DNA of 64,000 nucleotides from a bacterium (GTDB lineage: Bacteria; Patescibacteriota; Microgenomatia; Curtissbacterales; GWA2-41-24), in NCBI GenBank assembly GCA_021813945.1, contig JAKAJD010000001.1, positions 9,744 through 73,743 of the forward strand, in the 5' to 3' direction. Within the stretch, counting starts at the first letter, position 1; every line of letters starts with the position of its first letter. The position numbers were made by a program, and so were the translations under genes. The notes under the pieces were generated by a model. It made no database searches, was not told the origin of the DNA, and worked only from the letters and a program-made list of their open reading frames with translations. Positions 1-64,000 of this stretch are shown piece after piece.

Positions 1-2283
1 CATTTCTTCACAATTGTCGACGAAGCAGACTCAATCTTAATTGATGAGGCCAGGACTCCTCTTATAATTTCCGCTCCATCCCAACAGGCAACAGAAAAAT
101 ATGTGACGTTTGCAAAACTTGTAAACGAACTTTCAAAAGACACGGATTATGTAATAGACGAAAAACTAAAAACGGCAAACCTCACGGAACATGGAATTAC
201 AAAAGTAGAAAAACGCTTGGGTGTTGAAAACCTTTACGAAAAAGATTTTGCATCGATCCACCACATTCAACAAGCACTTCGCGCAAGAACCTTATTTGCA
301 AAAGACAAGGATTACGTTGTTAAAAGCGGAGAAATAGTAATAGTTGACGAATTTACGGGCCGCCTAATGCCAGGCCGCCGCTGGTCCGAAGGATTGCATC
401 AAGCGATTGAAGCAAAAGAAGGCGTCAATATCCAAAAAGAATCCCAAACCCTGGCGACAATTTCATTTCAAAATTATTTTAGGCTTTACGAAAAAATTGG
501 TGGCATGACCGGGACTGCTGCAACAGAAGCGGAGGAATTTTTCAAAATTTACAAACTCGACGTTGTTGTTATTCCCACAAACAAACCTACCATCAGAAAA
601 GATTCCGCCGATGTCGTTTACAAAACTGCCAAAGCCAAATTTACTGCCGTTGCCAACGACGTTTCCGAAAAACATACAAATGGCCAGCCGGTTTTAATTG
701 GTACAACATCTATTGAAAAGAACGAGTTTTTGGCAGGTCTTCTTAAAAGAAAGGGAATTCCCTATCAAATGTTAAACGCCAAAAACCACCAAAGGGAAGC
801 CGAAATTATCTCGGCCGCGGGCATTAAAGGCTCGGTAACGCTAGCGACAAACATTGCCGGCCGCGGTGTTGACATCATCTTAGGCGGGACTCCGCCAACC
901 GACAAACTAGGCCGCCCGATTACAAAGGGAAATGAATATGAAAAATGGAAGAAAAACCATGAAGAAGTCATAAAACTTGGCGGTCTTCATGTCGTCGGTA
1001 CGGAAAGGCACGAAGCCAGAAGAATCGACAACCAGCTCAGAGGCCGATCCGGAAGACAGGGCGATCCGGGGTCCAGCCGCTTTTACGTATCTCTGGAAGA
1101 CGACATTATGCGCCTTTTTGGCGGTGAACAAATTTCAAAGATAATGACGGCTTTCAAATTACCGGAAGATACTCCAATTGAGCACACCATGGTTTCAAAA
1201 GCCATTGAAAATGCCCAGGTTAAAGTTGAAAGCCATAACTTCGACATCCGAAAACAGTTAGTAGAGTATGACGACGTAGCCAACCGCCAAAGGGAAATCA
1301 TCTACGGTAAAAGAAGAGAATTTTTGGAAATGGCTCAAAACCAGGAATCTCAGGAGAAAGTTAAAGACCAGATTAAAGATAAAATCGATGCCGAAATTGA
1401 AAATTTAGTGCTGATGCATTCACCTGAAGGTGCGTCAAAACCTCAGCATGAAGAAATAGTAAAGGAGCTGTCGACAATAATTCCTTTCGACGACACATCG
1501 CAAGGCCATCTTCTATCCGACGCTCAGAAAATTTCCGATCCACAAAAATTGACAAGTTTTTTTAAAGAGGTAGTTGATAAAACCTACAGCGAACGCGAAA
1601 AATCACTTGGAAACGTAGTTGCCAGAGATATTGAAAAATTTGTTAATCTTTCCGTTATCGACACTTTATGGATTCAGCATTTGGATACCCTGGACGATTT
1701 AAGGGAGGGTATTGGTCTTCGAGCTGCGGGCCAACGCGATCCGCTTGTCGAATATAAGCAGGAAGCGTTTAGTTTGTTTGAAAAGCTTGTCGCCAGTATT
1801 GATTATGAAGTTGTCCACAGACTTTTTAAGGTCCAAGTACGCGAACAGCCAACAATAGAACAGGTAGAGGAAAGGGGCGTCGAAGTACATCCCCAAGCAA
1901 CTTTAACATCAACGTCAGCCGAATCGTCAGCCTCTTCTAGCGATAAAAACCCAATGGAAATGTCAGATGCCGAATTAGACGCCGAAATTGCCAAGCTCGA
2001 AAAACAGAGTACACATCAACAGTCAACAAATAATGTCCAGTTTACAAAAGACCCTAACGAAATGTCGGACGACGAATTAGATGCAGAAATTGCAAGACTG
2101 GAAGCTCTCGAGTCAAAAGGCCAGTCCCTGGCAAGTATTGCCGAAAATCCAATGGAGCAAGCCCTAAAGAAAAACCATCCTCTTCGAGTTGAAAAAATAG
2201 GCCGTAACGACCCTTGCCCTTGTGGCTCAGGCCTAAAATGGAAAAAATGCGGCCTAATCGGTGCCCCAGAACATAAAAACTAG
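1..2283 (+). CDS. secA: Preprotein translocase subunit SecA, 5'-truncated at the window edge, with a C-terminal Zn-binding tail
   Basis: The reading frame is open from position 1 ([26 protein letters not shown]), so the N-terminus lies upstream of the window. It carries the DEAD-like motor motif and the C-terminal [13 protein letters not shown] zinc finger typical of SecA. Confidence 0.9.
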
Positions 2284-2306
2284 CTGCTCTAAGATATAAT
2301 TCACCT

Positions 2307-3383
2307 ATGGAAATAAATCAGAAAATAGACGATCTAAAAAGCCGTTTTGTGCAAATCACTGCAAACTTCAACCGCGAGGAAAAACAAAAGGAGGTCAAAG
2401 ATCTCCAAAACCAATCAGCAGAGCCCGGTTTTTGGCTGGATCAACAATCAGCTCAAAAAACGATGAAGCGAATTGCAACTCTCACAAATGATCTTCAAAC
2501 TTTCGAAAACCTTTCGAAAGAACTTGAAGATCTGGCGGGAATGGTAAATCTGGTCCAAACTGACCCGTCACTTCAGCTTGAGATCGAGAAGGAACTAAAA
2601 AAAGCCGAAAAAGAGGTAGAAAGTTTGGAAATAAAAATGTTTTTGTCCGCTCCATACGATGCCAACTACGCTATTCTTTCAATCCATGCGGGCCAAGGAG
2701 GAACAGAAGCTATGGATTGGGTGGAAATGCTCTCCCGAATGTATCAGAAGTTTTTTTCCTCAAAGGGCTGGGATTTCGAAGTCATTAACGAAATTCCTGG
2801 GGAAGAAGCCGGTTTTAAAACCGTCACAATTGTCATTCACGAAGATTATGCATACGGACTCCTGCGCCGTGAAGCCGGTGTACATCGGCTAGTTCGCCAA
2901 TCCCCTTTTAATGCGGCCAACCTTCGCCAGACATCCTTTGCACTTGTCGAAGTTGTCCCAGAAGTCGACGATATGCCAGAAATAGAAGTGAAACCTGACG
3001 ACATTGAATTTGAAGCGTTCCGCTCCGGAGGCCACGGCGGCCAAAACGTTAATAAAGTCTCAACAGCGGTTCGTCTCAAACACAAGCCAACAGGAATAGT
3101 CGTCACTTGCCAAACTCAGCGTTATCAAGCACAAAACAGAGAAAACGCCCTCAAGCTTTTAAAAGCCAAATTGTGGGCACTTAAGCAATCAGAACAAAAA
3201 GAAAAAGAAGCAGAAATAAAAGGCAGCCATATTACCCCCGGTTGGGGAAATCAAATACGCTCTTACGTTCTTCACCCGTATAAAATGGTAAAAGACCTAC
3301 GTACAAACTACGAAACCTCAGATGCAACAGCAGTTTTGGATGGCGATTTAGAAGAATTTGTTAAAAAAGAGATCTCGCTTTAA
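2307..3383 (+). CDS. prfB: Peptide chain release factor 2
   Basis: GGQ motif ([12 protein letters not shown]) and the SPF tripeptide (RQSPFNAAN) that distinguishes RF2 from RF1. The 358-aa ORF is uninterrupted, with no in-frame UGA frameshift site. Confidence 0.9.
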
Positions 3384-3432
3384 ATAAGTCTTGCCCATTT
3401 TTAAATTATGCTGATATAATACCTTCAACTTA

Positions 3433-3915
3433 ATGGATCCACAAACTCTACCAAACCAACCTATTCAAGAACGCCAAACGATACCTTTAAAAAGCAAATC
3501 AAAAGGAGGAATAATTTCCAAGCTTGTACCGCTGATTGTCGTAGTCGTAATTGTGGCTGTGGGAGTTTTTTCGGGACTTATTCTTTCATCTAGAAACAAA
3601 TCGAGTCAAAAAATAGCCTCTTCGGCTTTGCAAAACCAAAAAGATTTACCTCCCGAAGTGCAAAAATCTTTTAACCAGACTTTTAAAGACCAAGCAGAAG
3701 GGGTTATTCAAAAAAATGACCAATTCGACAAATACGCTCAAGGCACCCACAAACTGATAAGGCCCGGCGGAGAAAGCCAAACAGCGTACCTTACCTCATC
3801 AGTTTTAGATCTTAACGAGTTCAATGGTAAAAAAGTTAAAGTTTACGGGGAAACTTTTGGCTCCTCTCAAGTTGGCTGGCTTATGGACGTTGGAAAAGTA
3901 GAAGTAGAGCAGTAA
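3433..3915 (+). CDS. Hypothetical bitopic membrane protein with a basic N-tail, one TM helix (LVPLIVVVVIVAVGVFSGLIL) and an extracytoplasmic domain
   Basis: 160-aa ORF preceded by a TTGCCC-18-TATAAT promoter-like sequence at 3394-3423. No recognisable family; it sits directly upstream of ftsEX. Confidence 0.5.
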   Translation: MDPQTLPNQPIQERQTIPLKSKSKGGIISKLVPLIVVVVIVAVGVFSGLILSSRNKSSQKIASSALQNQKDLPPEVQKSFNQTFKDQAEGVIQKNDQFDKYAQGTHKLIRPGGESQTAYLTSSVLDLNEFNGKKVKVYGETFGSSQVGWLMDVGKVEVEQ

Positions 3916-3931
3916 AAAAAGGCACTGCCCC

Positions 3932-4618
3932 ATGATAGAATTTATATCTGTTACCAAAAAATATCCTAATGGCGCACTTGCGCTAGATGACATTAACCTA
4001 AAAATTGCCGATGGCGAGTTCATCTTCATAGTTGGGCCATCCGGTGCGGGCAAATCGACCCTTTTAAAGCTAATCACCAGAGAAACATCACCAACGTCCG
4101 GAACCATACTATTAAATGAGGAAGATATTTTAAAAATTCCGAAAAACAAAATACCGGTTCTTAGAAGAAGAATCGGGACAGTTTTTCAAGATTTTAAGCT
4201 GCTTCTGACAAAAACAGTATTCGAAAATGTCGCTGTACCTCTCGAGGTTTTAGGTTATAAAGAATCAGAAATAGAGAAACAAGTTTCCGAAGCATTAGAT
4301 AAAGTAGGCCTGCTGGAAAAAGCGAACAGCTTCCCGCTTCAGCTTTCGGGGGGAGAAGTTCAAAGAACCTCAATTGCAAGGGCGATAATTTCAAAACCGC
4401 AAGTACTTTTGGCAGACGAGCCAACAGGTGATTTGGATCCTAAAAATTCCCTGGAAGTGGTAAGTCTTATTGAGAAAATAAACAAGGAAGACAAAACAAC
4501 AATTTTGATGGCAACGCACAATGCTCAAATAGTTAATCATTTCAAAAAGCGTGTAGTAAATCTTAAAAAGGGTAAAATAGAATCGGACGTTAAGGAGGGC
4601 AGATATGAAGCAGCCTAA
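3932..4618 (+). CDS. ftsE: Cell division ATP-binding protein FtsE (ABC ATPase)
   Basis: Walker A GPSGAGKST, ABC signature LSGGEVQRTSIARA, Walker B LLADEPTG. It is immediately followed by ftsX. Confidence 0.9.
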   Translation: MIEFISVTKKYPNGALALDDINLKIADGEFIFIVGPSGAGKSTLLKLITRETSPTSGTILLNEEDILKIPKNKIPVLRRRIGTVFQDFKLLLTKTVFENVAVPLEVLGYKESEIEKQVSEALDKVGLLEKANSFPLQLSGGEVQRTSIARAIISKPQVLLADEPTGDLDPKNSLEVVSLIEKINKEDKTTILMATHNAQIVNHFKKRVVNLKKGKIESDVKEGRYEAA

Positions 4619-5477
4619 AGAAGCTATAAAGCTTATAAGAAGAAGTCCGTATCAAGCTCTTGCGGCAGCCTTGGCAATGTCATTAACGTTTTTTGTCTCA
4701 TCCGTTTTTATTTTACTCATAATAGGAGGCCAGATAGTTTTAAATTACATCGAGCAACGGCCTCAAGTTATTGCTTTTTTCAAAGATAACGCGACTCAAT
4801 CCCAGATAGCGGATTTAACTTCAAAAGTCCAAGCAACCGGCCTGACAACAAGCATCAAATTCGTTTCAAAAGAAGAAGCTTTGGCGATCTATAGAGAGCG
4901 AAACAAAAATGACCCTTTGCTTTTAGAATCCGTAACTGCGGATTTTCTGCCTGCGTCAATTGATATCTCTGTTAAAAAAGCTCAAGATATTCAAACGATA
5001 ACGAGCATGGTTCAACAAGACTCGCAAGTTGAAAGAGTCATTACCCCCCAAAACTTAGTTGACCAGCTGGTAAAGTGGACCAAAACCATACGAGTTGGAG
5101 GAATTGTTTTTGTCTCCACACTGTTGGCCGTATCCTTCCTTATAGTAATAATGGTTATCGGCATGAGAATTGCCATACGTCGCGACGAAATAGTCATCAT
5201 GAACCTAGTCGGTGCGACCAAATGGTATATCTCAAGGCCATTTTTTATAGAAGGCGCAATTTATGGTGTTGTTGGCGCCACTGTCGCCACATTTTTTGTC
5301 TACTCACTCCTTCTCTTTTACTCACCGAATATTCAACAATTTTTAGGTCCAATTCAAATTTTCCCAATATCGCCCTTATTTTTTGTGTATTTATGGATTG
5401 CAGAAGTTCTTGCAGCCGTTTCAATTGGCGTAGTTGGGGCAGCCATAGCCCTTTTCAGGTACTTAAGGATCGAATGA
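4605..5477 (+). CDS. ftsX: Cell division permease FtsX
   Basis: Four-TM topology with a large first extracytoplasmic loop. Its start overlaps the ftsE stop, and the order ftsE-ftsX is conserved. Confidence 0.8.
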   Translation: MKQPKEAIKLIRRSPYQALAAALAMSLTFFVSSVFILLIIGGQIVLNYIEQRPQVIAFFKDNATQSQIADLTSKVQATGLTTSIKFVSKEEALAIYRERNKNDPLLLESVTADFLPASIDISVKKAQDIQTITSMVQQDSQVERVITPQNLVDQLVKWTKTIRVGGIVFVSTLLAVSFLIVIMVIGMRIAIRRDEIVIMNLVGATKWYISRPFFIEGAIYGVVGATVATFFVYSLLLFYSPNIQQFLGPIQIFPISPLFFVYLWIAEVLAAVSIGVVGAAIALFRYLRIE

Positions 5478-6667
5478 GAAGATTTTTAATCTTAATCGTT
5501 CTGCCTGTCATATTTTTTGCGCTCAGCTCACAAAAAGTTTTTTCAACAGAGCTTAGCGATTGTGACAAGGACAGTATTCCCCAGGACAAAGTTGGTGAAT
5601 GTTTAGAGATTCTTTCTAAAAAGGTCAGTGAGTTGGGAAATCAAAAAAAGACCCTTTCAAACCAAATCTCCCAGTTTAACAGTCAAATTCAAATAACCCA
5701 ACTCAAAATTGCTAATGCGGAAGCAACCCTTTCCAAACTAGAAGACGAAATTAATGTTTTGGGCTTTAGAATTGGTTATGTTACAGGTTCTATCGACAAA
5801 CTTGAAACGCTTGTGAAAGAAAGGATAGTTGCAACTTATCAGGAAAGCTTCGTTTCAAACTTAGAACTAGTGCTTTCATCAAACGGCTTTTCAGATATAG
5901 TCCTAAGGTTGCAGTACCTCAAACAGGTCCAGGAAAACGATAAGCGTATCCTTGCAAGCTTGCAGCAAACAAAATCAAATTACGCAAACCAAAAAGATGA
6001 AAGGCAAGAAAAACAAGCAGAAATAGAAGCCACAAAACAGCAACTTTTAGGCCTAAAAACCAGCCTTGATTCCCAAAAAGCCGAAAAACAGGCGTTTTTA
6101 GAAGTCACCCAAAACGACGAAGCAAAATATCAACGTCTCCTGGCACAAGCTCAAGCAGAACTTGCAGTAGCCTTCGGTGGGGGAACCGAATCATATCTTC
6201 GGGATGTTAATGTTGGTGATTCAATTGGCTCTATTGCAGTAAGATCAGCAAGCCCAGGCTGTTCAAGTGGAGCCCACCTTCATTTTGAGGTACACAAAAA
6301 TGGCTCCATTCAGGATCCTAATAATTATCTAAGTTCACACAGTTTCAGCTACAGTTATTCGCCCGACCAGTACTCTGTCTACGGCACAATAAATCCTCAT
6401 GGAGACTTACCATGGCCACTAAATGACCCCATCATGATTAATCAGGGATTTGGTACTTCCCACAGTTACGCTTCTTTTTACGGCTCGTCAGGTCATACCG
6501 GGATTGATATGGAATCCTCAGATTACACGGTAAAAGCAGTCAAAAAAGGCAAACTGTATGCAGGTGCCTTTTCTTGTGGAGGGGCATATCCCGGAACTCT
6601 TTATTATTCCAGGGTCAAAAGCGACGATGGAATCGACGTCCTTTATCTTCACATGATTCCCAGGTAA
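5474..6667 (+). CDS. Secreted coiled-coil M23 (LytM-type) metallopeptidase, EnvC/PcsB-like FtsEX partner
   Basis: The start MRRFLILIVLPVIFFALSS is a signal peptide, and its ATG overlaps the ftsX stop (ATGA). A long coiled coil follows (QISQFNSQIQITQLKIANAEATLSKLEDEI...), then M23 motifs HLHFEV and GHTGID. The longer tracked ORF 5075..6667 is an upstream out-of-frame extension over ftsX and is rejected. Confidence 0.8.
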   Translation: MRRFLILIVLPVIFFALSSQKVFSTELSDCDKDSIPQDKVGECLEILSKKVSELGNQKKTLSNQISQFNSQIQITQLKIANAEATLSKLEDEINVLGFRIGYVTGSIDKLETLVKERIVATYQESFVSNLELVLSSNGFSDIVLRLQYLKQVQENDKRILASLQQTKSNYANQKDERQEKQAEIEATKQQLLGLKTSLDSQKAEKQAFLEVTQNDEAKYQRLLAQAQAELAVAFGGGTESYLRDVNVGDSIGSIAVRSASPGCSSGAHLHFEVHKNGSIQDPNNYLSSHSFSYSYSPDQYSVYGTINPHGDLPWPLNDPIMINQGFGTSHSYASFYGSSGHTGIDMESSDYTVKAVKKGKLYAGAFSCGGAYPGTLYYSRVKSDDGIDVLYLHMIPR

Positions 6668-6708
6668 ACATTGACACCACAGTTCAAAAACCATATTTTA
6701 AATATGAG

Positions 6709-7539
6709 GTGAAAAAGCTTTTACTGCTGGTTTTTTTTCTTTTACTCTTGCCCAAAAATGTTAATGCGTCCGATGTAAAACTCAATGAAGTGATGGCAAA
6801 CCCTTCATCGGGTCAGAATGAATGGGTGGAGATTTACGCTCCAGGTACAACCAATTTAGATGGTTATTACCTCCAAGATAAAAACGATCATGACAACAAC
6901 AAGACCACAAAAACATTAAATAGTGCTCAACACTGTGGGGATTATTTCGTTTACGAATATTCAGGAGATGGATGGCTTAATAACACTTCAGACGAATCTC
7001 TTTTTCTGTACGACAATAATAATAACTTAGTAGATTCTCACGAAAATTGGCAAGCAGCTCCTGAAGGAAAAACTGTCGGGCGTATCCCTAATGGTTCTGG
7101 TGAATGGAAACAGACGAAAGAACCGACTAAATGTAACCCGAATATCGAAGATACCTCTACGCCAACTCCTGGCCCAACATCAGATCCGGGATCTACAGCA
7201 ACCTCAACTCCGACACCTACTCCAACTCCCAAAGCTTCTCCAACCCCCACGCCAAAAGTTACGCCCAAACCATCAGCAACTCCTAAAAGCGGGTCCCCAA
7301 GCGCCAGCCCTGCTGTACTTGGCGATCAAACACAATCACTAATCGCCTCAGGTGCGGGCCTTCTTGATACCAGCACTCAAGCCCAAGACGGGTTCCAAAA
7401 AGGTCCCAGTAAGCTGGTTGCTGGAATCCTTGTCATCTCTGGTACAGGCCTTATTCTCCTTGCACTCGGCTTTCACTTTTGGTACCGCAAAATCAACAAA
7501 GGCAAAATTCTCGAAACAAAAGACCCATTCCAGCTTTGA
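6709..7539 (+). CDS. Surface protein with a signal peptide, a lamin-tail domain (LTD), a Pro/Thr-rich linker and a C-terminal TM anchor
   Basis: The probable GTG start at 6709 gives MKKLLLLVFFLLLLPKNVNA; the tracked ORF from 6574 has no in-frame ATG after the upstream stop. The LTD signature is LNEVMANPSSGQNEWVEIYAPG...LYDNNNNLVDS. The linker is PTPTPTPKASPTPTPKVTPKPSATPK, and the C-terminal helix is LVAGILVISGTGLILLALGFHFWYRKINKGK. Confidence 0.6.
   Translation: MKKLLLLVFFLLLLPKNVNASDVKLNEVMANPSSGQNEWVEIYAPGTTNLDGYYLQDKNDHDNNKTTKTLNSAQHCGDYFVYEYSGDGWLNNTSDESLFLYDNNNNLVDSHENWQAAPEGKTVGRIPNGSGEWKQTKEPTKCNPNIEDTSTPTPGPTSDPGSTATSTPTPTPTPKASPTPTPKVTPKPSATPKSGSPSASPAVLGDQTQSLIASGAGLLDTSTQAQDGFQKGPSKLVAGILVISGTGLILLALGFHFWYRKINKGKILETKDPFQL
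7156..7318 (+). repeat. Low-complexity Pro/Thr/Ser-rich coding repeat (ACNCCN-type codon repeats) inside the LTD protein
   Basis: Repeated acncca/actccn units encode TPTPGPTSDPGSTATSTPTPTPTPKASPTPTPKVTPKPSATPKSGSPSASP. Confidence 0.6.
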
Positions 7540-7560
7540 TTGTGTTAAGATTCCCAAACA

Positions 7561-7989
7561 ATGCAAATAAAATCTAAATCACCTAAAGAAACACAAAAAC
7601 TTGGTCAAGAATTGGCAAAAAAACTAATTGGCGGTGAAGTCATAGCCTTATTCGGTGATCTGGGATCGGGAAAAACCATTTTTGTCCAAGGTTTGGCAAA
7701 AGGCCTAGGTATTAAGCGCAAAGTTACATCTCCAACATTTGTTTTTATGAGGCAGTACCCTTTTTCTATAAAAAAATTCCCCATGACTTTTTATCATTTA
7801 GACTTATATAGAGGTCAAAACGATCAGGATTTCGAAGCATTAGGTCTTGAAGAAATTTTTGCGCCGGATACTATAGTTGTTTTAGAATGGGCCGAAAAAA
7901 TAAAAAAAGAACTACCCAAAAAGCGCATAGAAATAAAGATCGAAAAAGTAAATGACAAAACAAGAAGAATCTCTATCGCAGGAAATTGA
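7561..7989 (+). CDS. tsaE: tRNA threonylcarbamoyladenosine (t6A) biosynthesis ATPase TsaE (YjeE)
   Basis: P-loop GDLGSGKT followed by VTSPTFVFMRQY, typical of the TsaE/YjeE family. It is adjacent to tsaC and a tsaB-like gene. Confidence 0.8.
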   Translation: MQIKSKSPKETQKLGQELAKKLIGGEVIALFGDLGSGKTIFVQGLAKGLGIKRKVTSPTFVFMRQYPFSIKKFPMTFYHLDLYRGQNDQDFEALGLEEIFAPDTIVVLEWAEKIKKELPKKRIEIKIEKVNDKTRRISIAGN

Positions 7990-8518
7990 AAAAGCCGTTG
8001 AGGTTTTAAAAAAGGGTGGGGTTATAATTTTCCCGACAGATACGGTTTATGGAATGGGTTGTCGTTTCGACAATAAAAGTGCGATAGCAAGAATTAGAAA
8101 TATAAAAGGTTCCAATCAAGAATTCCCGCTTCTCATCTCAAACATCGACCAGTCCCACCATATTGTCAAAATAAATGACGTTGCCAAAAACCTAGCGCAA
8201 AGATTTTGGCCGGGAGGCTTAACCATAATCGTCGAAAAAGCATCTGGTTTAGGGAAAATTGGAATCAGAATTCCAAGCCATAAAATTCCACTTACATTAA
8301 TCGAGAAAATTGGAGTTCCCATAATTGGCACATCGGCAAATTTCCACGGCCAAAAATCGCCAACCTCATACGAAGATTTAGACAAAAGGCTTATTTCGAT
8401 GGTAGATTTTGTTGTTCATGGCGAGTGCGATAAAAAAATCCAATCTACAGTTGTGGATTCAACCACATTGCCAGTAAGAATCCTGAGGAGGGGAGCAGTT
8501 GATGTCAGCAGTTCTTAA
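7952..8518 (+). CDS. tsaC: L-threonylcarbamoyladenylate synthase TsaC (YrdC/Sua5 domain)
   Basis: YrdC motifs GGVIIFPTDTVYGMGC and PSHKIPL. The 188-aa length fits a stand-alone YrdC. Confidence 0.8.
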   Translation: MTKQEESLSQEIEKAVEVLKKGGVIIFPTDTVYGMGCRFDNKSAIARIRNIKGSNQEFPLLISNIDQSHHIVKINDVAKNLAQRFWPGGLTIIVEKASGLGKIGIRIPSHKIPLTLIEKIGVPIIGTSANFHGQKSPTSYEDLDKRLISMVDFVVHGECDKKIQSTVVDSTTLPVRILRRGAVDVSSS

Positions 8519-8831
8519 AATTGACACAACTGAAAGGGAAAAAGTAGTAGTCGAGCTTAGAATTGGCACAAAAGTTAAGGATCAAATTTCCTCAACTCAA
8601 GAAAAAGGTTCGCAAGTTCTCCTGCCAATGATTGTTAAAATCTTAAACAGAAATAATCTAAAGTTCTCGGATATTACATCAGTCGAGGTGAACCCTGGCC
8701 CCGGCTCTTTTACAGGGACAAGAGTTGGCGTATCGGTAGCAAACACGCTTGGGTACGCACTAAATATTCCTGTGAATGGCAAAAAAGGTAAAATAGTAGT
8801 GCCAGTTTACGAAAAAAGTAAATTCGACTGA
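8499..8831 (+). CDS. tsaB: Truncated TsaB-like protein (inactive Kae1 paralog, N-terminal half only)
   Basis: LKIDTTEREKVVVEL and VNPGPGSFTGTRVGVSVANTLGYALNIPVNG match the TsaB/YeaZ N-terminal core (GPGSFTG.R.G...A.gla.....P..g). At 110 aa it is about half the length of canonical TsaB. Confidence 0.55.
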   Translation: MMSAVLKIDTTEREKVVVELRIGTKVKDQISSTQEKGSQVLLPMIVKILNRNNLKFSDITSVEVNPGPGSFTGTRVGVSVANTLGYALNIPVNGKKGKIVVPVYEKSKFD

Positions 8832-8837
8832 ATAAAA

Positions 8838-9752
8838 ATGAGCAAGATTTTAGTTACCGGCGGAGCAGGATTCATAGGTTCTCACGTCACCAAAATTCTG
8901 CTTGACTCAGGCCACAAAGTAGTAGTTCTGGATAATCTTTCTCAGGGTAAAAAGGAAAACGTCGACAGCAGAGCAGAACTCGTTGTTGCCGACATTAGAA
9001 ATACTCCCGAGGCCGCTTTTAAAGATGTCGATTCGGTAATTCACATGGCAGGTCTTATTGTTGTCCCCGAATCTGTAAAAGACCCAATTAAATACGCCGA
9101 CAACAACGTGATAGGTACGATAGACCTTTTGGAATCTATGCGAAAAGCAAATGTTAAAAGCATAATTTTTTCATCAAGTGCCTGCGTATACGGCTCACCG
9201 GAAAACCTTCCCATAAAAGAAGATGCTCCAGTGCATCCTGATAATCCATATGGCGCTTCAAAAGCGGCAATTGAATCTTTCCTTCAGGCTTACAACGCAA
9301 ACTTTGGTTTTAACGTTACAATTCTTCGCTATTTCAACCCTTACGGTCCGGGTGAAATGCACCAACCGGAAACCCATGCAATCCCAAATTTTATTAAAGC
9401 GGCGCTTGCCAAAAAACCCATTCCTCTTTATTGGAACGGTGAACAAATCCGCGACTTTATTTATATTGAAGATTTAGCACGGGCCCATGTCGATGTTTTA
9501 GGCCAAACAGGTTACAACATTTTTAATATCGGAACAGAAAAAGGTGTAGTAGTTAAAGATGTGGTTTACGAGATTTTCAACATTCTCGGCTTCAAAGTAC
9601 CAATAAATAATCTAGGCAAAAGACTCGGAGATGTCCAGGCAAATTACGCCTCTAGCGAAAAATTAAAAAAAGTCGTCGGCTGGCAAGCAAAAGTGTCTCT
9701 TTCGGAAGGCCTCAAAAAAACCATCGATTTCTATCGTTCTATACTAAAATAG
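8838..9752 (+). CDS. NAD-dependent sugar epimerase/dehydratase (UDP-glucose 4-epimerase-like SDR)
   Basis: Rossmann motif VTGGAGFIGSH and the catalytic YGASK (YxxxK) of extended SDRs. Length 304 aa. Confidence 0.8.
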   Translation: MSKILVTGGAGFIGSHVTKILLDSGHKVVVLDNLSQGKKENVDSRAELVVADIRNTPEAAFKDVDSVIHMAGLIVVPESVKDPIKYADNNVIGTIDLLESMRKANVKSIIFSSSACVYGSPENLPIKEDAPVHPDNPYGASKAAIESFLQAYNANFGFNVTILRYFNPYGPGEMHQPETHAIPNFIKAALAKKPIPLYWNGEQIRDFIYIEDLARAHVDVLGQTGYNIFNIGTEKGVVVKDVVYEIFNILGFKVPINNLGKRLGDVQANYASSEKLKKVVGWQAKVSLSEGLKKTIDFYRSILK

Positions 9753-9758
9753 GCTTGT

Positions 9759-9959
9759 TTAAGGTCTAAGAAGGCGTGCAATTCTTCTAGTTTCTCTCAC
9801 TTGTGCTGCTCGTTCTTGCGGATCGCCCTCAATTACAAAAGACATATCGGGCATTTTTGGTTCACCATCATGCCTTAATACTGGATGAGAACCAAAATGG
9901 TCTCGAGTTCGAGTATTCCTATACAAACCCTGAATCCGCTCAGTCTCATTTCCCGCCAT
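9759..9959 (-). CDS. Hypothetical small Arg-rich protein (66 aa); coding status uncertain
   Basis: It is the only ORF of 60 aa or more in a 263-nt gap whose GC content is visibly higher than the flanks. It has no SD and no recognisable family. Confidence 0.2.
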   Translation of the reverse strand: MAGNETERIQGLYRNTRTRDHFGSHPVLRHDGEPKMPDMSFVIEGDPQERAAQVRETRRIARLLRP

Positions 9960-9981
9960 TAATTGATTATATCATTTAACT

Positions 9982-10009
9982 TTGGCTTTTAACGCTATTC
10001 AATTATAAT
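9982..10009 (+). promoter_or_regulatory. Sigma70-like promoter for greA: TTGGCT, 16-nt spacer, TATAAT
   Basis: TTGGCT at 9982-9987 and TATAAT at 10004-10009. The greA GTG lies only 6 nt downstream, implying a leaderless or near-leaderless transcript. Confidence 0.4.
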
Positions 10010-10015
10010 TAGGAA

Positions 10016-10477
10016 GTGAAAAAGCCGATTGATGTAAAACTTACCAAAGAAGGTTTTGAAAAGCTTCAAAAAGAACTTGAAGAACTAAAGGCAAAAAGGC
10101 CCGGTGTTGTCACCCGCCTTACCGCTGCCCGGGAACAGGGAGACCTTTCCGAAAATGCCGGCTACCATGCCGCCAAAGAAGAATTGGGCTATGTTGATTC
10201 GCGCATCAATGAAATCAAGCTGTTGCTTCGCTTCGGGGATGTAGTTGAATCGAAAGGTGCAGAAATTGTCCAGATCGGAAACACTGTTGTGGTTGAAAAC
10301 GGTGAAGGCAAAAACGAATTTTCCCTGGTAGGCCATTTGGAAGCCGATCCCACAAAAGGCAAACTTTCCGAGATGTCGCCGATAGGTGCCGCACTTATAG
10401 GGAAAAAAGTCGGTGAAACGGTCCAAATCGACGTTCCGGATGGTAAAATTACCTTCAAAATAGTTGAAATTAGGTGA
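10016..10477 (+). CDS. greA: Transcription elongation factor GreA
   Basis: GTG start. N-terminal coiled coil with GDLSENAGYHAAKEELGYVDSRINEIKLLL and a C-terminal FKBP-like domain. Length 153 aa. Confidence 0.9.
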   Translation: MKKPIDVKLTKEGFEKLQKELEELKAKRPGVVTRLTAAREQGDLSENAGYHAAKEELGYVDSRINEIKLLLRFGDVVESKGAEIVQIGNTVVVENGEGKNEFSLVGHLEADPTKGKLSEMSPIGAALIGKKVGETVQIDVPDGKITFKIVEIR

Positions 10478-10481
10478 TCTT

Positions 10482-10511
10482 GACAGCCTAAAATCGAATC
10501 AAATATAATTT
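10482..10511 (+). promoter_or_regulatory. Consensus-like promoter: TTGACA, 18-nt spacer, TATAAT
   Basis: cTTGACAgcctaaaatcgaatcaaaTATAATt immediately downstream of the greA stop and upstream of ORF 10550. Confidence 0.4.
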
Positions 10512-10521
10512 ATCTATAACT

Positions 10522-10547
10522 GCGTTAAGAGCGCAGTTTTTCGTAGC
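10522..10547 (+). terminator. Hairpin plus T-run (ACTGCG-ttaagag-CGCAGT-TTTT); a possible greA terminator or 5'UTR structure of the next gene
   Basis: A perfect 6-bp inverted repeat followed by ttttt. It sits between the promoter-like element and the start of ORF 10550, so its role is ambiguous. Confidence 0.3.
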
Positions 10548-10549
10548 AA

Positions 10550-10984
10550 ATGGCACCAGTTGAATCGTTTATCCAAACAAAAGAATCCGACAAAAAACCA
10601 CTTGATTTAATAAAGCCTGGGCAAGAAGTAACCGACAACACCTTTCCACAAGCTCGAATAATTGTAACTTGCGACGGCCTAGATTTTAACGGTACAGTCG
10701 AGGTCCAAACACCAAAACCTGAAACGATCAGAATGCAACTATTCGAAAGTATTTCTGACAAAAGCCCCAAGCCTCTAGAAGCAGGGGGAAAACATTCCTT
10801 CTCTGGACAACAAAGAGTTGAAATCCGTTCAGAGCTTCACGACGAAATAATTTCTCTTGAGCATAGAGTTGCAGCTGGGGTAGCTTTAAACACCATCAAC
10901 GATTTACTCAGCAAAAGGGCACGTTTCCAAGCTCAACCGGTTGCAAACCCTAAGCCAGCTTTAGCAGTGACAGCATCCAGATAG
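10550..10984 (+). CDS. Hypothetical soluble protein (144 aa), no recognised family
   Basis: A clean ORF with its own promoter-like element. It has no TM segments and no motifs I recognise. Confidence 0.5.
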   Translation: MAPVESFIQTKESDKKPLDLIKPGQEVTDNTFPQARIIVTCDGLDFNGTVEVQTPKPETIRMQLFESISDKSPKPLEAGGKHSFSGQQRVEIRSELHDEIISLEHRVAAGVALNTINDLLSKRARFQAQPVANPKPALAVTASR

Positions 10985-11028
10985 CCTTGTCTGGTTGTCA
11001 CGACCTACGATATAATTACCTAGTCTAA

Positions 11029-11781
11029 ATGAAAGGCGTTATTTTAGCAGGCGGTTTAGGCACAAGGCTTTACCCCTTAACTCACGCAACAAATAAGCAC
11101 TTACTTCCTGTTTTTGACCAGCCCATGATCTATTACCCAATCCAAACGCTTGTGGAAGCTGGAATAGAGGATATTTTGATAGTAGTCGGTGGACCTCACG
11201 CGGGCGATTTCATCCGAGTTTTACAAAACGGTAAAGAATTCGGCATTCGCCACCTCGAGTATGCATATCAAAACTCCGGTGATGGAGGGATTGCGGATGC
11301 CCTAAAGCTAGCGGAAGATTTTGCAGATGATGATTCAATTACTGTAATTTTAGGGGACAACTGTACAGATGCAGACCTTTCCAAAGAAGTAAAATCTTTC
11401 AAAGACGGAGCAGTTATATTCTTAAAAGACGTTGATGATCCCGAAAGGTTTGGTATTGCCCAATTAGACCCGAAAGATCCTAAAAAAGTGATCGGAATTG
11501 AAGAAAAACCGAAAAACCCAAAAAGTAACAAAGCTGTCACAGGAGTTTACATTTACGATAGTAATGTTTTTTCTCACATTAAAAAAATAAAACCGTCAGC
11601 AAGAGGCCAAATGGAAATTACCGATGTTAACAACATTTATATTAAAGAAGGTAAGCTCAGATGGGCCGAGCTTTCCGGATTTTGGTCGGACGCCGGCACT
11701 TTCGATAGTCTCTATAGAACGAACGTTTTTTGGGCTCGAAAACTCTTAGGCAAAAAGGAAAAAGACCTCACAACTTTTTAA
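11029..11781 (+). CDS. rmlA: Glucose-1-phosphate thymidylyl/uridylyltransferase (RmlA-family sugar nucleotidyltransferase, short form)
   Basis: N-terminus MKGVILAGGLGTRLYPLTHATNKHLLPVFDQPMIYYPIQTL matches the RmlA signature G(G/A)xGTRLxPxT. It is followed by rmlB, rmlC and rmlD. Confidence 0.75.
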   Translation: MKGVILAGGLGTRLYPLTHATNKHLLPVFDQPMIYYPIQTLVEAGIEDILIVVGGPHAGDFIRVLQNGKEFGIRHLEYAYQNSGDGGIADALKLAEDFADDDSITVILGDNCTDADLSKEVKSFKDGAVIFLKDVDDPERFGIAQLDPKDPKKVIGIEEKPKNPKSNKAVTGVYIYDSNVFSHIKKIKPSARGQMEITDVNNIYIKEGKLRWAELSGFWSDAGTFDSLYRTNVFWARKLLGKKEKDLTTF

Positions 11782-11785
11782 TCGC

Positions 11786-12808
11786 ATGAGCAAATTATTA
11801 GTAACAGGCGGCGCTGGATTTATAGGATCCAACTTTGTTCACTATTGGCTTAAAATCCATCCTGAAGATACAGTAGTTAACTTTGACAAACTTACTTATG
11901 CGGGCAACCTGGAAAATCTAAGCGACTTAAAAGAGAATCCTCATCACAAGTTCATAAAAGGTGATATTGCGAATTCCGACGATGTCAAAGGCGCGATGGA
12001 AGGAGTGGATATAGTCGTTAATTTTGCAGCCGAATCTCATGTCGACAGGTCTATTCAAGACCCGGCGCCATTTGTTTTAACAAATGTTGTTGGAACCCAA
12101 GTACTTTTAGATAATGCAAAAAACGCAAAGGTAAAGCGGTTTCACCATGTTTCAACAGACGAAGTTTTTGGTGCGCTAAAACTCGACTCAAAAGAAAAAT
12201 TTAACGAGGAGACAAAATACAACCCAAATAGTCCCTATGCTGCATCAAAAGCTGCATCAGATCATCTTGTACGGGCCTATTATGAAACTTACGGCTTGCC
12301 AATAACCATCACTAACTGTTCAAATAATTTTGGCCCATTTCAATACCCCGAAAAACTAATATCGCTTTCAATCACAAATTTACTCGAAGGCGATAAAGTG
12401 CCGGTTTATGGGGACGGTTTATATGTCCGGGACTGGCTTTACGTAGAAGATCACTGCAGCGCGATAGATTTAGTTCTGCAAAAAGGCAAAATTGGCCAAA
12501 CCTATTGCATAGGGGTCGACAACGATATTCCAAATATCAAAGTGATAAGGCTAATACTTGAGGCGCTGGGGTTTGGAGAAGATAAAATCGAGCATGTTAC
12601 CGATAGACCAGGGCACGATAGGCGCTATGCAATAGATGCAGCAAAAATTAAAAAAGAATTGGGCTGGAAACCAAGCTTCCAATTCGAAGAAGCAATCAAT
12701 TTAACTGTGAAGTGGTACAAAGAAAACGAAAAATGGTGGAAAAGCCTTAGGGGTAAAGATTACCTGGAATATTATCGTAAGCAGTATACTCAAAGGAGAG
12801 ACCAATGA
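11786..12808 (+). CDS. rmlB: dTDP-glucose 4,6-dehydratase
   Basis: LVTGGAGFIGSNFVHYW, the catalytic YAASKAASDHLVRAY, and a length of 340 aa. Confidence 0.85.
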   Translation: MSKLLVTGGAGFIGSNFVHYWLKIHPEDTVVNFDKLTYAGNLENLSDLKENPHHKFIKGDIANSDDVKGAMEGVDIVVNFAAESHVDRSIQDPAPFVLTNVVGTQVLLDNAKNAKVKRFHHVSTDEVFGALKLDSKEKFNEETKYNPNSPYAASKAASDHLVRAYYETYGLPITITNCSNNFGPFQYPEKLISLSITNLLEGDKVPVYGDGLYVRDWLYVEDHCSAIDLVLQKGKIGQTYCIGVDNDIPNIKVIRLILEALGFGEDKIEHVTDRPGHDRRYAIDAAKIKKELGWKPSFQFEEAINLTVKWYKENEKWWKSLRGKDYLEYYRKQYTQRRDQ

Positions 12809-13329
12809 ATAATAGTTATTTCGACCTTGCCCACCAGCAAGAACTGATTGAAGGAGTTATTGTCAGAAAACTAATAGTTCACAAAGACGAAACCGGCGGG
12901 CTTTTTGAGACGTTAAGAGTTGATTGGCCCGATGTTTACAATGAGACCAATTTAAAATTTCAAATGCAGTATATGTCAATTACACCATCCGCTATTGCCC
13001 GCGACGAAAAACAATGGCACGTCCACAAAAACCAAAGTGACCGTTTTATTTGCGCCTCAGGAAGGATTGTCACCGCAGTTTTTGACCCCAGAACGGCGTC
13101 AAAAACGAACGGAAAGTTAAATTTATTTGTGATGAGCCCCTCCTCTGAAGATGAAATGTATATGCTAGTAATCCCTCCCGAGACATATCATGGCTTCATG
13201 GTAATTTCAAAAGAACAGGGATATCTTTTAAACTTTCCAACACAACTTTATAATCCTCAAGACGAAGGACGAGTAGACCACGCGCAAGATTTTACCTGGC
13301 AAAGCGTAAGGGAGGATTTTGGGCTCTGA
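12805..13329 (+). CDS. rmlC: dTDP-4-dehydrorhamnose 3,5-epimerase-like (RmlC cupin)
   Basis: 174-aa cupin with WHVHKNQSDRFICASGRIVTAVFDPR and YHGFMV. The stop/start overlap places it between rmlB and rmlD. Confidence 0.7.
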   Translation: MNNSYFDLAHQQELIEGVIVRKLIVHKDETGGLFETLRVDWPDVYNETNLKFQMQYMSITPSAIARDEKQWHVHKNQSDRFICASGRIVTAVFDPRTASKTNGKLNLFVMSPSSEDEMYMLVIPPETYHGFMVISKEQGYLLNFPTQLYNPQDEGRVDHAQDFTWQSVREDFGL

Positions 13330-14227
13330 CATTCCCGAAAAAATCGCGGTAATTGGTGCATCCTCTATGGTTGGCTCCCGTTTCTGCGAGCTTTTCAAAA
13401 ATCAAAAAAATCTGATAAAAGCGGATCTTAAAGGCGAAAACAATATCGACATCACTAGTTCTGAATCAGTCAATGACTTTTTCAAAAGAAATGATTTTGA
13501 TGTCGCCATCCTTTTTTCAGCCTATACGGATGTGGATCGAGCCGAAACAGAGCGCGACAACAAGAACGGCATTTGCTGGAAAATAAACGTTGAAGGTTTA
13601 ACAAATATTGTCGAGACTTGCAAGAAAACCAAAAGAAAACTTGTTTTCATCTCAACAGACTTTGTTTTTGATGGTGAAAAAGGACCCTATAATGAAGATG
13701 CCAAAAGAGGGGGAGATCCCGCTAAAATCTCATGGTATGGTATTACAAAAATTAGAGGTGAAGAAACAGTTGAAACATTAGAAAAAGATTATATAATCGT
13801 AAGAATTTCTTATCCATATAGATCAAGTTTCCCCAAAAAAGAAGATTTTGCGAGACAAATCTTAAAAAGGTTTGACGAGGGCACACTTTATCCTATGTTT
13901 ACCGACCAGGTCTTCACACCAAGTTTTATTGACGATATACCGGAAGCCTTTGAATTCCTAATTCAAAATAGATCATCCGGTATCTTCCACATTGTCAGCC
14001 CTAATTCCACAACACCATACGATTTTGCTTACGAGCTTCTTAGAACATTTGGCAAGGATTCATCAATTCTTAAAAAGGGCTCCTTAGCCGATTTTTTAAA
14101 AATCGGTGATAAAGCTCCCAGACCGCTAAATTCTGCAATGCTCACTACAAAAATACAATATTTAGGCTATAAACCAACAGATTGGAGAGAAGGAATAGAA
14201 AAGATTTTTGCCCAAAGCAAAAATTGA
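13319..14227 (+). CDS. rmlD: dTDP-4-dehydrorhamnose reductase
   Basis: IAVIGASSMVGSRF Rossmann motif, YGITKIRGEE (YxxxK), a length of 302 aa, and a position completing rmlABCD. Confidence 0.75.
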   Translation: MGSDIPEKIAVIGASSMVGSRFCELFKNQKNLIKADLKGENNIDITSSESVNDFFKRNDFDVAILFSAYTDVDRAETERDNKNGICWKINVEGLTNIVETCKKTKRKLVFISTDFVFDGEKGPYNEDAKRGGDPAKISWYGITKIRGEETVETLEKDYIIVRISYPYRSSFPKKEDFARQILKRFDEGTLYPMFTDQVFTPSFIDDIPEAFEFLIQNRSSGIFHIVSPNSTTPYDFAYELLRTFGKDSSILKKGSLADFLKIGDKAPRPLNSAMLTTKIQYLGYKPTDWREGIEKIFAQSKN

Positions 14228-14258
14228 TTGAACTTCTCTAATTAGCTAAAATTAACAA

Positions 14259-15563
14259 ATGACAATCACCGTAATCGGCGCAGGTTATGTTGGACTGGTA
14301 ACTGCTTCTCTTTTTGCCGAACTTGGAAATAAGGTTTATTGCATTGATATTGATAAGGCAAGAATAGCAAATCTCAAAAAAGGGATTGTTCCGTTTTATG
14401 AACCATCACTTGCTGAATATATATCAAGAAGCATTAAAGAAAAGCGCCTCTTTTTTACAGACTCGTACAGCCAATCGGTCCCCAAATCTCAAATAGTCTT
14501 TATATGTGTTGGAACCCCTCCAAAAAATAATGGGGAAGCAGATCTAACATATCTCTTTTCAGCAGTCGAAGAAGCTGCAAAAAATTTAAAAGGTTACACC
14601 TTGATTACTATAAAAAGCACTATTCCAATAGGCTTTGAACACGATCTCGAAGCAATAGTTAAAAAATATGCAAAATCTAAATATGAATTCGCATCATCAC
14701 CGGAATTCTTACGAGAAGGCACAGCTATTTCTGATTCACTTCATCCCGACAGAATTGTAATAGGGACAAACAGCAAGAAAGCAGAAAAAATGTTGCTTGA
14801 ACTCCATGCTCCGCTCCCTGGTGAAAGGATTATCTGCGATACCAGGAGTGCTCAGCTAATAAAATATGCATCTAATTCTTTTTTAGCCACCAAAATATCC
14901 TTTGCTAACGCGCTTGCTGCAATTTGTGAGAAAACAGGCGCTGATGTTGCAAAAGTTGTTCAAGGGGTTGGTGCTGATAAAAGAATAGGACATTCCTATC
15001 TTTACCCCGGCGTTGGATACGGTGGCTCTTGTTTACCAAAAGACGTTCTGGCATTTATTGCCCAAACAAGAAACTTCGATTACGACTTCGAACTTTTAAG
15101 AGCCGTTGATGCCATAAATAACGCTCAAGTTTCAAGTTTGGTCAACAAAATTAGAAAATCTTTGGGTATAACTGATAAGACAGGTAAAAATCTAGAAGGA
15201 GTCGAAGTAGCAATTCTCGGATTAGCTTTCAAACCCAATACGGATGATATGAGAGATGCACCCTCAGTTAAAATCATAAACGTTCTTGTTGATCTTGGTG
15301 CAAACATCACCGCATACGATCCTAAAAGTAATGAAGTGGCCAAAAAAATATTGCCAAATATCAAATATGCCAACGATCTTTATAAAGCGATTAACGAAAA
15401 AGATTTAATGGTAATCGTTACAGAATGGCCTCAATTTGCTGAAATAGATTTGGAAAAAGCAAAAAAGCTTTTAAAAAAACCTATTATTGTTGATGGTAGA
15501 AATATTTTAGATCCCAAAAAAGCGAGAGATCTTGGATTTTCATACACTGGAATAGGCAGATGA
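14259..15563 (+). CDS. Nucleotide-sugar dehydrogenase (UDP-glucose 6-dehydrogenase family)
   Basis: MTITVIGAGYVGLVTA, the catalytic-Cys motif GGSCLPKD, and a length of 434 aa. Confidence 0.8.
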   Translation: MTITVIGAGYVGLVTASLFAELGNKVYCIDIDKARIANLKKGIVPFYEPSLAEYISRSIKEKRLFFTDSYSQSVPKSQIVFICVGTPPKNNGEADLTYLFSAVEEAAKNLKGYTLITIKSTIPIGFEHDLEAIVKKYAKSKYEFASSPEFLREGTAISDSLHPDRIVIGTNSKKAEKMLLELHAPLPGERIICDTRSAQLIKYASNSFLATKISFANALAAICEKTGADVAKVVQGVGADKRIGHSYLYPGVGYGGSCLPKDVLAFIAQTRNFDYDFELLRAVDAINNAQVSSLVNKIRKSLGITDKTGKNLEGVEVAILGLAFKPNTDDMRDAPSVKIINVLVDLGANITAYDPKSNEVAKKILPNIKYANDLYKAINEKDLMVIVTEWPQFAEIDLEKAKKLLKKPIIVDGRNILDPKKARDLGFSYTGIGR

Positions 15564-16513
15564 AAAAAGCGCTTATAACGGGGGCTGCAGGTTTCGTTGG
15601 CAATCATTTATCAGAACACCTAATTTTAAATGGTATTGAAGTGTTTGGATTAATTCATCCAAGTCATCCAGCGCAGCACTCGAAAAATTTGAGTAAAAAA
15701 ATCAAAATTATAAAGTGTGACCTTTTAAAAAAAAATGACTTAGAAAGGGTTTTGAAGGGAAATAGATTCGAATACATATTTCATCTGGCGGCTTTTTCAT
15801 CTCCACCCCAAAGCTTTATAGATCCTACGAACACACTAAAAAACAACATAATCGGACAACTGAATTTATTAGAAATTTTAGCTTCATCTAATTCAGACAC
15901 TAAAATCTTGATCGTGGGATCTTCCGATGAATATGGTGATGTAGAAGAAAAATATTTGCCTGTTGCGGAAGACACACCTTTTTCACCCCAATCACCGTAT
16001 GCTGTTTCAAAAATCGCTCAAGAAATGATAGGCCTCCAATTTTTTTTGCATAATAAGTTGAAAACGGTGCGGGTAAGGCCATTTAACCATATCGGCCCTG
16101 GGCAATCACTTCTATTTGCTATTCCTGCATTCGCTTCACAAATCGCAAAGCTCGAAAAAGCTGGCGGTGGAGAGATGTATGTAGGAAACTTAAATTCCTG
16201 GAGAGATTTTACTGACGTTCGCGACATTGCAAAGGCTTATTTATTAGCACTTGAGAAAGGCACGCCTGGTGATGTATATAATATTGGTTCTGGAAAAGTT
16301 TATAAAATTGCTGATATATTAGAGGAATTAATTTCGCTTGCAAAGGTTAAAATTAAAGTAAAATTGGATCCAAAACTTATAAGAAACATGGACGCTAAAA
16401 AGATATATTGCGATTTTTCTAAATTCAGCACCAAAACTGGATGGCAGCCACAGGTACCTATAGAAAAAACTCTTTTTGATACAATTGAGTACGAAAGAAA
16501 AAAGTTAAACTAA
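15560..16513 (+). CDS. NAD(P)-dependent epimerase/reductase, probably the GDP-4-keto-6-deoxy-D-mannose reductase partner of Gmd (Rmd/Fcl-like)
   Basis: LITGAAGFVGNHL and YAVSK (YxxxK). Its stop overlaps the gmd start. Confidence 0.6.
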   Translation: MKKALITGAAGFVGNHLSEHLILNGIEVFGLIHPSHPAQHSKNLSKKIKIIKCDLLKKNDLERVLKGNRFEYIFHLAAFSSPPQSFIDPTNTLKNNIIGQLNLLEILASSNSDTKILIVGSSDEYGDVEEKYLPVAEDTPFSPQSPYAVSKIAQEMIGLQFFLHNKLKTVRVRPFNHIGPGQSLLFAIPAFASQIAKLEKAGGGEMYVGNLNSWRDFTDVRDIAKAYLLALEKGTPGDVYNIGSGKVYKIADILEELISLAKVKIKVKLDPKLIRNMDAKKIYCDFSKFSTKTGWQPQVPIEKTLFDTIEYERKKLN

Positions 16514-17491
16514 ATGGCACAAAAAAGAGCGTTAATAACTGGAATAACTGGTCAAGACGGTTCCTACTTAGCCGAGTTTCTTTTGTCAAAAGGTTATAGC
16601 GTTTTTGGCCTCACCAGAAGAACATCCACACCAAATTATGAACGGATAAAGCATATCGAGGATCAAATTCAACTAATTCCTGGTGACTTGCTCGACCAGC
16701 AATCTCTTACCACCGCAGTGGAAATTTCCAAACCGGATGAAATCTACAACCTCGCGGCCCAAAGCTTCGTTGCAACTTCTTGGTCACAACCTGTTTTAAC
16801 AGGGGAATTCACGGCTCTCGGTGTGACCAGAATGTTAGAGGCGATGCGACAGCTCGCCCCAAAAGCCAAATTTTACCAAGCTTCTTCTTCTGAAATGTTC
16901 GGCCAAGCAGAAGAATCACCTCAAACTGAAAACACTCGGTTTCACCCTAGAAGCCCATATGGAGTGGCCAAAGTTTACGGTCATTGGATCACTATAAATT
17001 ATCGCGAATCATACGATCTTTTTGCAGTTTCCGGAATTCTATTTAATCATGAATCTCCAAGAAGAGGTTTGGAATTTGTAACTCGTAAAATTTCCCATGG
17101 AGTTGCCAGAATTCACCTTGGTCAGGTAGAAGAATTAGTACTCGGTAACCTTAACGCCAGACGTGATTGGGGATTTGCTGGTGACTACGTACAGGCTATG
17201 TGGAAGATGCTCCAACAAGAAAAGCCAGACGATTATGTTATAGCAACAGGAGAAAATCATTCTGTTGAAGATTTCGTTGTCGAAGCTTTTAGGGTCGTTG
17301 GAATTTCGAATTGGAAAAAATATGTCAAATCATCGAAAGAATATATGCGTCCGGCAGAAGTAGATTTCTTAATTGGTAATTGTACAAAGGCCAAGAAAAT
17401 TCTAGAGTGGGAACCGACTGTATCATTCCAACAACTCGTTAAAATGATGGTAGAAAACGACATTGCGCTTCTTAAGAAAAACTCCAAATGA
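16514..17491 (+). CDS. gmd: GDP-mannose 4,6-dehydratase
   Basis: ALITGITGQDGSYLAEFLLSKGY is the hallmark Gmd N-terminus. Also YGVAKVYGHW. Length 325 aa. Confidence 0.9.
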   Translation: MAQKRALITGITGQDGSYLAEFLLSKGYSVFGLTRRTSTPNYERIKHIEDQIQLIPGDLLDQQSLTTAVEISKPDEIYNLAAQSFVATSWSQPVLTGEFTALGVTRMLEAMRQLAPKAKFYQASSSEMFGQAEESPQTENTRFHPRSPYGVAKVYGHWITINYRESYDLFAVSGILFNHESPRRGLEFVTRKISHGVARIHLGQVEELVLGNLNARRDWGFAGDYVQAMWKMLQQEKPDDYVIATGENHSVEDFVVEAFRVVGISNWKKYVKSSKEYMRPAEVDFLIGNCTKAKKILEWEPTVSFQQLVKMMVENDIALLKKNSK

Positions 17492-18708
17492 GACTGGTCG
17501 TAAATATCCCGACTTACAACGAAGAAGATAATATCTCAGAGGTCATAAGAAACGTTTTGAAATCTGCTAAAAACATGCCAAGCCTAGATGTGCATGTTCT
17601 GGTTTCTGATAGTCATTCTCCCGATAAAACGCCAGATATTGTAAAAGATATTTCCAAAACAAATCCAAAAGTTCACTATTTAGACGTGAAAGAAAGAGGC
17701 CTTGGCATTGGTATTGTCAAAGGGCACAGATATGCGGTCGATAAGCTAAGAGCTGATATTTTAGGTCAAATGGACGGTGATATGTCTCATGACCCATCAA
17801 CTTTACCGGAAATGGTTCAACTTATCGAGGAAGGTTATGATTTGGTTGTCGGTTCAAGGCTTATGAAAGGCGGGAAGAACCTTTTGGGATGGCACAGGCG
17901 CCTTTTTACTCGCGGGTCAGCATTTTATTGCAAACTTGCCTGGGGAACTTTTTCTATCTCAGAATATACCAATTCTTACAGAGTTTTCACAAAAAAACTT
18001 TTTGAAAATGTCGATTTTAAAAAAATTCCATGGCGATCAAAAACTTACATAATCCAGCCGTCATTTTTATATGCGGCGCTTTTAGCTGGTGCCAAAGTGA
18101 AAGAAGTCCCAATAATATTTATTGATAGAAAAAAGGGATACTCAAAGTCAAAAATTATTGCATACATTATTGATGTAGTGATATTTGGTATTAAGGTTAG
18201 AATAGAGAAGTCAAAAACTTTTTTAAAGTTTCTTTCTGTAGGAACTTTAACTTATTTCGTCAATGCAATTCTTTTAGGTCTCTTGTATCGTGGCAATATT
18301 TATTCAGTAAAAGTCTTGCCTGAAGCCATTTTGTCTTTTATCCCAGTTAATCACCCTTCTACTAAATTATTATTTATTTATCTCGATAGATTGTTCGTAG
18401 CGTCATTAATATCCATAGAAGCCTCAATAATTATCAATTTTTTCTTCCATGATAGCTGGACCTTTAAGCATCGCAACAGAGAAGGAAGCAAATTGAAAAG
18501 ATTTTTGAAGTTTAATTTGTCGTCAGTTGGGAGTCCGATTATTCAGCTTGCAAGCATACTAACTTTTGTACAGGTGCTTCACACTAGCGAACAAATAGGC
18601 TTAGCATTTGGAGTCATAATCGGACTTTTCGTAAACTATACTGTCAACCTCTTATGGATTTGGAAGGAACACCCCGAAAAGGATCTTTCGCAAAAAGTCG
18701 TAAAATAA
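17488..18708 (+). CDS. GT2 polyprenyl-phosphate sugar synthase (Dpm1/GtrB-like) fused to a C-terminal GtrA-like 4-TM domain
   Basis: VNIPTYNEEDNI, DGDMSHDPS and VVGSRLMKGG are Dpm1-type motifs. The C-terminal 120 aa form hydrophobic helices. Its ATG overlaps the gmd TGA. Confidence 0.75.
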   Translation: MRLVVNIPTYNEEDNISEVIRNVLKSAKNMPSLDVHVLVSDSHSPDKTPDIVKDISKTNPKVHYLDVKERGLGIGIVKGHRYAVDKLRADILGQMDGDMSHDPSTLPEMVQLIEEGYDLVVGSRLMKGGKNLLGWHRRLFTRGSAFYCKLAWGTFSISEYTNSYRVFTKKLFENVDFKKIPWRSKTYIIQPSFLYAALLAGAKVKEVPIIFIDRKKGYSKSKIIAYIIDVVIFGIKVRIEKSKTFLKFLSVGTLTYFVNAILLGLLYRGNIYSVKVLPEAILSFIPVNHPSTKLLFIYLDRLFVASLISIEASIIINFFFHDSWTFKHRNREGSKLKRFLKFNLSSVGSPIIQLASILTFVQVLHTSEQIGLAFGVIIGLFVNYTVNLLWIWKEHPEKDLSQKVVK

Positions 18709-18718
18709 ACATATTAAT

Positions 18719-20227
18719 ATGCCCAAACTATCTTACGATAGATTAAAATTGCTACTTTTTATCTTACTTATTTTAACAGCGGTATTTTTCCGGTTTTACA
18801 AAATACGAGATTACGTTGTTTTTCTTGGAGATGAGGGGCGAGACATGATTGTAATAAGAGATATTTTTGTAAAACACCATATTCCATTTCTAGGGCCAAC
18901 GGCTTCTGTCGGCGGTTTTTATCTAGGCCCCGTATATTATTGGATGGCGGCACCATTTTTACTTTTGTGGCGCTTTGACCCAGTTGGCCCATCATATATG
19001 ATTGCCATTTTCGGCCTTTTAACTGTACTTCTGCTCTATAAATTTTTGAAAGAAACAGTGGGATTTTGGCCAGCTTTTTTAGTAGGCTTGCTTTATAGCA
19101 CCGCTCCTTTAATCGTCAGGTATTCAAGGTCATCATGGAACCCAAATCCGCTACCTTTTTTCTCACTTTTTCTTATATACATGACATATTTAGGCATAAA
19201 ACGAGCTAAACCCATATTTTTTTTAGTGGCAGGCCTTGCATTCGGGATTGCAATACAACTTCATTATTTAGCGCTTTTGCTCGTGTTAGTCTTTCTGGCA
19301 ATTGTGCTTCTTTCAACCAATTGGAAAACATGGCCAAAAAGTATTGCCCTTTATATCGTTGGCACACTGATTACTTTTTCCCCCTTTTTATTATTTGAGG
19401 CAGCACATAATTTTCCTAATTTCAGAACAATTTTTGAATTTGTAACAAGAGGAACAAATGTAGGCTATAAAAGTTTTAATTTCCTTTGGCTTATAACCAA
19501 CACCGGCAACATATTCTTAGAAGAAATCTCGCATTTGGGTGGAACTATATACACAAAAATAATAGTCTGGACCTTACTTTTCTTTTCACTCTATGGATTT
19601 TACAAAACCAGAAAAGACAAAGAAAAAAAACTCTTATACACCACAGGATTCATTTGGTTTTTTGGAGGCCTTCTTCTTCTGCGCGTATACACTGGAAACT
19701 TAAACGATTATTATTTCGGCTTTCTTTTTCCCGCACCATTTTTCCTTCTAGGACTTATCTTCTCAGAATTGTGGGGAAACAAATTCTTACGATTGATTCC
19801 GCTCGGTTTTACAATGTTTGCTTTAATTTGGTTCACAAGTAATGCTTTTTTTAAAAATTCTCCCAACAAGTTGATTAATCAAACTGAGACTGTTGCACAA
19901 GAAATAATCCAAAAAACTGGCGGCAAACCATACAACTTCGCACTGGTATCCGACCATAATAGCGATCATGCATACCGCTATTTTCTGGATATTAAAGGCG
20001 ATCCGCCAACTCAACTGGAAACAATGGTCACAGATCAATTAATCGTTTTATGTGAATCACAAAAATGCTCGCCGCTAGGAAATCCTTTGTGGGAAATAGC
20101 TGCTTTCGGAAGAGGCGAAATAGTGGGCCAGTGGGATCTTCCAAAGTTTGGATTTAAACTTTATCGCTTAACCCATTGGTCTGGGGCTCCTTCTCCTGCT
20201 GGAAAACCGGCGGTTAAAGGTGGATAA
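18719..20227 (+). CDS. Polytopic GT-C-type membrane glycosyltransferase (DE-motif first loop); paralog of 39833..41278
   Basis: FLGDEGRDMIVIRDI...LGPTASVGGFYLGPVYYW aligns with FGGDQGYDFLIAKGI...LGPKIGPYNNFGNLYLGPAYYY of ORF 39833. It has more than 10 TM helices. Confidence 0.6.
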   Translation: MPKLSYDRLKLLLFILLILTAVFFRFYKIRDYVVFLGDEGRDMIVIRDIFVKHHIPFLGPTASVGGFYLGPVYYWMAAPFLLLWRFDPVGPSYMIAIFGLLTVLLLYKFLKETVGFWPAFLVGLLYSTAPLIVRYSRSSWNPNPLPFFSLFLIYMTYLGIKRAKPIFFLVAGLAFGIAIQLHYLALLLVLVFLAIVLLSTNWKTWPKSIALYIVGTLITFSPFLLFEAAHNFPNFRTIFEFVTRGTNVGYKSFNFLWLITNTGNIFLEEISHLGGTIYTKIIVWTLLFFSLYGFYKTRKDKEKKLLYTTGFIWFFGGLLLLRVYTGNLNDYYFGFLFPAPFFLLGLIFSELWGNKFLRLIPLGFTMFALIWFTSNAFFKNSPNKLINQTETVAQEIIQKTGGKPYNFALVSDHNSDHAYRYFLDIKGDPPTQLETMVTDQLIVLCESQKCSPLGNPLWEIAAFGRGEIVGQWDLPKFGFKLYRLTHWSGAPSPAGKPAVKGG

Positions 20228-20245
20228 TATAGGCGATTTTTTCAA

Positions 20246-21172
20246 ATGTTAAAAAATATCGTTTCGGCAAAACAATTCGATAAAGCCACTATTGAGCAAA
20301 TTCTCCAAACCGCAGATAAAGTAAGGTCCAAAAATTACGACTCCAACTCGCTGTCAGGGAAAGTTATGGCGACACTTTTCTATGAACCCTCAACCAGAAC
20401 GAGGCTCTCATTTGAATCCTCGATGCTAAGACTTGGCGGAGGCGTTATCTCAACGGAAAGTGCTGCAGAATTTTCCTCAGCGGCAAAAGGCGAGACCCTG
20501 GAAGACACTATAAGGGTTGTAAATGCATTCAGTGATGTTATTGTGCTCAGGCACTTTTCCGCTGGGGCATCAGAAATCGCCCAACGCTATTCAAAAGTAC
20601 CTATCATAAACGCTGGAGATGGTAATGGCGAGCATCCAACGCAAGCACTTTTGGACTTATATACAATTTTTTCTAAATTCTCAAAAAGAGATCTCACAAT
20701 TGCTATGGTCGGTGATCTTTTAAATGGCCGGACAATTCATTCTCTAAGTGTTTTTTTAGCGCTATACCCCAAAATGAAACTGATTTATGTATCTCCAAAT
20801 GCTCTTGCTATCCCAAAAGGCTTGAGATCTCACCTTAAATCGAAAAGAATTCAATTCAAAGAAACGCTTGATTTAAACGTCGCACTAAAGACAGCAGATG
20901 TTATTTACCAGACCAGGATTCAAAAAGAACGCTTTAAAAATGAAACAGAATATGTGAAATTCAAAGGCCTTTACATAATTGATAAAAAAAGCCTTAAACA
21001 GCTTAAAAAAACCTCAATTATCATGCATCCTCTCCCACGAATAAACGAAATTACTGCAGATGTAGATAAAGATCCTCGTGCTCTGTATTTCGAACAGGTC
21101 CAAAATGGTCTTTACGTTCGAATGGCAGTTCTCCTTTACCTCTTTGACAAAAGCTCTTCTAAGAATCGATAA
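20246..21172 (+). CDS. pyrB: Aspartate carbamoyltransferase catalytic chain
   Basis: STRTR, HPTQ, TRIQKER (aligns with E. coli TRVQKER) and HPLPR motifs. Length 308 aa. No pyrI is adjacent. Confidence 0.85.
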   Translation: MLKNIVSAKQFDKATIEQILQTADKVRSKNYDSNSLSGKVMATLFYEPSTRTRLSFESSMLRLGGGVISTESAAEFSSAAKGETLEDTIRVVNAFSDVIVLRHFSAGASEIAQRYSKVPIINAGDGNGEHPTQALLDLYTIFSKFSKRDLTIAMVGDLLNGRTIHSLSVFLALYPKMKLIYVSPNALAIPKGLRSHLKSKRIQFKETLDLNVALKTADVIYQTRIQKERFKNETEYVKFKGLYIIDKKSLKQLKKTSIIMHPLPRINEITADVDKDPRALYFEQVQNGLYVRMAVLLYLFDKSSSKNR

Positions 21173-21180
21173 TAAGTTTA

Positions 21181-21948
21181 ATGGACGAAAACCCACACCT
21201 GTCTGTGGTTATTCCGGCATATAACGAAGAACCCAATTTTATAAAGGGTACGCTAGATGAGGTTCCGGAATATCTTAAAAAACAGCCATACCCCTACGAA
21301 ATTTTAATAGTAGACGACGGTTCAAGTGATGCAACGGCATCTCTTGCAGAAAATTTTGCCAAAAAGCACAAAAACGTGAGAGTGGTTAATAATCCGCACG
21401 AGGGCAAAGCGGCCACTGTAAAAGCCGGTGTTGAAAGTGCCAGGGGTGAGCTCATTTTATTTACCGATTTCGACCAGGCAACCCCAATTCATGAAGTAGA
21501 ACGACTCTTACCTTATTTTTCAGAATTCGACATTGTAATAGGCTCAAGACAGCTCCCTGGGGCAAAAAGAGAAAAAGAGCCATTCCACAGACACTTGATG
21601 GGATTAGTTTTTAACATCTTAGTTCAAATCATTGCAGTTCGAGGTATCTGGGACACACAAGCCGGTTTTAAATGCTTTAAAGCTCAGGTTGCCAAAGAAC
21701 TTTTCGGCGAACTGAAGGTTTACGGAAAGGCTAAAAAGGTAGAAGGCGCTCTAGTTACTGCTTTTGATGTAGAACTGTTGTTTATAGCAAAAAAAAGAGG
21801 CTATAAAATTAAAGAGGTGCCAATAATCTGGCATCATGTTAAAACCACAAGGGTTAGCCCCATAAAGGACTCTTTAAGAATGTTAAGGGATGTCATCAAA
21901 ATTCGCCTTAATGATATCCGGGGAATTTATAACAAAGCTCCAAGATAA
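21181..21948 (+). CDS. GT2 glycosyltransferase, Dpm1-like polyprenyl-phosphate sugar synthase (soluble)
   Basis: LSVVIPAYNEEPNF, VDDGSSD, DFDQATP, IGSRQLPG. Confidence 0.75.
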   Translation: MDENPHLSVVIPAYNEEPNFIKGTLDEVPEYLKKQPYPYEILIVDDGSSDATASLAENFAKKHKNVRVVNNPHEGKAATVKAGVESARGELILFTDFDQATPIHEVERLLPYFSEFDIVIGSRQLPGAKREKEPFHRHLMGLVFNILVQIIAVRGIWDTQAGFKCFKAQVAKELFGELKVYGKAKKVEGALVTAFDVELLFIAKKRGYKIKEVPIIWHHVKTTRVSPIKDSLRMLRDVIKIRLNDIRGIYNKAPR

Positions 21949-22013
21949 AACTTCAAATTATCCAAAAAAGGAACTATAGTGGAAAAATACTTGGATCCTG
22001 TAAAATAAGGCAT

Positions 22014-23225
22014 ATGTCCAAACTGGAAAAATTCCTCCTTTTTGTAAACATAGCGATCTATCTTTCTATTGCAGTTTTTTCATTCGCTTATGTGGATCTC
22101 AATCTTACCTTAAGCCAAAACCGCTATATTCTGGGCTTCATTTCACAAATGCAATATTTAGGTTATTATAGTAGGCCGCAAGCCACATCCATCTATCTTC
22201 TCATGATTTTTGCGACATACGCGTTTTTTATTGCCAATTTAATTCTGTTTTTAAGGAAAAAAATTACAAAAAAATACCTGGTCTTATCGTCACTTACAAG
22301 CGTTATAATTTTGATCTTTGCGTACCCATACCTCTCCTCAGATATTTTTAACTACATATTTGATGCAAGAATAATATTACATTACCATTTAAGCCCATAT
22401 AGTCACAGAGCTTTAGACTTTCCACAAGATGACTGGATTAGGTTTATGCGTTGGACGCATCGATATTCTCCATACGGCCCTGTTTGGCTGTTTTTCTCGC
22501 TCATACCCTACACCCTAGGCTTAGGTAAATTCCTTCTAACTCTTTTAACTTTTAAAACTTTTATTTCTCTGTTTCACCTAGCGAATATTTACCTGATATA
22601 TCAAATTTTAAATTTTAAAAAAGATAATTTAAGGCTTACGGGAACAGCTCTTTACGCACTTAATCCACTTATTCTTACAGAAGGAATCATAAATGGGCAC
22701 AATGATGTAGTCCTGGCAACCTTTTTGCTACTACCGATTTATTTCTCGACTCGCAATAAAAATGTAAAATCAATTATTTCAATATTGACAGGTACACTCA
22801 TAAAATACATTCCCATCCTTAACTTTCCGTGGTTATTATTGCATATAAAAACAAAAAACTTTGGGCTTAAAAAGTTAATAATTGCTAACATTATCACAAT
22901 GGTTATCTTTACTTACATTTTTTCATCATTCAAAATTACTGTGCCATTCGTCTCATCAGGGGCTACTCAAGTGCAGTTTCAACCATGGTATCTATTCTGG
23001 ACACTGCCTTTAATTGCCCTTCTTTCAAATACCTGGCTCACAATTTTTTCAATCGCTGTAGCGCTTGGTGCAAGTTTAAGATATCTCCCATTCATTTATT
23101 ATGGAGACTGGAGCCATCAAGGTACTTTAGAGTTTATGACTATTGCAACCTTTGCACCTGCTTTTATAATGGGCATTATATTTTTGATATATAAAACCTT
23201 TTTAACTCACTCAAGTGACAAATAA
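22014..23225 (+). CDS. Polytopic membrane protein, possible GT-C-type glycosyltransferase
   Basis: About 11 TM helices. The conserved-looking loop is SSDIFNYIFDARI...QDDWIRFMRWTHRYSPYGPVWL. Confidence 0.5.
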   Translation: MSKLEKFLLFVNIAIYLSIAVFSFAYVDLNLTLSQNRYILGFISQMQYLGYYSRPQATSIYLLMIFATYAFFIANLILFLRKKITKKYLVLSSLTSVIILIFAYPYLSSDIFNYIFDARIILHYHLSPYSHRALDFPQDDWIRFMRWTHRYSPYGPVWLFFSLIPYTLGLGKFLLTLLTFKTFISLFHLANIYLIYQILNFKKDNLRLTGTALYALNPLILTEGIINGHNDVVLATFLLLPIYFSTRNKNVKSIISILTGTLIKYIPILNFPWLLLHIKTKNFGLKKLIIANIITMVIFTYIFSSFKITVPFVSSGATQVQFQPWYLFWTLPLIALLSNTWLTIFSIAVALGASLRYLPFIYYGDWSHQGTLEFMTIATFAPAFIMGIIFLIYKTFLTHSSDK

Positions 23226-25659
23226 AAATAGGACTTCAAAATTTTTCAAATCAACTTTTCCATTTGCAGTCATATTTGGTGTGACACTTCTTATTTTCTT
23301 TAAAATTTTCATAAAAGGGTTGTATCCAATTCCTGGTGATCTTCTTGTTTCTTTCTATTTCCCTTGGTACTCAGGCGGGTGGGTCGGTTATGACCCTTGG
23401 ACTACCCATAAAGAAATGCTTGGGGCAGATTCAATAAGGCAAATATATTTGTGGAAGGAGTTTGCTGCACATCAATTTTTATCTGGCCATTTTCCACTTT
23501 GGAATCCATTTACTTTTTCAGGCCAACCCCTCATAGCAAATTTTCAGTCTAGTGTTTTTTATCCTTTCAACATTTTTTATTTCTTTACCGACGCAAGAAA
23601 CGCTTGGATTTTACTTATAACAATTCAACCACTTTTAGCGGGAATTTTTATGTTTATTTGCCTGCGAAGTTTCAAATTGCCAAAAATTGCGGCACTTTTT
23701 GGCTCAATTACTTTTATGTTTTCAAGTTACTTTATAACTTGGATGGAGAATGGAAATATAAGCCATGGTTACCTTTGGCTTCCTTTTGCAATATTTGCCA
23801 TTAATCGATTTTTTGAAAAACATCAGATTAGATATCTGATCGCATTGGCTGTGACCATCACCCTTTCCATTTTTGCAGGCCATCCCCAAACAGTCATATA
23901 TATTGTTTTAGCTACCTCTTTATTTTTCTTTTTTAAAATTTACGAAGAGTCCAAAAATGCAAAACTTTTTTTGTATTATTGCATCTCTCTTTTGGGGGCA
24001 TTGCTAATCAGCTCAGTCCAGCTAATCCCTACATTGGCTTTTTACAAAATGTCTCCAATTCATCTTCCTTTCGCCAAAGAAGTATTTGACAGATCGATAA
24101 TGCCAGTTCAAAACTTAATCACCTTCTTTGCAAGTGACTTCTTTGGTCATCCGGCAAACAATAATTTTTGGAGCGCAAGCTACGGAGATTTTACCCCTTA
24201 TTTCGGGGTCATACCACTTATATTTTCACTTTGGGCAATATTTAAACTGAGGAGAACAAGATTCGTAAGATTTGCAGCTTTAACATCTTTATTTTTTATC
24301 TTCTCAGCAATCCAAGGGCCTATTACTTATCTGATAAAAAAACTACAAATACCTTTAGTAGACGCTACCTCTCCATCTAGATTCCTTTCAATAACAATAT
24401 TCTTTTTAATTATCTTGTCTGCCCTTGGCTTCTCTGATTTTTTACAGCATATCCAAACTAAAAAATATTTTACAAACTTTATAAAATTTTTGGCATTTTT
24501 GTTCCCAATATATATTGCGATGTGGGCTTTTACTGTATTCGGCAAAATCATATTAAAAAATGATCAAATTTGGCAAATTAATCTCTCTGTCTCACAACAC
24601 AATTTAGTTCTACCAACAGCTATGTTTTTATCAATTCCTGCAATATTGCTTCTACTCATATATGCAAAAAAATTAATAAAACCTTTCCCGGATAATATTT
24701 CCATAAAGATTGCGATCACGGCCATTTTCCTAGTTACAATATTTGGTGGCGTTTACTACACAAACAAATTTCTTCCGGTTGCTCCCAAAAAATTTATTTT
24801 TCCTGATCACCCTATTTTGACATGGCTTGAGCAGAATGCAGGTATCGATAGATTTTACGGAAGCCAGACTGCCCATATTGATTACAACTTTCCAACGCAT
24901 TATCAAATTTATGGAGTTGAAGGCTACGACACACTAAGACTCGAGCGTTACGCCCAGCTGCTAGCCTCTATTCCAACTGGCCAAGTGCCAAAAACTTACC
25001 TGCGATCAGATGGGACACTGCCAGATAGCAATGAGAATGTTAACAAAAAGAGAATTCTGGACCTTTTAGGCGTTAAATATATGCTTGATAAAGAGGATAA
25101 TCCAAAAACGGGTGCAGACTGGCATTACGACAGATTTCCGACAGATAAGCTAAAAGGCTTGGTACAGTACACCAGACCTCAAATATACTTGAGAGAAGAT
25201 GCTATACCACGGTTTTTCATGTCTACCAAATACACAGTTGCAAAATCGGATGAGGAAATCTTGAGTGATATTTATAACCAAAATTTCGATCTTAGAACTT
25301 TAATTTTAGAGCAAGAACCAAACATACCCGTTGATAACACTGAGTCCAATATAGTTATTCCTCAACTCTTAAACTACATCCCGGAAAGTTCTATCTTCAA
25401 AACTAATAACAGTTCAAATTCGCTTTTGTTTATCTCGGATGCTTACGACAGTGGCTGGAAAGCTTTTATAGATGGTAAAAAATCTCCAATATTACGGGCC
25501 GATTATGCCCTAAGAGCAGTAGCGGTTCCCAAAGGAGAGCACGAGGTGCAATTTAAATATGAGCCGGACTCTTTTAAAATTGGCTTTTATATCACTATCT
25601 TATCCACAATCGGACTTCTTGGAATTTGCGCATTTTCTATATCGAAGAAAAAATTCTGA
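23215..25659 (+). CDS. YfhO-like large membrane protein (GT-C-like, 814 aa)
   Basis: Polytopic N-terminal region plus a C-terminal domain ending GWKAFIDGKKSPILRADYALRAVAVPKGEHEVQFKYEP, which resembles the YfhO-family C-terminus. Confidence 0.6.
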   Translation: MTNKNRTSKFFKSTFPFAVIFGVTLLIFFKIFIKGLYPIPGDLLVSFYFPWYSGGWVGYDPWTTHKEMLGADSIRQIYLWKEFAAHQFLSGHFPLWNPFTFSGQPLIANFQSSVFYPFNIFYFFTDARNAWILLITIQPLLAGIFMFICLRSFKLPKIAALFGSITFMFSSYFITWMENGNISHGYLWLPFAIFAINRFFEKHQIRYLIALAVTITLSIFAGHPQTVIYIVLATSLFFFFKIYEESKNAKLFLYYCISLLGALLISSVQLIPTLAFYKMSPIHLPFAKEVFDRSIMPVQNLITFFASDFFGHPANNNFWSASYGDFTPYFGVIPLIFSLWAIFKLRRTRFVRFAALTSLFFIFSAIQGPITYLIKKLQIPLVDATSPSRFLSITIFFLIILSALGFSDFLQHIQTKKYFTNFIKFLAFLFPIYIAMWAFTVFGKIILKNDQIWQINLSVSQHNLVLPTAMFLSIPAILLLLIYAKKLIKPFPDNISIKIAITAIFLVTIFGGVYYTNKFLPVAPKKFIFPDHPILTWLEQNAGIDRFYGSQTAHIDYNFPTHYQIYGVEGYDTLRLERYAQLLASIPTGQVPKTYLRSDGTLPDSNENVNKKRILDLLGVKYMLDKEDNPKTGADWHYDRFPTDKLKGLVQYTRPQIYLREDAIPRFFMSTKYTVAKSDEEILSDIYNQNFDLRTLILEQEPNIPVDNTESNIVIPQLLNYIPESSIFKTNNSSNSLLFISDAYDSGWKAFIDGKKSPILRADYALRAVAVPKGEHEVQFKYEPDSFKIGFYITILSTIGLLGICAFSISKKKF

Positions 25660-27257
25660 TGAAAAAATATTTTTTTATCCTATTGGTAATAGCCGTACTA
25701 TCAATCTGGCCATTTTTCTCCAAAGGCTTTTACCAAAGCCACGATGGTGAATGGATGATAATTCGCTTCACTGCCTTTCACCAAACTTTAAGGGCTGGTA
25801 ATTTCCCTGTCAGATTTGTTGACCGCCTTAATAACAGTTACGGATATCCGGTAATCAATTTTTTATACCCACTGCCTTTTTATCTTTCAGAAATCCCAAA
25901 AATTTCAGGATTTGGATTTGTTGACAGTGTAAAAATAATCTTCGCATTCTCAACACTTATATCAGCAGCCGCGATGTTTTGGGCCCTTTCAATAGGTTTT
26001 TCGCCGACCGCCAGTTTAACCGGAGCAATCATTTATTTATTTATCCCTTATCGTTTTGTCGATCTCTATGTAAGAGGATCTATTGGCGAGAATTTAGCTT
26101 TTTCTGTATTGCCTCTTATATTAGGATCAATATTTCAAATATCAAAAGGCAAAAAAATATATTTTCCTCTTTTGGCTATTTTTATTGGCCTTTTAATTAC
26201 CTCCCACAACGTAATTGCAGCAATTTTTCTGCCAATATTTATTGTTTTGTCTTTTCTTTTAATAATGCACGACAGAGCTAAACTGCTAATATCCTACGCT
26301 TTGGGAATTTTATCCGCTGCCTTTTTTTGGTTTCCTGCGCTGTATGATCTCAAGTATGTGAAACTTTCGCAGATCAACGTATCAAACGTAAACGATCATT
26401 TAGTAAGCTTTTCAAGACTTATTATTCCATCATGGGGTTATGGATCAAGGCCAGTCGGTCATTTAGGGTTTTCACCGCAAATTGGAATTGTGGCTGTCGC
26501 AGTCCTACTTACTGCTTTATACATTCAGATCATTTCAAAAAAGAAAAATGTATCAATAAATTTCTTTTTAGTGATAACGACCGCATGCATTTTTTTACTG
26601 ACCACCTGGTCAAAAATAATTTGGAATACCATTCCAGCGATTAGTGTAATTCAGTTTCCCTGGAGACTGCTTTCCGTTATTGTATTTATCTCTTCTTTTT
26701 GTGCAGCGTTCGTTATTGATTCAAACAAAAGAAACAAAACATTATTGGCAACACTCCTAATATCAGCATCGGTTATATCAACAATCGTTTACACAAAACC
26801 CTCAGGCTTTGTTAACAGGGGAGAGGGTTACTATACAACAAACGAAGGTTCGACAACTGTATTGGACGAATACCTGCCTCTTTGGGTTCAGGAAAATCCT
26901 AAAGGTCATCCTAACCAAAAAATTGAAGTTGAAAACGGTAAATCAACTTTAACTCAAGTTGCTATAAAGCCTAATAATTACAAATTCACCCTTAACGCCT
27001 CAGAAGAAACAAAAATTAAAGTTAACACCATCTTTTTTCCTGGCTGGAAAGTTTTTGCAAATGGAAATCCTATTAAAATAGACTATAAAAATCCAGAAGG
27101 TTTAATAAAATTCAAATTGCCAAAAGGAAACTATGACGTTATAATCCGGTATACAAAGACTTTGCCACATCTCGTCTCCGAGATAGTATCGCTCTTTGCC
27201 GTTTTTTCGACGGGTCTGTACTTCTTTTTAATAAAATGGCGAAAACTAGGTTTTTAG
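25659..27257 (+). CDS. Polytopic membrane protein family with an N-terminal HDG-x-W...R...FPVRF motif and a YfhO-type C-terminal domain; paralog of 35048..36772
   Basis: Start MKKYFFILL (ATGA overlap with the upstream stop). HDGEWMIIRFTAFHQTLRAGNFPVRFVDRLNNSYGYPVINFLYPLPFY aligns with the 35048 paralog. The C-terminus is FFPGWKVFANGNPIKIDYKNPEGLIKFKLPKGNYDV. Confidence 0.55.
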   Translation: MKKYFFILLVIAVLSIWPFFSKGFYQSHDGEWMIIRFTAFHQTLRAGNFPVRFVDRLNNSYGYPVINFLYPLPFYLSEIPKISGFGFVDSVKIIFAFSTLISAAAMFWALSIGFSPTASLTGAIIYLFIPYRFVDLYVRGSIGENLAFSVLPLILGSIFQISKGKKIYFPLLAIFIGLLITSHNVIAAIFLPIFIVLSFLLIMHDRAKLLISYALGILSAAFFWFPALYDLKYVKLSQINVSNVNDHLVSFSRLIIPSWGYGSRPVGHLGFSPQIGIVAVAVLLTALYIQIISKKKNVSINFFLVITTACIFLLTTWSKIIWNTIPAISVIQFPWRLLSVIVFISSFCAAFVIDSNKRNKTLLATLLISASVISTIVYTKPSGFVNRGEGYYTTNEGSTTVLDEYLPLWVQENPKGHPNQKIEVENGKSTLTQVAIKPNNYKFTLNASEETKIKVNTIFFPGWKVFANGNPIKIDYKNPEGLIKFKLPKGNYDVIIRYTKTLPHLVSEIVSLFAVFSTGLYFFLIKWRKLGF

Positions 27258-28219
27258 TAACGGGCGGAGCGGGATTTATCGGCTCAGAAATAGTCAGGCA
27301 GCTTCTAGCCTCGGGGCACTCCGTACGCGTAGCAGACAATCTTTCTAAAAAAGACGTCCAAATAGACAGTCGAGCTGAATTTATAAAAGTAGATTTAACA
27401 GATAAAGAGCAAGCAAATGAAGCGTTTTTGGGAATCGATATTTGCATCAATGCTGCCGCCAAAATAGGGGGTATTGGATACTTTCACAAATTTCCTGCGA
27501 CGATTTTATCGGAAAATAATAAAATTTACTCATCCACATTTGAAGCTGCGGTTAAAAACAAAATCAAAAGAATGCTTTACATTTCTTCTTCAATGGTTTT
27601 TGAATCGGCAAAAAGCTTTCCCTCAAAAGAAGAGGACATTTACAAAATTCCGCCGCCAGTTTCCTCATACGGTTTTTCTAAACTATCTGGCGAGTGGTAT
27701 TGCCGTTCGTTTTGGGACCAATATAGATTGCCTTATACAATTTGTAGACCGTTCAACGCATACGGAATAAACGAATTTCCAGAACGGGAAATAGGCTACG
27801 CTCACGTCATCCCAGACCTTGTAAGAAAGATCTTAAGCGGCCAATACCCGCTTGAGCTTTTAGGTACCGGCCAGCAAACGAGATGTTTCACCCATGTTTC
27901 AGACATAGCAAACGGGGTAATAACAGCCTCTCTTCACAAAAACGCCCAAAATCAGGATTTCAATATTGGAACCGACAAAGAAATAAAAATGATTGATCTT
28001 GCCCAAAAAATCTGGCAACAGATGGAAATGAAAAAATCCTTTAAAGTTAAATTTGTCACGGGTTTCGAGTTTGACATAAAAAGAAGAGTCCCTAACGTTC
28101 AAAAAGCAAGGCAGCTAATGGGATGGGAACCTAAGGTTAAATTTGAAGAAGGCCTAAAGGAGGTTATTGAATGGCTAAAGCAACAAAAAAGCCAAGGCAA
28201 GTTTCAAACAAGCAAGTAG
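27236..28219 (+). CDS. NAD-dependent nucleotide-sugar epimerase/dehydratase (extended SDR)
   Basis: FLVTGGAGFIGSEIVRQLL and YGFSKLSGE (YxxxK). Length 327 aa. Confidence 0.75.
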   Translation: MAKTRFLVTGGAGFIGSEIVRQLLASGHSVRVADNLSKKDVQIDSRAEFIKVDLTDKEQANEAFLGIDICINAAAKIGGIGYFHKFPATILSENNKIYSSTFEAAVKNKIKRMLYISSSMVFESAKSFPSKEEDIYKIPPPVSSYGFSKLSGEWYCRSFWDQYRLPYTICRPFNAYGINEFPEREIGYAHVIPDLVRKILSGQYPLELLGTGQQTRCFTHVSDIANGVITASLHKNAQNQDFNIGTDKEIKMIDLAQKIWQQMEMKKSFKVKFVTGFEFDIKRRVPNVQKARQLMGWEPKVKFEEGLKEVIEWLKQQKSQGKFQTSK

Positions 28220-29496
28220 CTATTGTCGGAACGGGTCGTGTGGGCTTACCACTAGCTCTCTTTCTTGCGGAAAAAGGGCACACTGTTTATGGTTTGGATG
28301 TCGACGAAAATAAAATAGGAACCCTTAAAAAAGGCGAAATGCCCTTTTTAGAAGAAGGGGGATCGGATCTGTTAAAAAAACATGTTAACAAAAAATTCAT
28401 TCCAAGCTCTGATTTTTCAAACATATCAAAATCGAAAGTAATTATTCTTACGCTGGGAACCCCAGTCGATGAGAATATGAACCCATCGCTTGTGCAAATA
28501 GATAGGGCCTTGAAAACCGCCAGCAGGTATTTTAAAAACGACCAACTTCTAATTTTAAGATCTACAGTTTCTCCAGGTACTACAAACTACGTCAAATCAG
28601 TGATTAACGATTCAGGCAAATTTAAAGTCGGAATTAATTATTTTTTAGCTTTTTGCCCTGAAAGAATAGCCGAAGGTAAATCACTCAAAGAACTTGGAGA
28701 GATTCCTCAAATTGTAGGAGGGGTTGATCGCCAAAGTACTCAAAAAGCAGCGGAATTTTTTGCAAGTCTTGGCATAAAAGTTAATAAATCAGACGACATT
28801 TCCGCAGAACTTGCAAAGCTTTTTACAAATATGTATCGCTATATCAATTTTGGAATTTCCAATGAGTTCATGATTCTGGCAGGAAATTACAACAGAGATA
28901 TATACAAAATTGTCGAACTTGTAAACAAGGATTATAAAAGAGGTGGCTTAGCGCTTCCAGGGCTAACCGGAGGTCCATGCTTATTTAAAGATGGATTCTT
29001 CTTAATAAGCGATGTACCATTTTTAGATCTTATTGCAACAAGCTGGAAAATTAACGAATCAATTCCTCTGTTTTTAATAAATAAAATACGACAGAGAAGA
29101 AAGCTGGAAGGTAAAAAAGCTGTTGTGTTGGGTTTAGCGTTCAAAGCTGATATCGACGATATCAGAGAATCTCTTGCGTTTAAAGTTAAAAAAGCACTCG
29201 AAAGGGAGAGGGCACAGGTCTTTTTGCACGATCCATACATTAAAGATTACCAAAATAACTTGAATGAAACCCTAAAGGACGCTGATTTTGTCTTTATTGC
29301 AACCAACCATTCTTTTTATAAAAAGTTAGATTTTGAAAATATTAAAAAATTAGTTTCAAAAAATTGCGTTATTTGTGATGTTTGGAATATATTTAAAACA
29401 AATAAAATCATTTTCACAATAAAATCTTTAGAAAATATGGGGAATAAAAAATTTCAAGACACGGAAAGCGATTTGGAACACCCGGGCTTGATATAA
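28171..29496 (+). CDS. Nucleotide-sugar dehydrogenase (UDP-Glc / UDP-ManNAc dehydrogenase family)
   Basis: VAIVGTGRVGLPLALFLAEKGHTVYGLD Rossmann motif plus the catalytic Cys in GGPCLFKDG. Its ATG at 28171 overlaps the upstream gene by 49 nt. Confidence 0.75.
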   Translation: MAKATKKPRQVSNKQVAIVGTGRVGLPLALFLAEKGHTVYGLDVDENKIGTLKKGEMPFLEEGGSDLLKKHVNKKFIPSSDFSNISKSKVIILTLGTPVDENMNPSLVQIDRALKTASRYFKNDQLLILRSTVSPGTTNYVKSVINDSGKFKVGINYFLAFCPERIAEGKSLKELGEIPQIVGGVDRQSTQKAAEFFASLGIKVNKSDDISAELAKLFTNMYRYINFGISNEFMILAGNYNRDIYKIVELVNKDYKRGGLALPGLTGGPCLFKDGFFLISDVPFLDLIATSWKINESIPLFLINKIRQRRKLEGKKAVVLGLAFKADIDDIRESLAFKVKKALERERAQVFLHDPYIKDYQNNLNETLKDADFVFIATNHSFYKKLDFENIKKLVSKNCVICDVWNIFKTNKIIFTIKSLENMGNKKFQDTESDLEHPGLI

Positions 29497-29538
29497 GCTT
29501 ATTTTGACACTCCAAATTTTAAAAGTTAAAATTTTAAA

Positions 29539-30255
29539 ATGAAACTTTCTATAGTTATTCCTGTTTACAACGAGGGGCAAGTTATAAAAGAAACTTTAAC
29601 TAAGCTGGAATCTTCTCTGAAAACACCACACGAAGTTTTAATAGTTTACGATATGGATGAAGACACAACAGTGCCTATTGTAAAAAAATTGCAAAATGAC
29701 CTCAAAAACATAAAGCTTGTTAAAAATCTCTATGGTAAAGGTGCATTGAATGCTCTAAAAACTGGCCTTAAAAAATCACAAGGGGAAGCGGTTTGCATAA
29801 TGATGGCAGATTTAACAGACGACCCAAAAGTAATCGAAAAGATGTTCAATTTATATCAAAAAAATAAAGGTGTTGTTGCAGCATCAAGGTACATGAAAGG
29901 CGGCCATCAAATTGGTGGACCAAAATTTAAGCAACTGCTTTCGCGTACTGCCGGAATCAGTCTCCACTATCTCACCGGAATCGCGACACACGATGCAACA
30001 AACTCCTTTAAACTTTATCCTAAAAAGTTTCTTAAAGAAACAAAAATAGAATCAGACGGTGGTTTTGAATTAGGCATAGAATTAACTGTCAAAGCTTTCG
30101 CAAAAGGCTATAACATTTCAGAAGTTCCGACGACCTGGATATATTCGTCAAAGGAATCACGTTTTTATCTTAAAAAATGGTTACCAAAATATTTAAAATG
30201 GTATTTCTGGGCAATCACGCACAAATATCAATCGCAATCGATCAATAATTTTTAA
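29539..30255 (+). CDS. GT2 glycosyltransferase, Dpm1-like polyprenyl-phosphate sugar synthase
   Basis: LSIVIPVYNEGQVI, MADLTDDP, AASRYMKGG. Confidence 0.75.
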   Translation: MKLSIVIPVYNEGQVIKETLTKLESSLKTPHEVLIVYDMDEDTTVPIVKKLQNDLKNIKLVKNLYGKGALNALKTGLKKSQGEAVCIMMADLTDDPKVIEKMFNLYQKNKGVVAASRYMKGGHQIGGPKFKQLLSRTAGISLHYLTGIATHDATNSFKLYPKKFLKETKIESDGGFELGIELTVKAFAKGYNISEVPTTWIYSSKESRFYLKKWLPKYLKWYFWAITHKYQSQSINNF

Positions 30256-31697
30256 TGAAAAAAATGTTATTGGCTGCTGTTTTTCCAGCGATTGTTCTAA
30301 TTACGCTATTTATTTATAAACAAAGTTTAAGCTTTTATTTTTTTCAAGACGACTGGTTTGTGCTGGATACAATAAAAAACATTCACCTAAATAACATCTT
30401 TAGCATTTTTTCTGCAAGACAGGATGTTGTTTACTATAGACCTGTCGGAATGCAATTATTTTTCTTTTTAAGTAAGTCTTTATTCGGGTTAAATCCTATT
30501 AATTTTCATCTACTTTCCTTTTTCTTTCATATTTTAAACATATTTATGATAGGGTTAATCTCTTTTCAGATTTTCAGAAGCAAATTTGCGTCGGCCGTTT
30601 CATCCTTTTTTTATGCGGTAGCGTCTTTTCACTTTATGACACTCTCCTGGATATCATTAACTTGGAATAACATTGGAACTTTCTTTGTATTTTCGTCTAT
30701 TTATTTTTATCTAAAGTTTTCTTTATCCGAAAAGTTAATAGATTATTTTTTGGCTGTCAGTCTTTTTTTTGTAGCTTTATTCAGCACAGAGTTTGCAGCT
30801 CTTACACCAATAATAGCTGCCTTAATTTCTCTCCTTTCGCCAAATAAAATTAACTTTCGCGGTATTAAAAAAACTTTATTAATTTTAAGTCCACCGATAT
30901 TAGCAATCATCGTATATATTTCCTTTCGATTGACTCACTCCGCCATTCAAACGACTAGCGACTACAAGATCGTCATTAGCACAAAAATTATAAAAAATCT
31001 GATATGGTATTTCTTATGGCTTACTGGCGTACCACAAGAGCTTAAATTTAATTTGAGTATCTCACAGCTAAAAATCGCCCGAGCTTTTTTAAACGGTGCT
31101 GGATTTGAAATTTTACTTTTTTTCCTCTTTTGGTTAGGAATTATTATATTAGCGATTTTTTTACTCAAAAAAAACAAATCGCCTGCAAAATTAAATATTG
31201 TCGTTGCTCTCATATTTTTAATAGGTCTAATACCAGTTATATTTCTCCCGAACCACACATTTCCATATTATCTGAACATTTCCTCTTTAGGGCCCTTTTT
31301 ATTTATTGCCTTTCTTCTCAAAAAAAATGCCCGCAAAGGAAATGAAAAATTTTTTATTATCAATTATCTAATAATTATTATTTGGCTATTTTTATCTTTC
31401 ACAAACTATCGAATTAATGCTAAAACCAATTGGATTCCGGGCGAAGCTATTATTTCAAAAAAGATCACAGAAGACGCTTTGATCCAGTCAGCCAACAATT
31501 CAAACTATTCACCTGTAGTTATAGTAAGCGAAGATGCGGTCGGTACTGAGCAGTCATTAACAGGCCAAAGGGCCTTGCAAATCATACTTAATAATCCAAA
31601 TATTAAAACTTATGTCAGAAAGAGAGAGCAAGCGATAAATGACTACAAGATGGGCACCTTACCAAAAAACGCATACTACATTTTTTATTATCAATAA
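30255..31697 (+). CDS. Polytopic membrane protein, possible GT-C glycosyltransferase (FFQDDWFVLD first-loop motif)
   Basis: 480 aa with more than 10 TM helices. An acidic DD motif follows TM1. Confidence 0.5.
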   Translation: MKKMLLAAVFPAIVLITLFIYKQSLSFYFFQDDWFVLDTIKNIHLNNIFSIFSARQDVVYYRPVGMQLFFFLSKSLFGLNPINFHLLSFFFHILNIFMIGLISFQIFRSKFASAVSSFFYAVASFHFMTLSWISLTWNNIGTFFVFSSIYFYLKFSLSEKLIDYFLAVSLFFVALFSTEFAALTPIIAALISLLSPNKINFRGIKKTLLILSPPILAIIVYISFRLTHSAIQTTSDYKIVISTKIIKNLIWYFLWLTGVPQELKFNLSISQLKIARAFLNGAGFEILLFFLFWLGIIILAIFLLKKNKSPAKLNIVVALIFLIGLIPVIFLPNHTFPYYLNISSLGPFLFIAFLLKKNARKGNEKFFIINYLIIIIWLFLSFTNYRINAKTNWIPGEAIISKKITEDALIQSANNSNYSPVVIVSEDAVGTEQSLTGQRALQIILNNPNIKTYVRKREQAINDYKMGTLPKNAYYIFYYQ

Positions 31698-31705
31698 ACG
31701 ATTTA

Positions 31706-33337
31706 CTATCTTTTCTTAAAAAAATAGTTGTTGTCAGAAGTCCTGGTAATTTCAAAGTTGCCATCAATCACCTTAAAATACTCGTCCCTCCAACTGGGGG
31801 ATGACTGGCTTTTATAATTGTTCCATTCTTTGGTACTTATTATCAAATAATCGCCTTTATATGACTTAAGATCAGTGACTAAAATATTGTTAAGTATTTC
31901 CGCCTTGCTATACCAAGGGAAAAAATTTACAAAATACCCATACGGCAATCTTGTGCTTTCATAATAATAGCTGGCAGAAAAATCCCGAAACACGAAAATT
32001 TTGGAATCAGAAGGGCTCTTTCTAAGAACATTTACCGTAAGTTCATTTTCCTTCGGGAAAGAATTAAAAGATGTTTGATTAAAACTATACCAATCTTTTG
32101 CAATAAATAAGCTTATTAATCCAAATCCGACAAAAATTATTACGCTATTTAAAATAAATCGCTTTTTAAAGATAAGTTCTATTAAACAAAATGTAATCGC
32201 AAGTGACACAAGCCAAAATGAGAAAAGGTAATACGGCGAAAGATGAGTATTTGTAGCTATTCTTAGCCTCAATGGTAGCAAAAAAACAATGATCAAAATT
32301 GCATGCGAAATCCGTCTTTGAAGCAAGAATGTGATTACACCCATAAGGTAAAAAAGGGCAACTATCATCTCAATACTGAAGAAGTTATTATAAAGATCTG
32401 TAAATATCGTTTTGACATAAAGAGTGTATTCTCCGTGGATTGCGAATGGCGCAACTAAAAATTTGCTTGCTCTAATAAATGTTAAAAGAGCTAATCCTTC
32501 GGTTTTAATAAGTAAATAAAAATGGATATAAACTTCATGGATGGCATTGAGGTAAACATCTAGTGGTTTGAATCCTGTAATTAGTTTAGATTCTCTGAAA
32601 AAATAAACAGTCGAATTAAAATTAAATGCATCGTCGACAAAACTTCTTAAAGATTTGGTAATAAGTAGATAAATAAGAAAAATCGCCGTTAAACAAAAAA
32701 TTGTCAGAACATAAAATTTTAGATCAATGAGATTAGCCCTAATATTAGAATGCTTATTTTTAATTTGCCAAAGTAGGTGAAAAATTATCAATATCACAAA
32801 AGCTACAATATGCATGGGAGAGGTCAAAAACATTAAAAAGGAAATCGTAGAAAACATCACAGTTCTCTTTTTTCCCATTGGCAAACCATTAGAATCGAGT
32901 ATTAAAAAGTAAGCGCCCAAAAGCATCAAAGCCCAAATAGGTCCGTCGGCAAATTGTTGACCTCCGTATAGGCTTATTCCAAAAGAGGCAAGTAGAATAA
33001 GGGGTAATACTGAATACTTATAAATTCCTTTTAAATAAATAAACATGAGCGAAAAGGAAGCAAAGGTTAGTCCAAGCATTACAGCTCTATAAAGCAATTT
33101 TGTGTGAGCTACTAACTCAAGGGGCACACCCATAAAAAATAGCAAGGGAAAGTGGTGACTAAAAAAGTCTCGATAGAGAACGTATCCCTGCGACATTAAC
33201 CATGGCGCTACCATGTTATCGTACTCGTCTCCAAAATCTAATTTATTAAAGTACAAAGAGTAGATTTTAATGCCAATAATAAGTACAAAAAGAAAGAAAG
33301 CGTATATATAATATTTCCGAATTCTCTTGAAAGTCAT
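31706..33337 (-). CDS. Polytopic membrane protein, possible GT-C glycosyltransferase; the only minus-strand gene of the core island
   Basis: 543 aa with a DFGDEYDNMVAPW motif after TM1. It is divergent from the ArnT-like gene at 33390. Confidence 0.5.
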   Translation of the reverse strand: MTFKRIRKYYIYAFFLFVLIIGIKIYSLYFNKLDFGDEYDNMVAPWLMSQGYVLYRDFFSHHFPLLFFMGVPLELVAHTKLLYRAVMLGLTFASFSLMFIYLKGIYKYSVLPLILLASFGISLYGGQQFADGPIWALMLLGAYFLILDSNGLPMGKKRTVMFSTISFLMFLTSPMHIVAFVILIIFHLLWQIKNKHSNIRANLIDLKFYVLTIFCLTAIFLIYLLITKSLRSFVDDAFNFNSTVYFFRESKLITGFKPLDVYLNAIHEVYIHFYLLIKTEGLALLTFIRASKFLVAPFAIHGEYTLYVKTIFTDLYNNFFSIEMIVALFYLMGVITFLLQRRISHAILIIVFLLPLRLRIATNTHLSPYYLFSFWLVSLAITFCLIELIFKKRFILNSVIIFVGFGLISLFIAKDWYSFNQTSFNSFPKENELTVNVLRKSPSDSKIFVFRDFSASYYYESTRLPYGYFVNFFPWYSKAEILNNILVTDLKSYKGDYLIISTKEWNNYKSQSSPSWRDEYFKVIDGNFEITRTSDNNYFFKKR

Positions 33338-33389
33338 AATTAATTATACGATCTTTTCACCTTATCGTTTAAAATAAACTGTCAGCTTA

Positions 33390-35051
33390 ATGTTTAAGAG
33401 AATAAAACAGAACAATATTCGCATAATCTTTGTTGCTCTTATTTGCTTGACGTTATTTTTACGTCTCTATCAATTGGGAAATATACCTAATGGCTTTGCA
33501 AACGACGAAGGTGCTGTAGCATACCAATCGTATTCAATCTTAAAGACCGGAAAAGACACATGGGGGAAAAGTTTCCCAACTACATCTTTTAGAGATTTTG
33601 GAGAATATTTGCCACCGTTTGCGGTATATGCAATTGTGCCATTTATTAAATTAATCGGATTAACCGTATTTGCAACTAGATTACCTTTTGCTCTTACTGC
33701 AGTAATTGCAATTTTTCCAATTTACGCTTTGTCAAAGGAACTGTTTAATAACAAAAAAATCGCACTTCTTTCGTGTTTTCTGTTTGCTATTTCCCCCTTT
33801 AACATAGGGTGGTCACGGTTTATTTTCGAAGGCAATTTTGGAATGTTATTTTACTTGCTGGGAATTACTTTCCTTGTTTTTGCCAAAAAGAAATCCCATT
33901 TTCTACCTTTTTCTGCTCTATTTTTCGGCTTAACATTTACAACATATCACATATATTATTTTCTCACGCCCTTAACTGCTGCAATTTTAGCTATTCCCTT
34001 AATTTCAAAATTCGCTAAATCAAAAAGAGACACCCTTATTACAATCATAATATCTATAGTCTTTGTCGCTTACGCTCTAGCCATAGTTGCAAGCGGTTCT
34101 GGCAGGGAGCGCTTCAGGCAGGTCTCCATTTTTCAAAATCAAAATTCTTTAATAAATCTAAATTCAAGGCAATCTTATTGTGGAAAAAGTACACCACAAA
34201 TTATTTGCAGAATATTTTTCAACAAAGCAGAAACCTACCTTTTTGATTACAGCTATAATTATTTTTCGCATTTTTCACCCACCTTTTTATCTCTCGATGG
34301 AACCTTTTTACGCCAAGCAATATTGCCTAAGCACGGGTTAATTTATCCGTTTGAATTGCCATTTTTATTTATTGCAGCCTTTTTCCTCATAAAAAATTTT
34401 ACGTATCAATCTTACGTACTGGTGGGATTATTATTAATTTACCCCTTAGCAAACAGCTTTACAGGTGTGGGTGAGATATCCCGAATATCTCAAATCATGC
34501 CAATATTTCCGATTCTAAGTTCCTATGGAATATTCACAACGATCCAAAAGCTAAGACCCATTTTTAGGGGAATGCTGTCGATTTTCTTAGTTAGTTTTGC
34601 CGTATTTAACATAGTTTCGTTTTTATTGAATTACTTTTTAATTTTTCCCAGAACTAACGGTTACTTCGATTCGGATGCTTATGTCAAATTATTTAAAAAA
34701 ATAAGCGTAGACAAAACTAAATATAAAAATTTTTACATTACAAGAGATTACGAGGGCAACAGCCCAGAATATCAAGCCAGGATATTTCTGCCAATACCAC
34801 CAAACACTTTTCAAGATTCAACTCGCAATGAATTCGAAGTTAAAAAACCTCAAAATTATATTGACTACAAAAGATTAGACAACTATTATTTCTTCAGTAA
34901 CATGCAAGACATCAGCCCCAATCCCGGCGATCTAGTTGTTATAAATTACAATCAAGCTAGTGTGGCAAAAAAAATCGATTTCACTATATATGAAGATAGT
35001 GGTAATCCAGCCCTAATTGGAGTATCAGGCGAAAATTTAACTAATAAGTGA
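33390..35051 (+). CDS. ArnT/PMT-like GT-C glycosyltransferase (COG1807 / GT39-83-like)
   Basis: GFANDEGAVAYQSYSILKTGKDTWGK...ISPFNIGWSR matches the DE-loop signature shared with the six tandem paralogs at 50821-60488. Confidence 0.7.
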   Translation: MFKRIKQNNIRIIFVALICLTLFLRLYQLGNIPNGFANDEGAVAYQSYSILKTGKDTWGKSFPTTSFRDFGEYLPPFAVYAIVPFIKLIGLTVFATRLPFALTAVIAIFPIYALSKELFNNKKIALLSCFLFAISPFNIGWSRFIFEGNFGMLFYLLGITFLVFAKKKSHFLPFSALFFGLTFTTYHIYYFLTPLTAAILAIPLISKFAKSKRDTLITIIISIVFVAYALAIVASGSGRERFRQVSIFQNQNSLINLNSRQSYCGKSTPQIICRIFFNKAETYLFDYSYNYFSHFSPTFLSLDGTFLRQAILPKHGLIYPFELPFLFIAAFFLIKNFTYQSYVLVGLLLIYPLANSFTGVGEISRISQIMPIFPILSSYGIFTTIQKLRPIFRGMLSIFLVSFAVFNIVSFLLNYFLIFPRTNGYFDSDAYVKLFKKISVDKTKYKNFYITRDYEGNSPEYQARIFLPIPPNTFQDSTRNEFEVKKPQNYIDYKRLDNYYFFSNMQDISPNPGDLVVINYNQASVAKKIDFTIYEDSGNPALIGVSGENLTNK

Positions 35052-36772
35052 TAAAAAACACCGCAGTAGTAATTATTATATTTTCATTTGCAGTTTTAGT
35101 TTCAACACCTCTTCTAAAACCGGGCCTATATTCTGTGCACGACGATCAACAAATAGCTAGGCTTTTTGTCTACGATCAAGCCTTAAAAAATGGTCAATTT
35201 CCAGTCAGGTGGGTTAGCGGTCTAGGTTTCGGCTTTGGCTATCCGTTATTTATTTTCTACCCACCGCTTGTATATATGCTAGGTGAAGTTTTCCATCTGA
35301 TTGGATTCGGATACATAAACAGTGTAAAACTTGTCTTTTTTAGCGGAATTTTATTATCAGGCCTTTCGATGTACTTATTGGTAAAAGATCTATGGGGAAA
35401 ATTAGAAGGTACAATTAGTGCTTTATTTTATATGATTGTTCCATATCGCGCTCTCGATGTTTATGTTAGAGGAGCTTTAGCAGAATCTCTTGCCTTTGTT
35501 TGGCTTCCGGCAATATTGTGGTCATTTTTCCAACTCAGGCGGACTCAAAATGCTAAATACGTTTACCTCTCGGCTATGTTTTTAGCTCTTTTGATGATTA
35601 CCCACAACCTAATATTCCTCCCTTTTGCGTTAATTCTTGGCATCTATCTGGTTTTTCTGGTATTAACATCCCAGAAACGGACCATACTCACCAAGCAAAT
35701 CATATTATCTGGCATATTAGGAGCCGGATTATCGGCATTTTTCTGGGCACCCGCCCTGCTCGAAAAAAAATATACCATAGTGGACAGCCTCTTGTTGGTT
35801 AATTTAGCGGATTACAGAATTCACTTTGTATTTCCACAACAGCTTTGGAACTGGCCATGGGGGTTTGGAGGCTCTGCCGGGCTTGAATCAGGTATTTCGT
35901 TTAAGATCGGCAAATTGCATATTATTTTGGCGGCAGCGACTGTTTTAATTGCAATTACTAGAAAAATATTTTTAAAGACTAAAACTAAATTAAATACCGA
36001 GGTTGATAACTTAATAATTATCTTTTTTGTGCTCTTTTTGTTTTCAGCGTTTATGGCAACTTTTTACTCCAGATTTATCTGGAAAATCATCCCGCCGCTT
36101 GCTTATTTACAATTTCCCTGGAGATTTTTAACATTTACTGCGCTTTTTAGCTCCATTTTAGTGGGAGCTTTCATCTATTATTTAAGGCTCCCCATCATAA
36201 AAATTGTATCAGGATTCATTTTGGTGATTTTACTTCTTATTCCAAACTTAAAGTTATTTCAGCCTCAATTTTATAGGACCAACTTAACAGACAGTGTGGC
36301 CACCTCAAAAGAGGTCATAAGTTGGGATGTTTCACTTTCATCTTTCGAGTACGTCCCAAAGGGTGTTGATATTTACAAAACAAGCTTCGGTACGAATATG
36401 ATAAAAATCGACAAATCCGAAATTCCAACTCAGCCGATTGAGATATTAAGTGGAACTCCACAAATTCAAATGTTAAAAACTACACCCGACAAAATACAAT
36501 TTCAATTAACTGCCGATTCTCCCTCAAGACTGAAAGCAAATATCTTCAACTTTCCGGGATGGTCAGTTGTAATCGATGGTAATCAAACATTAATCAATGA
36601 TGAAAATCCGCTTAAACTCATTACCTTTAACGTGCCAAAGGGCAGCCATTCGGTTAAAATAGAATTTGGAAACACTCCCATAAGATTAGTAGCAAATTAC
36701 ATAAGTTTGCTATCAATTTTGTGCTTAGCCATATTTGTATTCCGAAAATGGAAGATCCTGAGTACTCACTAG
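35048..36772 (+). CDS. Polytopic membrane protein, paralog of 25659..27257 (HD...FPVRW family with a YfhO-type C-terminus)
   Basis: HDDQQIARLFVYDQALKNGQFPVRWVSGLGFGFGYPLFIFYPPLVY. The C-terminus is NFPGWSVVIDGNQTLINDENPLKLITFNVPKGSHSV. Confidence 0.55.
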   Translation: MIKNTAVVIIIFSFAVLVSTPLLKPGLYSVHDDQQIARLFVYDQALKNGQFPVRWVSGLGFGFGYPLFIFYPPLVYMLGEVFHLIGFGYINSVKLVFFSGILLSGLSMYLLVKDLWGKLEGTISALFYMIVPYRALDVYVRGALAESLAFVWLPAILWSFFQLRRTQNAKYVYLSAMFLALLMITHNLIFLPFALILGIYLVFLVLTSQKRTILTKQIILSGILGAGLSAFFWAPALLEKKYTIVDSLLLVNLADYRIHFVFPQQLWNWPWGFGGSAGLESGISFKIGKLHIILAAATVLIAITRKIFLKTKTKLNTEVDNLIIIFFVLFLFSAFMATFYSRFIWKIIPPLAYLQFPWRFLTFTALFSSILVGAFIYYLRLPIIKIVSGFILVILLLIPNLKLFQPQFYRTNLTDSVATSKEVISWDVSLSSFEYVPKGVDIYKTSFGTNMIKIDKSEIPTQPIEILSGTPQIQMLKTTPDKIQFQLTADSPSRLKANIFNFPGWSVVIDGNQTLINDENPLKLITFNVPKGSHSVKIEFGNTPIRLVANYISLLSILCLAIFVFRKWKILSTH

Positions 36773-38217
36773 ATATAGAACTGATAAAAAGAAAAGCTAT
36801 ATCTGGTGTAGTAACATTTACACTGCGAACTTTTTTTATACAGGCGTTCACTTTTTTCGCGACCTTTATCTTAACCGTTCTTTTGGCTCCTTCAATTTTC
36901 GGAATTTTCTTTTTAGTTTCTGCAATTTTAAACTTCTTTGTTTATTTTTCCGATGTTGGATTGGCAGCTGCATTAATTCAAAAAAAAGAAGAGCCTTCAA
37001 GGAAAGATCTTGTTTCAACGTTCACTATTCAACAGACAATCATTCTTTCACTGGTGGTAATCGGCCTTATTTTTTCTTCCACCATAGCCGGATTTTACAA
37101 GCTAGACTCTAGCGGACTGCTTCTTTTAAGAGTCCTTATCATATCTCTTATCTTTTCTTCATTAAAAACTGTGCCGTCTATACTTTTGGAAAGACACTTG
37201 CACTTTTCAAAACTAGTGATTCCTCAAATTGCAGAAAATATAGTCTTCTATTTAACCGCGCTTATCCTGGCATATTATCACTTCCAAATAGCCAGTTTTA
37301 CCTGGGCAGTACTCTTGCGTGGGATTGTGGGCCTTGTCGCTATTTACATCTTGTCTCCATGGATGCCAGGAATTGGTATAGACAAACAAAGTGCCAAAAA
37401 ATTAACCTCTTTTGGTGTTCCTTTTCAAATAAATAGCGTATTGGCTTTATTTAAAGACGATCTTTTAACAGTCTTTTTAGGTAAAATTCTTACTTTCTCT
37501 CAGGTGGGATACGTTGGGTGGGCACAAAAATGGGCCTTCGTTCCTCTAAGATTTTTTATGGATAATGTTAATAAAGTGACCTTTCCCGCATATTCAAGAC
37601 TTCAGGAACATAAAGATGAGTTGGCGAAAGCCATAGAAAAATCCGTCTTTTTCGTCACCTTTTTGGTTTACCCATCAACCTTCGGGTTAATGGCTGTTGC
37701 CCCTCAAATAGTAGCTAGTGTGCCGAATTATGGAAAATGGGAACCAGCTTTACCGCTTTTATACCTATTTTCTATAAATGCCATTTTTTCTGCAGTATCG
37801 ACAACTTTTACTAATACTTTATTTGCAGTGGGTCATCCCAAAATCGTTTTAAAATTTATGACTTTTTGGACAGCTGCAACTTGGCTTCTGACAGTCCCTT
37901 TAGTTTTTAAATTTGGATACATTGGTGTGGGTATCGCATCGGCAGCCGTTGCAGCTTCATCGGTAGTCACTGTCTACTTTGTAAAGAAAGAACTTCAAAT
38001 ATCTGTGGGGAAAAATATAGTTGGGCCTCTTTTCACCGCAACCATAATGTTCTTCTTGGTTAAATCAGTAGAGGCTGCTTTACCAAAAACTATTCTAAGT
38101 GTAGTTTTCTCAATTATTTTTGGTGCTATAATTTATTTTATCATCTCGCTCTCAATCTTTAAAAAGCACTTAATTGAAGATTCAAAAATCATCATTAAAT
38201 CTCTTTTAAAGCCATGA
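36748..38217 (+). CDS. Wzx-like oligosaccharide/polysaccharide flippase (MOP superfamily)
   Basis: 12-14 TM helices with SDVGLAAALIQKKE and FGVPFQINSVLALFKDDLLTVFLG, typical of polysaccharide-biosynthesis-protein flippases. The probable start is the second Met, MEDPEY; the tracked ORF starts at 36721. Confidence 0.7.
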   Translation: MEDPEYSLDIELIKRKAISGVVTFTLRTFFIQAFTFFATFILTVLLAPSIFGIFFLVSAILNFFVYFSDVGLAAALIQKKEEPSRKDLVSTFTIQQTIILSLVVIGLIFSSTIAGFYKLDSSGLLLLRVLIISLIFSSLKTVPSILLERHLHFSKLVIPQIAENIVFYLTALILAYYHFQIASFTWAVLLRGIVGLVAIYILSPWMPGIGIDKQSAKKLTSFGVPFQINSVLALFKDDLLTVFLGKILTFSQVGYVGWAQKWAFVPLRFFMDNVNKVTFPAYSRLQEHKDELAKAIEKSVFFVTFLVYPSTFGLMAVAPQIVASVPNYGKWEPALPLLYLFSINAIFSAVSTTFTNTLFAVGHPKIVLKFMTFWTAATWLLTVPLVFKFGYIGVGIASAAVAASSVVTVYFVKKELQISVGKNIVGPLFTATIMFFLVKSVEAALPKTILSVVFSIIFGAIIYFIISLSIFKKHLIEDSKIIIKSLLKP

Positions 38218-39125
38218 AAAAAGTCAAAATTTCGGCAGTGATTTCTGCCTTTAACGAAGAAAAAAAAATAGAAGATTGTTTAAATTCTCTAAAAAACGTC
38301 GTTGATGAAATTATTTTCATAGATAATTCATCAAGTGATAAAACTGTTCAAATAGCCAAAAAATATACAAACTTAGTTTTTGTTGTTCCCAATGACCCCG
38401 TGATGCTCAATAAAAACAAAAACTTCGGTTTTACAAAGGCCACTGGGCAATGGATCATTTCTCTCGACGCAGATGAGCGTGTTACGCCAGAACTTGCATC
38501 AGAAATAAAAAACATTATCAAAAACACTAAATACAATGCTTTCGAGATGCCTAGAAAAAATATCATTTTTGGTAAATGGATTCAGCATTCAATATGGTGG
38601 CCTGATTACAATGTAAGGCTTTTTAGGAAAAAATTCGGCCAATTTCCCTTAAAGCATGTTCATGAGAAACTTGCAGTTGATGGGAATATCGGAAGGCTAA
38701 CTAATCCTCTCATTCATTACAATTACGATTCAATTTCCCAATTTATAAAAAAACTAGACAATACTTACACCGAATCAGAAACAGAGAATTTCATTGCTAG
38801 CGGCAAAAATATAAATTGGTACGATGCAATCCGCTGGCCACTAAGTGATTTTATAAAGACGTTTTTTTTTGAAAAAGGTTACAAAGACGGTTTCCACGGA
38901 TTGGTACTGTCTGAACTTCAGGCTTTTTATTCACTAATATTTTTTGCAAAGGTATGGGAGAGAAAAGAAAAGTTTAAAGACCTAACACCTGAAGGTTTTT
39001 TATCTGAAACAGAAAAAGAGTTAGCAAGAGCAGCCAAAGAAGTAATGTATTGGATTTACACGACAAAAATCGAAAGTAGTTCCATCAAAAAAGTCTATTA
39101 CAAAATAAGAAGACGCTTCAGATAA
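38214..39125 (+). CDS. GT2 glycosyltransferase (DADER-motif subfamily)
   Basis: ISAVISAFNEEKKIEDCL, IDNSSSDKT, SLDADERVTPEL. It is a paralog of 42152..42949 and 60489..61277. Confidence 0.7.
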   Translation: MKKVKISAVISAFNEEKKIEDCLNSLKNVVDEIIFIDNSSSDKTVQIAKKYTNLVFVVPNDPVMLNKNKNFGFTKATGQWIISLDADERVTPELASEIKNIIKNTKYNAFEMPRKNIIFGKWIQHSIWWPDYNVRLFRKKFGQFPLKHVHEKLAVDGNIGRLTNPLIHYNYDSISQFIKKLDNTYTESETENFIASGKNINWYDAIRWPLSDFIKTFFFEKGYKDGFHGLVLSELQAFYSLIFFAKVWERKEKFKDLTPEGFLSETEKELARAAKEVMYWIYTTKIESSSIKKVYYKIRRRFR

Positions 39126-39126
39126 T

Positions 39127-39756
39127 CTATTGGATAGTTACCTTCTGCATTACGTCACCCACAGCAATTTGATCAACAACATCTTGGCCCTCAACTACTT
39201 GGCCAAAAATTGTGTATTGCTTAGGAAGTTGTGGTGTATCGGCAAGCATTATAAAAAACTGGCTCCCGTTTGTGTTCGGACCCGAATTTGCCATTGCCAC
39301 AATACCTTTTTTGTAATCACGTGTAACTTTCTCATCTGGAAATGAATACCCTGGTCCTCCTGTGCCATTTCCATTAGGGTCACCACCCTGGATAACAAAA
39401 CCCTCTTCTCTTCTGTGGAACTTAAGTCCGTCATAAAATTTTTTGTCCGCAAGGTAAATAAAATTTGATACTGCATGCGGCGCATCGCCAAAAAACTGTA
39501 TTACAATATTACCCTTTCCGGTTTGAATGGTGGCCTTTTTCGCAGAAATCTGATCAGAAGTTAAAACAGGAAATGGCATTGTTGCTGCTTGAGATGTAGA
39601 TTCGTTATTAAACATTATCTTAGGCGTTTCTGATGCAATTGGCACCTGGGAGGGAATAGTTAAATCATTCGTTCCAAACTTGTGTTTTGCCGTGAATAAA
39701 AAAACGGCAACCAAAACGATAATCAACCCAATAAGTGCAATCACCAAATTCTTCAT
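39127..39756 (-). CDS. Cyclophilin-type peptidyl-prolyl cis-trans isomerase with an N-terminal membrane anchor or signal
   Basis: FHRREEGFVIQGGDPNGNGTGGPGYSFPDE and MANSGPNTNGSQFF. The N-terminus MKNLVIALIGLIIVLVAVFLF is hydrophobic. Confidence 0.85.
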   Translation of the reverse strand: MKNLVIALIGLIIVLVAVFLFTAKHKFGTNDLTIPSQVPIASETPKIMFNNESTSQAATMPFPVLTSDQISAKKATIQTGKGNIVIQFFGDAPHAVSNFIYLADKKFYDGLKFHRREEGFVIQGGDPNGNGTGGPGYSFPDEKVTRDYKKGIVAMANSGPNTNGSQFFIMLADTPQLPKQYTIFGQVVEGQDVVDQIAVGDVMQKVTIQ

Positions 39757-39832
39757 CTGGAATTTACAGTTTAATTGTGTAAGTAAGAACTGTCAATTAC
39801 CTCTTTAAATCTGAATATTTTATAATTGATAG

Positions 39833-41278
39833 GTGAAACTTAGCAAAGTTTTAAAATCCTACTGGCCATTTTTTCTTATTTTATTAATCTCTGCAATTTT
39901 GAGATTTTGGCGCCTAGAACAACTAACGACTTTTGGAGGAGATCAGGGATATGATTTTTTGATAGCCAAGGGAATACTCCAAGGAAAATTTACACTACTC
40001 GGCCCAAAAATTGGCCCATACAACAATTTTGGCAACCTGTATCTAGGTCCAGCCTACTATTATTTAATAGCGCCATGGCTCTTTCTATTTCAACTTGATC
40101 CGATAGGTCCTGCCTTTTTCACAGTTATGACTGCACTTGCTACGATATCTCTTATTTTTATTATTGCAAACCAATTTTTATCAAAAAGGATTGCAATACT
40201 CGCATCGGCAATATATGGGCTTAACGCTATACTGATTGAACAATCACGGGCATCATCAAATCCTCACTTAATACCTTTTTTCGCTGCCGTTAGTGTCTAT
40301 TCTTATTTGAAAACATCACAAGATAAATCAAAATCCATCTTATGGCCCCTCTTGGCGGGTTTTTCTGTAGGTATTGCATTTCAACTTCACTATTTAGCTA
40401 TTTCACTATTGATTGTGATTTTAATTTTCAATCTTCTAAATTCAAAATACAAAGCCATCATATTAGTATTCATCGGCCTTATGTTAGCCTTGGGCGGGCA
40501 AATATTATTTGAGTTCAGGCATAATTTTTTTGTAACAAATCTGTTCCTAATTCAGATGCATCAGGGAAAAGTTCTCTCGCTGGCAACAGTTTTAAAAAAC
40601 ATTAATTCATCAGCCAGATTGCTTACCAGTGCTTTTATTTTTTCCCCAATATTAATTTTTATATTGTTTAATAAAAATCTACTCAAAAAACAATTAATCA
40701 CTTTTTTATTAACTTCAACAATTCTTGGATTTTTCCTTGTTGTTATTTATCCTGGGAACCCGCAACCTCACTATTTTGCTCCAATCTATGTCAGCGTAAT
40801 ATTGCTAATATCGACGATTTTTTCATCTTTTCTTGATCCGAAACAAAATTTCTTTATAAAATTTGCTGTTATGGTAATTTTGACCATTTATTTTTTGATT
40901 AATATCTCAAGTTACCATTTGCTCAGAAAAAACGGCTATACAATGCCTGATGGATGGAACTTAACCGGAATTAAATTTGCCTCAAAAGCCATTGCAAATG
41001 ATGTTGACAACGAAAGAACCTTTAATGTTGCAGCTACCCTAGACGGCGATACGAGGGCTATGCCCTACAGATATATGTTATCAGTTTACGGAAAAACTCC
41101 CCTGGGCGTAGAAAAATATCCTCAAGCACAAGTTATCTATCTCGTCTCAAGAGATTCATTGGATGAAATAAAAAATTATTCTGTATGGGAAATCGCCAGT
41201 TTTTGGCCTTATAATATTAGCAAGATTGCAGATGTTCAAAATGGTATTAGGGTTTACAAATTAACAAAAACAAATTGA
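39833..41278 (+). CDS. Polytopic GT-C-type membrane glycosyltransferase, paralog of 18719..20227
   Basis: GTG start 6 nt after TATAAT (39821-39826). FGGDQGYDFLIAKGILQGKFTLLGPKIGPYNNFGNLYLGPAYYY. Confidence 0.6.
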   Translation: MKLSKVLKSYWPFFLILLISAILRFWRLEQLTTFGGDQGYDFLIAKGILQGKFTLLGPKIGPYNNFGNLYLGPAYYYLIAPWLFLFQLDPIGPAFFTVMTALATISLIFIIANQFLSKRIAILASAIYGLNAILIEQSRASSNPHLIPFFAAVSVYSYLKTSQDKSKSILWPLLAGFSVGIAFQLHYLAISLLIVILIFNLLNSKYKAIILVFIGLMLALGGQILFEFRHNFFVTNLFLIQMHQGKVLSLATVLKNINSSARLLTSAFIFSPILIFILFNKNLLKKQLITFLLTSTILGFFLVVIYPGNPQPHYFAPIYVSVILLISTIFSSFLDPKQNFFIKFAVMVILTIYFLINISSYHLLRKNGYTMPDGWNLTGIKFASKAIANDVDNERTFNVAATLDGDTRAMPYRYMLSVYGKTPLGVEKYPQAQVIYLVSRDSLDEIKNYSVWEIASFWPYNISKIADVQNGIRVYKLTKTN

Positions 41279-42180
41279 ACCAAATGAAAGTCGCCGTAAT
41301 TGTTCTAAATTACAACGGATGGCAAGACACACTCGAATGCGTAGAATCTTTAAAAAACGCTCAGCATCCAAATCTTAAATCTGAAATAATTATTGTTGAC
41401 AATAACTCATCAGACGGCTCCCAAAAACGCCTATCCAAAATTAAATACATAACCTTAATTGAAAATACACAAAACCTAGGTTATTCCGGGGGAAACAATA
41501 CAGGCATTAAATACGCGTTAGATAAAGATTTTAATTTTATTCTTTTGATAAATAACGATACATATGTAGATAAGAATTTTTTCGAGCATCTCTATCCGGC
41601 TTTAAAAATTGCTGAAATTTTATCACCCAAAATTTATTTTGCTCCAGGTTTCGAATTTCACAAATCAAATTATAATAAAGCAGATTTGGGAAAGGTCGTT
41701 TGGTACGCTGGAGGTAAAATAGATTGGCAAAATATATTAGGCTCACACATTGGAGTAGACGAAGTAGATAATGGGCAATTTTCAGAATCTAAAGAAATCG
41801 ATTTTGCAACAGGGGCATGCATGCTAGTAAAAAGAGAAGTTTTCGAAAAAATAGGCCTGTTAGATGAAAAATATTTTTTGTACTTGGAGGATATGGATTT
41901 TTGCGTAAGGGCAAAAAAAGCTGGTTTCGCAATATCATTTTTCCCAAAGGCAGTTGTTTGGCATAAAAATGCAGCATCAAGTGGGGGTTCAGGGTCAAAA
42001 ATGCAAGACTATTACATCACACGCAATCGACTCCTTTTTGCGTTTAAGTTCGCGGCCCTTAAAACCAAATTTGCAGTCTTGAAACAGGTTACACTTCAAG
42101 CAAATGATCGCATAAAAAGGCTTGCTCTTGCGGATTTTTTAACATACAGATTTGGAAAAAGTCATGCCGACATTACCTAA
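41275..42180 (+). CDS. GT2 glycosyltransferase (COG1216 / rhamnosyltransferase-like)
   Basis: VAVIVLNYNGWQDTLECVESL, IIIVDNNSSDGS, FLYLEDMDFC. Confidence 0.7.
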   Translation: MNQMKVAVIVLNYNGWQDTLECVESLKNAQHPNLKSEIIIVDNNSSDGSQKRLSKIKYITLIENTQNLGYSGGNNTGIKYALDKDFNFILLINNDTYVDKNFFEHLYPALKIAEILSPKIYFAPGFEFHKSNYNKADLGKVVWYAGGKIDWQNILGSHIGVDEVDNGQFSESKEIDFATGACMLVKREVFEKIGLLDEKYFLYLEDMDFCVRAKKAGFAISFFPKAVVWHKNAASSGGSGSKMQDYYITRNRLLFAFKFAALKTKFAVLKQVTLQANDRIKRLALADFLTYRFGKSHADIT

Positions 42181-42949
42181 ACTGCCTATATCAGCATTGA
42201 TACTTGCCAAAAACGAGCAAGATATGATTAGTGGTTGCTTGGAGCAACTTGATTTTGTTGAAGAAATAATAATATTAGATCAAAAATCCGAAGACAATAC
42301 TGTTGAAATAGCAAAAAAATATACAGATAAAGTTTTTACTTCATCAAACGAAGATTTTGGCAAAAATAGAACACTTCTTGCCCAGTATGCGAAAGGCGAA
42401 TGGTTACTATATTTAGATTGCGATGAAAGATTGTCAAAAGATAATTTAGAAGAAATTGCCCTCAAAATAACTCAAAGCGAAAACTCTGCTTACTACTTTC
42501 CCAGAAAGAATTTTATTTTAAGCAGGGAAGTCAAGCATGGGGGTTGGTGGCCAGACTATGTACCTAGGTTATTTAAAAAATCTAACTTAAAAAAATGGTC
42601 TGGAAGAGTACACGAAAGCCCTGTAATCGATGGCAAATTCGGATACATGAAAAACCCCATCACTCATCACACGGCAAGATCTATCAACTTGATGCTTGCT
42701 AAGTCGATCAAATGGGCAAAAATTGAAGCAGAGCTAAGATTTGAAGCGAATCAGCCAAAAGTAACTATTTTGAAAACGGTGAAGGCAATTTTTTTAGAAT
42801 TTATAAACAGGTATTTTGCCAAAATGGCTTTTTTGGACGGAGCAGTAGGCGTTATAGAGTCTGTATACCAAGGCCTTCACCAAGCTATGATAATGACATA
42901 CCTTTGGGAGCTTCAAAACAAAACTGAATTGGAGAATATGTCGAAATGA
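42152..42949 (+). CDS. GT2 glycosyltransferase (DADER-motif subfamily)
   Basis: ISALILAKNEQDMISGCL, LDQKSEDNT, YLDCDERLS. Confidence 0.7.
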   Translation: MEKVMPTLPKLPISALILAKNEQDMISGCLEQLDFVEEIIILDQKSEDNTVEIAKKYTDKVFTSSNEDFGKNRTLLAQYAKGEWLLYLDCDERLSKDNLEEIALKITQSENSAYYFPRKNFILSREVKHGGWWPDYVPRLFKKSNLKKWSGRVHESPVIDGKFGYMKNPITHHTARSINLMLAKSIKWAKIEAELRFEANQPKVTILKTVKAIFLEFINRYFAKMAFLDGAVGVIESVYQGLHQAMIMTYLWELQNKTELENMSK

Positions 42950-44004
42950 AAATTGGCTTCTTTAGCCCTTATTTAGATACATTCGGTGGTGGGGAAAGAT
43001 ACATGCTTGAACTTGCGTCCCACCTTTCACAAAGCCAAAATAACAAGGTAGATATTTTTTGGGATGATAATGCCATAAAAGCACCACTTTCAAAATTTCT
43101 TAAAATAGATCTTTCCAAAACTAATTTCATACAAAACATCTTTGCCAACAGAACACAGGCCTCAAAATTAATGAGTACCAAAAAATATGATTTGCTTTTC
43201 GTTCTATCTGACGGGAGCGTCCCGCTATCATTTGCAAAAAAGAACATTCTTCACTTTCAAGTGCCGTTTAATTTTTCGCATCCTGATTTTAAAACAAAAA
43301 TAAAATTGGCAAAAATAAAATACCTCATTTGTAATTCCGAGTTCACAAAAAACTTTATAGACCAAAGCTTTTTAGTAAAATCGAAAGTCATTTACCCACC
43401 AGTCGATGTAAAATCGATAAAACCACTCCCTAAACAAAACTTAATTCTTTCTGTCGGCAGATTCAGCCAAAACCAACTTCATCCCAAGAAGCAAGAAGTT
43501 TTAATAGAGGTATTTAGGGAACTATATAAAAAAGCTCCATTGTGGAAGTTACTTCTAATTGGACAAGCAAAAAGGGAAGATTCAAAATACGTCAGAAAAC
43601 TAAGGAAAATTAGCCAAGGGTATGCAATTAAAATTATTGAAAACCTTGAGGTTGAAAAATTGAGGAAGTTATACGGCCAAGCATCAATCTACTGGCATGC
43701 AACTGGATATGGAGAGGATGAAAACAAAAACCCCGAAAGAATGGAGCACTTTGGCATTTCCACAGTTGAGGCATCTGCCGCCGGAGCTATCCCCGTTGTA
43801 ATAGGTAAAGGTGGACAAAAAGAGATTGTAGAGAACGGAAAAACTGGCTATTTATGGACTACAAAAACTCAGCTGTTCGAAAAAACTTTAGAACTTTTAA
43901 ATAGTCCTCAATTACTCGAAAAGCTATCGAAAAACGCTATAAAAAACAGCCGTAGATTTAGCAGAGAAAAATTCTTTTCGGAATATGAAAAAATTATTTA
44001 CTAA
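42946..44004 (+). CDS. GT4 (GT-B, group 1) glycosyltransferase
   Basis: C-terminal E-x7-E region FGISTVEASAAGAIPVVIGKGGQKEIVENGKTGYLW. Confidence 0.75.
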   Translation: MKIGFFSPYLDTFGGGERYMLELASHLSQSQNNKVDIFWDDNAIKAPLSKFLKIDLSKTNFIQNIFANRTQASKLMSTKKYDLLFVLSDGSVPLSFAKKNILHFQVPFNFSHPDFKTKIKLAKIKYLICNSEFTKNFIDQSFLVKSKVIYPPVDVKSIKPLPKQNLILSVGRFSQNQLHPKKQEVLIEVFRELYKKAPLWKLLLIGQAKREDSKYVRKLRKISQGYAIKIIENLEVEKLRKLYGQASIYWHATGYGEDENKNPERMEHFGISTVEASAAGAIPVVIGKGGQKEIVENGKTGYLWTTKTQLFEKTLELLNSPQLLEKLSKNAIKNSRRFSREKFFSEYEKIIY

Positions 44005-46306
44005 CTTCAAAATTTCTATTCTTCCAATTTTAATCATTGCTTTATTTTTTTCGACCGAGCTTATCCATGGAAGAGTCCCAATACCGGCAGACTCCCTAAT
44101 TGGGCTTTATCATCCTTTTCGGGACAACTCATATTTGGGCTTCGCAGAAGAACATTTCCCGACGAAAAATCCTTTAATTACCGATCCGGTATTGCAAACA
44201 TACCCATGGCGTTTTCTTGTAGTTAATAATCTAAAAAATTTCAGTCTTCCACTATGGAATCCTTACAGCTTTTCTGGCCAGCCGCTTCTTGCCAATGTCC
44301 AGTCGGCAACATTTCAGATTATTAATTTACTCTATCTAAAAACACCTTTTAATTTTGTTTGGGTCTTGGGAGTGATTATAGCTCCACTTTTAACATCACT
44401 CTTTACATTCTTCTTTTTAAGGTCATTAAAAATCTCACAAACTGCCTCAGCATTTTCCTCATTTATATTGCCTTTCACTGGATTCTTTACCGCATGGCTG
44501 GCATGGGGAACTGTCATAACAACAGCGATGTGGCTACCTCTAATTCTTTACTGTGTAAACAAACTAAATGAAAAATGGTCGGCAAGATTTTTTATCCTAC
44601 TTACATTTTCTTCTTTCCAGACAATAGTATCTGGTCATTGGCAAACTGCCTTTTATGTTATGTTATCATCCGCAATTTATTTAATTTATAAATCCATCAG
44701 TTCAAAATCTCTAAAGCTTTTTTCCATAGTTACTTCAGGTCTTATCTTAGGGGCAATGATAAGCTCAATACAAATAATTCCGTCTCTGGAGTTTATTAAC
44801 TTATCCAATCGTGGCCTAGATCAAGCGTATTTTGCAGGAAGAAGGGATTGGTTTATTCCTCTTCAGAATTTAGCCCAACTTCTTGCACCAGATTTTTTCG
44901 GAAATCCCACAACCTATAACTACTGGGGTATTTGGAATTACGCTGAATTTGTAAGCTACATCGGGTTGGTACCCTTATTTTTTGCACTTATCTCTGTATT
45001 TAAAAAGAATTCATACATCAAGTTTTTTTGGTTTATGATAGCCTTATCACTATTTTTAGCTTTAGAAAATCCAATTTCTAAATTACCTTACACTTTAAAC
45101 TTGCCGTTAATCGCCTCAATGCAACCCTCAAGAATTATTTTCCTTCTAGATTTTGCACTATCAGTACTTTGTGCCTTCGGTATGGACTATTTTTTGGAAG
45201 AAAAATTCAAAAAAAAATTTGTACTTCCGGCCTTATTGATGTTTCTAATAATTATTTCCTTAATATTATTAACTAAATTTGCCAGTCAGATTTTTCCGTC
45301 AGTAGAAAACCTCGCCCCTTCTTACACCGCCTTTAGAAATTTGCTTTACCCTTTACTTTTTTCCGCATCAATTTTTCTGATAATACTTCTAAAAGTTACG
45401 AAAACTACAAGGAATTTAATGGTGGCAATAATTATTTTGATAACTGTTCTCGATCTTTTTAAATTTGCTAACAAATTCACACCATTTTCAAACTTTTCCA
45501 TTATTTTTCCCAAAACAGAAACCACTAATTTTTTAATGAACCAGAAAAAGCCTTTTAGGATTTTAGAAACAGATCGTAGAATTTTAAACGGCAACATTTC
45601 TAGCGTTTATCAAATTGAACAAGTATCAGGCTATGATCCTCTATATCTCAAATCATACGGCCAACTTGTAGCCTCATGGGATGCAGCGGCTTTACGTTCT
45701 TCAGGATCTTTTAACCGGATAGTCACGCCTCAAAATTACAATTTACCACTCACAAATTTTATGAATGTTAAGTATTTGCTAAGTTTTGACGATATTCAAA
45801 ACGACAATTTATCAAAAATCTTTGAAGAGGGTCAAACAAAAATTTATGAAAACAAAAATGTGTTGCCAAGAACATACTTTGTCGAAAAAGTAACTAAAGT
45901 TGAAAACCAGAATCAAGAGCTGAGCCAAATTACTAGTAAAAATTTCGATTTTAGTAACCTCGCTGTTTCTCGAGAATTTCAAATGGAAGGAAAATCAAAA
46001 GGGACTGCTAATATAATTTTCTATGCCGACCAAAAACTTCAAATAGAAACTAAAACTCAAGAAAACTTGCCACTGATAATAAGTAATGTTAAGTATCCCG
46101 GTTGGAATGCTTTTATCGATGGGAGACCAACAAAACTTTATGAGGCCAACTTTATGTTTCAGTCAATTATAGTACCCCCAGGCGAACATATAATTTTATT
46201 AAGTTACATGCCCAAATCGTTTACTTACGGTTTCTACTTAACAGCTCTATCAGTATTTGTAACAATATGTATTGGAGGATTCCTGTGGAAAAAAGGGTAT
46301 CGGTAA
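43985..46306 (+). CDS. YfhO-like large membrane protein (GT-C-like, 773 aa)
   Basis: Its N-terminus (IPADSLIGLYHPF...WNPYSFSGQPLLANVQSATFQ) aligns with ORF 23215 (IPGDLLVSFYFPW...WNPFTFSGQPLIANFQSSVFY). The C-terminus is KYPGWNAFIDGRPTKLYEANFMFQSIIVPPGEHII. Confidence 0.6.
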   Translation: MKKLFTNFKISILPILIIALFFSTELIHGRVPIPADSLIGLYHPFRDNSYLGFAEEHFPTKNPLITDPVLQTYPWRFLVVNNLKNFSLPLWNPYSFSGQPLLANVQSATFQIINLLYLKTPFNFVWVLGVIIAPLLTSLFTFFFLRSLKISQTASAFSSFILPFTGFFTAWLAWGTVITTAMWLPLILYCVNKLNEKWSARFFILLTFSSFQTIVSGHWQTAFYVMLSSAIYLIYKSISSKSLKLFSIVTSGLILGAMISSIQIIPSLEFINLSNRGLDQAYFAGRRDWFIPLQNLAQLLAPDFFGNPTTYNYWGIWNYAEFVSYIGLVPLFFALISVFKKNSYIKFFWFMIALSLFLALENPISKLPYTLNLPLIASMQPSRIIFLLDFALSVLCAFGMDYFLEEKFKKKFVLPALLMFLIIISLILLTKFASQIFPSVENLAPSYTAFRNLLYPLLFSASIFLIILLKVTKTTRNLMVAIIILITVLDLFKFANKFTPFSNFSIIFPKTETTNFLMNQKKPFRILETDRRILNGNISSVYQIEQVSGYDPLYLKSYGQLVASWDAAALRSSGSFNRIVTPQNYNLPLTNFMNVKYLLSFDDIQNDNLSKIFEEGQTKIYENKNVLPRTYFVEKVTKVENQNQELSQITSKNFDFSNLAVSREFQMEGKSKGTANIIFYADQKLQIETKTQENLPLIISNVKYPGWNAFIDGRPTKLYEANFMFQSIIVPPGEHIILLSYMPKSFTYGFYLTALSVFVTICIGGFLWKKGYR

Positions 46307-47202
46307 TAATTCCAAACTATAACGGCAGGGAACTTTTGGCAAAAAATTTGCCTTCTGTTCTAGCTAATTGCCTAGGGTGTGAAATTATTGTTGTTGATGA
46401 CGCGTCTACAGATGACTCAATACAATTTTTAAAGAAAAAATATAATAAAATAAGAATCGTAAAAAACACTAATAATCTAGGATTTGCAAAAACAGCTAAT
46501 TTAGGTGTCCAAAAAGCAAATTCAAGGCTGGTGCTTCTTCTTAATTCTGACGTTTCCCCAAGAAATAACTTTCTAAAGGTCGCAATAAAACATTTTGAAA
46601 ATAAAAATTTGTTTGCAGTAGGTATTGAAGATTATAGCCATGAATCAGGGAAAATAATAACGAAGGGCAGGGGAGGCATAAAATTTAAAAAGGGCTTCTT
46701 TTTGCATTTTCCTGCCTTTATAGAAAGGGGTCCCACCTTTTGGGTATCCGGTGGTTCTGGCTTATTTGACAGAGACAAGTTTTTAGAACTCGGTGGTTTT
46801 GACGATATTTATAAGCCATTCTATTGGGAAGATATTGATTTGGCTTTCAGGGCATGGAAAAGCGGCTATACTTGTATTTTTGAACCGCTCTCAAAAGTAG
46901 ACCACTTTCACGAACAAGGCGCTATAGCAACTCAAAAATCAAGATTTTTCATAAAGATAGTTTCTTACAAAAATCAATTCATTTTTGCATGGAAGAACAT
47001 TTCAAGCTATACTTGGGCGCTAGAGCATTTGCTTTGGCTGCCATTTAATATCTTCAAAGCAATTTTAAATTTTGATCTAGCGTTCATTGCCGGTTTGGCT
47101 TGGGCTCTTTTAGACCTGCCGCACCTGCTCTATGATCAAGTCTTTTCAGAAAATAGCTACTTATTGTCCGATAGGGAAGTAGTAAATACATATGACAAAT
47201 AG
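46267..47202 (+). CDS. GT2 glycosyltransferase (COG1216-like)
   Basis: VSVIIPNYNGRELLAKNLPSVL, IIVVDDASTDDS, WEDIDLAFR. Confidence 0.7.
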   Translation: MYWRIPVEKRVSVIIPNYNGRELLAKNLPSVLANCLGCEIIVVDDASTDDSIQFLKKKYNKIRIVKNTNNLGFAKTANLGVQKANSRLVLLLNSDVSPRNNFLKVAIKHFENKNLFAVGIEDYSHESGKIITKGRGGIKFKKGFFLHFPAFIERGPTFWVSGGSGLFDRDKFLELGGFDDIYKPFYWEDIDLAFRAWKSGYTCIFEPLSKVDHFHEQGAIATQKSRFFIKIVSYKNQFIFAWKNISSYTWALEHLLWLPFNIFKAILNFDLAFIAGLAWALLDLPHLLYDQVFSENSYLLSDREVVNTYDK

Positions 47203-47959
47203 TAATATTCTTTGGAATCCCAAAAAAAAGCCAAAAATTATCGTGGTCATGCCAGCTTACAATGCGGAGAAAACTGTCAAAGCCACATACAATGACTTGC
47301 CAAAAGATTTAATAGAAGAAGTGATTCTTGTAGACGACGCATCGAAAGATAAAACCATTGAAAAAGCTCAAAAACTTGGGATAACAGTATATGCCCATGA
47401 TAAAAATCGAGGTTATGGAGGAAACCAAAAGACATGCTACGATCAAGCACTAAAAAGGAAGCCCGATGTCATTATCATGGTTCATCCTGACTATCAATAC
47501 GATGCAAAATTAGCTGGGGTACTTTGCGAACCCATTGTTAATGGCCGTGCTGACATCATGCTTGGTTCTAGAATCCAAACAAGAGATCAAGTTCTTGCCG
47601 GTGGGATGCCTTTATATAAATATTTTTCAAATCGCTTTTTAACTCTAGTGGAGAATCTTGCAATGGGCCTCAATCTTTCGGAGTATCATACAGGTTTCAG
47701 AGCTTTTAGTGCCGAAACACTCAAAAAAATACCTTATCATCAATTTTCCGACGATTTCATCTTCGATCAACAAATATTAGTGTCTGCACTTGCCTCTGGC
47801 AGCAATATCTCTGAAACCCCTGTTCCTTGCAAGTATTTCCCTGAAGCTTCTTCAATAAATTTTCAAAGGTCTACAAAATATGGACTCTTTACACTCTGGA
47901 CCGTATTCTTGTACATTTTAAATCAGTTGAAACTATACAAAGCCTCAATTTTTAATTAA
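47192..47959 (+). CDS. GT2 glycosyltransferase, Dpm1-like polyprenyl-phosphate sugar synthase
   Basis: IIVVMPAYNAEKTV, LVDDASKDKT, MVHPDYQYD, LGSRIQ. Confidence 0.75.
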   Translation: MTNSNILWNPKKKPKIIVVMPAYNAEKTVKATYNDLPKDLIEEVILVDDASKDKTIEKAQKLGITVYAHDKNRGYGGNQKTCYDQALKRKPDVIIMVHPDYQYDAKLAGVLCEPIVNGRADIMLGSRIQTRDQVLAGGMPLYKYFSNRFLTLVENLAMGLNLSEYHTGFRAFSAETLKKIPYHQFSDDFIFDQQILVSALASGSNISETPVPCKYFPEASSINFQRSTKYGLFTLWTVFLYILNQLKLYKASIFN

Positions 47960-48948
47960 ATTCTCACCTTTAAAAACGAGTTATACAATCTTAAAAACCG
48001 CCTTTTTGTCTTTAAATCGACGGTGACTTTCACAAGTCCCTCACTCCTCTGGCCGTAAGCCACAGTAGTCCCCAGAGGACTCAAAAGTACAGCTGGCAAA
48101 ACAGCCAAATCCTCCTCCCCATTGACTATAATGACTCTAGGAGAAATGATTCCTTCTAAAACTTTTCCGATACTATTTACTAAATCAGATGTTATGCTGC
48201 CACTAGGATTCTTAGCTGCCATATAATCTTGATTGTCATCAAAACCTAAACTATCTAAACTTCCAAACTTTTTCTTTCTTTCAACTTTAAAATCAACTAT
48301 CGAAATCATAGGAATAACCTTACGTTGGAGCAAATTATATGTAATTTCATCACCCACAGATATTAACTTCTGAGAAAATCCGTCGTTAAGGAACGTATTA
48401 ATGTCGCCATACAAGAATCCTTGTGGCTTCTTTAATTTACCCCGCAACTCTTCTGTCAATTTTGAAACTTTAAAACTTTTCAAGTAATTAAGGTAATTTA
48501 ACCCCTCCTTGCTGATTTCGCCATTTTTGATTCTTGTTGATGAGATTGGCTTGCCGTCAGAAGCTTGTGTTAAAGGTAGCATTAAGACTTTAAGCGGTTT
48601 CAGATTTTCCTCTAGCCGCTTTTTATTGATAATTAATGCTCCCTTATTGGTATTCGCTGTAACGGCAATAGAATCAATAGTTTTATCTTTGATTGCTGTT
48701 CCAAAAGTATCATCTATGACCAAAATCGAGAAATCGCGTCCACCAGAGATTTCTTTTAGATAATTTTCAACATTTTTTAATCGCAAGTTTTCTGTGTCAA
48801 AAGGATTTTTACCTAAAGTCCTAACAAATTTATCACTTGTAACGCCAACTGTAATTTTATCAGCCAGATCATATGCTGATTTCAAAAAATCGCGATGGCC
48901 ATTATGAAATAAATCAAATGTGCCGCCGGCAGCTATATGCTTTAACAT
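47956..48948 (-). CDS. HxGH cytidylyltransferase-like domain (PPAT/TagD-like) fused to a C-terminal domain of about 180 aa of unknown function (possibly DUF359-like)
   Basis: AAGGTFDLFHNGH (the (T/H)xGH nucleotidyltransferase motif) and ISSTRIKNGE (the ISSTxIR motif) define the N-terminal domain. The C-terminal part carries LISVGDEITYNLL...ISIVDFKVERKK. The probable start is the internal Met, MLKHIAAGG; the tracked ORF extends to 49020. Confidence 0.6.
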   Translation of the reverse strand: MLKHIAAGGTFDLFHNGHRDFLKSAYDLADKITVGVTSDKFVRTLGKNPFDTENLRLKNVENYLKEISGGRDFSILVIDDTFGTAIKDKTIDSIAVTANTNKGALIINKKRLEENLKPLKVLMLPLTQASDGKPISSTRIKNGEISKEGLNYLNYLKSFKVSKLTEELRGKLKKPQGFLYGDINTFLNDGFSQKLISVGDEITYNLLQRKVIPMISIVDFKVERKKKFGSLDSLGFDDNQDYMAAKNPSGSITSDLVNSIGKVLEGIISPRVIIVNGEEDLAVLPAVLLSPLGTTVAYGQRSEGLVKVTVDLKTKRRFLRLYNSFLKVRI

Positions 48949-48999
48949 ACCGCTAATACTACCCTTCGACAAGTAAATTTTCCAGAAAGCTATGTTAAA

Positions 49000-50076
49000 A
49001 TGGCAATTGTGAAAAGCCAACTAGTCAAGCTCCCAGGTCTTGTCGATGTCCATGTTCATCTACGCGAACCTGGTGGCACACAAAAAGAGGATTTCGCATC
49101 TGGGACCAAAGCGGCAATCGCTGGAGGGTACACTCAAATTCTAGATATGCCAAACAACACTCCGCCCACAATTGATCTAAAATCCTTAAAAAACAAAATT
49201 GACCTCGCAAAAGGCCGAATTTATTCCGACCTGGGTTTTAATTTTGGTGGCAACGCTCAGTCAATAGAATATTTTCCAAAAATATACAAAAAAGCATTTG
49301 GTTTAAAAGTTTATATGAACCAAACGACTGGAACCTTATTAGTCGACAAGAATGAAGAGAGAGAAATGATCTTTAAATACTGGAAGAGCGATCTGCCAAT
49401 AATGGTTCATGCTGAAGGCGAAACTGTTGAAATCGCAATAAAACTCGCAAGAAAGTTTAAGAAAAGGCTTCACGTTTGCCACATTACCCCCGATCAATTA
49501 TCCTCAATATCGAAAGCTAGAAAAGCCGGATTAAAAATAAGTTGTGAAGTTTGTCCACACCATCTGTTTTTAAATCAAAAAGACGAAAAAAAACTTGGCC
49601 CATTAGGTATTATGAAACCTCATTTACTAACTGAGATTGAACAAAAAAAGCTTTGGCAAGATCTCGACAAAGTGGATATGATCTCAACTGATCATGCTCC
49701 ACATACTCTTGAAGAAAAATATGATCAGACCGCCCCTAAATTTGGAGTACCCGGCCTTGAAACAACAGTACCATTATTTTTTGAAGCCATAAGCAAAGGT
49801 AAAATTACTCTTAAAAGATTCATTGAAATGACTTCCAAAAATCCCAAAACAATATTTAAACTTCCCAAACAACCTCAAACGCATGTCATAATCGAAACTA
49901 CCGAACCATTCAAAATATCTTCACTCAATCTATTTACTAAATGCAACTGGACACCATTTAAAAATCTTTACGGCGCAGGAAAAATTAAAAAAGTTGTATT
50001 AAGAGGTAAAACTGTCTTTAAAGACGGCCAATTCATCGACAAACCTCAAGGAAAAGTTATTACCCCAAATGTATAA
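49000..50076 (+). CDS. pyrC: Dihydroorotase-like cyclic amidohydrolase
   Basis: LVDVHVHLREPGG, KVYMN and DHAPH are metal-ligand motifs of class I DHOase. Length 358 aa. Confidence 0.7.
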   Translation: MAIVKSQLVKLPGLVDVHVHLREPGGTQKEDFASGTKAAIAGGYTQILDMPNNTPPTIDLKSLKNKIDLAKGRIYSDLGFNFGGNAQSIEYFPKIYKKAFGLKVYMNQTTGTLLVDKNEEREMIFKYWKSDLPIMVHAEGETVEIAIKLARKFKKRLHVCHITPDQLSSISKARKAGLKISCEVCPHHLFLNQKDEKKLGPLGIMKPHLLTEIEQKKLWQDLDKVDMISTDHAPHTLEEKYDQTAPKFGVPGLETTVPLFFEAISKGKITLKRFIEMTSKNPKTIFKLPKQPQTHVIIETTEPFKISSLNLFTKCNWTPFKNLYGAGKIKKVVLRGKTVFKDGQFIDKPQGKVITPNV

Positions 50077-50743
50077 TCAGGACTATTATTCAAACAAACC
50101 TAAAGTTAAATTATTTTTTGACATCGAAACTATTCCAGCTGAAGAGAAATTTAGAGATTTAGTAATAAATTTGGGTCTTCAAAAAGAAAATAAAAAAAAC
50201 AAAACAAAAATCAAAAGATTATCAAAATCTAAAAAACAGTCTCTTTATGAACAAAGCGCTATCTCAGGTGATTTTGGCAGAATTCTTTGCATCGGTTACG
50301 CAATAGAGAACGGTTCACTATCAGTAATTACCGGTCCCGAAGCGGACATTCTTAAAACTTGGTGGACAGTTGCCGATAAGGCCGATCTTTTTATAGGCCA
50401 CAACATCATGGATTTTGATCTTAGGTTTATTTTCAAAAGATCAATTGTTCACCATATTAAACCTTGTGCTAGGCATTTAAATTTGTCATTTGCCCGGTAT
50501 AAAAATTTTCCCATCTACGATACTATGCGTGAATGGGAAAAATGGAACCCTGAAAGCTTCATTAAACTTGACACTCTAGCAAAGGTTTTAAATCTCGAAT
50601 CGTCTAAATCAGACGGTATAGATGGCTCCCAAGTTTTTGAGTTCTATAAAAAGGGAAAACTTGATGCAATTTACGAATATTGCAAAAAGGACGTTAAGCT
50701 TACGCGCGAAGTCTATGAGCGCATGTCATTTACCACCTCTTAA
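50069..50743 (+). CDS. Predicted DEDDy 3'-5' exonuclease related to the PolB exonuclease domain (COG3298-like)
   Basis: Exo I FDIETIP, Exo II HNIMDFDLRF, Exo III YCKKDVKLTREVY. Confidence 0.6.
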   Translation: MYNQDYYSNKPKVKLFFDIETIPAEEKFRDLVINLGLQKENKKNKTKIKRLSKSKKQSLYEQSAISGDFGRILCIGYAIENGSLSVITGPEADILKTWWTVADKADLFIGHNIMDFDLRFIFKRSIVHHIKPCARHLNLSFARYKNFPIYDTMREWEKWNPESFIKLDTLAKVLNLESSKSDGIDGSQVFEFYKKGKLDAIYEYCKKDVKLTREVYERMSFTTS

Positions 50744-50820
50744 TCTTTAGGTTGAAATCTAATTGGGAGTGAAATATTGCCAATTCTAATGTAAGATAAA
50801 GTATCGCAAGTTTAGCTTCC

Positions 50821-52446
50821 ATGCAAAGGCACAAAATCTTACTAATTGTTATTCTAATTCTTGCGGCATTCCTGCGTTTTTATCACCTCGGCCAAAACCC
50901 TCCTAGCCTAGATTGGGATGAAACCGCCGAAGGCTATAATGCTTATTCTATTCTCAAGACTGGCATGGATGAGTACGGAAAAAAGTTCCCTTTATCTTTT
51001 CGCTCTTTCGACGATTATAAACCACCTCTTTACACCTATATGACCGTTCCGTCGGTTGGTTTATTTGGCCTAAACGATTTCGCAGTGCGTTTTCCGTCGG
51101 CGCTTCTTGGCACATTTGCGATATTAACAACCTATTTAATGGTTTTGGAGCTTTTCGGCAATCGAAAAATTGCCCTGTTTTCTGCTTTATTTTTAACAAT
51201 TTCCCCCTGGCATCTTCAGTTTTCGCGCGTTGGATTTGAAACCAATAGCACCATTTTTTGGGCAACACTTGGAACATGGGCTTTTTTAAAGGGGATAAAC
51301 GCAAGTGGTAAAAAAATCGCGTTGTGGTTATCCCTAGCGTCCACCGCCTTTGGTCTTAATCTTTTTATGTACCATAATTCACGTGTTTTTATCCCGCTTT
51401 TTTCTGTGGTTCTAATATTCCTTTTTAAAGGCAAACTCCTTAATATAAAAAAATACCTCATTGTACCCGCAATTATCGCTGTAATTTTTTCATCATTACT
51501 TATTCCAATTATTTTTTCTATCCAGGGACAACTACGATATGAAGGTACAACAGTCTTTTCAGATCTCTCGCCACTTTATAAAGCATCCGCCAAAATTGAA
51601 GTTGACAGGCAAGATGGAATGCTTGCAATTGGGAAAATATTGCACAATAGGCGCTTAGTTTATGCGCCAATCATTTTAAACAATTACCTATCCCACTTAA
51701 ATCCGACATTTTTGTTTTTCACTGCAGACATGAACAGGCACCACGCACCCGGAATAGGCCTGCTATACCTTTGGGATTTGCCATTTATTCTGGCAGGAAT
51801 TTATTTTCTCATTAAAAATAAGTTTGACACGAAATCAAAAGTGATAATTTTTTCCTGGTTTTTTCTTGCTCCGGTTGCTGCATCTGTTACCTGGGGCGTG
51901 CCTCACTCGTTGCGCTCAGAAATGTACATTCCAACTTATCAAATTTTTGCAGCCATAGGTATATATACTCTTTATTCATATATAAAACCCAAAAAAGTTT
52001 TTGCGATCTTTGCCAGCCTAGCCCTTTTTATAAACTTCGCCTACTATCTCCACCAATATTATGTCCACATGCCAGTTGAATTTTCCCAAGACTGGTTATA
52101 TGGGAGAAAAGAAGCAGCGCTTACATCAAATCAACTTAAAGATAACTACAGTCGTGTTATTGTCTCGACTAAACTTGAGCAGCCGCATGAGTTCTGGCTT
52201 TATTACCTGAAATACGATCCCAAAAAATATTTAAGTGAAGGTGGAACAGTTTCAGGTGGATTTTTGGAAGACAGGAATCATTTTGACAAGTTTTACTTCA
52301 AACCTATTAATTTTGCCAAGCAATCTCAAGAAGAAAAAACTTTATTTGTTGGAACACAATCCGAATTTCCCGAAAACTCTAAAGTTATTAAGAAAATAAA
52401 TTATCTAAATGGGCAGCCAGCAATATATATAGTTTCGGGAGTATAA
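50821..52446 (+). CDS. ArnT/PMT-like GT-C glycosyltransferase (tandem paralog 1 of 6)
   Basis: LDWDETAEGYNAYSILKTGMDEYGKKFPL...ISPWHLQFSR. Confidence 0.7.
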   Translation: MQRHKILLIVILILAAFLRFYHLGQNPPSLDWDETAEGYNAYSILKTGMDEYGKKFPLSFRSFDDYKPPLYTYMTVPSVGLFGLNDFAVRFPSALLGTFAILTTYLMVLELFGNRKIALFSALFLTISPWHLQFSRVGFETNSTIFWATLGTWAFLKGINASGKKIALWLSLASTAFGLNLFMYHNSRVFIPLFSVVLIFLFKGKLLNIKKYLIVPAIIAVIFSSLLIPIIFSIQGQLRYEGTTVFSDLSPLYKASAKIEVDRQDGMLAIGKILHNRRLVYAPIILNNYLSHLNPTFLFFTADMNRHHAPGIGLLYLWDLPFILAGIYFLIKNKFDTKSKVIIFSWFFLAPVAASVTWGVPHSLRSEMYIPTYQIFAAIGIYTLYSYIKPKKVFAIFASLALFINFAYYLHQYYVHMPVEFSQDWLYGRKEAALTSNQLKDNYSRVIVSTKLEQPHEFWLYYLKYDPKKYLSEGGTVSGGFLEDRNHFDKFYFKPINFAKQSQEEKTLFVGTQSEFPENSKVIKKINYLNGQPAIYIVSGV

Positions 52447-52449
52447 CAA

Positions 52450-54084
52450 ATGAATCAGTACAAAAACTTACTTAATTCAAAATTACTCATAATTTTAATA
52501 GTTATTCTAGCTTTTGTATTAAGAACATACAAACTTTCAAATGTTCCGCCATCGCTCTATTGGGACGAAGCTTCTCTGGGTTACAATGCATATTCCATTC
52601 TTAAAACAGCACACGACGAGCATGGTAAATTCCTACCATTAACAAATTTTGGTGCATACGGCGATTACAAACCACCGCTTTATATTTATGCAACCGTCCC
52701 ATCGATTTTTATCTTTGGTTTGACGGAATTCGCAATACGCTTCCCGTCTGCGCTTTTTGGAACACTAACCATTTTACTTACGTATTTTCTTGCAAAGAAA
52801 TTTTTCGAAAATGAGGCAATCGCACTTTTATCTGCATTGTTCTTGGCGATTTCCCCCTGGCATCTGCAGTTTTCAAGAGGTGCCTTTGAAGCAAATTTAG
52901 GACTCTTTTTATCCGTTTTAGGAGTTTTGACATTTATTAAATTTGCGAAGGATAGACCACTATATATTTTTATGTCAGCAGGTTCTTTTCTAGCCGCCAT
53001 GTATACGTTTACTGGTCAAAGATTATTTGCCCCATTTATTCTAGTAGTGCTTTGTTTTCAGTTCAGAAAAGAATTAATCAAAAATTGGAAATACGTCCTA
53101 GTCGCAGCCTTTCTTTCGGCAATATTGTTTTGGCCACTTTTTAGGTTCGTTACAGGAACAATTGAAGGGAAACTTCGCTTTAACGAGGTTACTATATTTA
53201 AAGATTTAAAGCCGATCAACGATTCAATAAGATTTAAAAACGAAGATAATTTCTCCTGGTGGTCGGGGATAACGCATAACCGCCGTCTTTTTTACATAAA
53301 TCAATATTTGATCCATTATTTCGATGCCTTTAATCCTACATTTTTATTTTTTCAGGGAGACGTTAATCCACGCCTTTCGATCCAGGCGATAGGAGAGCTT
53401 TACTTTTTTGACTTATTTTTGATTCTGGCAGGAATATATTTTCTTTTCAATAAAAAACAAAAATTTCGCTTTTTGATTATGGGTTGGTTATTAATATCTC
53501 CCCTCGGCCCAGCAACTGCCAGGGAAACACCGCATGCCTTAAGGATGATCCATATTCTGCCTACCTTTCAGCTAGTGGCAGCATATGGCACTTACCAAAT
53601 ATATCAACTTATTAAATTCAAAAAAATGTTTGTTATAGGTTCAATAGTAATAATTTTAGCCAGCTTCTTTTACTACTTACACATGTATTATGTACATTAT
53701 CCGCGAGAAAATTCCGGAGAGTGGCAGTATGGTTATAAGCAAGCCGTTGAATACCTTAGCCCCTTATATAATAATGTAGATCATGTGGTTGTCACAGAAG
53801 CTTATGGCAGGCCTTATATATACTTTCTAATTTATATGAAAATCGACCCCAAAAATTATTACCAACATGCAAGTGTTTCAAGAGACGACCAATTTTTTTA
53901 TCACGTCAACTCGTTTGACAAGCTAATATTTTCAAATTCACCGACAAGTTACGCTCTTCCCGGTAAAACAATTTTTGTTACGACACCAGGGAACTTACCG
54001 ACAAATACTAAACTTCTCGAGACAGTTAGCCAGCTGGATCAAAAACCGGTGTTTGATATAGGAGAAACTGTGAATGAAAAATAA
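52450..54084 (+). CDS. ArnT/PMT-like GT-C glycosyltransferase (tandem paralog 2 of 6)
   Basis: LYWDEASLGYNAYSILKTAHDEHGKFLPL...ISPWHLQFSR. Confidence 0.7.
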   Translation: MNQYKNLLNSKLLIILIVILAFVLRTYKLSNVPPSLYWDEASLGYNAYSILKTAHDEHGKFLPLTNFGAYGDYKPPLYIYATVPSIFIFGLTEFAIRFPSALFGTLTILLTYFLAKKFFENEAIALLSALFLAISPWHLQFSRGAFEANLGLFLSVLGVLTFIKFAKDRPLYIFMSAGSFLAAMYTFTGQRLFAPFILVVLCFQFRKELIKNWKYVLVAAFLSAILFWPLFRFVTGTIEGKLRFNEVTIFKDLKPINDSIRFKNEDNFSWWSGITHNRRLFYINQYLIHYFDAFNPTFLFFQGDVNPRLSIQAIGELYFFDLFLILAGIYFLFNKKQKFRFLIMGWLLISPLGPATARETPHALRMIHILPTFQLVAAYGTYQIYQLIKFKKMFVIGSIVIILASFFYYLHMYYVHYPRENSGEWQYGYKQAVEYLSPLYNNVDHVVVTEAYGRPYIYFLIYMKIDPKNYYQHASVSRDDQFFYHVNSFDKLIFSNSPTSYALPGKTIFVTTPGNLPTNTKLLETVSQLDQKPVFDIGETVNEK

Positions 54085-55567
54085 ACCAGTATTCGTCTGG
54101 GTAATTCTGTCGTTTGCCTATTTTGCCACACGCCTTATTAACCTCAAAATCCTTCCAATTTTTACAGATGAAGCAATCTATTCATTTTGGGCCCAAGTAG
54201 CGCTTCATGATCCTGCAAATCGTTTTATATCCTTAGAAGATGGTAAGCAGCCGCTATTTATATGGATTGCGGCGACGTTTCAAAAATTCATATCTGACCC
54301 GCTTATTGCCACAAGGCTGGTTTCAGTTTTTGCTGGGTTTGGGTCGCTAATAGGCATTTATCTTGTTTCAAATCTGCTATTTAATAATAAAAAAATTGCC
54401 TGGACAGCATGCTTCCTCTATATAATTTTTCCTTTCACTCTCCTTTACGATAGAATGGGCATTTTTGACTCTCTTTTAACAATGATTGGAATTTGGGCAG
54501 TATTTTTCTCAGTCAAAATGGCCAAAGATCCAAAATTAGATTTAGCAATGTTGAATGGGATTACAATAGGGCTTGGACTTATCACAAAATCATCAGCCGA
54601 ATTTTACCTATACTTGCTTCCATTTTCGCTAATATTTTTTAATTTTTCAAAAAAAGATCGCAGCAATAGATTTTACCATTGGTTGGGCTGGTCGGCTATC
54701 ACCTTTCTTATTGCTGAAGTTATCTATAATTCCCTTCGGCTATCACAATTTTTCTACATAATTGGAAGAAAAAATATGGAATTTATAAGATCCGTTTCAG
54801 AAGTAATTAAAAATCCTCTTGAGTTTTCAGTATCCAATTTCCACGCTCTAACGCAATGGGTATATACCTATATGGGCGCCGTTTTCTTTTTTGTCTTTCT
54901 GGCAGGTTTAATTTACGGTCTATACAAAAGAAAACATCAAATCATCTATCTTGCAGTACTAATTTTTGCGCCCTTTTCTGCAGAGGTCATTTTCAACAAA
55001 GTCTTATATGCAAGATTTGCCTTGTTTTACTTTCCATACGTAATCATTATCTTGTCGTTTACAATTGTTACTCTTTTTGAACTCTTCTCTAAATATAAGA
55101 AGGTAATCATCGCAATAGTAATTTTGGGCCTCATTGTGCCCTTATCCACGTCTTTTTTTCTTTTGACTAACCCGCCGAAAGCCAACATTGCTGACAACGA
55201 CAAAAATCAATACATTAATGATTGGCCGGCTGGGTATGGAGTATCAGAAATTATCAATATTCTAAAACAGGAATCATCAAAAGGAGATGTTTACGTTGGG
55301 ACAGAAGGAACTTTTGGTCTTTATCCTTATAGTCTTCAAGTCTATTTTTATAGTAATCCCAATGTTCACATATACGGTTATTGGCCAGTAGATGCAAACA
55401 GTCTTCCAAAACAGATAATTGATTTCTCAAAAGATTATAAAACATATTTTATCTATAACTTTACTCAAGCTTCTATAGCCGATAAGCATACCCATTTAGT
55501 TGCTAAATATCAAAAAGGTAGTGGTAACAGCTATATGAGACTATTCCAAGTGGAATATGACCGCTAA
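54074..55567 (+). CDS. ArnT-like GT-C glycosyltransferase, divergent subfamily (tandem paralog 3 of 6)
   Basis: IFTDEAIYSFWAQ...GKQPLFIW is the classic ArnT-type first loop; it lacks the YNAYSILKTG signature of its neighbours. It overlaps the upstream gene by 11 nt. Confidence 0.65.
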   Translation: MKNKPVFVWVILSFAYFATRLINLKILPIFTDEAIYSFWAQVALHDPANRFISLEDGKQPLFIWIAATFQKFISDPLIATRLVSVFAGFGSLIGIYLVSNLLFNNKKIAWTACFLYIIFPFTLLYDRMGIFDSLLTMIGIWAVFFSVKMAKDPKLDLAMLNGITIGLGLITKSSAEFYLYLLPFSLIFFNFSKKDRSNRFYHWLGWSAITFLIAEVIYNSLRLSQFFYIIGRKNMEFIRSVSEVIKNPLEFSVSNFHALTQWVYTYMGAVFFFVFLAGLIYGLYKRKHQIIYLAVLIFAPFSAEVIFNKVLYARFALFYFPYVIIILSFTIVTLFELFSKYKKVIIAIVILGLIVPLSTSFFLLTNPPKANIADNDKNQYINDWPAGYGVSEIINILKQESSKGDVYVGTEGTFGLYPYSLQVYFYSNPNVHIYGYWPVDANSLPKQIIDFSKDYKTYFIYNFTQASIADKHTHLVAKYQKGSGNSYMRLFQVEYDR

Positions 55568-57224
55568 ACTATCATCAATTTATATTTTCATCTTCATAAT
55601 TGTCCTTGCCGCCTCCCTCAGGTTAATCAACTTGGGTTCAATTCCCAATGGATTCAGCGACGACGAGGCAGCATTTGGATACAATGCATACTCTATTTTA
55701 AAAACCGGTCGAGACGAATGGGGTAAATTATTACCCCTCACCAATTTCCAAAGCTTCGGTGACTACAAGCTACCTGTGTATTTTTATCTAACTTCTGTTT
55801 CAATTTCATTTTTTGGACTGTCGGAATTTGCAGTCAGATTTCCAACAGCATTTTTTGGGATCCTTTCTATTATTCTGACTTACTTCCTAATCAAAAGATT
55901 ATTTGATGAAAAAACAGCCCTTTTAGCATCGTTTCTGCTCACAATTTCTCCCTTTCATATATTCGTTTCGCGCCACGCTTTAGAATCCGCTGTCCCAATT
56001 TTTTTCAACCTTGCGGCGGTATTATTTTTTTTGAAATCATTTAAACGGAAAAAGTTAATTTATATTTCGGCCATTTTTTTTGCTATCAATCTTTATATAT
56101 ATCGTTCAACCTGGATTTTTGTACCAGTATACTTTGGGGCCCTACTGTTTTTATTTAAAGAAGAAATTTCAAAAAATCTAAGAAATACGATCTACGCTCT
56201 GCTAATCTTCGCAGCCCTTGCAACACCAATTGCTATTACTGCTGTATCCCCGAGTGGAACTTCAAGAGTGAGACAAATTGGCATAACATCTCAATTTAAC
56301 ATGATAGGTCTGGTTAATGATGTCAACAGCAACAAGCAAATATGCATTCAAAAGCTGCCGATATTGGTTTGCCAAATCACATACAACAAATACTCAGCCT
56401 TGTTGAAGAAATACGTATCAAACTATATTAGCCATTATTCTCCTCAATTACTCTTTATTTCCGGATCTCCGGATGGTGAACAAATGTTAAAAGGAAGAGG
56501 ATTTTTATATTTTTTTGAGCTACCTTTTATAGTAATTGGGATCATTTATCTTGGAAAAAATCGAAAGAGTTTCCAGTCAAAAATAATTTTACCTTGGCTT
56601 CTCATCTACCCATTGGCTTCAGCTAGTACCGGCTTTGAAACACCCGGAAGACAAGCAATTATGATGCCTGTATGGGAAATAATAACGGCTGCCGGCTTTT
56701 TTAGTTTAGTTTTTTACCTTGAGCAAAGAAAAAATCTTATATTTAAAAAAATTCTTATAGTTTTTTTTGCGTTAATTGTCGCGTTCGAATTTGGTGGATT
56801 TTTCGTGGATTATTTCTACATCTACCCGAAAATTTCTGGTCCCTATTTTAGATACGGTTACAGAGAGCTTTTTTCATATCTTAAAAACCAACAAAATGAT
56901 TACGATAGAATTCTAATTTCAAACAAGCTAGACGCTTCACATCAATACATCTTTTTGCTTTTTTACTCCAAGATAAGCCCCAAAGATTATCAGAATCCGT
57001 CTTATTTCGATAGGCATATCAACGATCATGGATGGGTAGAGGTTACGAGAATGGGAAAATATTACTTTTATGCCTCAAAACCCGGTCTGAATGGACAACC
57101 CCAAAAAACTCTAGTCGTAGTTGGAAAGGGCGAGGTTCAATCTGGCCCTAAACCAATTTACACAATAGATTTTCCAGACGGCCACAAAGCGTTTGAGGTA
57201 TATCAGCTTGAAAAAATTATATGA
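55557..57224 (+). CDS. ArnT/PMT-like GT-C glycosyltransferase (tandem paralog 4 of 6)
   Basis: GFSDDEAAFGYNAYSILKTGRDEWGKLLPL...ISPFHIFVSR. Confidence 0.7.
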   Translation: MTAKLSSIYIFIFIIVLAASLRLINLGSIPNGFSDDEAAFGYNAYSILKTGRDEWGKLLPLTNFQSFGDYKLPVYFYLTSVSISFFGLSEFAVRFPTAFFGILSIILTYFLIKRLFDEKTALLASFLLTISPFHIFVSRHALESAVPIFFNLAAVLFFLKSFKRKKLIYISAIFFAINLYIYRSTWIFVPVYFGALLFLFKEEISKNLRNTIYALLIFAALATPIAITAVSPSGTSRVRQIGITSQFNMIGLVNDVNSNKQICIQKLPILVCQITYNKYSALLKKYVSNYISHYSPQLLFISGSPDGEQMLKGRGFLYFFELPFIVIGIIYLGKNRKSFQSKIILPWLLIYPLASASTGFETPGRQAIMMPVWEIITAAGFFSLVFYLEQRKNLIFKKILIVFFALIVAFEFGGFFVDYFYIYPKISGPYFRYGYRELFSYLKNQQNDYDRILISNKLDASHQYIFLLFYSKISPKDYQNPSYFDRHINDHGWVEVTRMGKYYFYASKPGLNGQPQKTLVVVGKGEVQSGPKPIYTIDFPDGHKAFEVYQLEKII

Positions 57225-58918
57225 AAAGATATTTATTTACTGGCAATTTAAATATATTCAAAAATCTAATAAAGAGAAACATGTTTTTAATTTTGATAAT
57301 CATTTTAGCTTGTGTATTACGTTTTTACATGTTAACAACGATTCCAATTGGTTTCGGTGATGATGAAGCAGCATTCGGATATAATGCTTACTCTTTGCTT
57401 AAAACTGGTCATGATGAATGGGGAAAATATTTTCCATTCCCTGTTTTTGAAAGTTTTGGAGATTGGAAACTTGCGCTTTACCTATATTTGGTGGCTATTA
57501 GTCAATTCTTCCTGGGTGTTACTGTTTTTGCGACCCGATTTCCTTCTGCGGCAATCGGGGTTCTCGCAGTCGTGGCAACCTATTTACTTACAAAAGAATT
57601 ATTCGATAAAAAAATTGCTCTGGTTGCCTCGTTGTTAATCACGATATCTCCATGGCACATCGCGGCTTCGAGAAACGCTTATGAATCTGATTTATTAATT
57701 TTTACAATAACTCTTGGTACCTATTTTTTTCTAAAAGGCCTGAAGAAAAAGTATTATATTACGTTGAGTTTCTTAATATTCGGATTGTCGTTTTATTTGT
57801 ATCGATCAGCCTGGACTTTCATCCCTATTTTCATTCTTTTTTTAGTATTTTTATACTGGGATAGCTTCAAAAATTTAAGGTTATTTTTGGCAAAAAATAT
57901 TTTCTTTTTTTTAATTCTTCTATTGCCTCTTATACCAACACTTATAACCTTTCGAGGCCAATCAAGATTTTTTCAAGAGAGTTTTATGTCAGGGATTCAA
58001 AACATAGGAATATCGAACGATGTGAATGAGAGAAGAGGGGATTGTGCACAATTCTTTGGAAATCTGTTCTGCAAACTTACCTATAACAAATATAATTTTT
58101 ATTTATCAAAATATATCGACAACTATATTGCTAATATTTCCCCGCAAACTTACTATCAGAACATTAACCCAACCGGATATCAATCATTTACTCCCAGGGG
58201 CTACTTCTACACATTTGAATTCCTTCTTGCTATACCAGGCTTAATTTACCTTATTAATATTAAGAAAAACTCTACAAAGATTTTATTTGTTTGGATTGTA
58301 GCTGTCCTCCTTGCACCATCATTAACAAGCGTGGGAAATCCAGGCAGACTCAATATAATTATGCCTGTACCTCAAATAATCGCTGCAATTGGTTTAATAT
58401 ATTTGATTCAAATGATTAAAAATAATAAGCTGCGTTTACCATTTATCATACTAGCAACTACGGTGGTAACTTTATCCTTTATTAGATTTGTTGCTGACAC
58501 AATGAGCTACTATCCAAAATATGCTGCAATGTATCAAAGATATGGCTACGGAGAACTTTTTAAATACGTTGAAAGTCAGAAATCAAATTATTCTCAAATT
58601 ATCGTATCGAGAAAGTCAGATGACGCAAAGCAATACATTCATTATTTGTTTTTTACTAAATACGACCCTTCTAATTATCAAAAAAATGCATTTTTTTCTA
58701 GAGATAAATTAGGGTTTAGATCTGTCGATCAAATAGATAACATAAAATTTTCCTCATCCGTACCGCCTTTAAACACTATTCCTATAGGAACTATGATAGT
58801 AAGCGGAAATAACGAGTTATCGAGTAAAGATCTACGCCCCCTTAAAACGATAGTGGACCCCAAAGGCGATGTACTATTTAATGTTTATGAACTAACTGCG
58901 CACGCATATGAAGAATAA
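57221..58918 (+). CDS. ArnT/PMT-like GT-C glycosyltransferase (tandem paralog 5 of 6)
   Basis: GFGDDEAAFGYNAYSLLKTGHDEWGKYFPF...ISPWHIAASR. Confidence 0.7.
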   Translation: MKRYLFTGNLNIFKNLIKRNMFLILIIILACVLRFYMLTTIPIGFGDDEAAFGYNAYSLLKTGHDEWGKYFPFPVFESFGDWKLALYLYLVAISQFFLGVTVFATRFPSAAIGVLAVVATYLLTKELFDKKIALVASLLITISPWHIAASRNAYESDLLIFTITLGTYFFLKGLKKKYYITLSFLIFGLSFYLYRSAWTFIPIFILFLVFLYWDSFKNLRLFLAKNIFFFLILLLPLIPTLITFRGQSRFFQESFMSGIQNIGISNDVNERRGDCAQFFGNLFCKLTYNKYNFYLSKYIDNYIANISPQTYYQNINPTGYQSFTPRGYFYTFEFLLAIPGLIYLINIKKNSTKILFVWIVAVLLAPSLTSVGNPGRLNIIMPVPQIIAAIGLIYLIQMIKNNKLRLPFIILATTVVTLSFIRFVADTMSYYPKYAAMYQRYGYGELFKYVESQKSNYSQIIVSRKSDDAKQYIHYLFFTKYDPSNYQKNAFFSRDKLGFRSVDQIDNIKFSSSVPPLNTIPIGTMIVSGNNELSSKDLRPLKTIVDPKGDVLFNVYELTAHAYEE

Positions 58919-60488
58919 AATATTCATTTTAATAATCTTAATATCGCTAGCTTTGAGATTTTATAAATTGGGAGTTATTCCAGCTGGCTTGGATTGGGAC
59001 GAGGTAAGTAACGCTTACAATGCTTATTCGATTCTAAAAACAGCACGTGATGAATTCGGCACATTCTTACCTTTGACAAACAGATCATTCGACGATTATA
59101 AACCGCCTCTTTATATGTATCTAAATGTTCCAACAGTTGCTATTTTTGGCCTTACGCCGTTTGCCGCAAGATTGCCCTCCGCCCTTTTAGGTACTCTATC
59201 AACCATTTTCATCTATTTTTTGGTAAAACGCCTATTCAAAAAAGAAGCACTTGCTCTCATATCAATGGCACTTGCAGCAACTTCGCCATGGCAGCTGCAA
59301 TTTTCCAGAGTCGGTTTTGAAGCAAATTTAGGTTTGTTTATGGCAATATCATCATTTACACTTCTTCTTTATGCGTTGCCCATGTTGAAGGAAAAATTTT
59401 CATCTCGAAAAGCCACTGTCTTTCTACTATCTGCATTCTCATTTGGATTAAGCTTTTACAGTTACCATTCAGAGCGTATCTTTATACCATTATTATTTCT
59501 CGTATCCCTTATAATTTACCGGCAAGATTTTTTAAAGATACCCAAGAAACTTTGGGTGATTTTTATCGCCATTACAATATTTCTGGTACTTCCTTTTTTC
59601 ATTTTTACTCCATTTAAAGCAATATCACAAAGGCTTGACGAAACAAGCCAATCGACAACAATTCAAAACATCGACCAATCGATTGTTTTTATGAAGGAAG
59701 ATAACTATTCCTATCTTTCTAAAATTATCCATAACAGGAGATTATTAATTGCAACCAATTATGCAAAGAATTATTTAGCTAACTTTGATGTGAACTATTT
59801 ATTTATCAAGGGCGACAACAACCTTCGTCATCATATTGAAAATATGGGCATGCTTTACCTTATAGAGTTGCCTTTACTTATATATGGTCTCTACTTTTTT
59901 ATTAAAGAAAGATCCAAAAGTACAATTTTTATTCTAGCTTGGCTCATCCTATCACCTATTCCAGCAGCACCAGGCAACGTAGCGCCCCACGCAATCAGAA
60001 GTTTTACCATGATTATTTCGCTAGAAATTGTAATTAGTTTTGCAATATTAAAAATTTATGAGCAGATTAAGTGGAAAAAAGCATACATGGGATTACTCCT
60101 TTCAGCTTATTTTTTGACATTTATCGTCTACTTGCATAATTATTACGTTCACTATTGGCACGATAATGCCTCCTGGTGGCAGCATGGATATCTTCAAGCA
60201 GTTTCAAAGACTAAAGTAGTCAAAAACAACTACAATCGGATAATAGTCGATCCATCAATTGAGCAAGCATACATTTTCTGGTTATTTGGCACCAAATACG
60301 ACCCAAAAAGTTATCAGATAAATGGAAATAAGGAACATTTTGATAAATATTACTTCACACCTGTCCAGCCTGAAAATTCAAAAGACTTATTTGTAACAGC
60401 AAAAAGCTTGCCCCAAGAGTTTGACATAATTGACACAATAAATTTTCCAAATGGCGAGAAAAACATATCAATAGGTCATCCAAAATAA
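58908..60488 (+). CDS. ArnT/PMT-like GT-C glycosyltransferase (tandem paralog 6 of 6)
   Basis: LDWDEVSNAYNAYSILKTARDEFGTFLPL...TSPWQLQFSR. Confidence 0.7.
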   Translation: MKNKIFILIILISLALRFYKLGVIPAGLDWDEVSNAYNAYSILKTARDEFGTFLPLTNRSFDDYKPPLYMYLNVPTVAIFGLTPFAARLPSALLGTLSTIFIYFLVKRLFKKEALALISMALAATSPWQLQFSRVGFEANLGLFMAISSFTLLLYALPMLKEKFSSRKATVFLLSAFSFGLSFYSYHSERIFIPLLFLVSLIIYRQDFLKIPKKLWVIFIAITIFLVLPFFIFTPFKAISQRLDETSQSTTIQNIDQSIVFMKEDNYSYLSKIIHNRRLLIATNYAKNYLANFDVNYLFIKGDNNLRHHIENMGMLYLIELPLLIYGLYFFIKERSKSTIFILAWLILSPIPAAPGNVAPHAIRSFTMIISLEIVISFAILKIYEQIKWKKAYMGLLLSAYFLTFIVYLHNYYVHYWHDNASWWQHGYLQAVSKTKVVKNNYNRIIVDPSIEQAYIFWLFGTKYDPKSYQINGNKEHFDKYYFTPVQPENSKDLFVTAKSLPQEFDIIDTINFPNGEKNISIGHPK

Positions 60489-61277
60489 ATGAAAAAAGAA
60501 AAAAGAATCAAACTATCCGTCGCTCTTGCAACGTATAACGAAGAAGAAAATATAGTAGATTGCCTTGAATCTGTTAAAGATGTGGGGGATGAGATTGTGG
60601 TTGTTGATGGTAATTCACAAGACAGAACAGCTGAACTGGCAAAAATTAATGGGGCAAAGGTCATTAAAACTGAAAATAAAAAAATGTTTCACATCAACAA
60701 AAATTTGGCAATTAAAACCTGTAGGGGAGAGTGGATACTACTTTTGGATGCAGACGAAAGAGTAACGCCCGACCTAGCCAAAGAGATCAAAAACATCATC
60801 CATGGTAAATCCACAAATGATGGTTACTGGGTTAATCGCAAAAATTGGTTTTTGGGTGGCTTTTTAACAAAAGGAGGAGCATATCCAGACTCGGTAATAA
60901 GGCTATTTAAAAAAGGCAAGGGCCACCTTCCCCAAATCAGCGTTCATGAACAAGTTGCAATTGAGGGCTCATTGGGCCACCTAAAAAACGATCTCCTTCA
61001 TCTGGCGGACCCAAATTTTTCGAGATATTTAACAAGGGCTAACCGCTATACTGATTTGACGGCAGAGAACCTAAAGAATAGCAAAATCGGCCAAGGACCA
61101 TTGCAAATTGTGTTTTACATGCTCATAAAACCATCCGTCACTTTTACAGACATTTATATTCGCCATGGAGGCTTCAAAGATGGATTTAGAGGTTTTGTGT
61201 GGGCTTTGTTTTCGGGAGCTCATCATTTTTATGCCTATTCAAAGTATTTAACCGAAAAATCACAAAAAAAATTATAA
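60489..61277 (+). CDS. GT2 glycosyltransferase (DADER-motif subfamily)
   Basis: LSVALATYNEEENIVDCL, VDGNSQDRT, LLDADERVTPDL. Confidence 0.7.
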   Translation: MKKEKRIKLSVALATYNEEENIVDCLESVKDVGDEIVVVDGNSQDRTAELAKINGAKVIKTENKKMFHINKNLAIKTCRGEWILLLDADERVTPDLAKEIKNIIHGKSTNDGYWVNRKNWFLGGFLTKGGAYPDSVIRLFKKGKGHLPQISVHEQVAIEGSLGHLKNDLLHLADPNFSRYLTRANRYTDLTAENLKNSKIGQGPLQIVFYMLIKPSVTFTDIYIRHGGFKDGFRGFVWALFSGAHHFYAYSKYLTEKSQKKL

Positions 61278-61360
61278 TTCGAACCTAAATTGCCTACTTG
61301 TTTAAAAGCTAAAAAATTGTTATCAAAGTAATATATACCCTTTTTCGAAAGGAGGTAGCC

Positions 61361-61390
61361 ATGGCAAAGAAAAAGAAAAAGAAAAAATAA
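61361..61390 (+). other. Mini-ORF MAKKKKKKK with the strongest Shine-Dalgarno sequence in the window; a candidate leader peptide or regulatory element
   Basis: aaaGGAGGTagccATGgcaaagaaaaagaaaaagaaaaaaTAA. The SD GGAGGT lies at 61351-61356, in a window that otherwise almost lacks SDs. Confidence 0.25.
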
Positions 61391-61401
61391 GATCTTTCTT
61401 G

Positions 61402-61457
61402 CCCACCTTAGCGGTTTTTAAAAGATTTTCTATTAAAAGCGGAAGGTGGGTTTTCTT
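61402..61457 (+). terminator. Hairpin CCCACCTT...(33-nt loop)...AAGGTGGG followed by TTTTCTT; terminator- or attenuator-like
   Basis: An 8-bp perfect inverted repeat (61402-61409 and 61443-61450) followed by a T-run, immediately after the poly-Lys mini-ORF. Confidence 0.3.
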
Positions 61458-61497
61458 ACTCGGATTCATAAATTCTCCTATTTACCCAAAACTGAGC

Positions 61498-61556
61498 TAT
61501 AATTTAGAAGAAATTACATAAGCTAAAGCGAATATAATTTAGAAGAAATTACATAA
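61498..61556 (+). repeat. Two identical 24-bp direct repeats TATAATTTAGAAGAAATTACATAA, 35 bp apart, upstream of the GT4 gene
   Basis: Copy 1 is at 61498-61521 and copy 2 at 61533-61556. Each contains TATAAT, and copy 2 ends 8 nt before the GTG start at 61565. Confidence 0.6.
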
Positions 61557-61564
61557 TCTTAATA

Positions 61565-62593
61565 GTGAAAGTTGCAATAGACGCTAGCCCTCTTAAAAAC
61601 CAGCACAACACACGCGGTATAGGTAGTTACACTCAAAATTTAATTGAATCTTTCAAAAGGCTTAAAGAGGGAATTGAATTAGAGCAATTTTATGACCCAA
61701 AAAATCCTCCTAACGTTGACGTTGTTCACTATCCTTACTTCGACTTCTACTTTAACACTTTACCAATTTTTAAAAAACAAAAACGAGTTGTCACCATACA
61801 TGACGTCATACCCTTAGTTTTTCCAGATAAGTTTCCTGCAGGTCTTAAAGGTAGGTTTAACCTTCAAAGGCAAAAGCTTGCTTTGAAAAACACTGACGCT
61901 GTAATTTGCGACTCGGTAACATCAAAGCAAGACATAATAAATAAATTGGGGTATCCACAAGATAAAATACATGCCGTTTATCTTGCTCAGGGAAAAAATT
62001 TTAAAAAAATCAACGATAAAAAATTATTAAACAAAATCTCAAAAAAATATAAATTACCATTGAGATTTATCCTTTATGTTGGAGATGTAAACTGGAATAA
62101 AAATTTGCCAAATTTACTAGAAGCATCAAAACTGGCGGACGTCAATCTCGTTATGGTAGGAAAAGCAATCCTTGATGAAAATTTAGAACAAACAAAATCT
62201 CTTATATCAAAAATGAAAAGTATTGGTATTTCAGAAAAAGTCCTGAGGCTTGGTTACATCCAAGAGGAGGATCTAATCTCAATTTATAATCTGGCATCAG
62301 CAACACTGGTACCCTCGTTTTACGAAGGCTTCGGCCTTCCTGTTTTAGAAAGTATGACTTGCGGCACGCCAGTTATCTGTTCAAAAAACTCATCTCTGAC
62401 CGAAATAGCAGAGGAAGCAGCAATCTATTGCGACCCCAATGATTCAAAAGATATTGCTCTAAAAATAAACCAAACCATAGGACTAAAAAAGCCAGATCTC
62501 TCAGAGAGATTAATATCTCATGCAAAAAAATTCAGTTGGGAAAAGGTGGCAACTGAAACAATCAGAGTGTATAAGAAGGTGGCGTTGGAGTAA
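61565..62593 (+). CDS. GT4 (GT-B, group 1) glycosyltransferase
   Basis: GTG start. YEGFGLPVLESMTCGTPVICS matches the GT4 E-x7-E region. Length 342 aa. Confidence 0.75.
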   Translation: MKVAIDASPLKNQHNTRGIGSYTQNLIESFKRLKEGIELEQFYDPKNPPNVDVVHYPYFDFYFNTLPIFKKQKRVVTIHDVIPLVFPDKFPAGLKGRFNLQRQKLALKNTDAVICDSVTSKQDIINKLGYPQDKIHAVYLAQGKNFKKINDKKLLNKISKKYKLPLRFILYVGDVNWNKNLPNLLEASKLADVNLVMVGKAILDENLEQTKSLISKMKSIGISEKVLRLGYIQEEDLISIYNLASATLVPSFYEGFGLPVLESMTCGTPVICSKNSSLTEIAEEAAIYCDPNDSKDIALKINQTIGLKKPDLSERLISHAKKFSWEKVATETIRVYKKVALE

Positions 62594-63682
62594 ATGTATA
62601 AAAAGATATTTTTAATATTTACTGCCTGGCGCCTTTTTTTATTTTTTATAGCTTTTCTGGCTCCAAACTTTATTCACCAATTCGGTAATAAATTTCCTTA
62701 TGTCGGTTTATTAGAATCTTCAAACCTGCCTCATTTTCTCTGGTCTTTTGGAAACTTTGATGGTGTTCACTATCTTGGAATCGCTAGCCATCTTTATGAC
62801 TTTCAATATACTCAGGCTTTTTTCCCTTTATATCCATTGCTTATTCGTTTTTTGTCACCCGTATTTATGGGCAATATATTGCTCACCGGTTTGATAATCT
62901 CCAACACTTTTTTTCTGCTCGGACTCTTCGTCTTTTACAAATTAGTTTCAGAATCGTCAAATGAAAAGACTGCTTTTTGGTCAGCTTTATTCATTCTGGC
63001 ATTCCCGACATCGTTTTATTTTGGATCTGTTTACACAGAAGGTTTATTTTTTTTCTTAATCACCTCTAGCTTTTATCTTTACAGCAAAAATAAAATATTC
63101 TTAGCATCCGTGGTCGGTGCGTTTTCTTCGGCAACACGCTTGATTGGCGTCTTCATGCTCCCTGCGCTCATTAAAAGAAAAGCCGTAATTCGGCAAGCTG
63201 TATTACTTCTCATTCCTTCCGGTTTATCTCTTTACATGGCATATCTCTATATCAAATTTCATAACGCTTTCTATTTCCTGACAGCCCAAACAATATTTGG
63301 CCAGGAACGATCTACCTCGAAGATAATACTTCTCCCCCAGGTTTTTTTTAGATACATCAAGATATTATTAACTACCAGGGGTGAAGTCTTAGCTATTTCA
63401 TCTTTAGAAATTTCATCAACAATTTTTGCATTTCTAATTCTCGCTCTGGCGTCAAAAAAAATGAAAGCAGACTGGCTGATTTTCAGCTGGCTTGCCGTTT
63501 TGGTGCCAACCCTAACAGGAACACTGGCTTCTATGCCCAGATATGTCCTAATTGCTTTTCCGATTTTTATCTATCTAGGAATGATAAATAATCTGTATAT
63601 CAAATTAACAGTACTCACATTGTTCCTAATCCTTCTTACAATTACCACAGCTTTTTTCACACAAGGGTATTGGGTAGCCTGA
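62594..63682 (+). CDS. PIG-V-like (GPI mannosyltransferase 2 family, GT76-like) polytopic mannosyltransferase
   Basis: FDGVHYLGIASHLYDFQYTQAFFPLYPLL matches the Mannos_trans_2 signature (WD..hF..IA..GY.....AFFPlyPll). It has about 10 TM helices. Confidence 0.55.
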   Translation: MYKKIFLIFTAWRLFLFFIAFLAPNFIHQFGNKFPYVGLLESSNLPHFLWSFGNFDGVHYLGIASHLYDFQYTQAFFPLYPLLIRFLSPVFMGNILLTGLIISNTFFLLGLFVFYKLVSESSNEKTAFWSALFILAFPTSFYFGSVYTEGLFFFLITSSFYLYSKNKIFLASVVGAFSSATRLIGVFMLPALIKRKAVIRQAVLLLIPSGLSLYMAYLYIKFHNAFYFLTAQTIFGQERSTSKIILLPQVFFRYIKILLTTRGEVLAISSLEISSTIFAFLILALASKKMKADWLIFSWLAVLVPTLTGTLASMPRYVLIAFPIFIYLGMINNLYIKLTVLTLFLILLTITTAFFTQGYWVA

Positions 63683-63710
63683 AGCTCTAAATTTATGCTA
63701 TTATCCAGCT

Positions 63711-64000
63711 ATGGGCTTTTATAAGCTTTTAATAACAAGCGTAGTTTTAAACGTTACGGCGAACATTTTACTGAAAAAGGGTGTTGTTTTAGCGGGTGGT
63801 GTAAGTGGAGATAAAACAAAAGTCATAGGAGATATATTTCGAGTTGCCCTTAGCCCATATATTTTAGGCGGCTTGATACTATACGGCCTCTCATTTTTGA
63901 TTTGGTTGAGAGTTTTAAGCTTTAACGACCTGTCTAAGTCCTATCCAATCTTTGCGACAATCGTATTCTTACTCACTACAGTAGCTTCCATTCAATTTCT
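63711..64000 (+). CDS. Small 4-TM SMR/EamA-like transporter (ArnE/ArnF-like candidate polyprenyl-P-sugar flippase subunit), 3'-truncated at the window edge
   Basis: The frame is open from the ATG at 63711 to the window end: MGFYKLLITSVVLNVTANILLKKG...DLSKSYPIFATIVFLL. It was not in the ORF track because it has no stop codon in the window. Confidence 0.5.
   Translation, partial: MGFYKLLITSVVLNVTANILLKKGVVLAGGVSGDKTKVIGDIFRVALSPYILGGLILYGLSFLIWLRVLSFNDLSKSYPIFATIVFLLTTVASIQF

Follow-up and report, generated by a model that had tools for sequence, protein, structure and literature searches.

A tandem array of predicted PMT_2-type GT-C glycosyltransferases with conserved gene order in a surface-glycan island of a Curtissbacteria-like bacterium

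Mycobacteria use tandem GT-C paralogs, the embCAB products and the Aft enzymes, to make arabinan from decaprenyl-P-arabinose, and two of these proteins, EmbA and EmbB, form a heterodimer. One Streptococcus mutans locus encodes two GT-A/GT-C pairs, SccN/SccM and SccP/SccQ, which use Glc-P-Und to put two different linkages on the rhamnan, one per pair (PMC11754754). These pairs belong to the three-component systems of monoderms, composed of a GT-A Und-P-sugar synthase, a flippase and a GT-C, of which CsbB/YfhO, GtrB/PgtC2 and PgfS/PgfM1 are further examples (10.1101/2024.05.05.592596).

The locus studied here lies in a 64-kb window (the whole stretch of DNA that was analysed) from a Curtissbacteria-like (Microgenomates/CPR) bacterium with a genome of around 1 Mb, inside a surface-glycan island of around 55 kb. 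The affiliation was drawn from the names of homologs, which point to Curtissbacteria. Six intact open reading frames with ATG starts and without internal stops occupy positions 50821-60488 of the forward strand: A1 (50821..52446, 541 aa), A2 (52450..54084, 544 aa), A3 (54074..55567, 497 aa), A4 (55557..57224, 555 aa), A5 (57221..58918, 565 aa) and A6 (58908..60488, 526 aa). The junctions from A1 to A6 measure +3, -11, -11, -4 and -11 nt, in such a way that the overlaps of 11, 11, 4 and 11 nt proposed in the initial annotation are all present, and A6 abuts at 0 nt a gene for a GT2 of GT-A fold on the same strand (60489..61277, 262 aa; Pfam Glycos_transf_2, 76.6 bits). The start of A5 is placed at 57221 or at 57281 (545 aa) depending on the gene caller; its orthologs begin with conserved basic residues ("MKLIKKN", "MNSFIRNN"), to which the A5 residues upstream of 57281 align, favouring the start at 57221 and, with it, the ATGA overlap.

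The 9,668-bp array was compared among independent ENA and Logan assemblies. It was found at full length and with 100% identity in three further independent assemblies, and with a one-base difference in a fourth; in the flanking comparisons, two alignments of 21,626 bp and one of 13,700 bp were 100% identical, and one of 11,795 bp reached 99.99%. Among the contigs compared, one that bears the array measures 975,962 bp. No repeat structure was detected at the DNA level in the array, nor any sign of collapse or expansion, and the array is the same between samples. Because it is identical in independent assemblies, the array is not an assembly artefact, and the paralogs are moreover too diverged in their DNA for a collapsed repeat, which is thus ruled out. 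Pseudogenisation can be discarded as well, since the reading frames are intact and every paralog holds the invariant catalytic set; the loop-1 Asp-Glu is kept, and none of the six genes is degraded.

The overlapping junctions recur at equivalent positions in the orthologous loci of relatives, and the six genes with the abutting GT2 look like one operon. Its probable 3' end was found by aligning orthologous spacers, and comprises on the forward strand (61347..61455) a strong SD at 61347-61358, a micro-ORF (MAKKKKKKK*) at 61361-61390 and, within 61401-61455, a hairpin (GCCCACCTT...AAGGTGGGC) followed by TTTTC, with an MFE of -23.8 kcal/mol for 61385-61460. The element is kept in two of the relatives, L010 and L006, while L012 has a 49-aa Lys-rich ORF in its place. 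A pattern scan for sigma-70 promoters and terminators gave no enrichment over shuffles, and an Rfam scan of the whole window gave no matches. The recurrence of the overlaps and the conserved hairpin and T-run after the GT2 agree with the tight, operon-like coupling initially proposed.

All six proteins pass the cutoff of Pfam PMT_2 (PF13231, 26.1 bits) with 42.4-53.7 bits (46.2 for A1, 46.9 for A2, 44.4 for A5 and 50.7 for A6), and five of the six also pass that of PMT (PF02366, 22.7 bits), namely A2 (49.0 bits), A6 (37.3), A4 (36.7), A1 (33.7) and A5 (26.6), the last one matching STT3 as well (38.3 bits). A3, a distant GT-C paralog, gave no Pfam PMT match. The proteins cross the membrane several times, share a conserved N-terminal module, match known GT-C_A enzymes in structure and carry acidic residues right behind TM1, in the first extracytoplasmic loop, which places them in the GT-C_A fold. 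Their earlier assignment as GT-C enzymes is thereby supported; they are of PMT_2 type and keep the Asp-Glu of loop 1 intact. The NCBIfam equivalog matches of the GT-C and GT2 proteins are all far below cutoff. With the ArnT equivalog NF009784 (cutoff 567 bits), A1, A2, A3, A4 and A6 scored 19.2-24.7 bits and A5 gave no match, and the bacterial Pmt equivalog NF058602 (cutoff 800 bits) matched solely A6, at 22 bits, so that membership in both equivalogs is ruled out by the HMM cutoffs. The best NCBIfam match of A1, A2, A4, A6 and a dispersed homolog, B, was TIGR03663, which spans the N-terminal 200 aa or so, including the DE dipeptide, with scores (30.9-62.4 bits) that do not reach its cutoff of 126.25 bits. 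The subfamily of the array comprises around 7,100 clusters at 50% identity (E <= 1e-30), none of them with a characterised member. The array enzymes belong to an already known kind, and no new mechanism is revealed by the array.

The loop-1 signature that had been described as common to the six genes is found as written in A1 and A4 only; A2, A5 and A6 carry it with one to three substitutions, and A3 is devoid of it, as had already been stated. The DE dipeptide is located at residues 31-48 in the six proteins, and D36 and E37, which align with D32 and E33 of A3, do not vary in any of the 24 family sequences. In these sequences, which represent five orthogroups, 32 residues are strictly invariant (including D36, E37, D53, D69, K71, R94, R139, E143 and R365), 25 of them within the first 190 residues. 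Conservation peaks in the DE loop, with identities of 0.60 between paralogs and 0.86 between orthologs; the corresponding values are 0.38 and 0.69 for TM2-8, 0.26 and 0.67 for the 231-320 loop, 0.29 and 0.60 for TM9-12, and 0.29 and 0.64 for the C-terminal domain. The excess divergence of the variable modules is moderate, with paralog/ortholog ratios of 0.39-0.48 versus 0.54-0.69 elsewhere, for region borders taken from secondary structure. The suggested diversification in the periplasmic loops applies to the 231-320 loop, and extends to TM9-12 and the C-terminal domain, but it does not apply to the first loop, where 60% identity is retained.

A1, A2, A4, A5 and A6 are 31-42% identical to each other over around 470-555 aa (E 1e-47 to 5e-131), versus 48-87% for orthologs across genomes. 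In a neighbour-joining tree, built without A3 and with capped distances, these five proteins form separate orthogroups with 100% bootstrap each, A4 and A5 group as sisters (99%), and the five orthogroups branch in parallel with genome relatedness. The core A2-A3-(A4 or A5)-A6 keeps the same order in seven genomes, that of the window and six others (L006, L008, L010, L012, L013 and L015). The core members A2 and A6 have orthologs in the six comparison genomes (63-80% and 48-69% identity, respectively). A3, also a core orthogroup and the best-conserved member of the array, is a full-length distant homolog of the others (hhalign, 98.9%) in which the GYNAYS...DEWG insert of loop 1 is missing, as is the greater part of the 231-320 loop, in line with its earlier placement in a different subfamily. 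A1 occupies a variable upstream slot, with orthologs of 64-87% identity in L010, L006, L012 and L013 and none at the equivalent position in L008 and L015. Between A3 and A6, the A5 orthogroup fills the slot in L012, L013 and L015, and among the seven genomes only that of the window has A4 and A5 together. Homologs of A5 in Curtissbacteria and Woesebacteria are 45-67% identical to it, versus 42% for its neighbour A4. The number of copies in the array ranges from 4 to 6 among relatives, and L006 has a lineage-specific 594-aa paralog at the locus. The GT2 after A6 has orthologs (62-78%) at the same position in L010, L006, L008, L012 and L013, being the conserved last gene of the unit.

Since each of these paralogs constitutes its own orthogroup with 100% bootstrap and the order is kept in seven genomes, the array paralogs are, judged by their sequences, ancient and not the outcome of local serial duplication. 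The initial annotation had considered the operon "clearly" generated in that way, a claim that the five orthogroups contradict, as does A5, which is nearer to genes of other genomes than to A4. One-to-one orthology that is stable, with genes in a fixed order, suggests that each paralog has a set role not shared with the others, and gene turnover in the array is limited to two slots.

The island holds at least 15 GT-C-type genes, in around 25 kb of DNA. The dispersed homolog B (33390..35051, forward strand, 553 aa; Pfam PMT_2, 42.1 bits) shows 27-34% identity to A1, A2, A4, A5 and A6 over around 400-540 aa and branches outside the five orthogroups. It had been put forward as a seventh member of the family, and it is indeed a true full-length homolog, but neither of the two signatures is present in it in strict form. 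On the same strand, a GT2 fused to a GtrA/DPMS TM domain (17488-18708; Glycos_transf_2 91.5 bits, GtrA_DPMS_TM 66.8 bits), with four TM-like segments in its C-terminal half, is directly followed by a PMT_2 GT-C gene (18719-20227; 47.6 bits), and the two form a predicted canonical pairing (17488-20227) of a lipid-phosphate-sugar synthase/flippase with a GT-C. Another forward-strand PMT_2 GT-C gene (39833..41278, 481 aa; 28.3 bits) encodes a protein with 27% identity to the product of the 18719 gene (BLAST E 8e-43), and aligns to the profile of the A family with hhalign at 95.9%. These genes at 18719 and 39833, and several more of GT-C type, had escaped the initial annotation. The window also contains many GT4 and GT2 genes, nine of them GT2, several with their best matches, all below cutoff, to PgfS, dolichyl-P-hexose transferase, AglJ, ArnC or PpgS. 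Genes for a Wzx-type flippase, two YfhO proteins, Rml-like enzymes, UDP-glucose dehydrogenases and enzymes of the GDP-mannose-dehydratase type are present as well. Downstream, relatives share a conserved 122-aa protein with only faint or weak matches to EamA/SMR, whose counterpart lies past the end of the window.

As the best account of these data, we favour with moderate confidence that the array is a translationally coupled operon for polyprenyl-phosphate-sugar-dependent GT-Cs, each of them responsible for one fixed linkage on a surface glycoconjugate. Each gene would encode a GT-C_A-fold membrane glycosyltransferase with the catalytic Asp-Glu in its first extracytoplasmic loop. At the cytoplasmic face, the GT2s of the island would charge polyprenyl phosphate with single sugars taken from nucleotide sugars, the lipid-linked sugars would be flipped across the membrane, and each GT-C paralog, acting as an inverting enzyme, would transfer its sugar to one particular position of a growing extracytoplasmic glycoconjugate, which could be a wall or surface polysaccharide, a glycolipid or the glycan of a glycoprotein. 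Donor binding and catalysis would depend on the conserved N-terminal module (TM1 to around TM8, including the DE loop), and the specificity for acceptor or linkage on the parts that diverge, namely the 231-320 loop, TM9-12 and the C-terminal alpha/beta domain. The paralogs would be ancient and non-redundant, and a limited turnover of slots (A1, A4/A5 and lineage-specific extras) would alter the glycan between lineages. The absence of A1 in L008 and L015 and the alternation of A4 and A5 indicate that not every step is indispensable.

Since five of the six proteins pass Pfam PMT, a protein acceptor fits the data as well as a glycan one, and the paralogs could be protein O-glycosyltransferases, PMT-like or like the streptococcal PgtC2/PgfM1, each with its own set of secreted or surface proteins (pilins, S-layer proteins, Ser/Thr-rich disordered regions) and not steps of one glycan. 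We regard this as rather unlikely: the single match to the bacterial Pmt equivalog is very far from its cutoff, the fold is no nearer to PMTs than to ALG, OST or ArnT enzymes, the streptococcal enzymes belong to the YfhO type, which is represented in the window by separate genes, and the island, with its Wzx flippase, its many GT4 and GT2 genes and its Rml-like genes, resembles a polysaccharide locus. The chances appear smaller still that the array genes are the true ArnT enzymes which the names of some database entries ("Ara4N transferase-like") evoke, transferring L-Ara4N to lipid A, a reading that we consider improbable in the extreme. The sequence profile reached one solved structure only, that of ArnT (5EZM; E 2.4e-4, around 160 residues); no arn-specific or lpx-type genes were found among the annotated ORFs of the 64-kb window, and CPR are, to our knowledge, generally devoid of LPS.

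The overlaps of 4 or 11 nt at four of the five internal junctions, kept in relatives, together with the strictly conserved gene order, would also be expected if the products formed hetero-oligomeric GT-C complexes like Pmt1-Pmt2 or EmbA-EmbB, with the overlapping stop and start codons fixing the stoichiometry, and the solved heterodimers 6p2r (Pmt1-Pmt2) and 7bvf (EmbA-EmbB) are among the structural neighbours. However, overlapping genes are common in compact genomes without any complex being implied, and a fixed complex would be upset where A4 and A5 alternate or A1 is lost, so we give this explanation a low probability. The copy number of 4 to 6 among relatives and the alternation of A4 and A5, along with the extra paralog of L006, could speak for a combinatorial glycan toolkit, as the initial annotation called it, here taken as rapidly diversifying and partly redundant after recent serial duplication. 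The low identity between paralogs relative to orthologs, the well-supported orthogroups that follow genome relatedness and the lack of DNA repeats largely refute this very improbable scenario, and one-to-one orthology in a fixed order, with turnover in two slots only, argues for fixed, non-redundant roles instead.

Returning to fixed linkages by polyprenyl-phosphate-sugar-dependent enzymes, a wider extension of this account can be offered as a tentative, rather doubtful possibility. The array and around nine further GT-C genes in the same 45 kb might form an extracytoplasmic glycan assembly line, a bacterial counterpart of ER-lumenal ALG or mycobacterial LAM/arabinan synthesis. Order-locked ancient paralogs, possibly joined in hetero-oligomers, would make a complex surface glycan, and exchange in the swappable slots (A1, A4/A5, lineage-specific inserts) would adapt this glycan in episymbiotic CPR to attachment to the host or to escape from phages.

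The genomes of CPR, or Patescibacteria, are very small, and, to current knowledge, these bacteria live attached to other cells; their surface chemistry is, as far as we know, essentially unstudied. That a genome of around 1 Mb keeps so many GT-C-type genes in one island, with an order-conserved array of five to six genes at its centre, makes the locus a concrete and well-delimited target for learning what CPR cells display on their surface, and the differences in the A4/A5 and A1 slots are natural experiments for tying gene content to glycan structure. Our search of the literature on GT-C or PMT arrays of CPR found nothing specific, and glycosylation in CPR has been called "unexplored" (PMC11623550).

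Compared with known systems, the array proteins differ from ArnT (GT83; Cupriavidus metallidurans, 5EZM/5F15), with 10-12% identity and failure of the equivalog HMM, and a lipid A acceptor is, as far as we know, not expected in CPR. They differ from the PMTs (GT39; yeast Pmt1/2/4 and actinobacterial Pmt) in having 13-16% identity to them and no match to the MIR family in Pfam, the 231-320 loop being helical in the model. Unlike the ER-lumenal mannosyltransferases ALG3, ALG9 and ALG12, which are eukaryotic and not encoded in operons, and to which identity is 10-12%, they are arranged in tandem. They are also unlike STT3/AglB/PglB, since a regex search found no WWDxG in any of the 15 GT-C candidates of the window, and the C-terminal domain has around 130 aa versus more than 250 aa in OSTs. 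With TIGR03663/Agl23-like archaeal proteins, the N-terminal module alone aligns for most paralogs. The streptococcal PgtC2 and PgfM1 are YfhO-type enzymes, whereas the locus described here has, besides two YfhO genes, a tandem run of five or six enzymes of PMT_2 type whose subfamily is uncharacterised. As in the three-component systems, GT2s, one of them fused to GtrA, adjoin GT-C genes, here in a wall-glycan island with Rml-like genes; as in S. mutans, several GT-C paralogs share one locus, a dedicated linkage per paralog being a feature of S. mutans. Emb/Aft-type structures (7bvf, 8if8, 9dlh and 6wbx) are among the fold matches, and embCAB resembles the array in being an operon of GT-C paralogs in tandem, a likeness to which we add donors that are lipid-phosphate sugars and, for each paralog, its own linkage or acceptor, both predicted for the array.

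All six genes of the array were found on the forward strand where the initial annotation had placed them, each starting with ATG and free of internal stops: A1 (50821-52446), A2 (52450-54084), A3 (54074-55567), A4 (55557-57224), A5 (57221-58918) and A6 (58908-60488), encoding GT-C-type proteins of 497-565 aa. The successive junctions measure +3, -11, -11, -4 and -11 nt, and a GT2 gene abuts A6 with a gap of 0 nt. The three 11-nt overlaps have a common form (ATG-A..-..T-AAA), in which the upstream ORF runs into a lysine-rich 'MKNK'-type start. A5 has the only uncertain start in the array, set at 57221 or 57281 by different gene callers; because the conserved basic N-termini of its orthologs ('MKLIKKN', 'MNSFIRNN') align with residues encoded 5' of 57281, the sequence points to 57221, and hence to the ATGA overlap, as the better choice. 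Overlapping or tight junctions were found again at equivalent positions in relatives.

The orthologous spacers 3' of the array GT2 gene have several elements in common: a strong Shine-Dalgarno (SD), then a micro-ORF encoding poly-lysine, a hairpin with a T-run behind it (-23.8 kcal/mol) and TATAAT-like boxes ahead of the GT4 gene. The transcription unit probably has its 3' end here. The strong SD, the micro-ORF (9 codons, MAKKKKKKK and a stop) and the stable hairpin with its T-run lie at 61347-61455, an arrangement kept entire in two relatives (L010 and L006), while in a third (L012) the ORF at the micro-ORF position encodes 49 aa rich in Lys and Ala. The micro-ORF could be a leader peptide or the remnant of a small basic protein. 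At 61499-61556, directly 5' of the GT4 gene (GTG start at 61565), there are two copies of a 23-bp direct repeat, ATAATTTAGAAGAAATTACATAA, with a TATAAT-like box in each; its core, TATAATTT, is present only as a single copy in relatives.

The array is not an assembly artefact, as its 9,668 bp are 100% identical in three other assemblies that span it completely, with flanks matching at 100% over 21,626 bp (two assemblies), 100% over 13,700 bp and 99.99% over 11,795 bp. These assemblies are from ENA (k141-named contigs) and Logan and represent different samples; one contig has 975,962 bp. Pseudogenes were also ruled out: the ORFs are uninterrupted, the loop-1 DE is present in every window paralog, and 32 residues are strictly invariant across 24 sequences of five orthogroups, including D36, E37, D53, D69, K71, R94, R139, E143, R237 and R365 (A4 numbering); 25 of the 32 fall within the first 190 residues.

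The Pfam PMT_2 gathering score is exceeded by A1-A6 (6/6); PMT is passed as well by every one except A3, and STT3, weakly, by A4 and A5. The five that pass PMT (A1, A2, A4, A5 and A6) are 31-42% identical to each other over nearly their full length (E 1e-47 to 5e-131), and the gene at 33390, proposed as a seventh member, indeed shows 27-34% identity to them. By BLAST, A3 matches the others only over 107-199 N-terminal residues (E 1e-9 to 2e-4); profile-profile comparison aligned it with the family at 98.9% probability (E 1e-17, 378 columns), with the DE, D..K and R positions in register, as well as the 'YGY/GYG' that opens the C-terminal domain. A3 lacks the loop-1 GYNAYS...DEWG insert and most of the 231-320 loop. 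Taken to the letter, the loop-1 signature of the initial annotation fits A1 and A4, with close variants in A2, A5 and A6, but does not hold for A3, nor for the gene at 33390.

Orthology was assigned by best matches between window paralogs and genes of the relatives' loci. The window order A1-A2-A3-A4-A5-A6 corresponds to A1-A2-A3-A4-A6 in L010, A1-A2-A3-X-A4-A6 in L006 (X of 594 aa), PTPS-like-A2-A3-A4-A6 in L008, A1-A2-A3-A5-A6 in L012, PTPS-like-X-A2-A3-A5-A6 in L015 and, in L013 (Curtissbacteria GCA_001776495.1), A2-A3-A5-A6 preceded by A1 and a further paralog. The array consists of an old core locked in the order A2-A3-(A4 or A5)-A6, to which two variable slots are added, and the co-occurrence of A4 and A5, found in the window genome alone among seven, is the sole unusual feature of its array. 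Orthologs are 48-87% identical versus 31-42% for paralogs, and in a neighbour-joining tree the bootstrap was 100% for A1, A2, A4, A5 and A6 alike (A4+A5 as sisters, 99%; A1+A2+A6, 93%), the branching within orthogroups running parallel to genome relatedness. A5 has many homologs at 45-67% in Curtissbacteria and Woesebacteria, nearer than its neighbour A4, and A3 shows the highest conservation of all members, the 120 best clusters for it being all 53-78% identical and of ~495 aa, with the named ones among them from Curtissbacteria with one exception. Recent serial duplication therefore does not account for the array.

The 594-aa protein of L006 (8206-9990, between A3 and A4) is a lineage-specific PMT_2 paralog, no more than ~31-32% identical to any of the window paralogs; outside the five orthogroups, it clusters with the gene at 33390 (33390-35051) of the window. 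A more distant Microgenomates contig (L016) has a run of eight GT-C genes from different families at 3253-16668 (MptA_B, an A3-like PMT_2 40% identical, three PTPS_related, YfhO and two PMT), so long GT-C runs seem a general feature of the group.

Paralog and ortholog identities were compared across regions of A4 set from the secondary structure of its model. These were 0.60 and 0.86 for the DE loop (24-72; ratio 0.69), 0.38 and 0.69 for TM2-8 (73-230; 0.54), 0.26 and 0.67 for the 231-320 loop (0.39), 0.29 and 0.60 for TM9-12 (321-426; 0.48), and 0.29 and 0.64 for the C-terminal domain (427-555; 0.45). This agrees with the general view of GT-C enzymes, in which the donor/catalytic module is conserved and the acceptor module varies. 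The suggested diversification of the periplasmic loops is only partly borne out, because the first of them is not diversified but more conserved than any other region.

A glycan island takes up the window from about 8.8 kb onward, as far as the window end. The island includes SDR epimerase/dehydratase-family (8838) and dehydratase/epimerase-family (15560) genes, an RmlA/RmlB/RmlD-type set (11029-14227), UDP-glucose dehydrogenases (14259 and 28171), a GDP-mannose 4,6-dehydratase-family gene with a strong match (16514; 437.6 bits), an epimerase (27236), a Wzx-type flippase (36721) and, as cytoplasmic transferases, nine GT2 and two GT4 genes. Several GT2s gave their best scores, below cutoff, to lipid-phosphate-sugar synthase families (PgfS, dolichyl-P-hexose transferase, AglJ, ArnC, PpgS), and a GT2 fused to a GtrA/DPMS transmembrane domain (17488-18708), directly 5' of the PMT_2 gene at 18719, is the window's clearest candidate for a lipid-phosphate-sugar synthase plus flippase. 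GT-C-type genes number 15 (24,975 bp in total), the array six, the gene at 33390 and eight others that the initial annotation did not list; 12 score higher than their Pfam thresholds (nine PMT_2, two YfhO, one PIG-V-like) and three, at 25626, 35048 and 30255, we infer. The eight are two PMT_2 (18719-20227 and 39833-41278), two YfhO (23215-25659 and 43985-46306), the PIG-V-like gene (62594-63682), a PTPS_related-like pair (25626-27257 and 35048-36772, 31% identical to each other) and a probable distant GT-C (30255-31697; A-family profile 83.7%, 339 columns).

Non-glycan genes, pyrimidine-type ones included, also lie within the island: a carbamoyltransferase (aspartate/ornithine) at 20246-21172 and, immediately 5' of the array and syntenic across relatives, a minus-strand CTP_transf_like+DUF359 fusion, a DHOase-like amidohydrolase and a PolB-exonuclease-like 3'-5' exonuclease (47956-50743). 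Two large ORFs, at 31706-33337 (minus strand, 543 aa, 'GDE' motif at residue 37) and 22014-23225 (403 aa), gave no Pfam match, nor did either the A or the A3 profile match them significantly; in L008, an unannotated 530-aa minus-strand gene directly follows the array. GC is ~0.40-0.43 in the housekeeping region 1-12000 (SecA, release factor) and drops to ~0.32-0.37 across the glycan island (18000-64000), with a single 2-kb bin at 0.40 (20-22 kb); membrane-protein composition or a foreign origin may lie behind the drop. Past the window end, ~3.5-5 kb downstream of the array, L008, L010, L012, L013 and L015 have a conserved block with a PIG-V-like gene, a 122-aa small membrane protein (EamA/SMR matches only faint or weak), an epimerase (most loci), a ~229-aa GT2, DUF2304 and two GT4; of these, the 122-aa protein and DUF2304 could act as flippase or anchor partners of lipid-linked sugars.

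Confident AlphaFold2 models were obtained for A4 (pLDDT 93.1, pTM 0.92) and A3 (pLDDT 86.3, pTM 0.88). The tabulated value pairs of the structure comparison were 24.0 and 22.8 for STT3B, 22.0 and 26.6 for ALG12, 21.9 and 23.6 for Pmt4, 21.7 and 25.1 for ArnT, 20.6 and 19.5 for Pmt2, 20.4 and 26.2 for AglB, 20.1 and 19.0 for ALG9, 19.3 and 17.9 for PglB, and 18.1 and 20.5 for AftA, all nine at 10-15% identity and with Foldseek in agreement. The proteins are GT-C_A enzymes, about equidistant from all characterised branches. At the sequence level, the only solved structure within reach of the family profile was ArnT 5EZM (E 2.4e-4, ~160 residues). Every NCBIfam match was far under cutoff (TIGR03663/Agl23, 31-62 versus 126; ArnT equivalog, rejected, 19-25 versus 567; Pmt equivalog, rejected, 22 versus 800), and the WWDxG motif of oligosaccharyltransferases is absent from every paralog, so the label 'ArnT/PMT-like' is valid at the superfamily level but not more finely. 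At 50% identity the subfamily comprises 7,139 representatives (E <= 1e-30) or 22,003 (E <= 1e-10), among which no characterised member was found; homologs already carry the NCBI name 'glycosyltransferase family 39 protein'.

The array is real, clean and conserved, its fold, catalytic motif, conservation, orthology, gene coupling and context being established, and GT-C glycosyltransferases in a surface-glycan locus are already a known kind. Its interest lies in how densely GT-C genes are packed in a ~1-Mb genome, in ancient paralogs that keep a fixed order and in the behaviour of the A4/A5 slot; in the literature, no description of such arrays in CPR was found beyond passing remarks. We favour, with moderate confidence, a mechanism in which polyprenyl-phosphate-monosaccharides would be produced by GT2 enzymes at the cytoplasmic face and then flipped across the membrane, and each GT-C paralog would move a sugar to a specific position on an extracytoplasmic glycoconjugate. 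Protein O-glycosylation, with paralogs serving different protein clients, has precedents in the streptococcal GtrB/PgtC2 and PgfS/PgfM1 systems and is a less likely explanation, and hetero-oligomeric complexes akin to Pmt1-Pmt2 or EmbA-EmbB, compatible with the favoured mechanism, appear rather doubtful. A recently diversifying toolkit is very improbable, and true ArnT enzymes hardly deserve consideration.

For the favoured mechanism, that the donor would be lipid-linked, that the reaction would take place on the outside and that each paralog would form one linkage are expectations drawn from GT-C knowledge and from precedents such as S. mutans, where two pairs, SccN/SccM and SccP/SccQ, produce two distinct linkages (PMC11754754).
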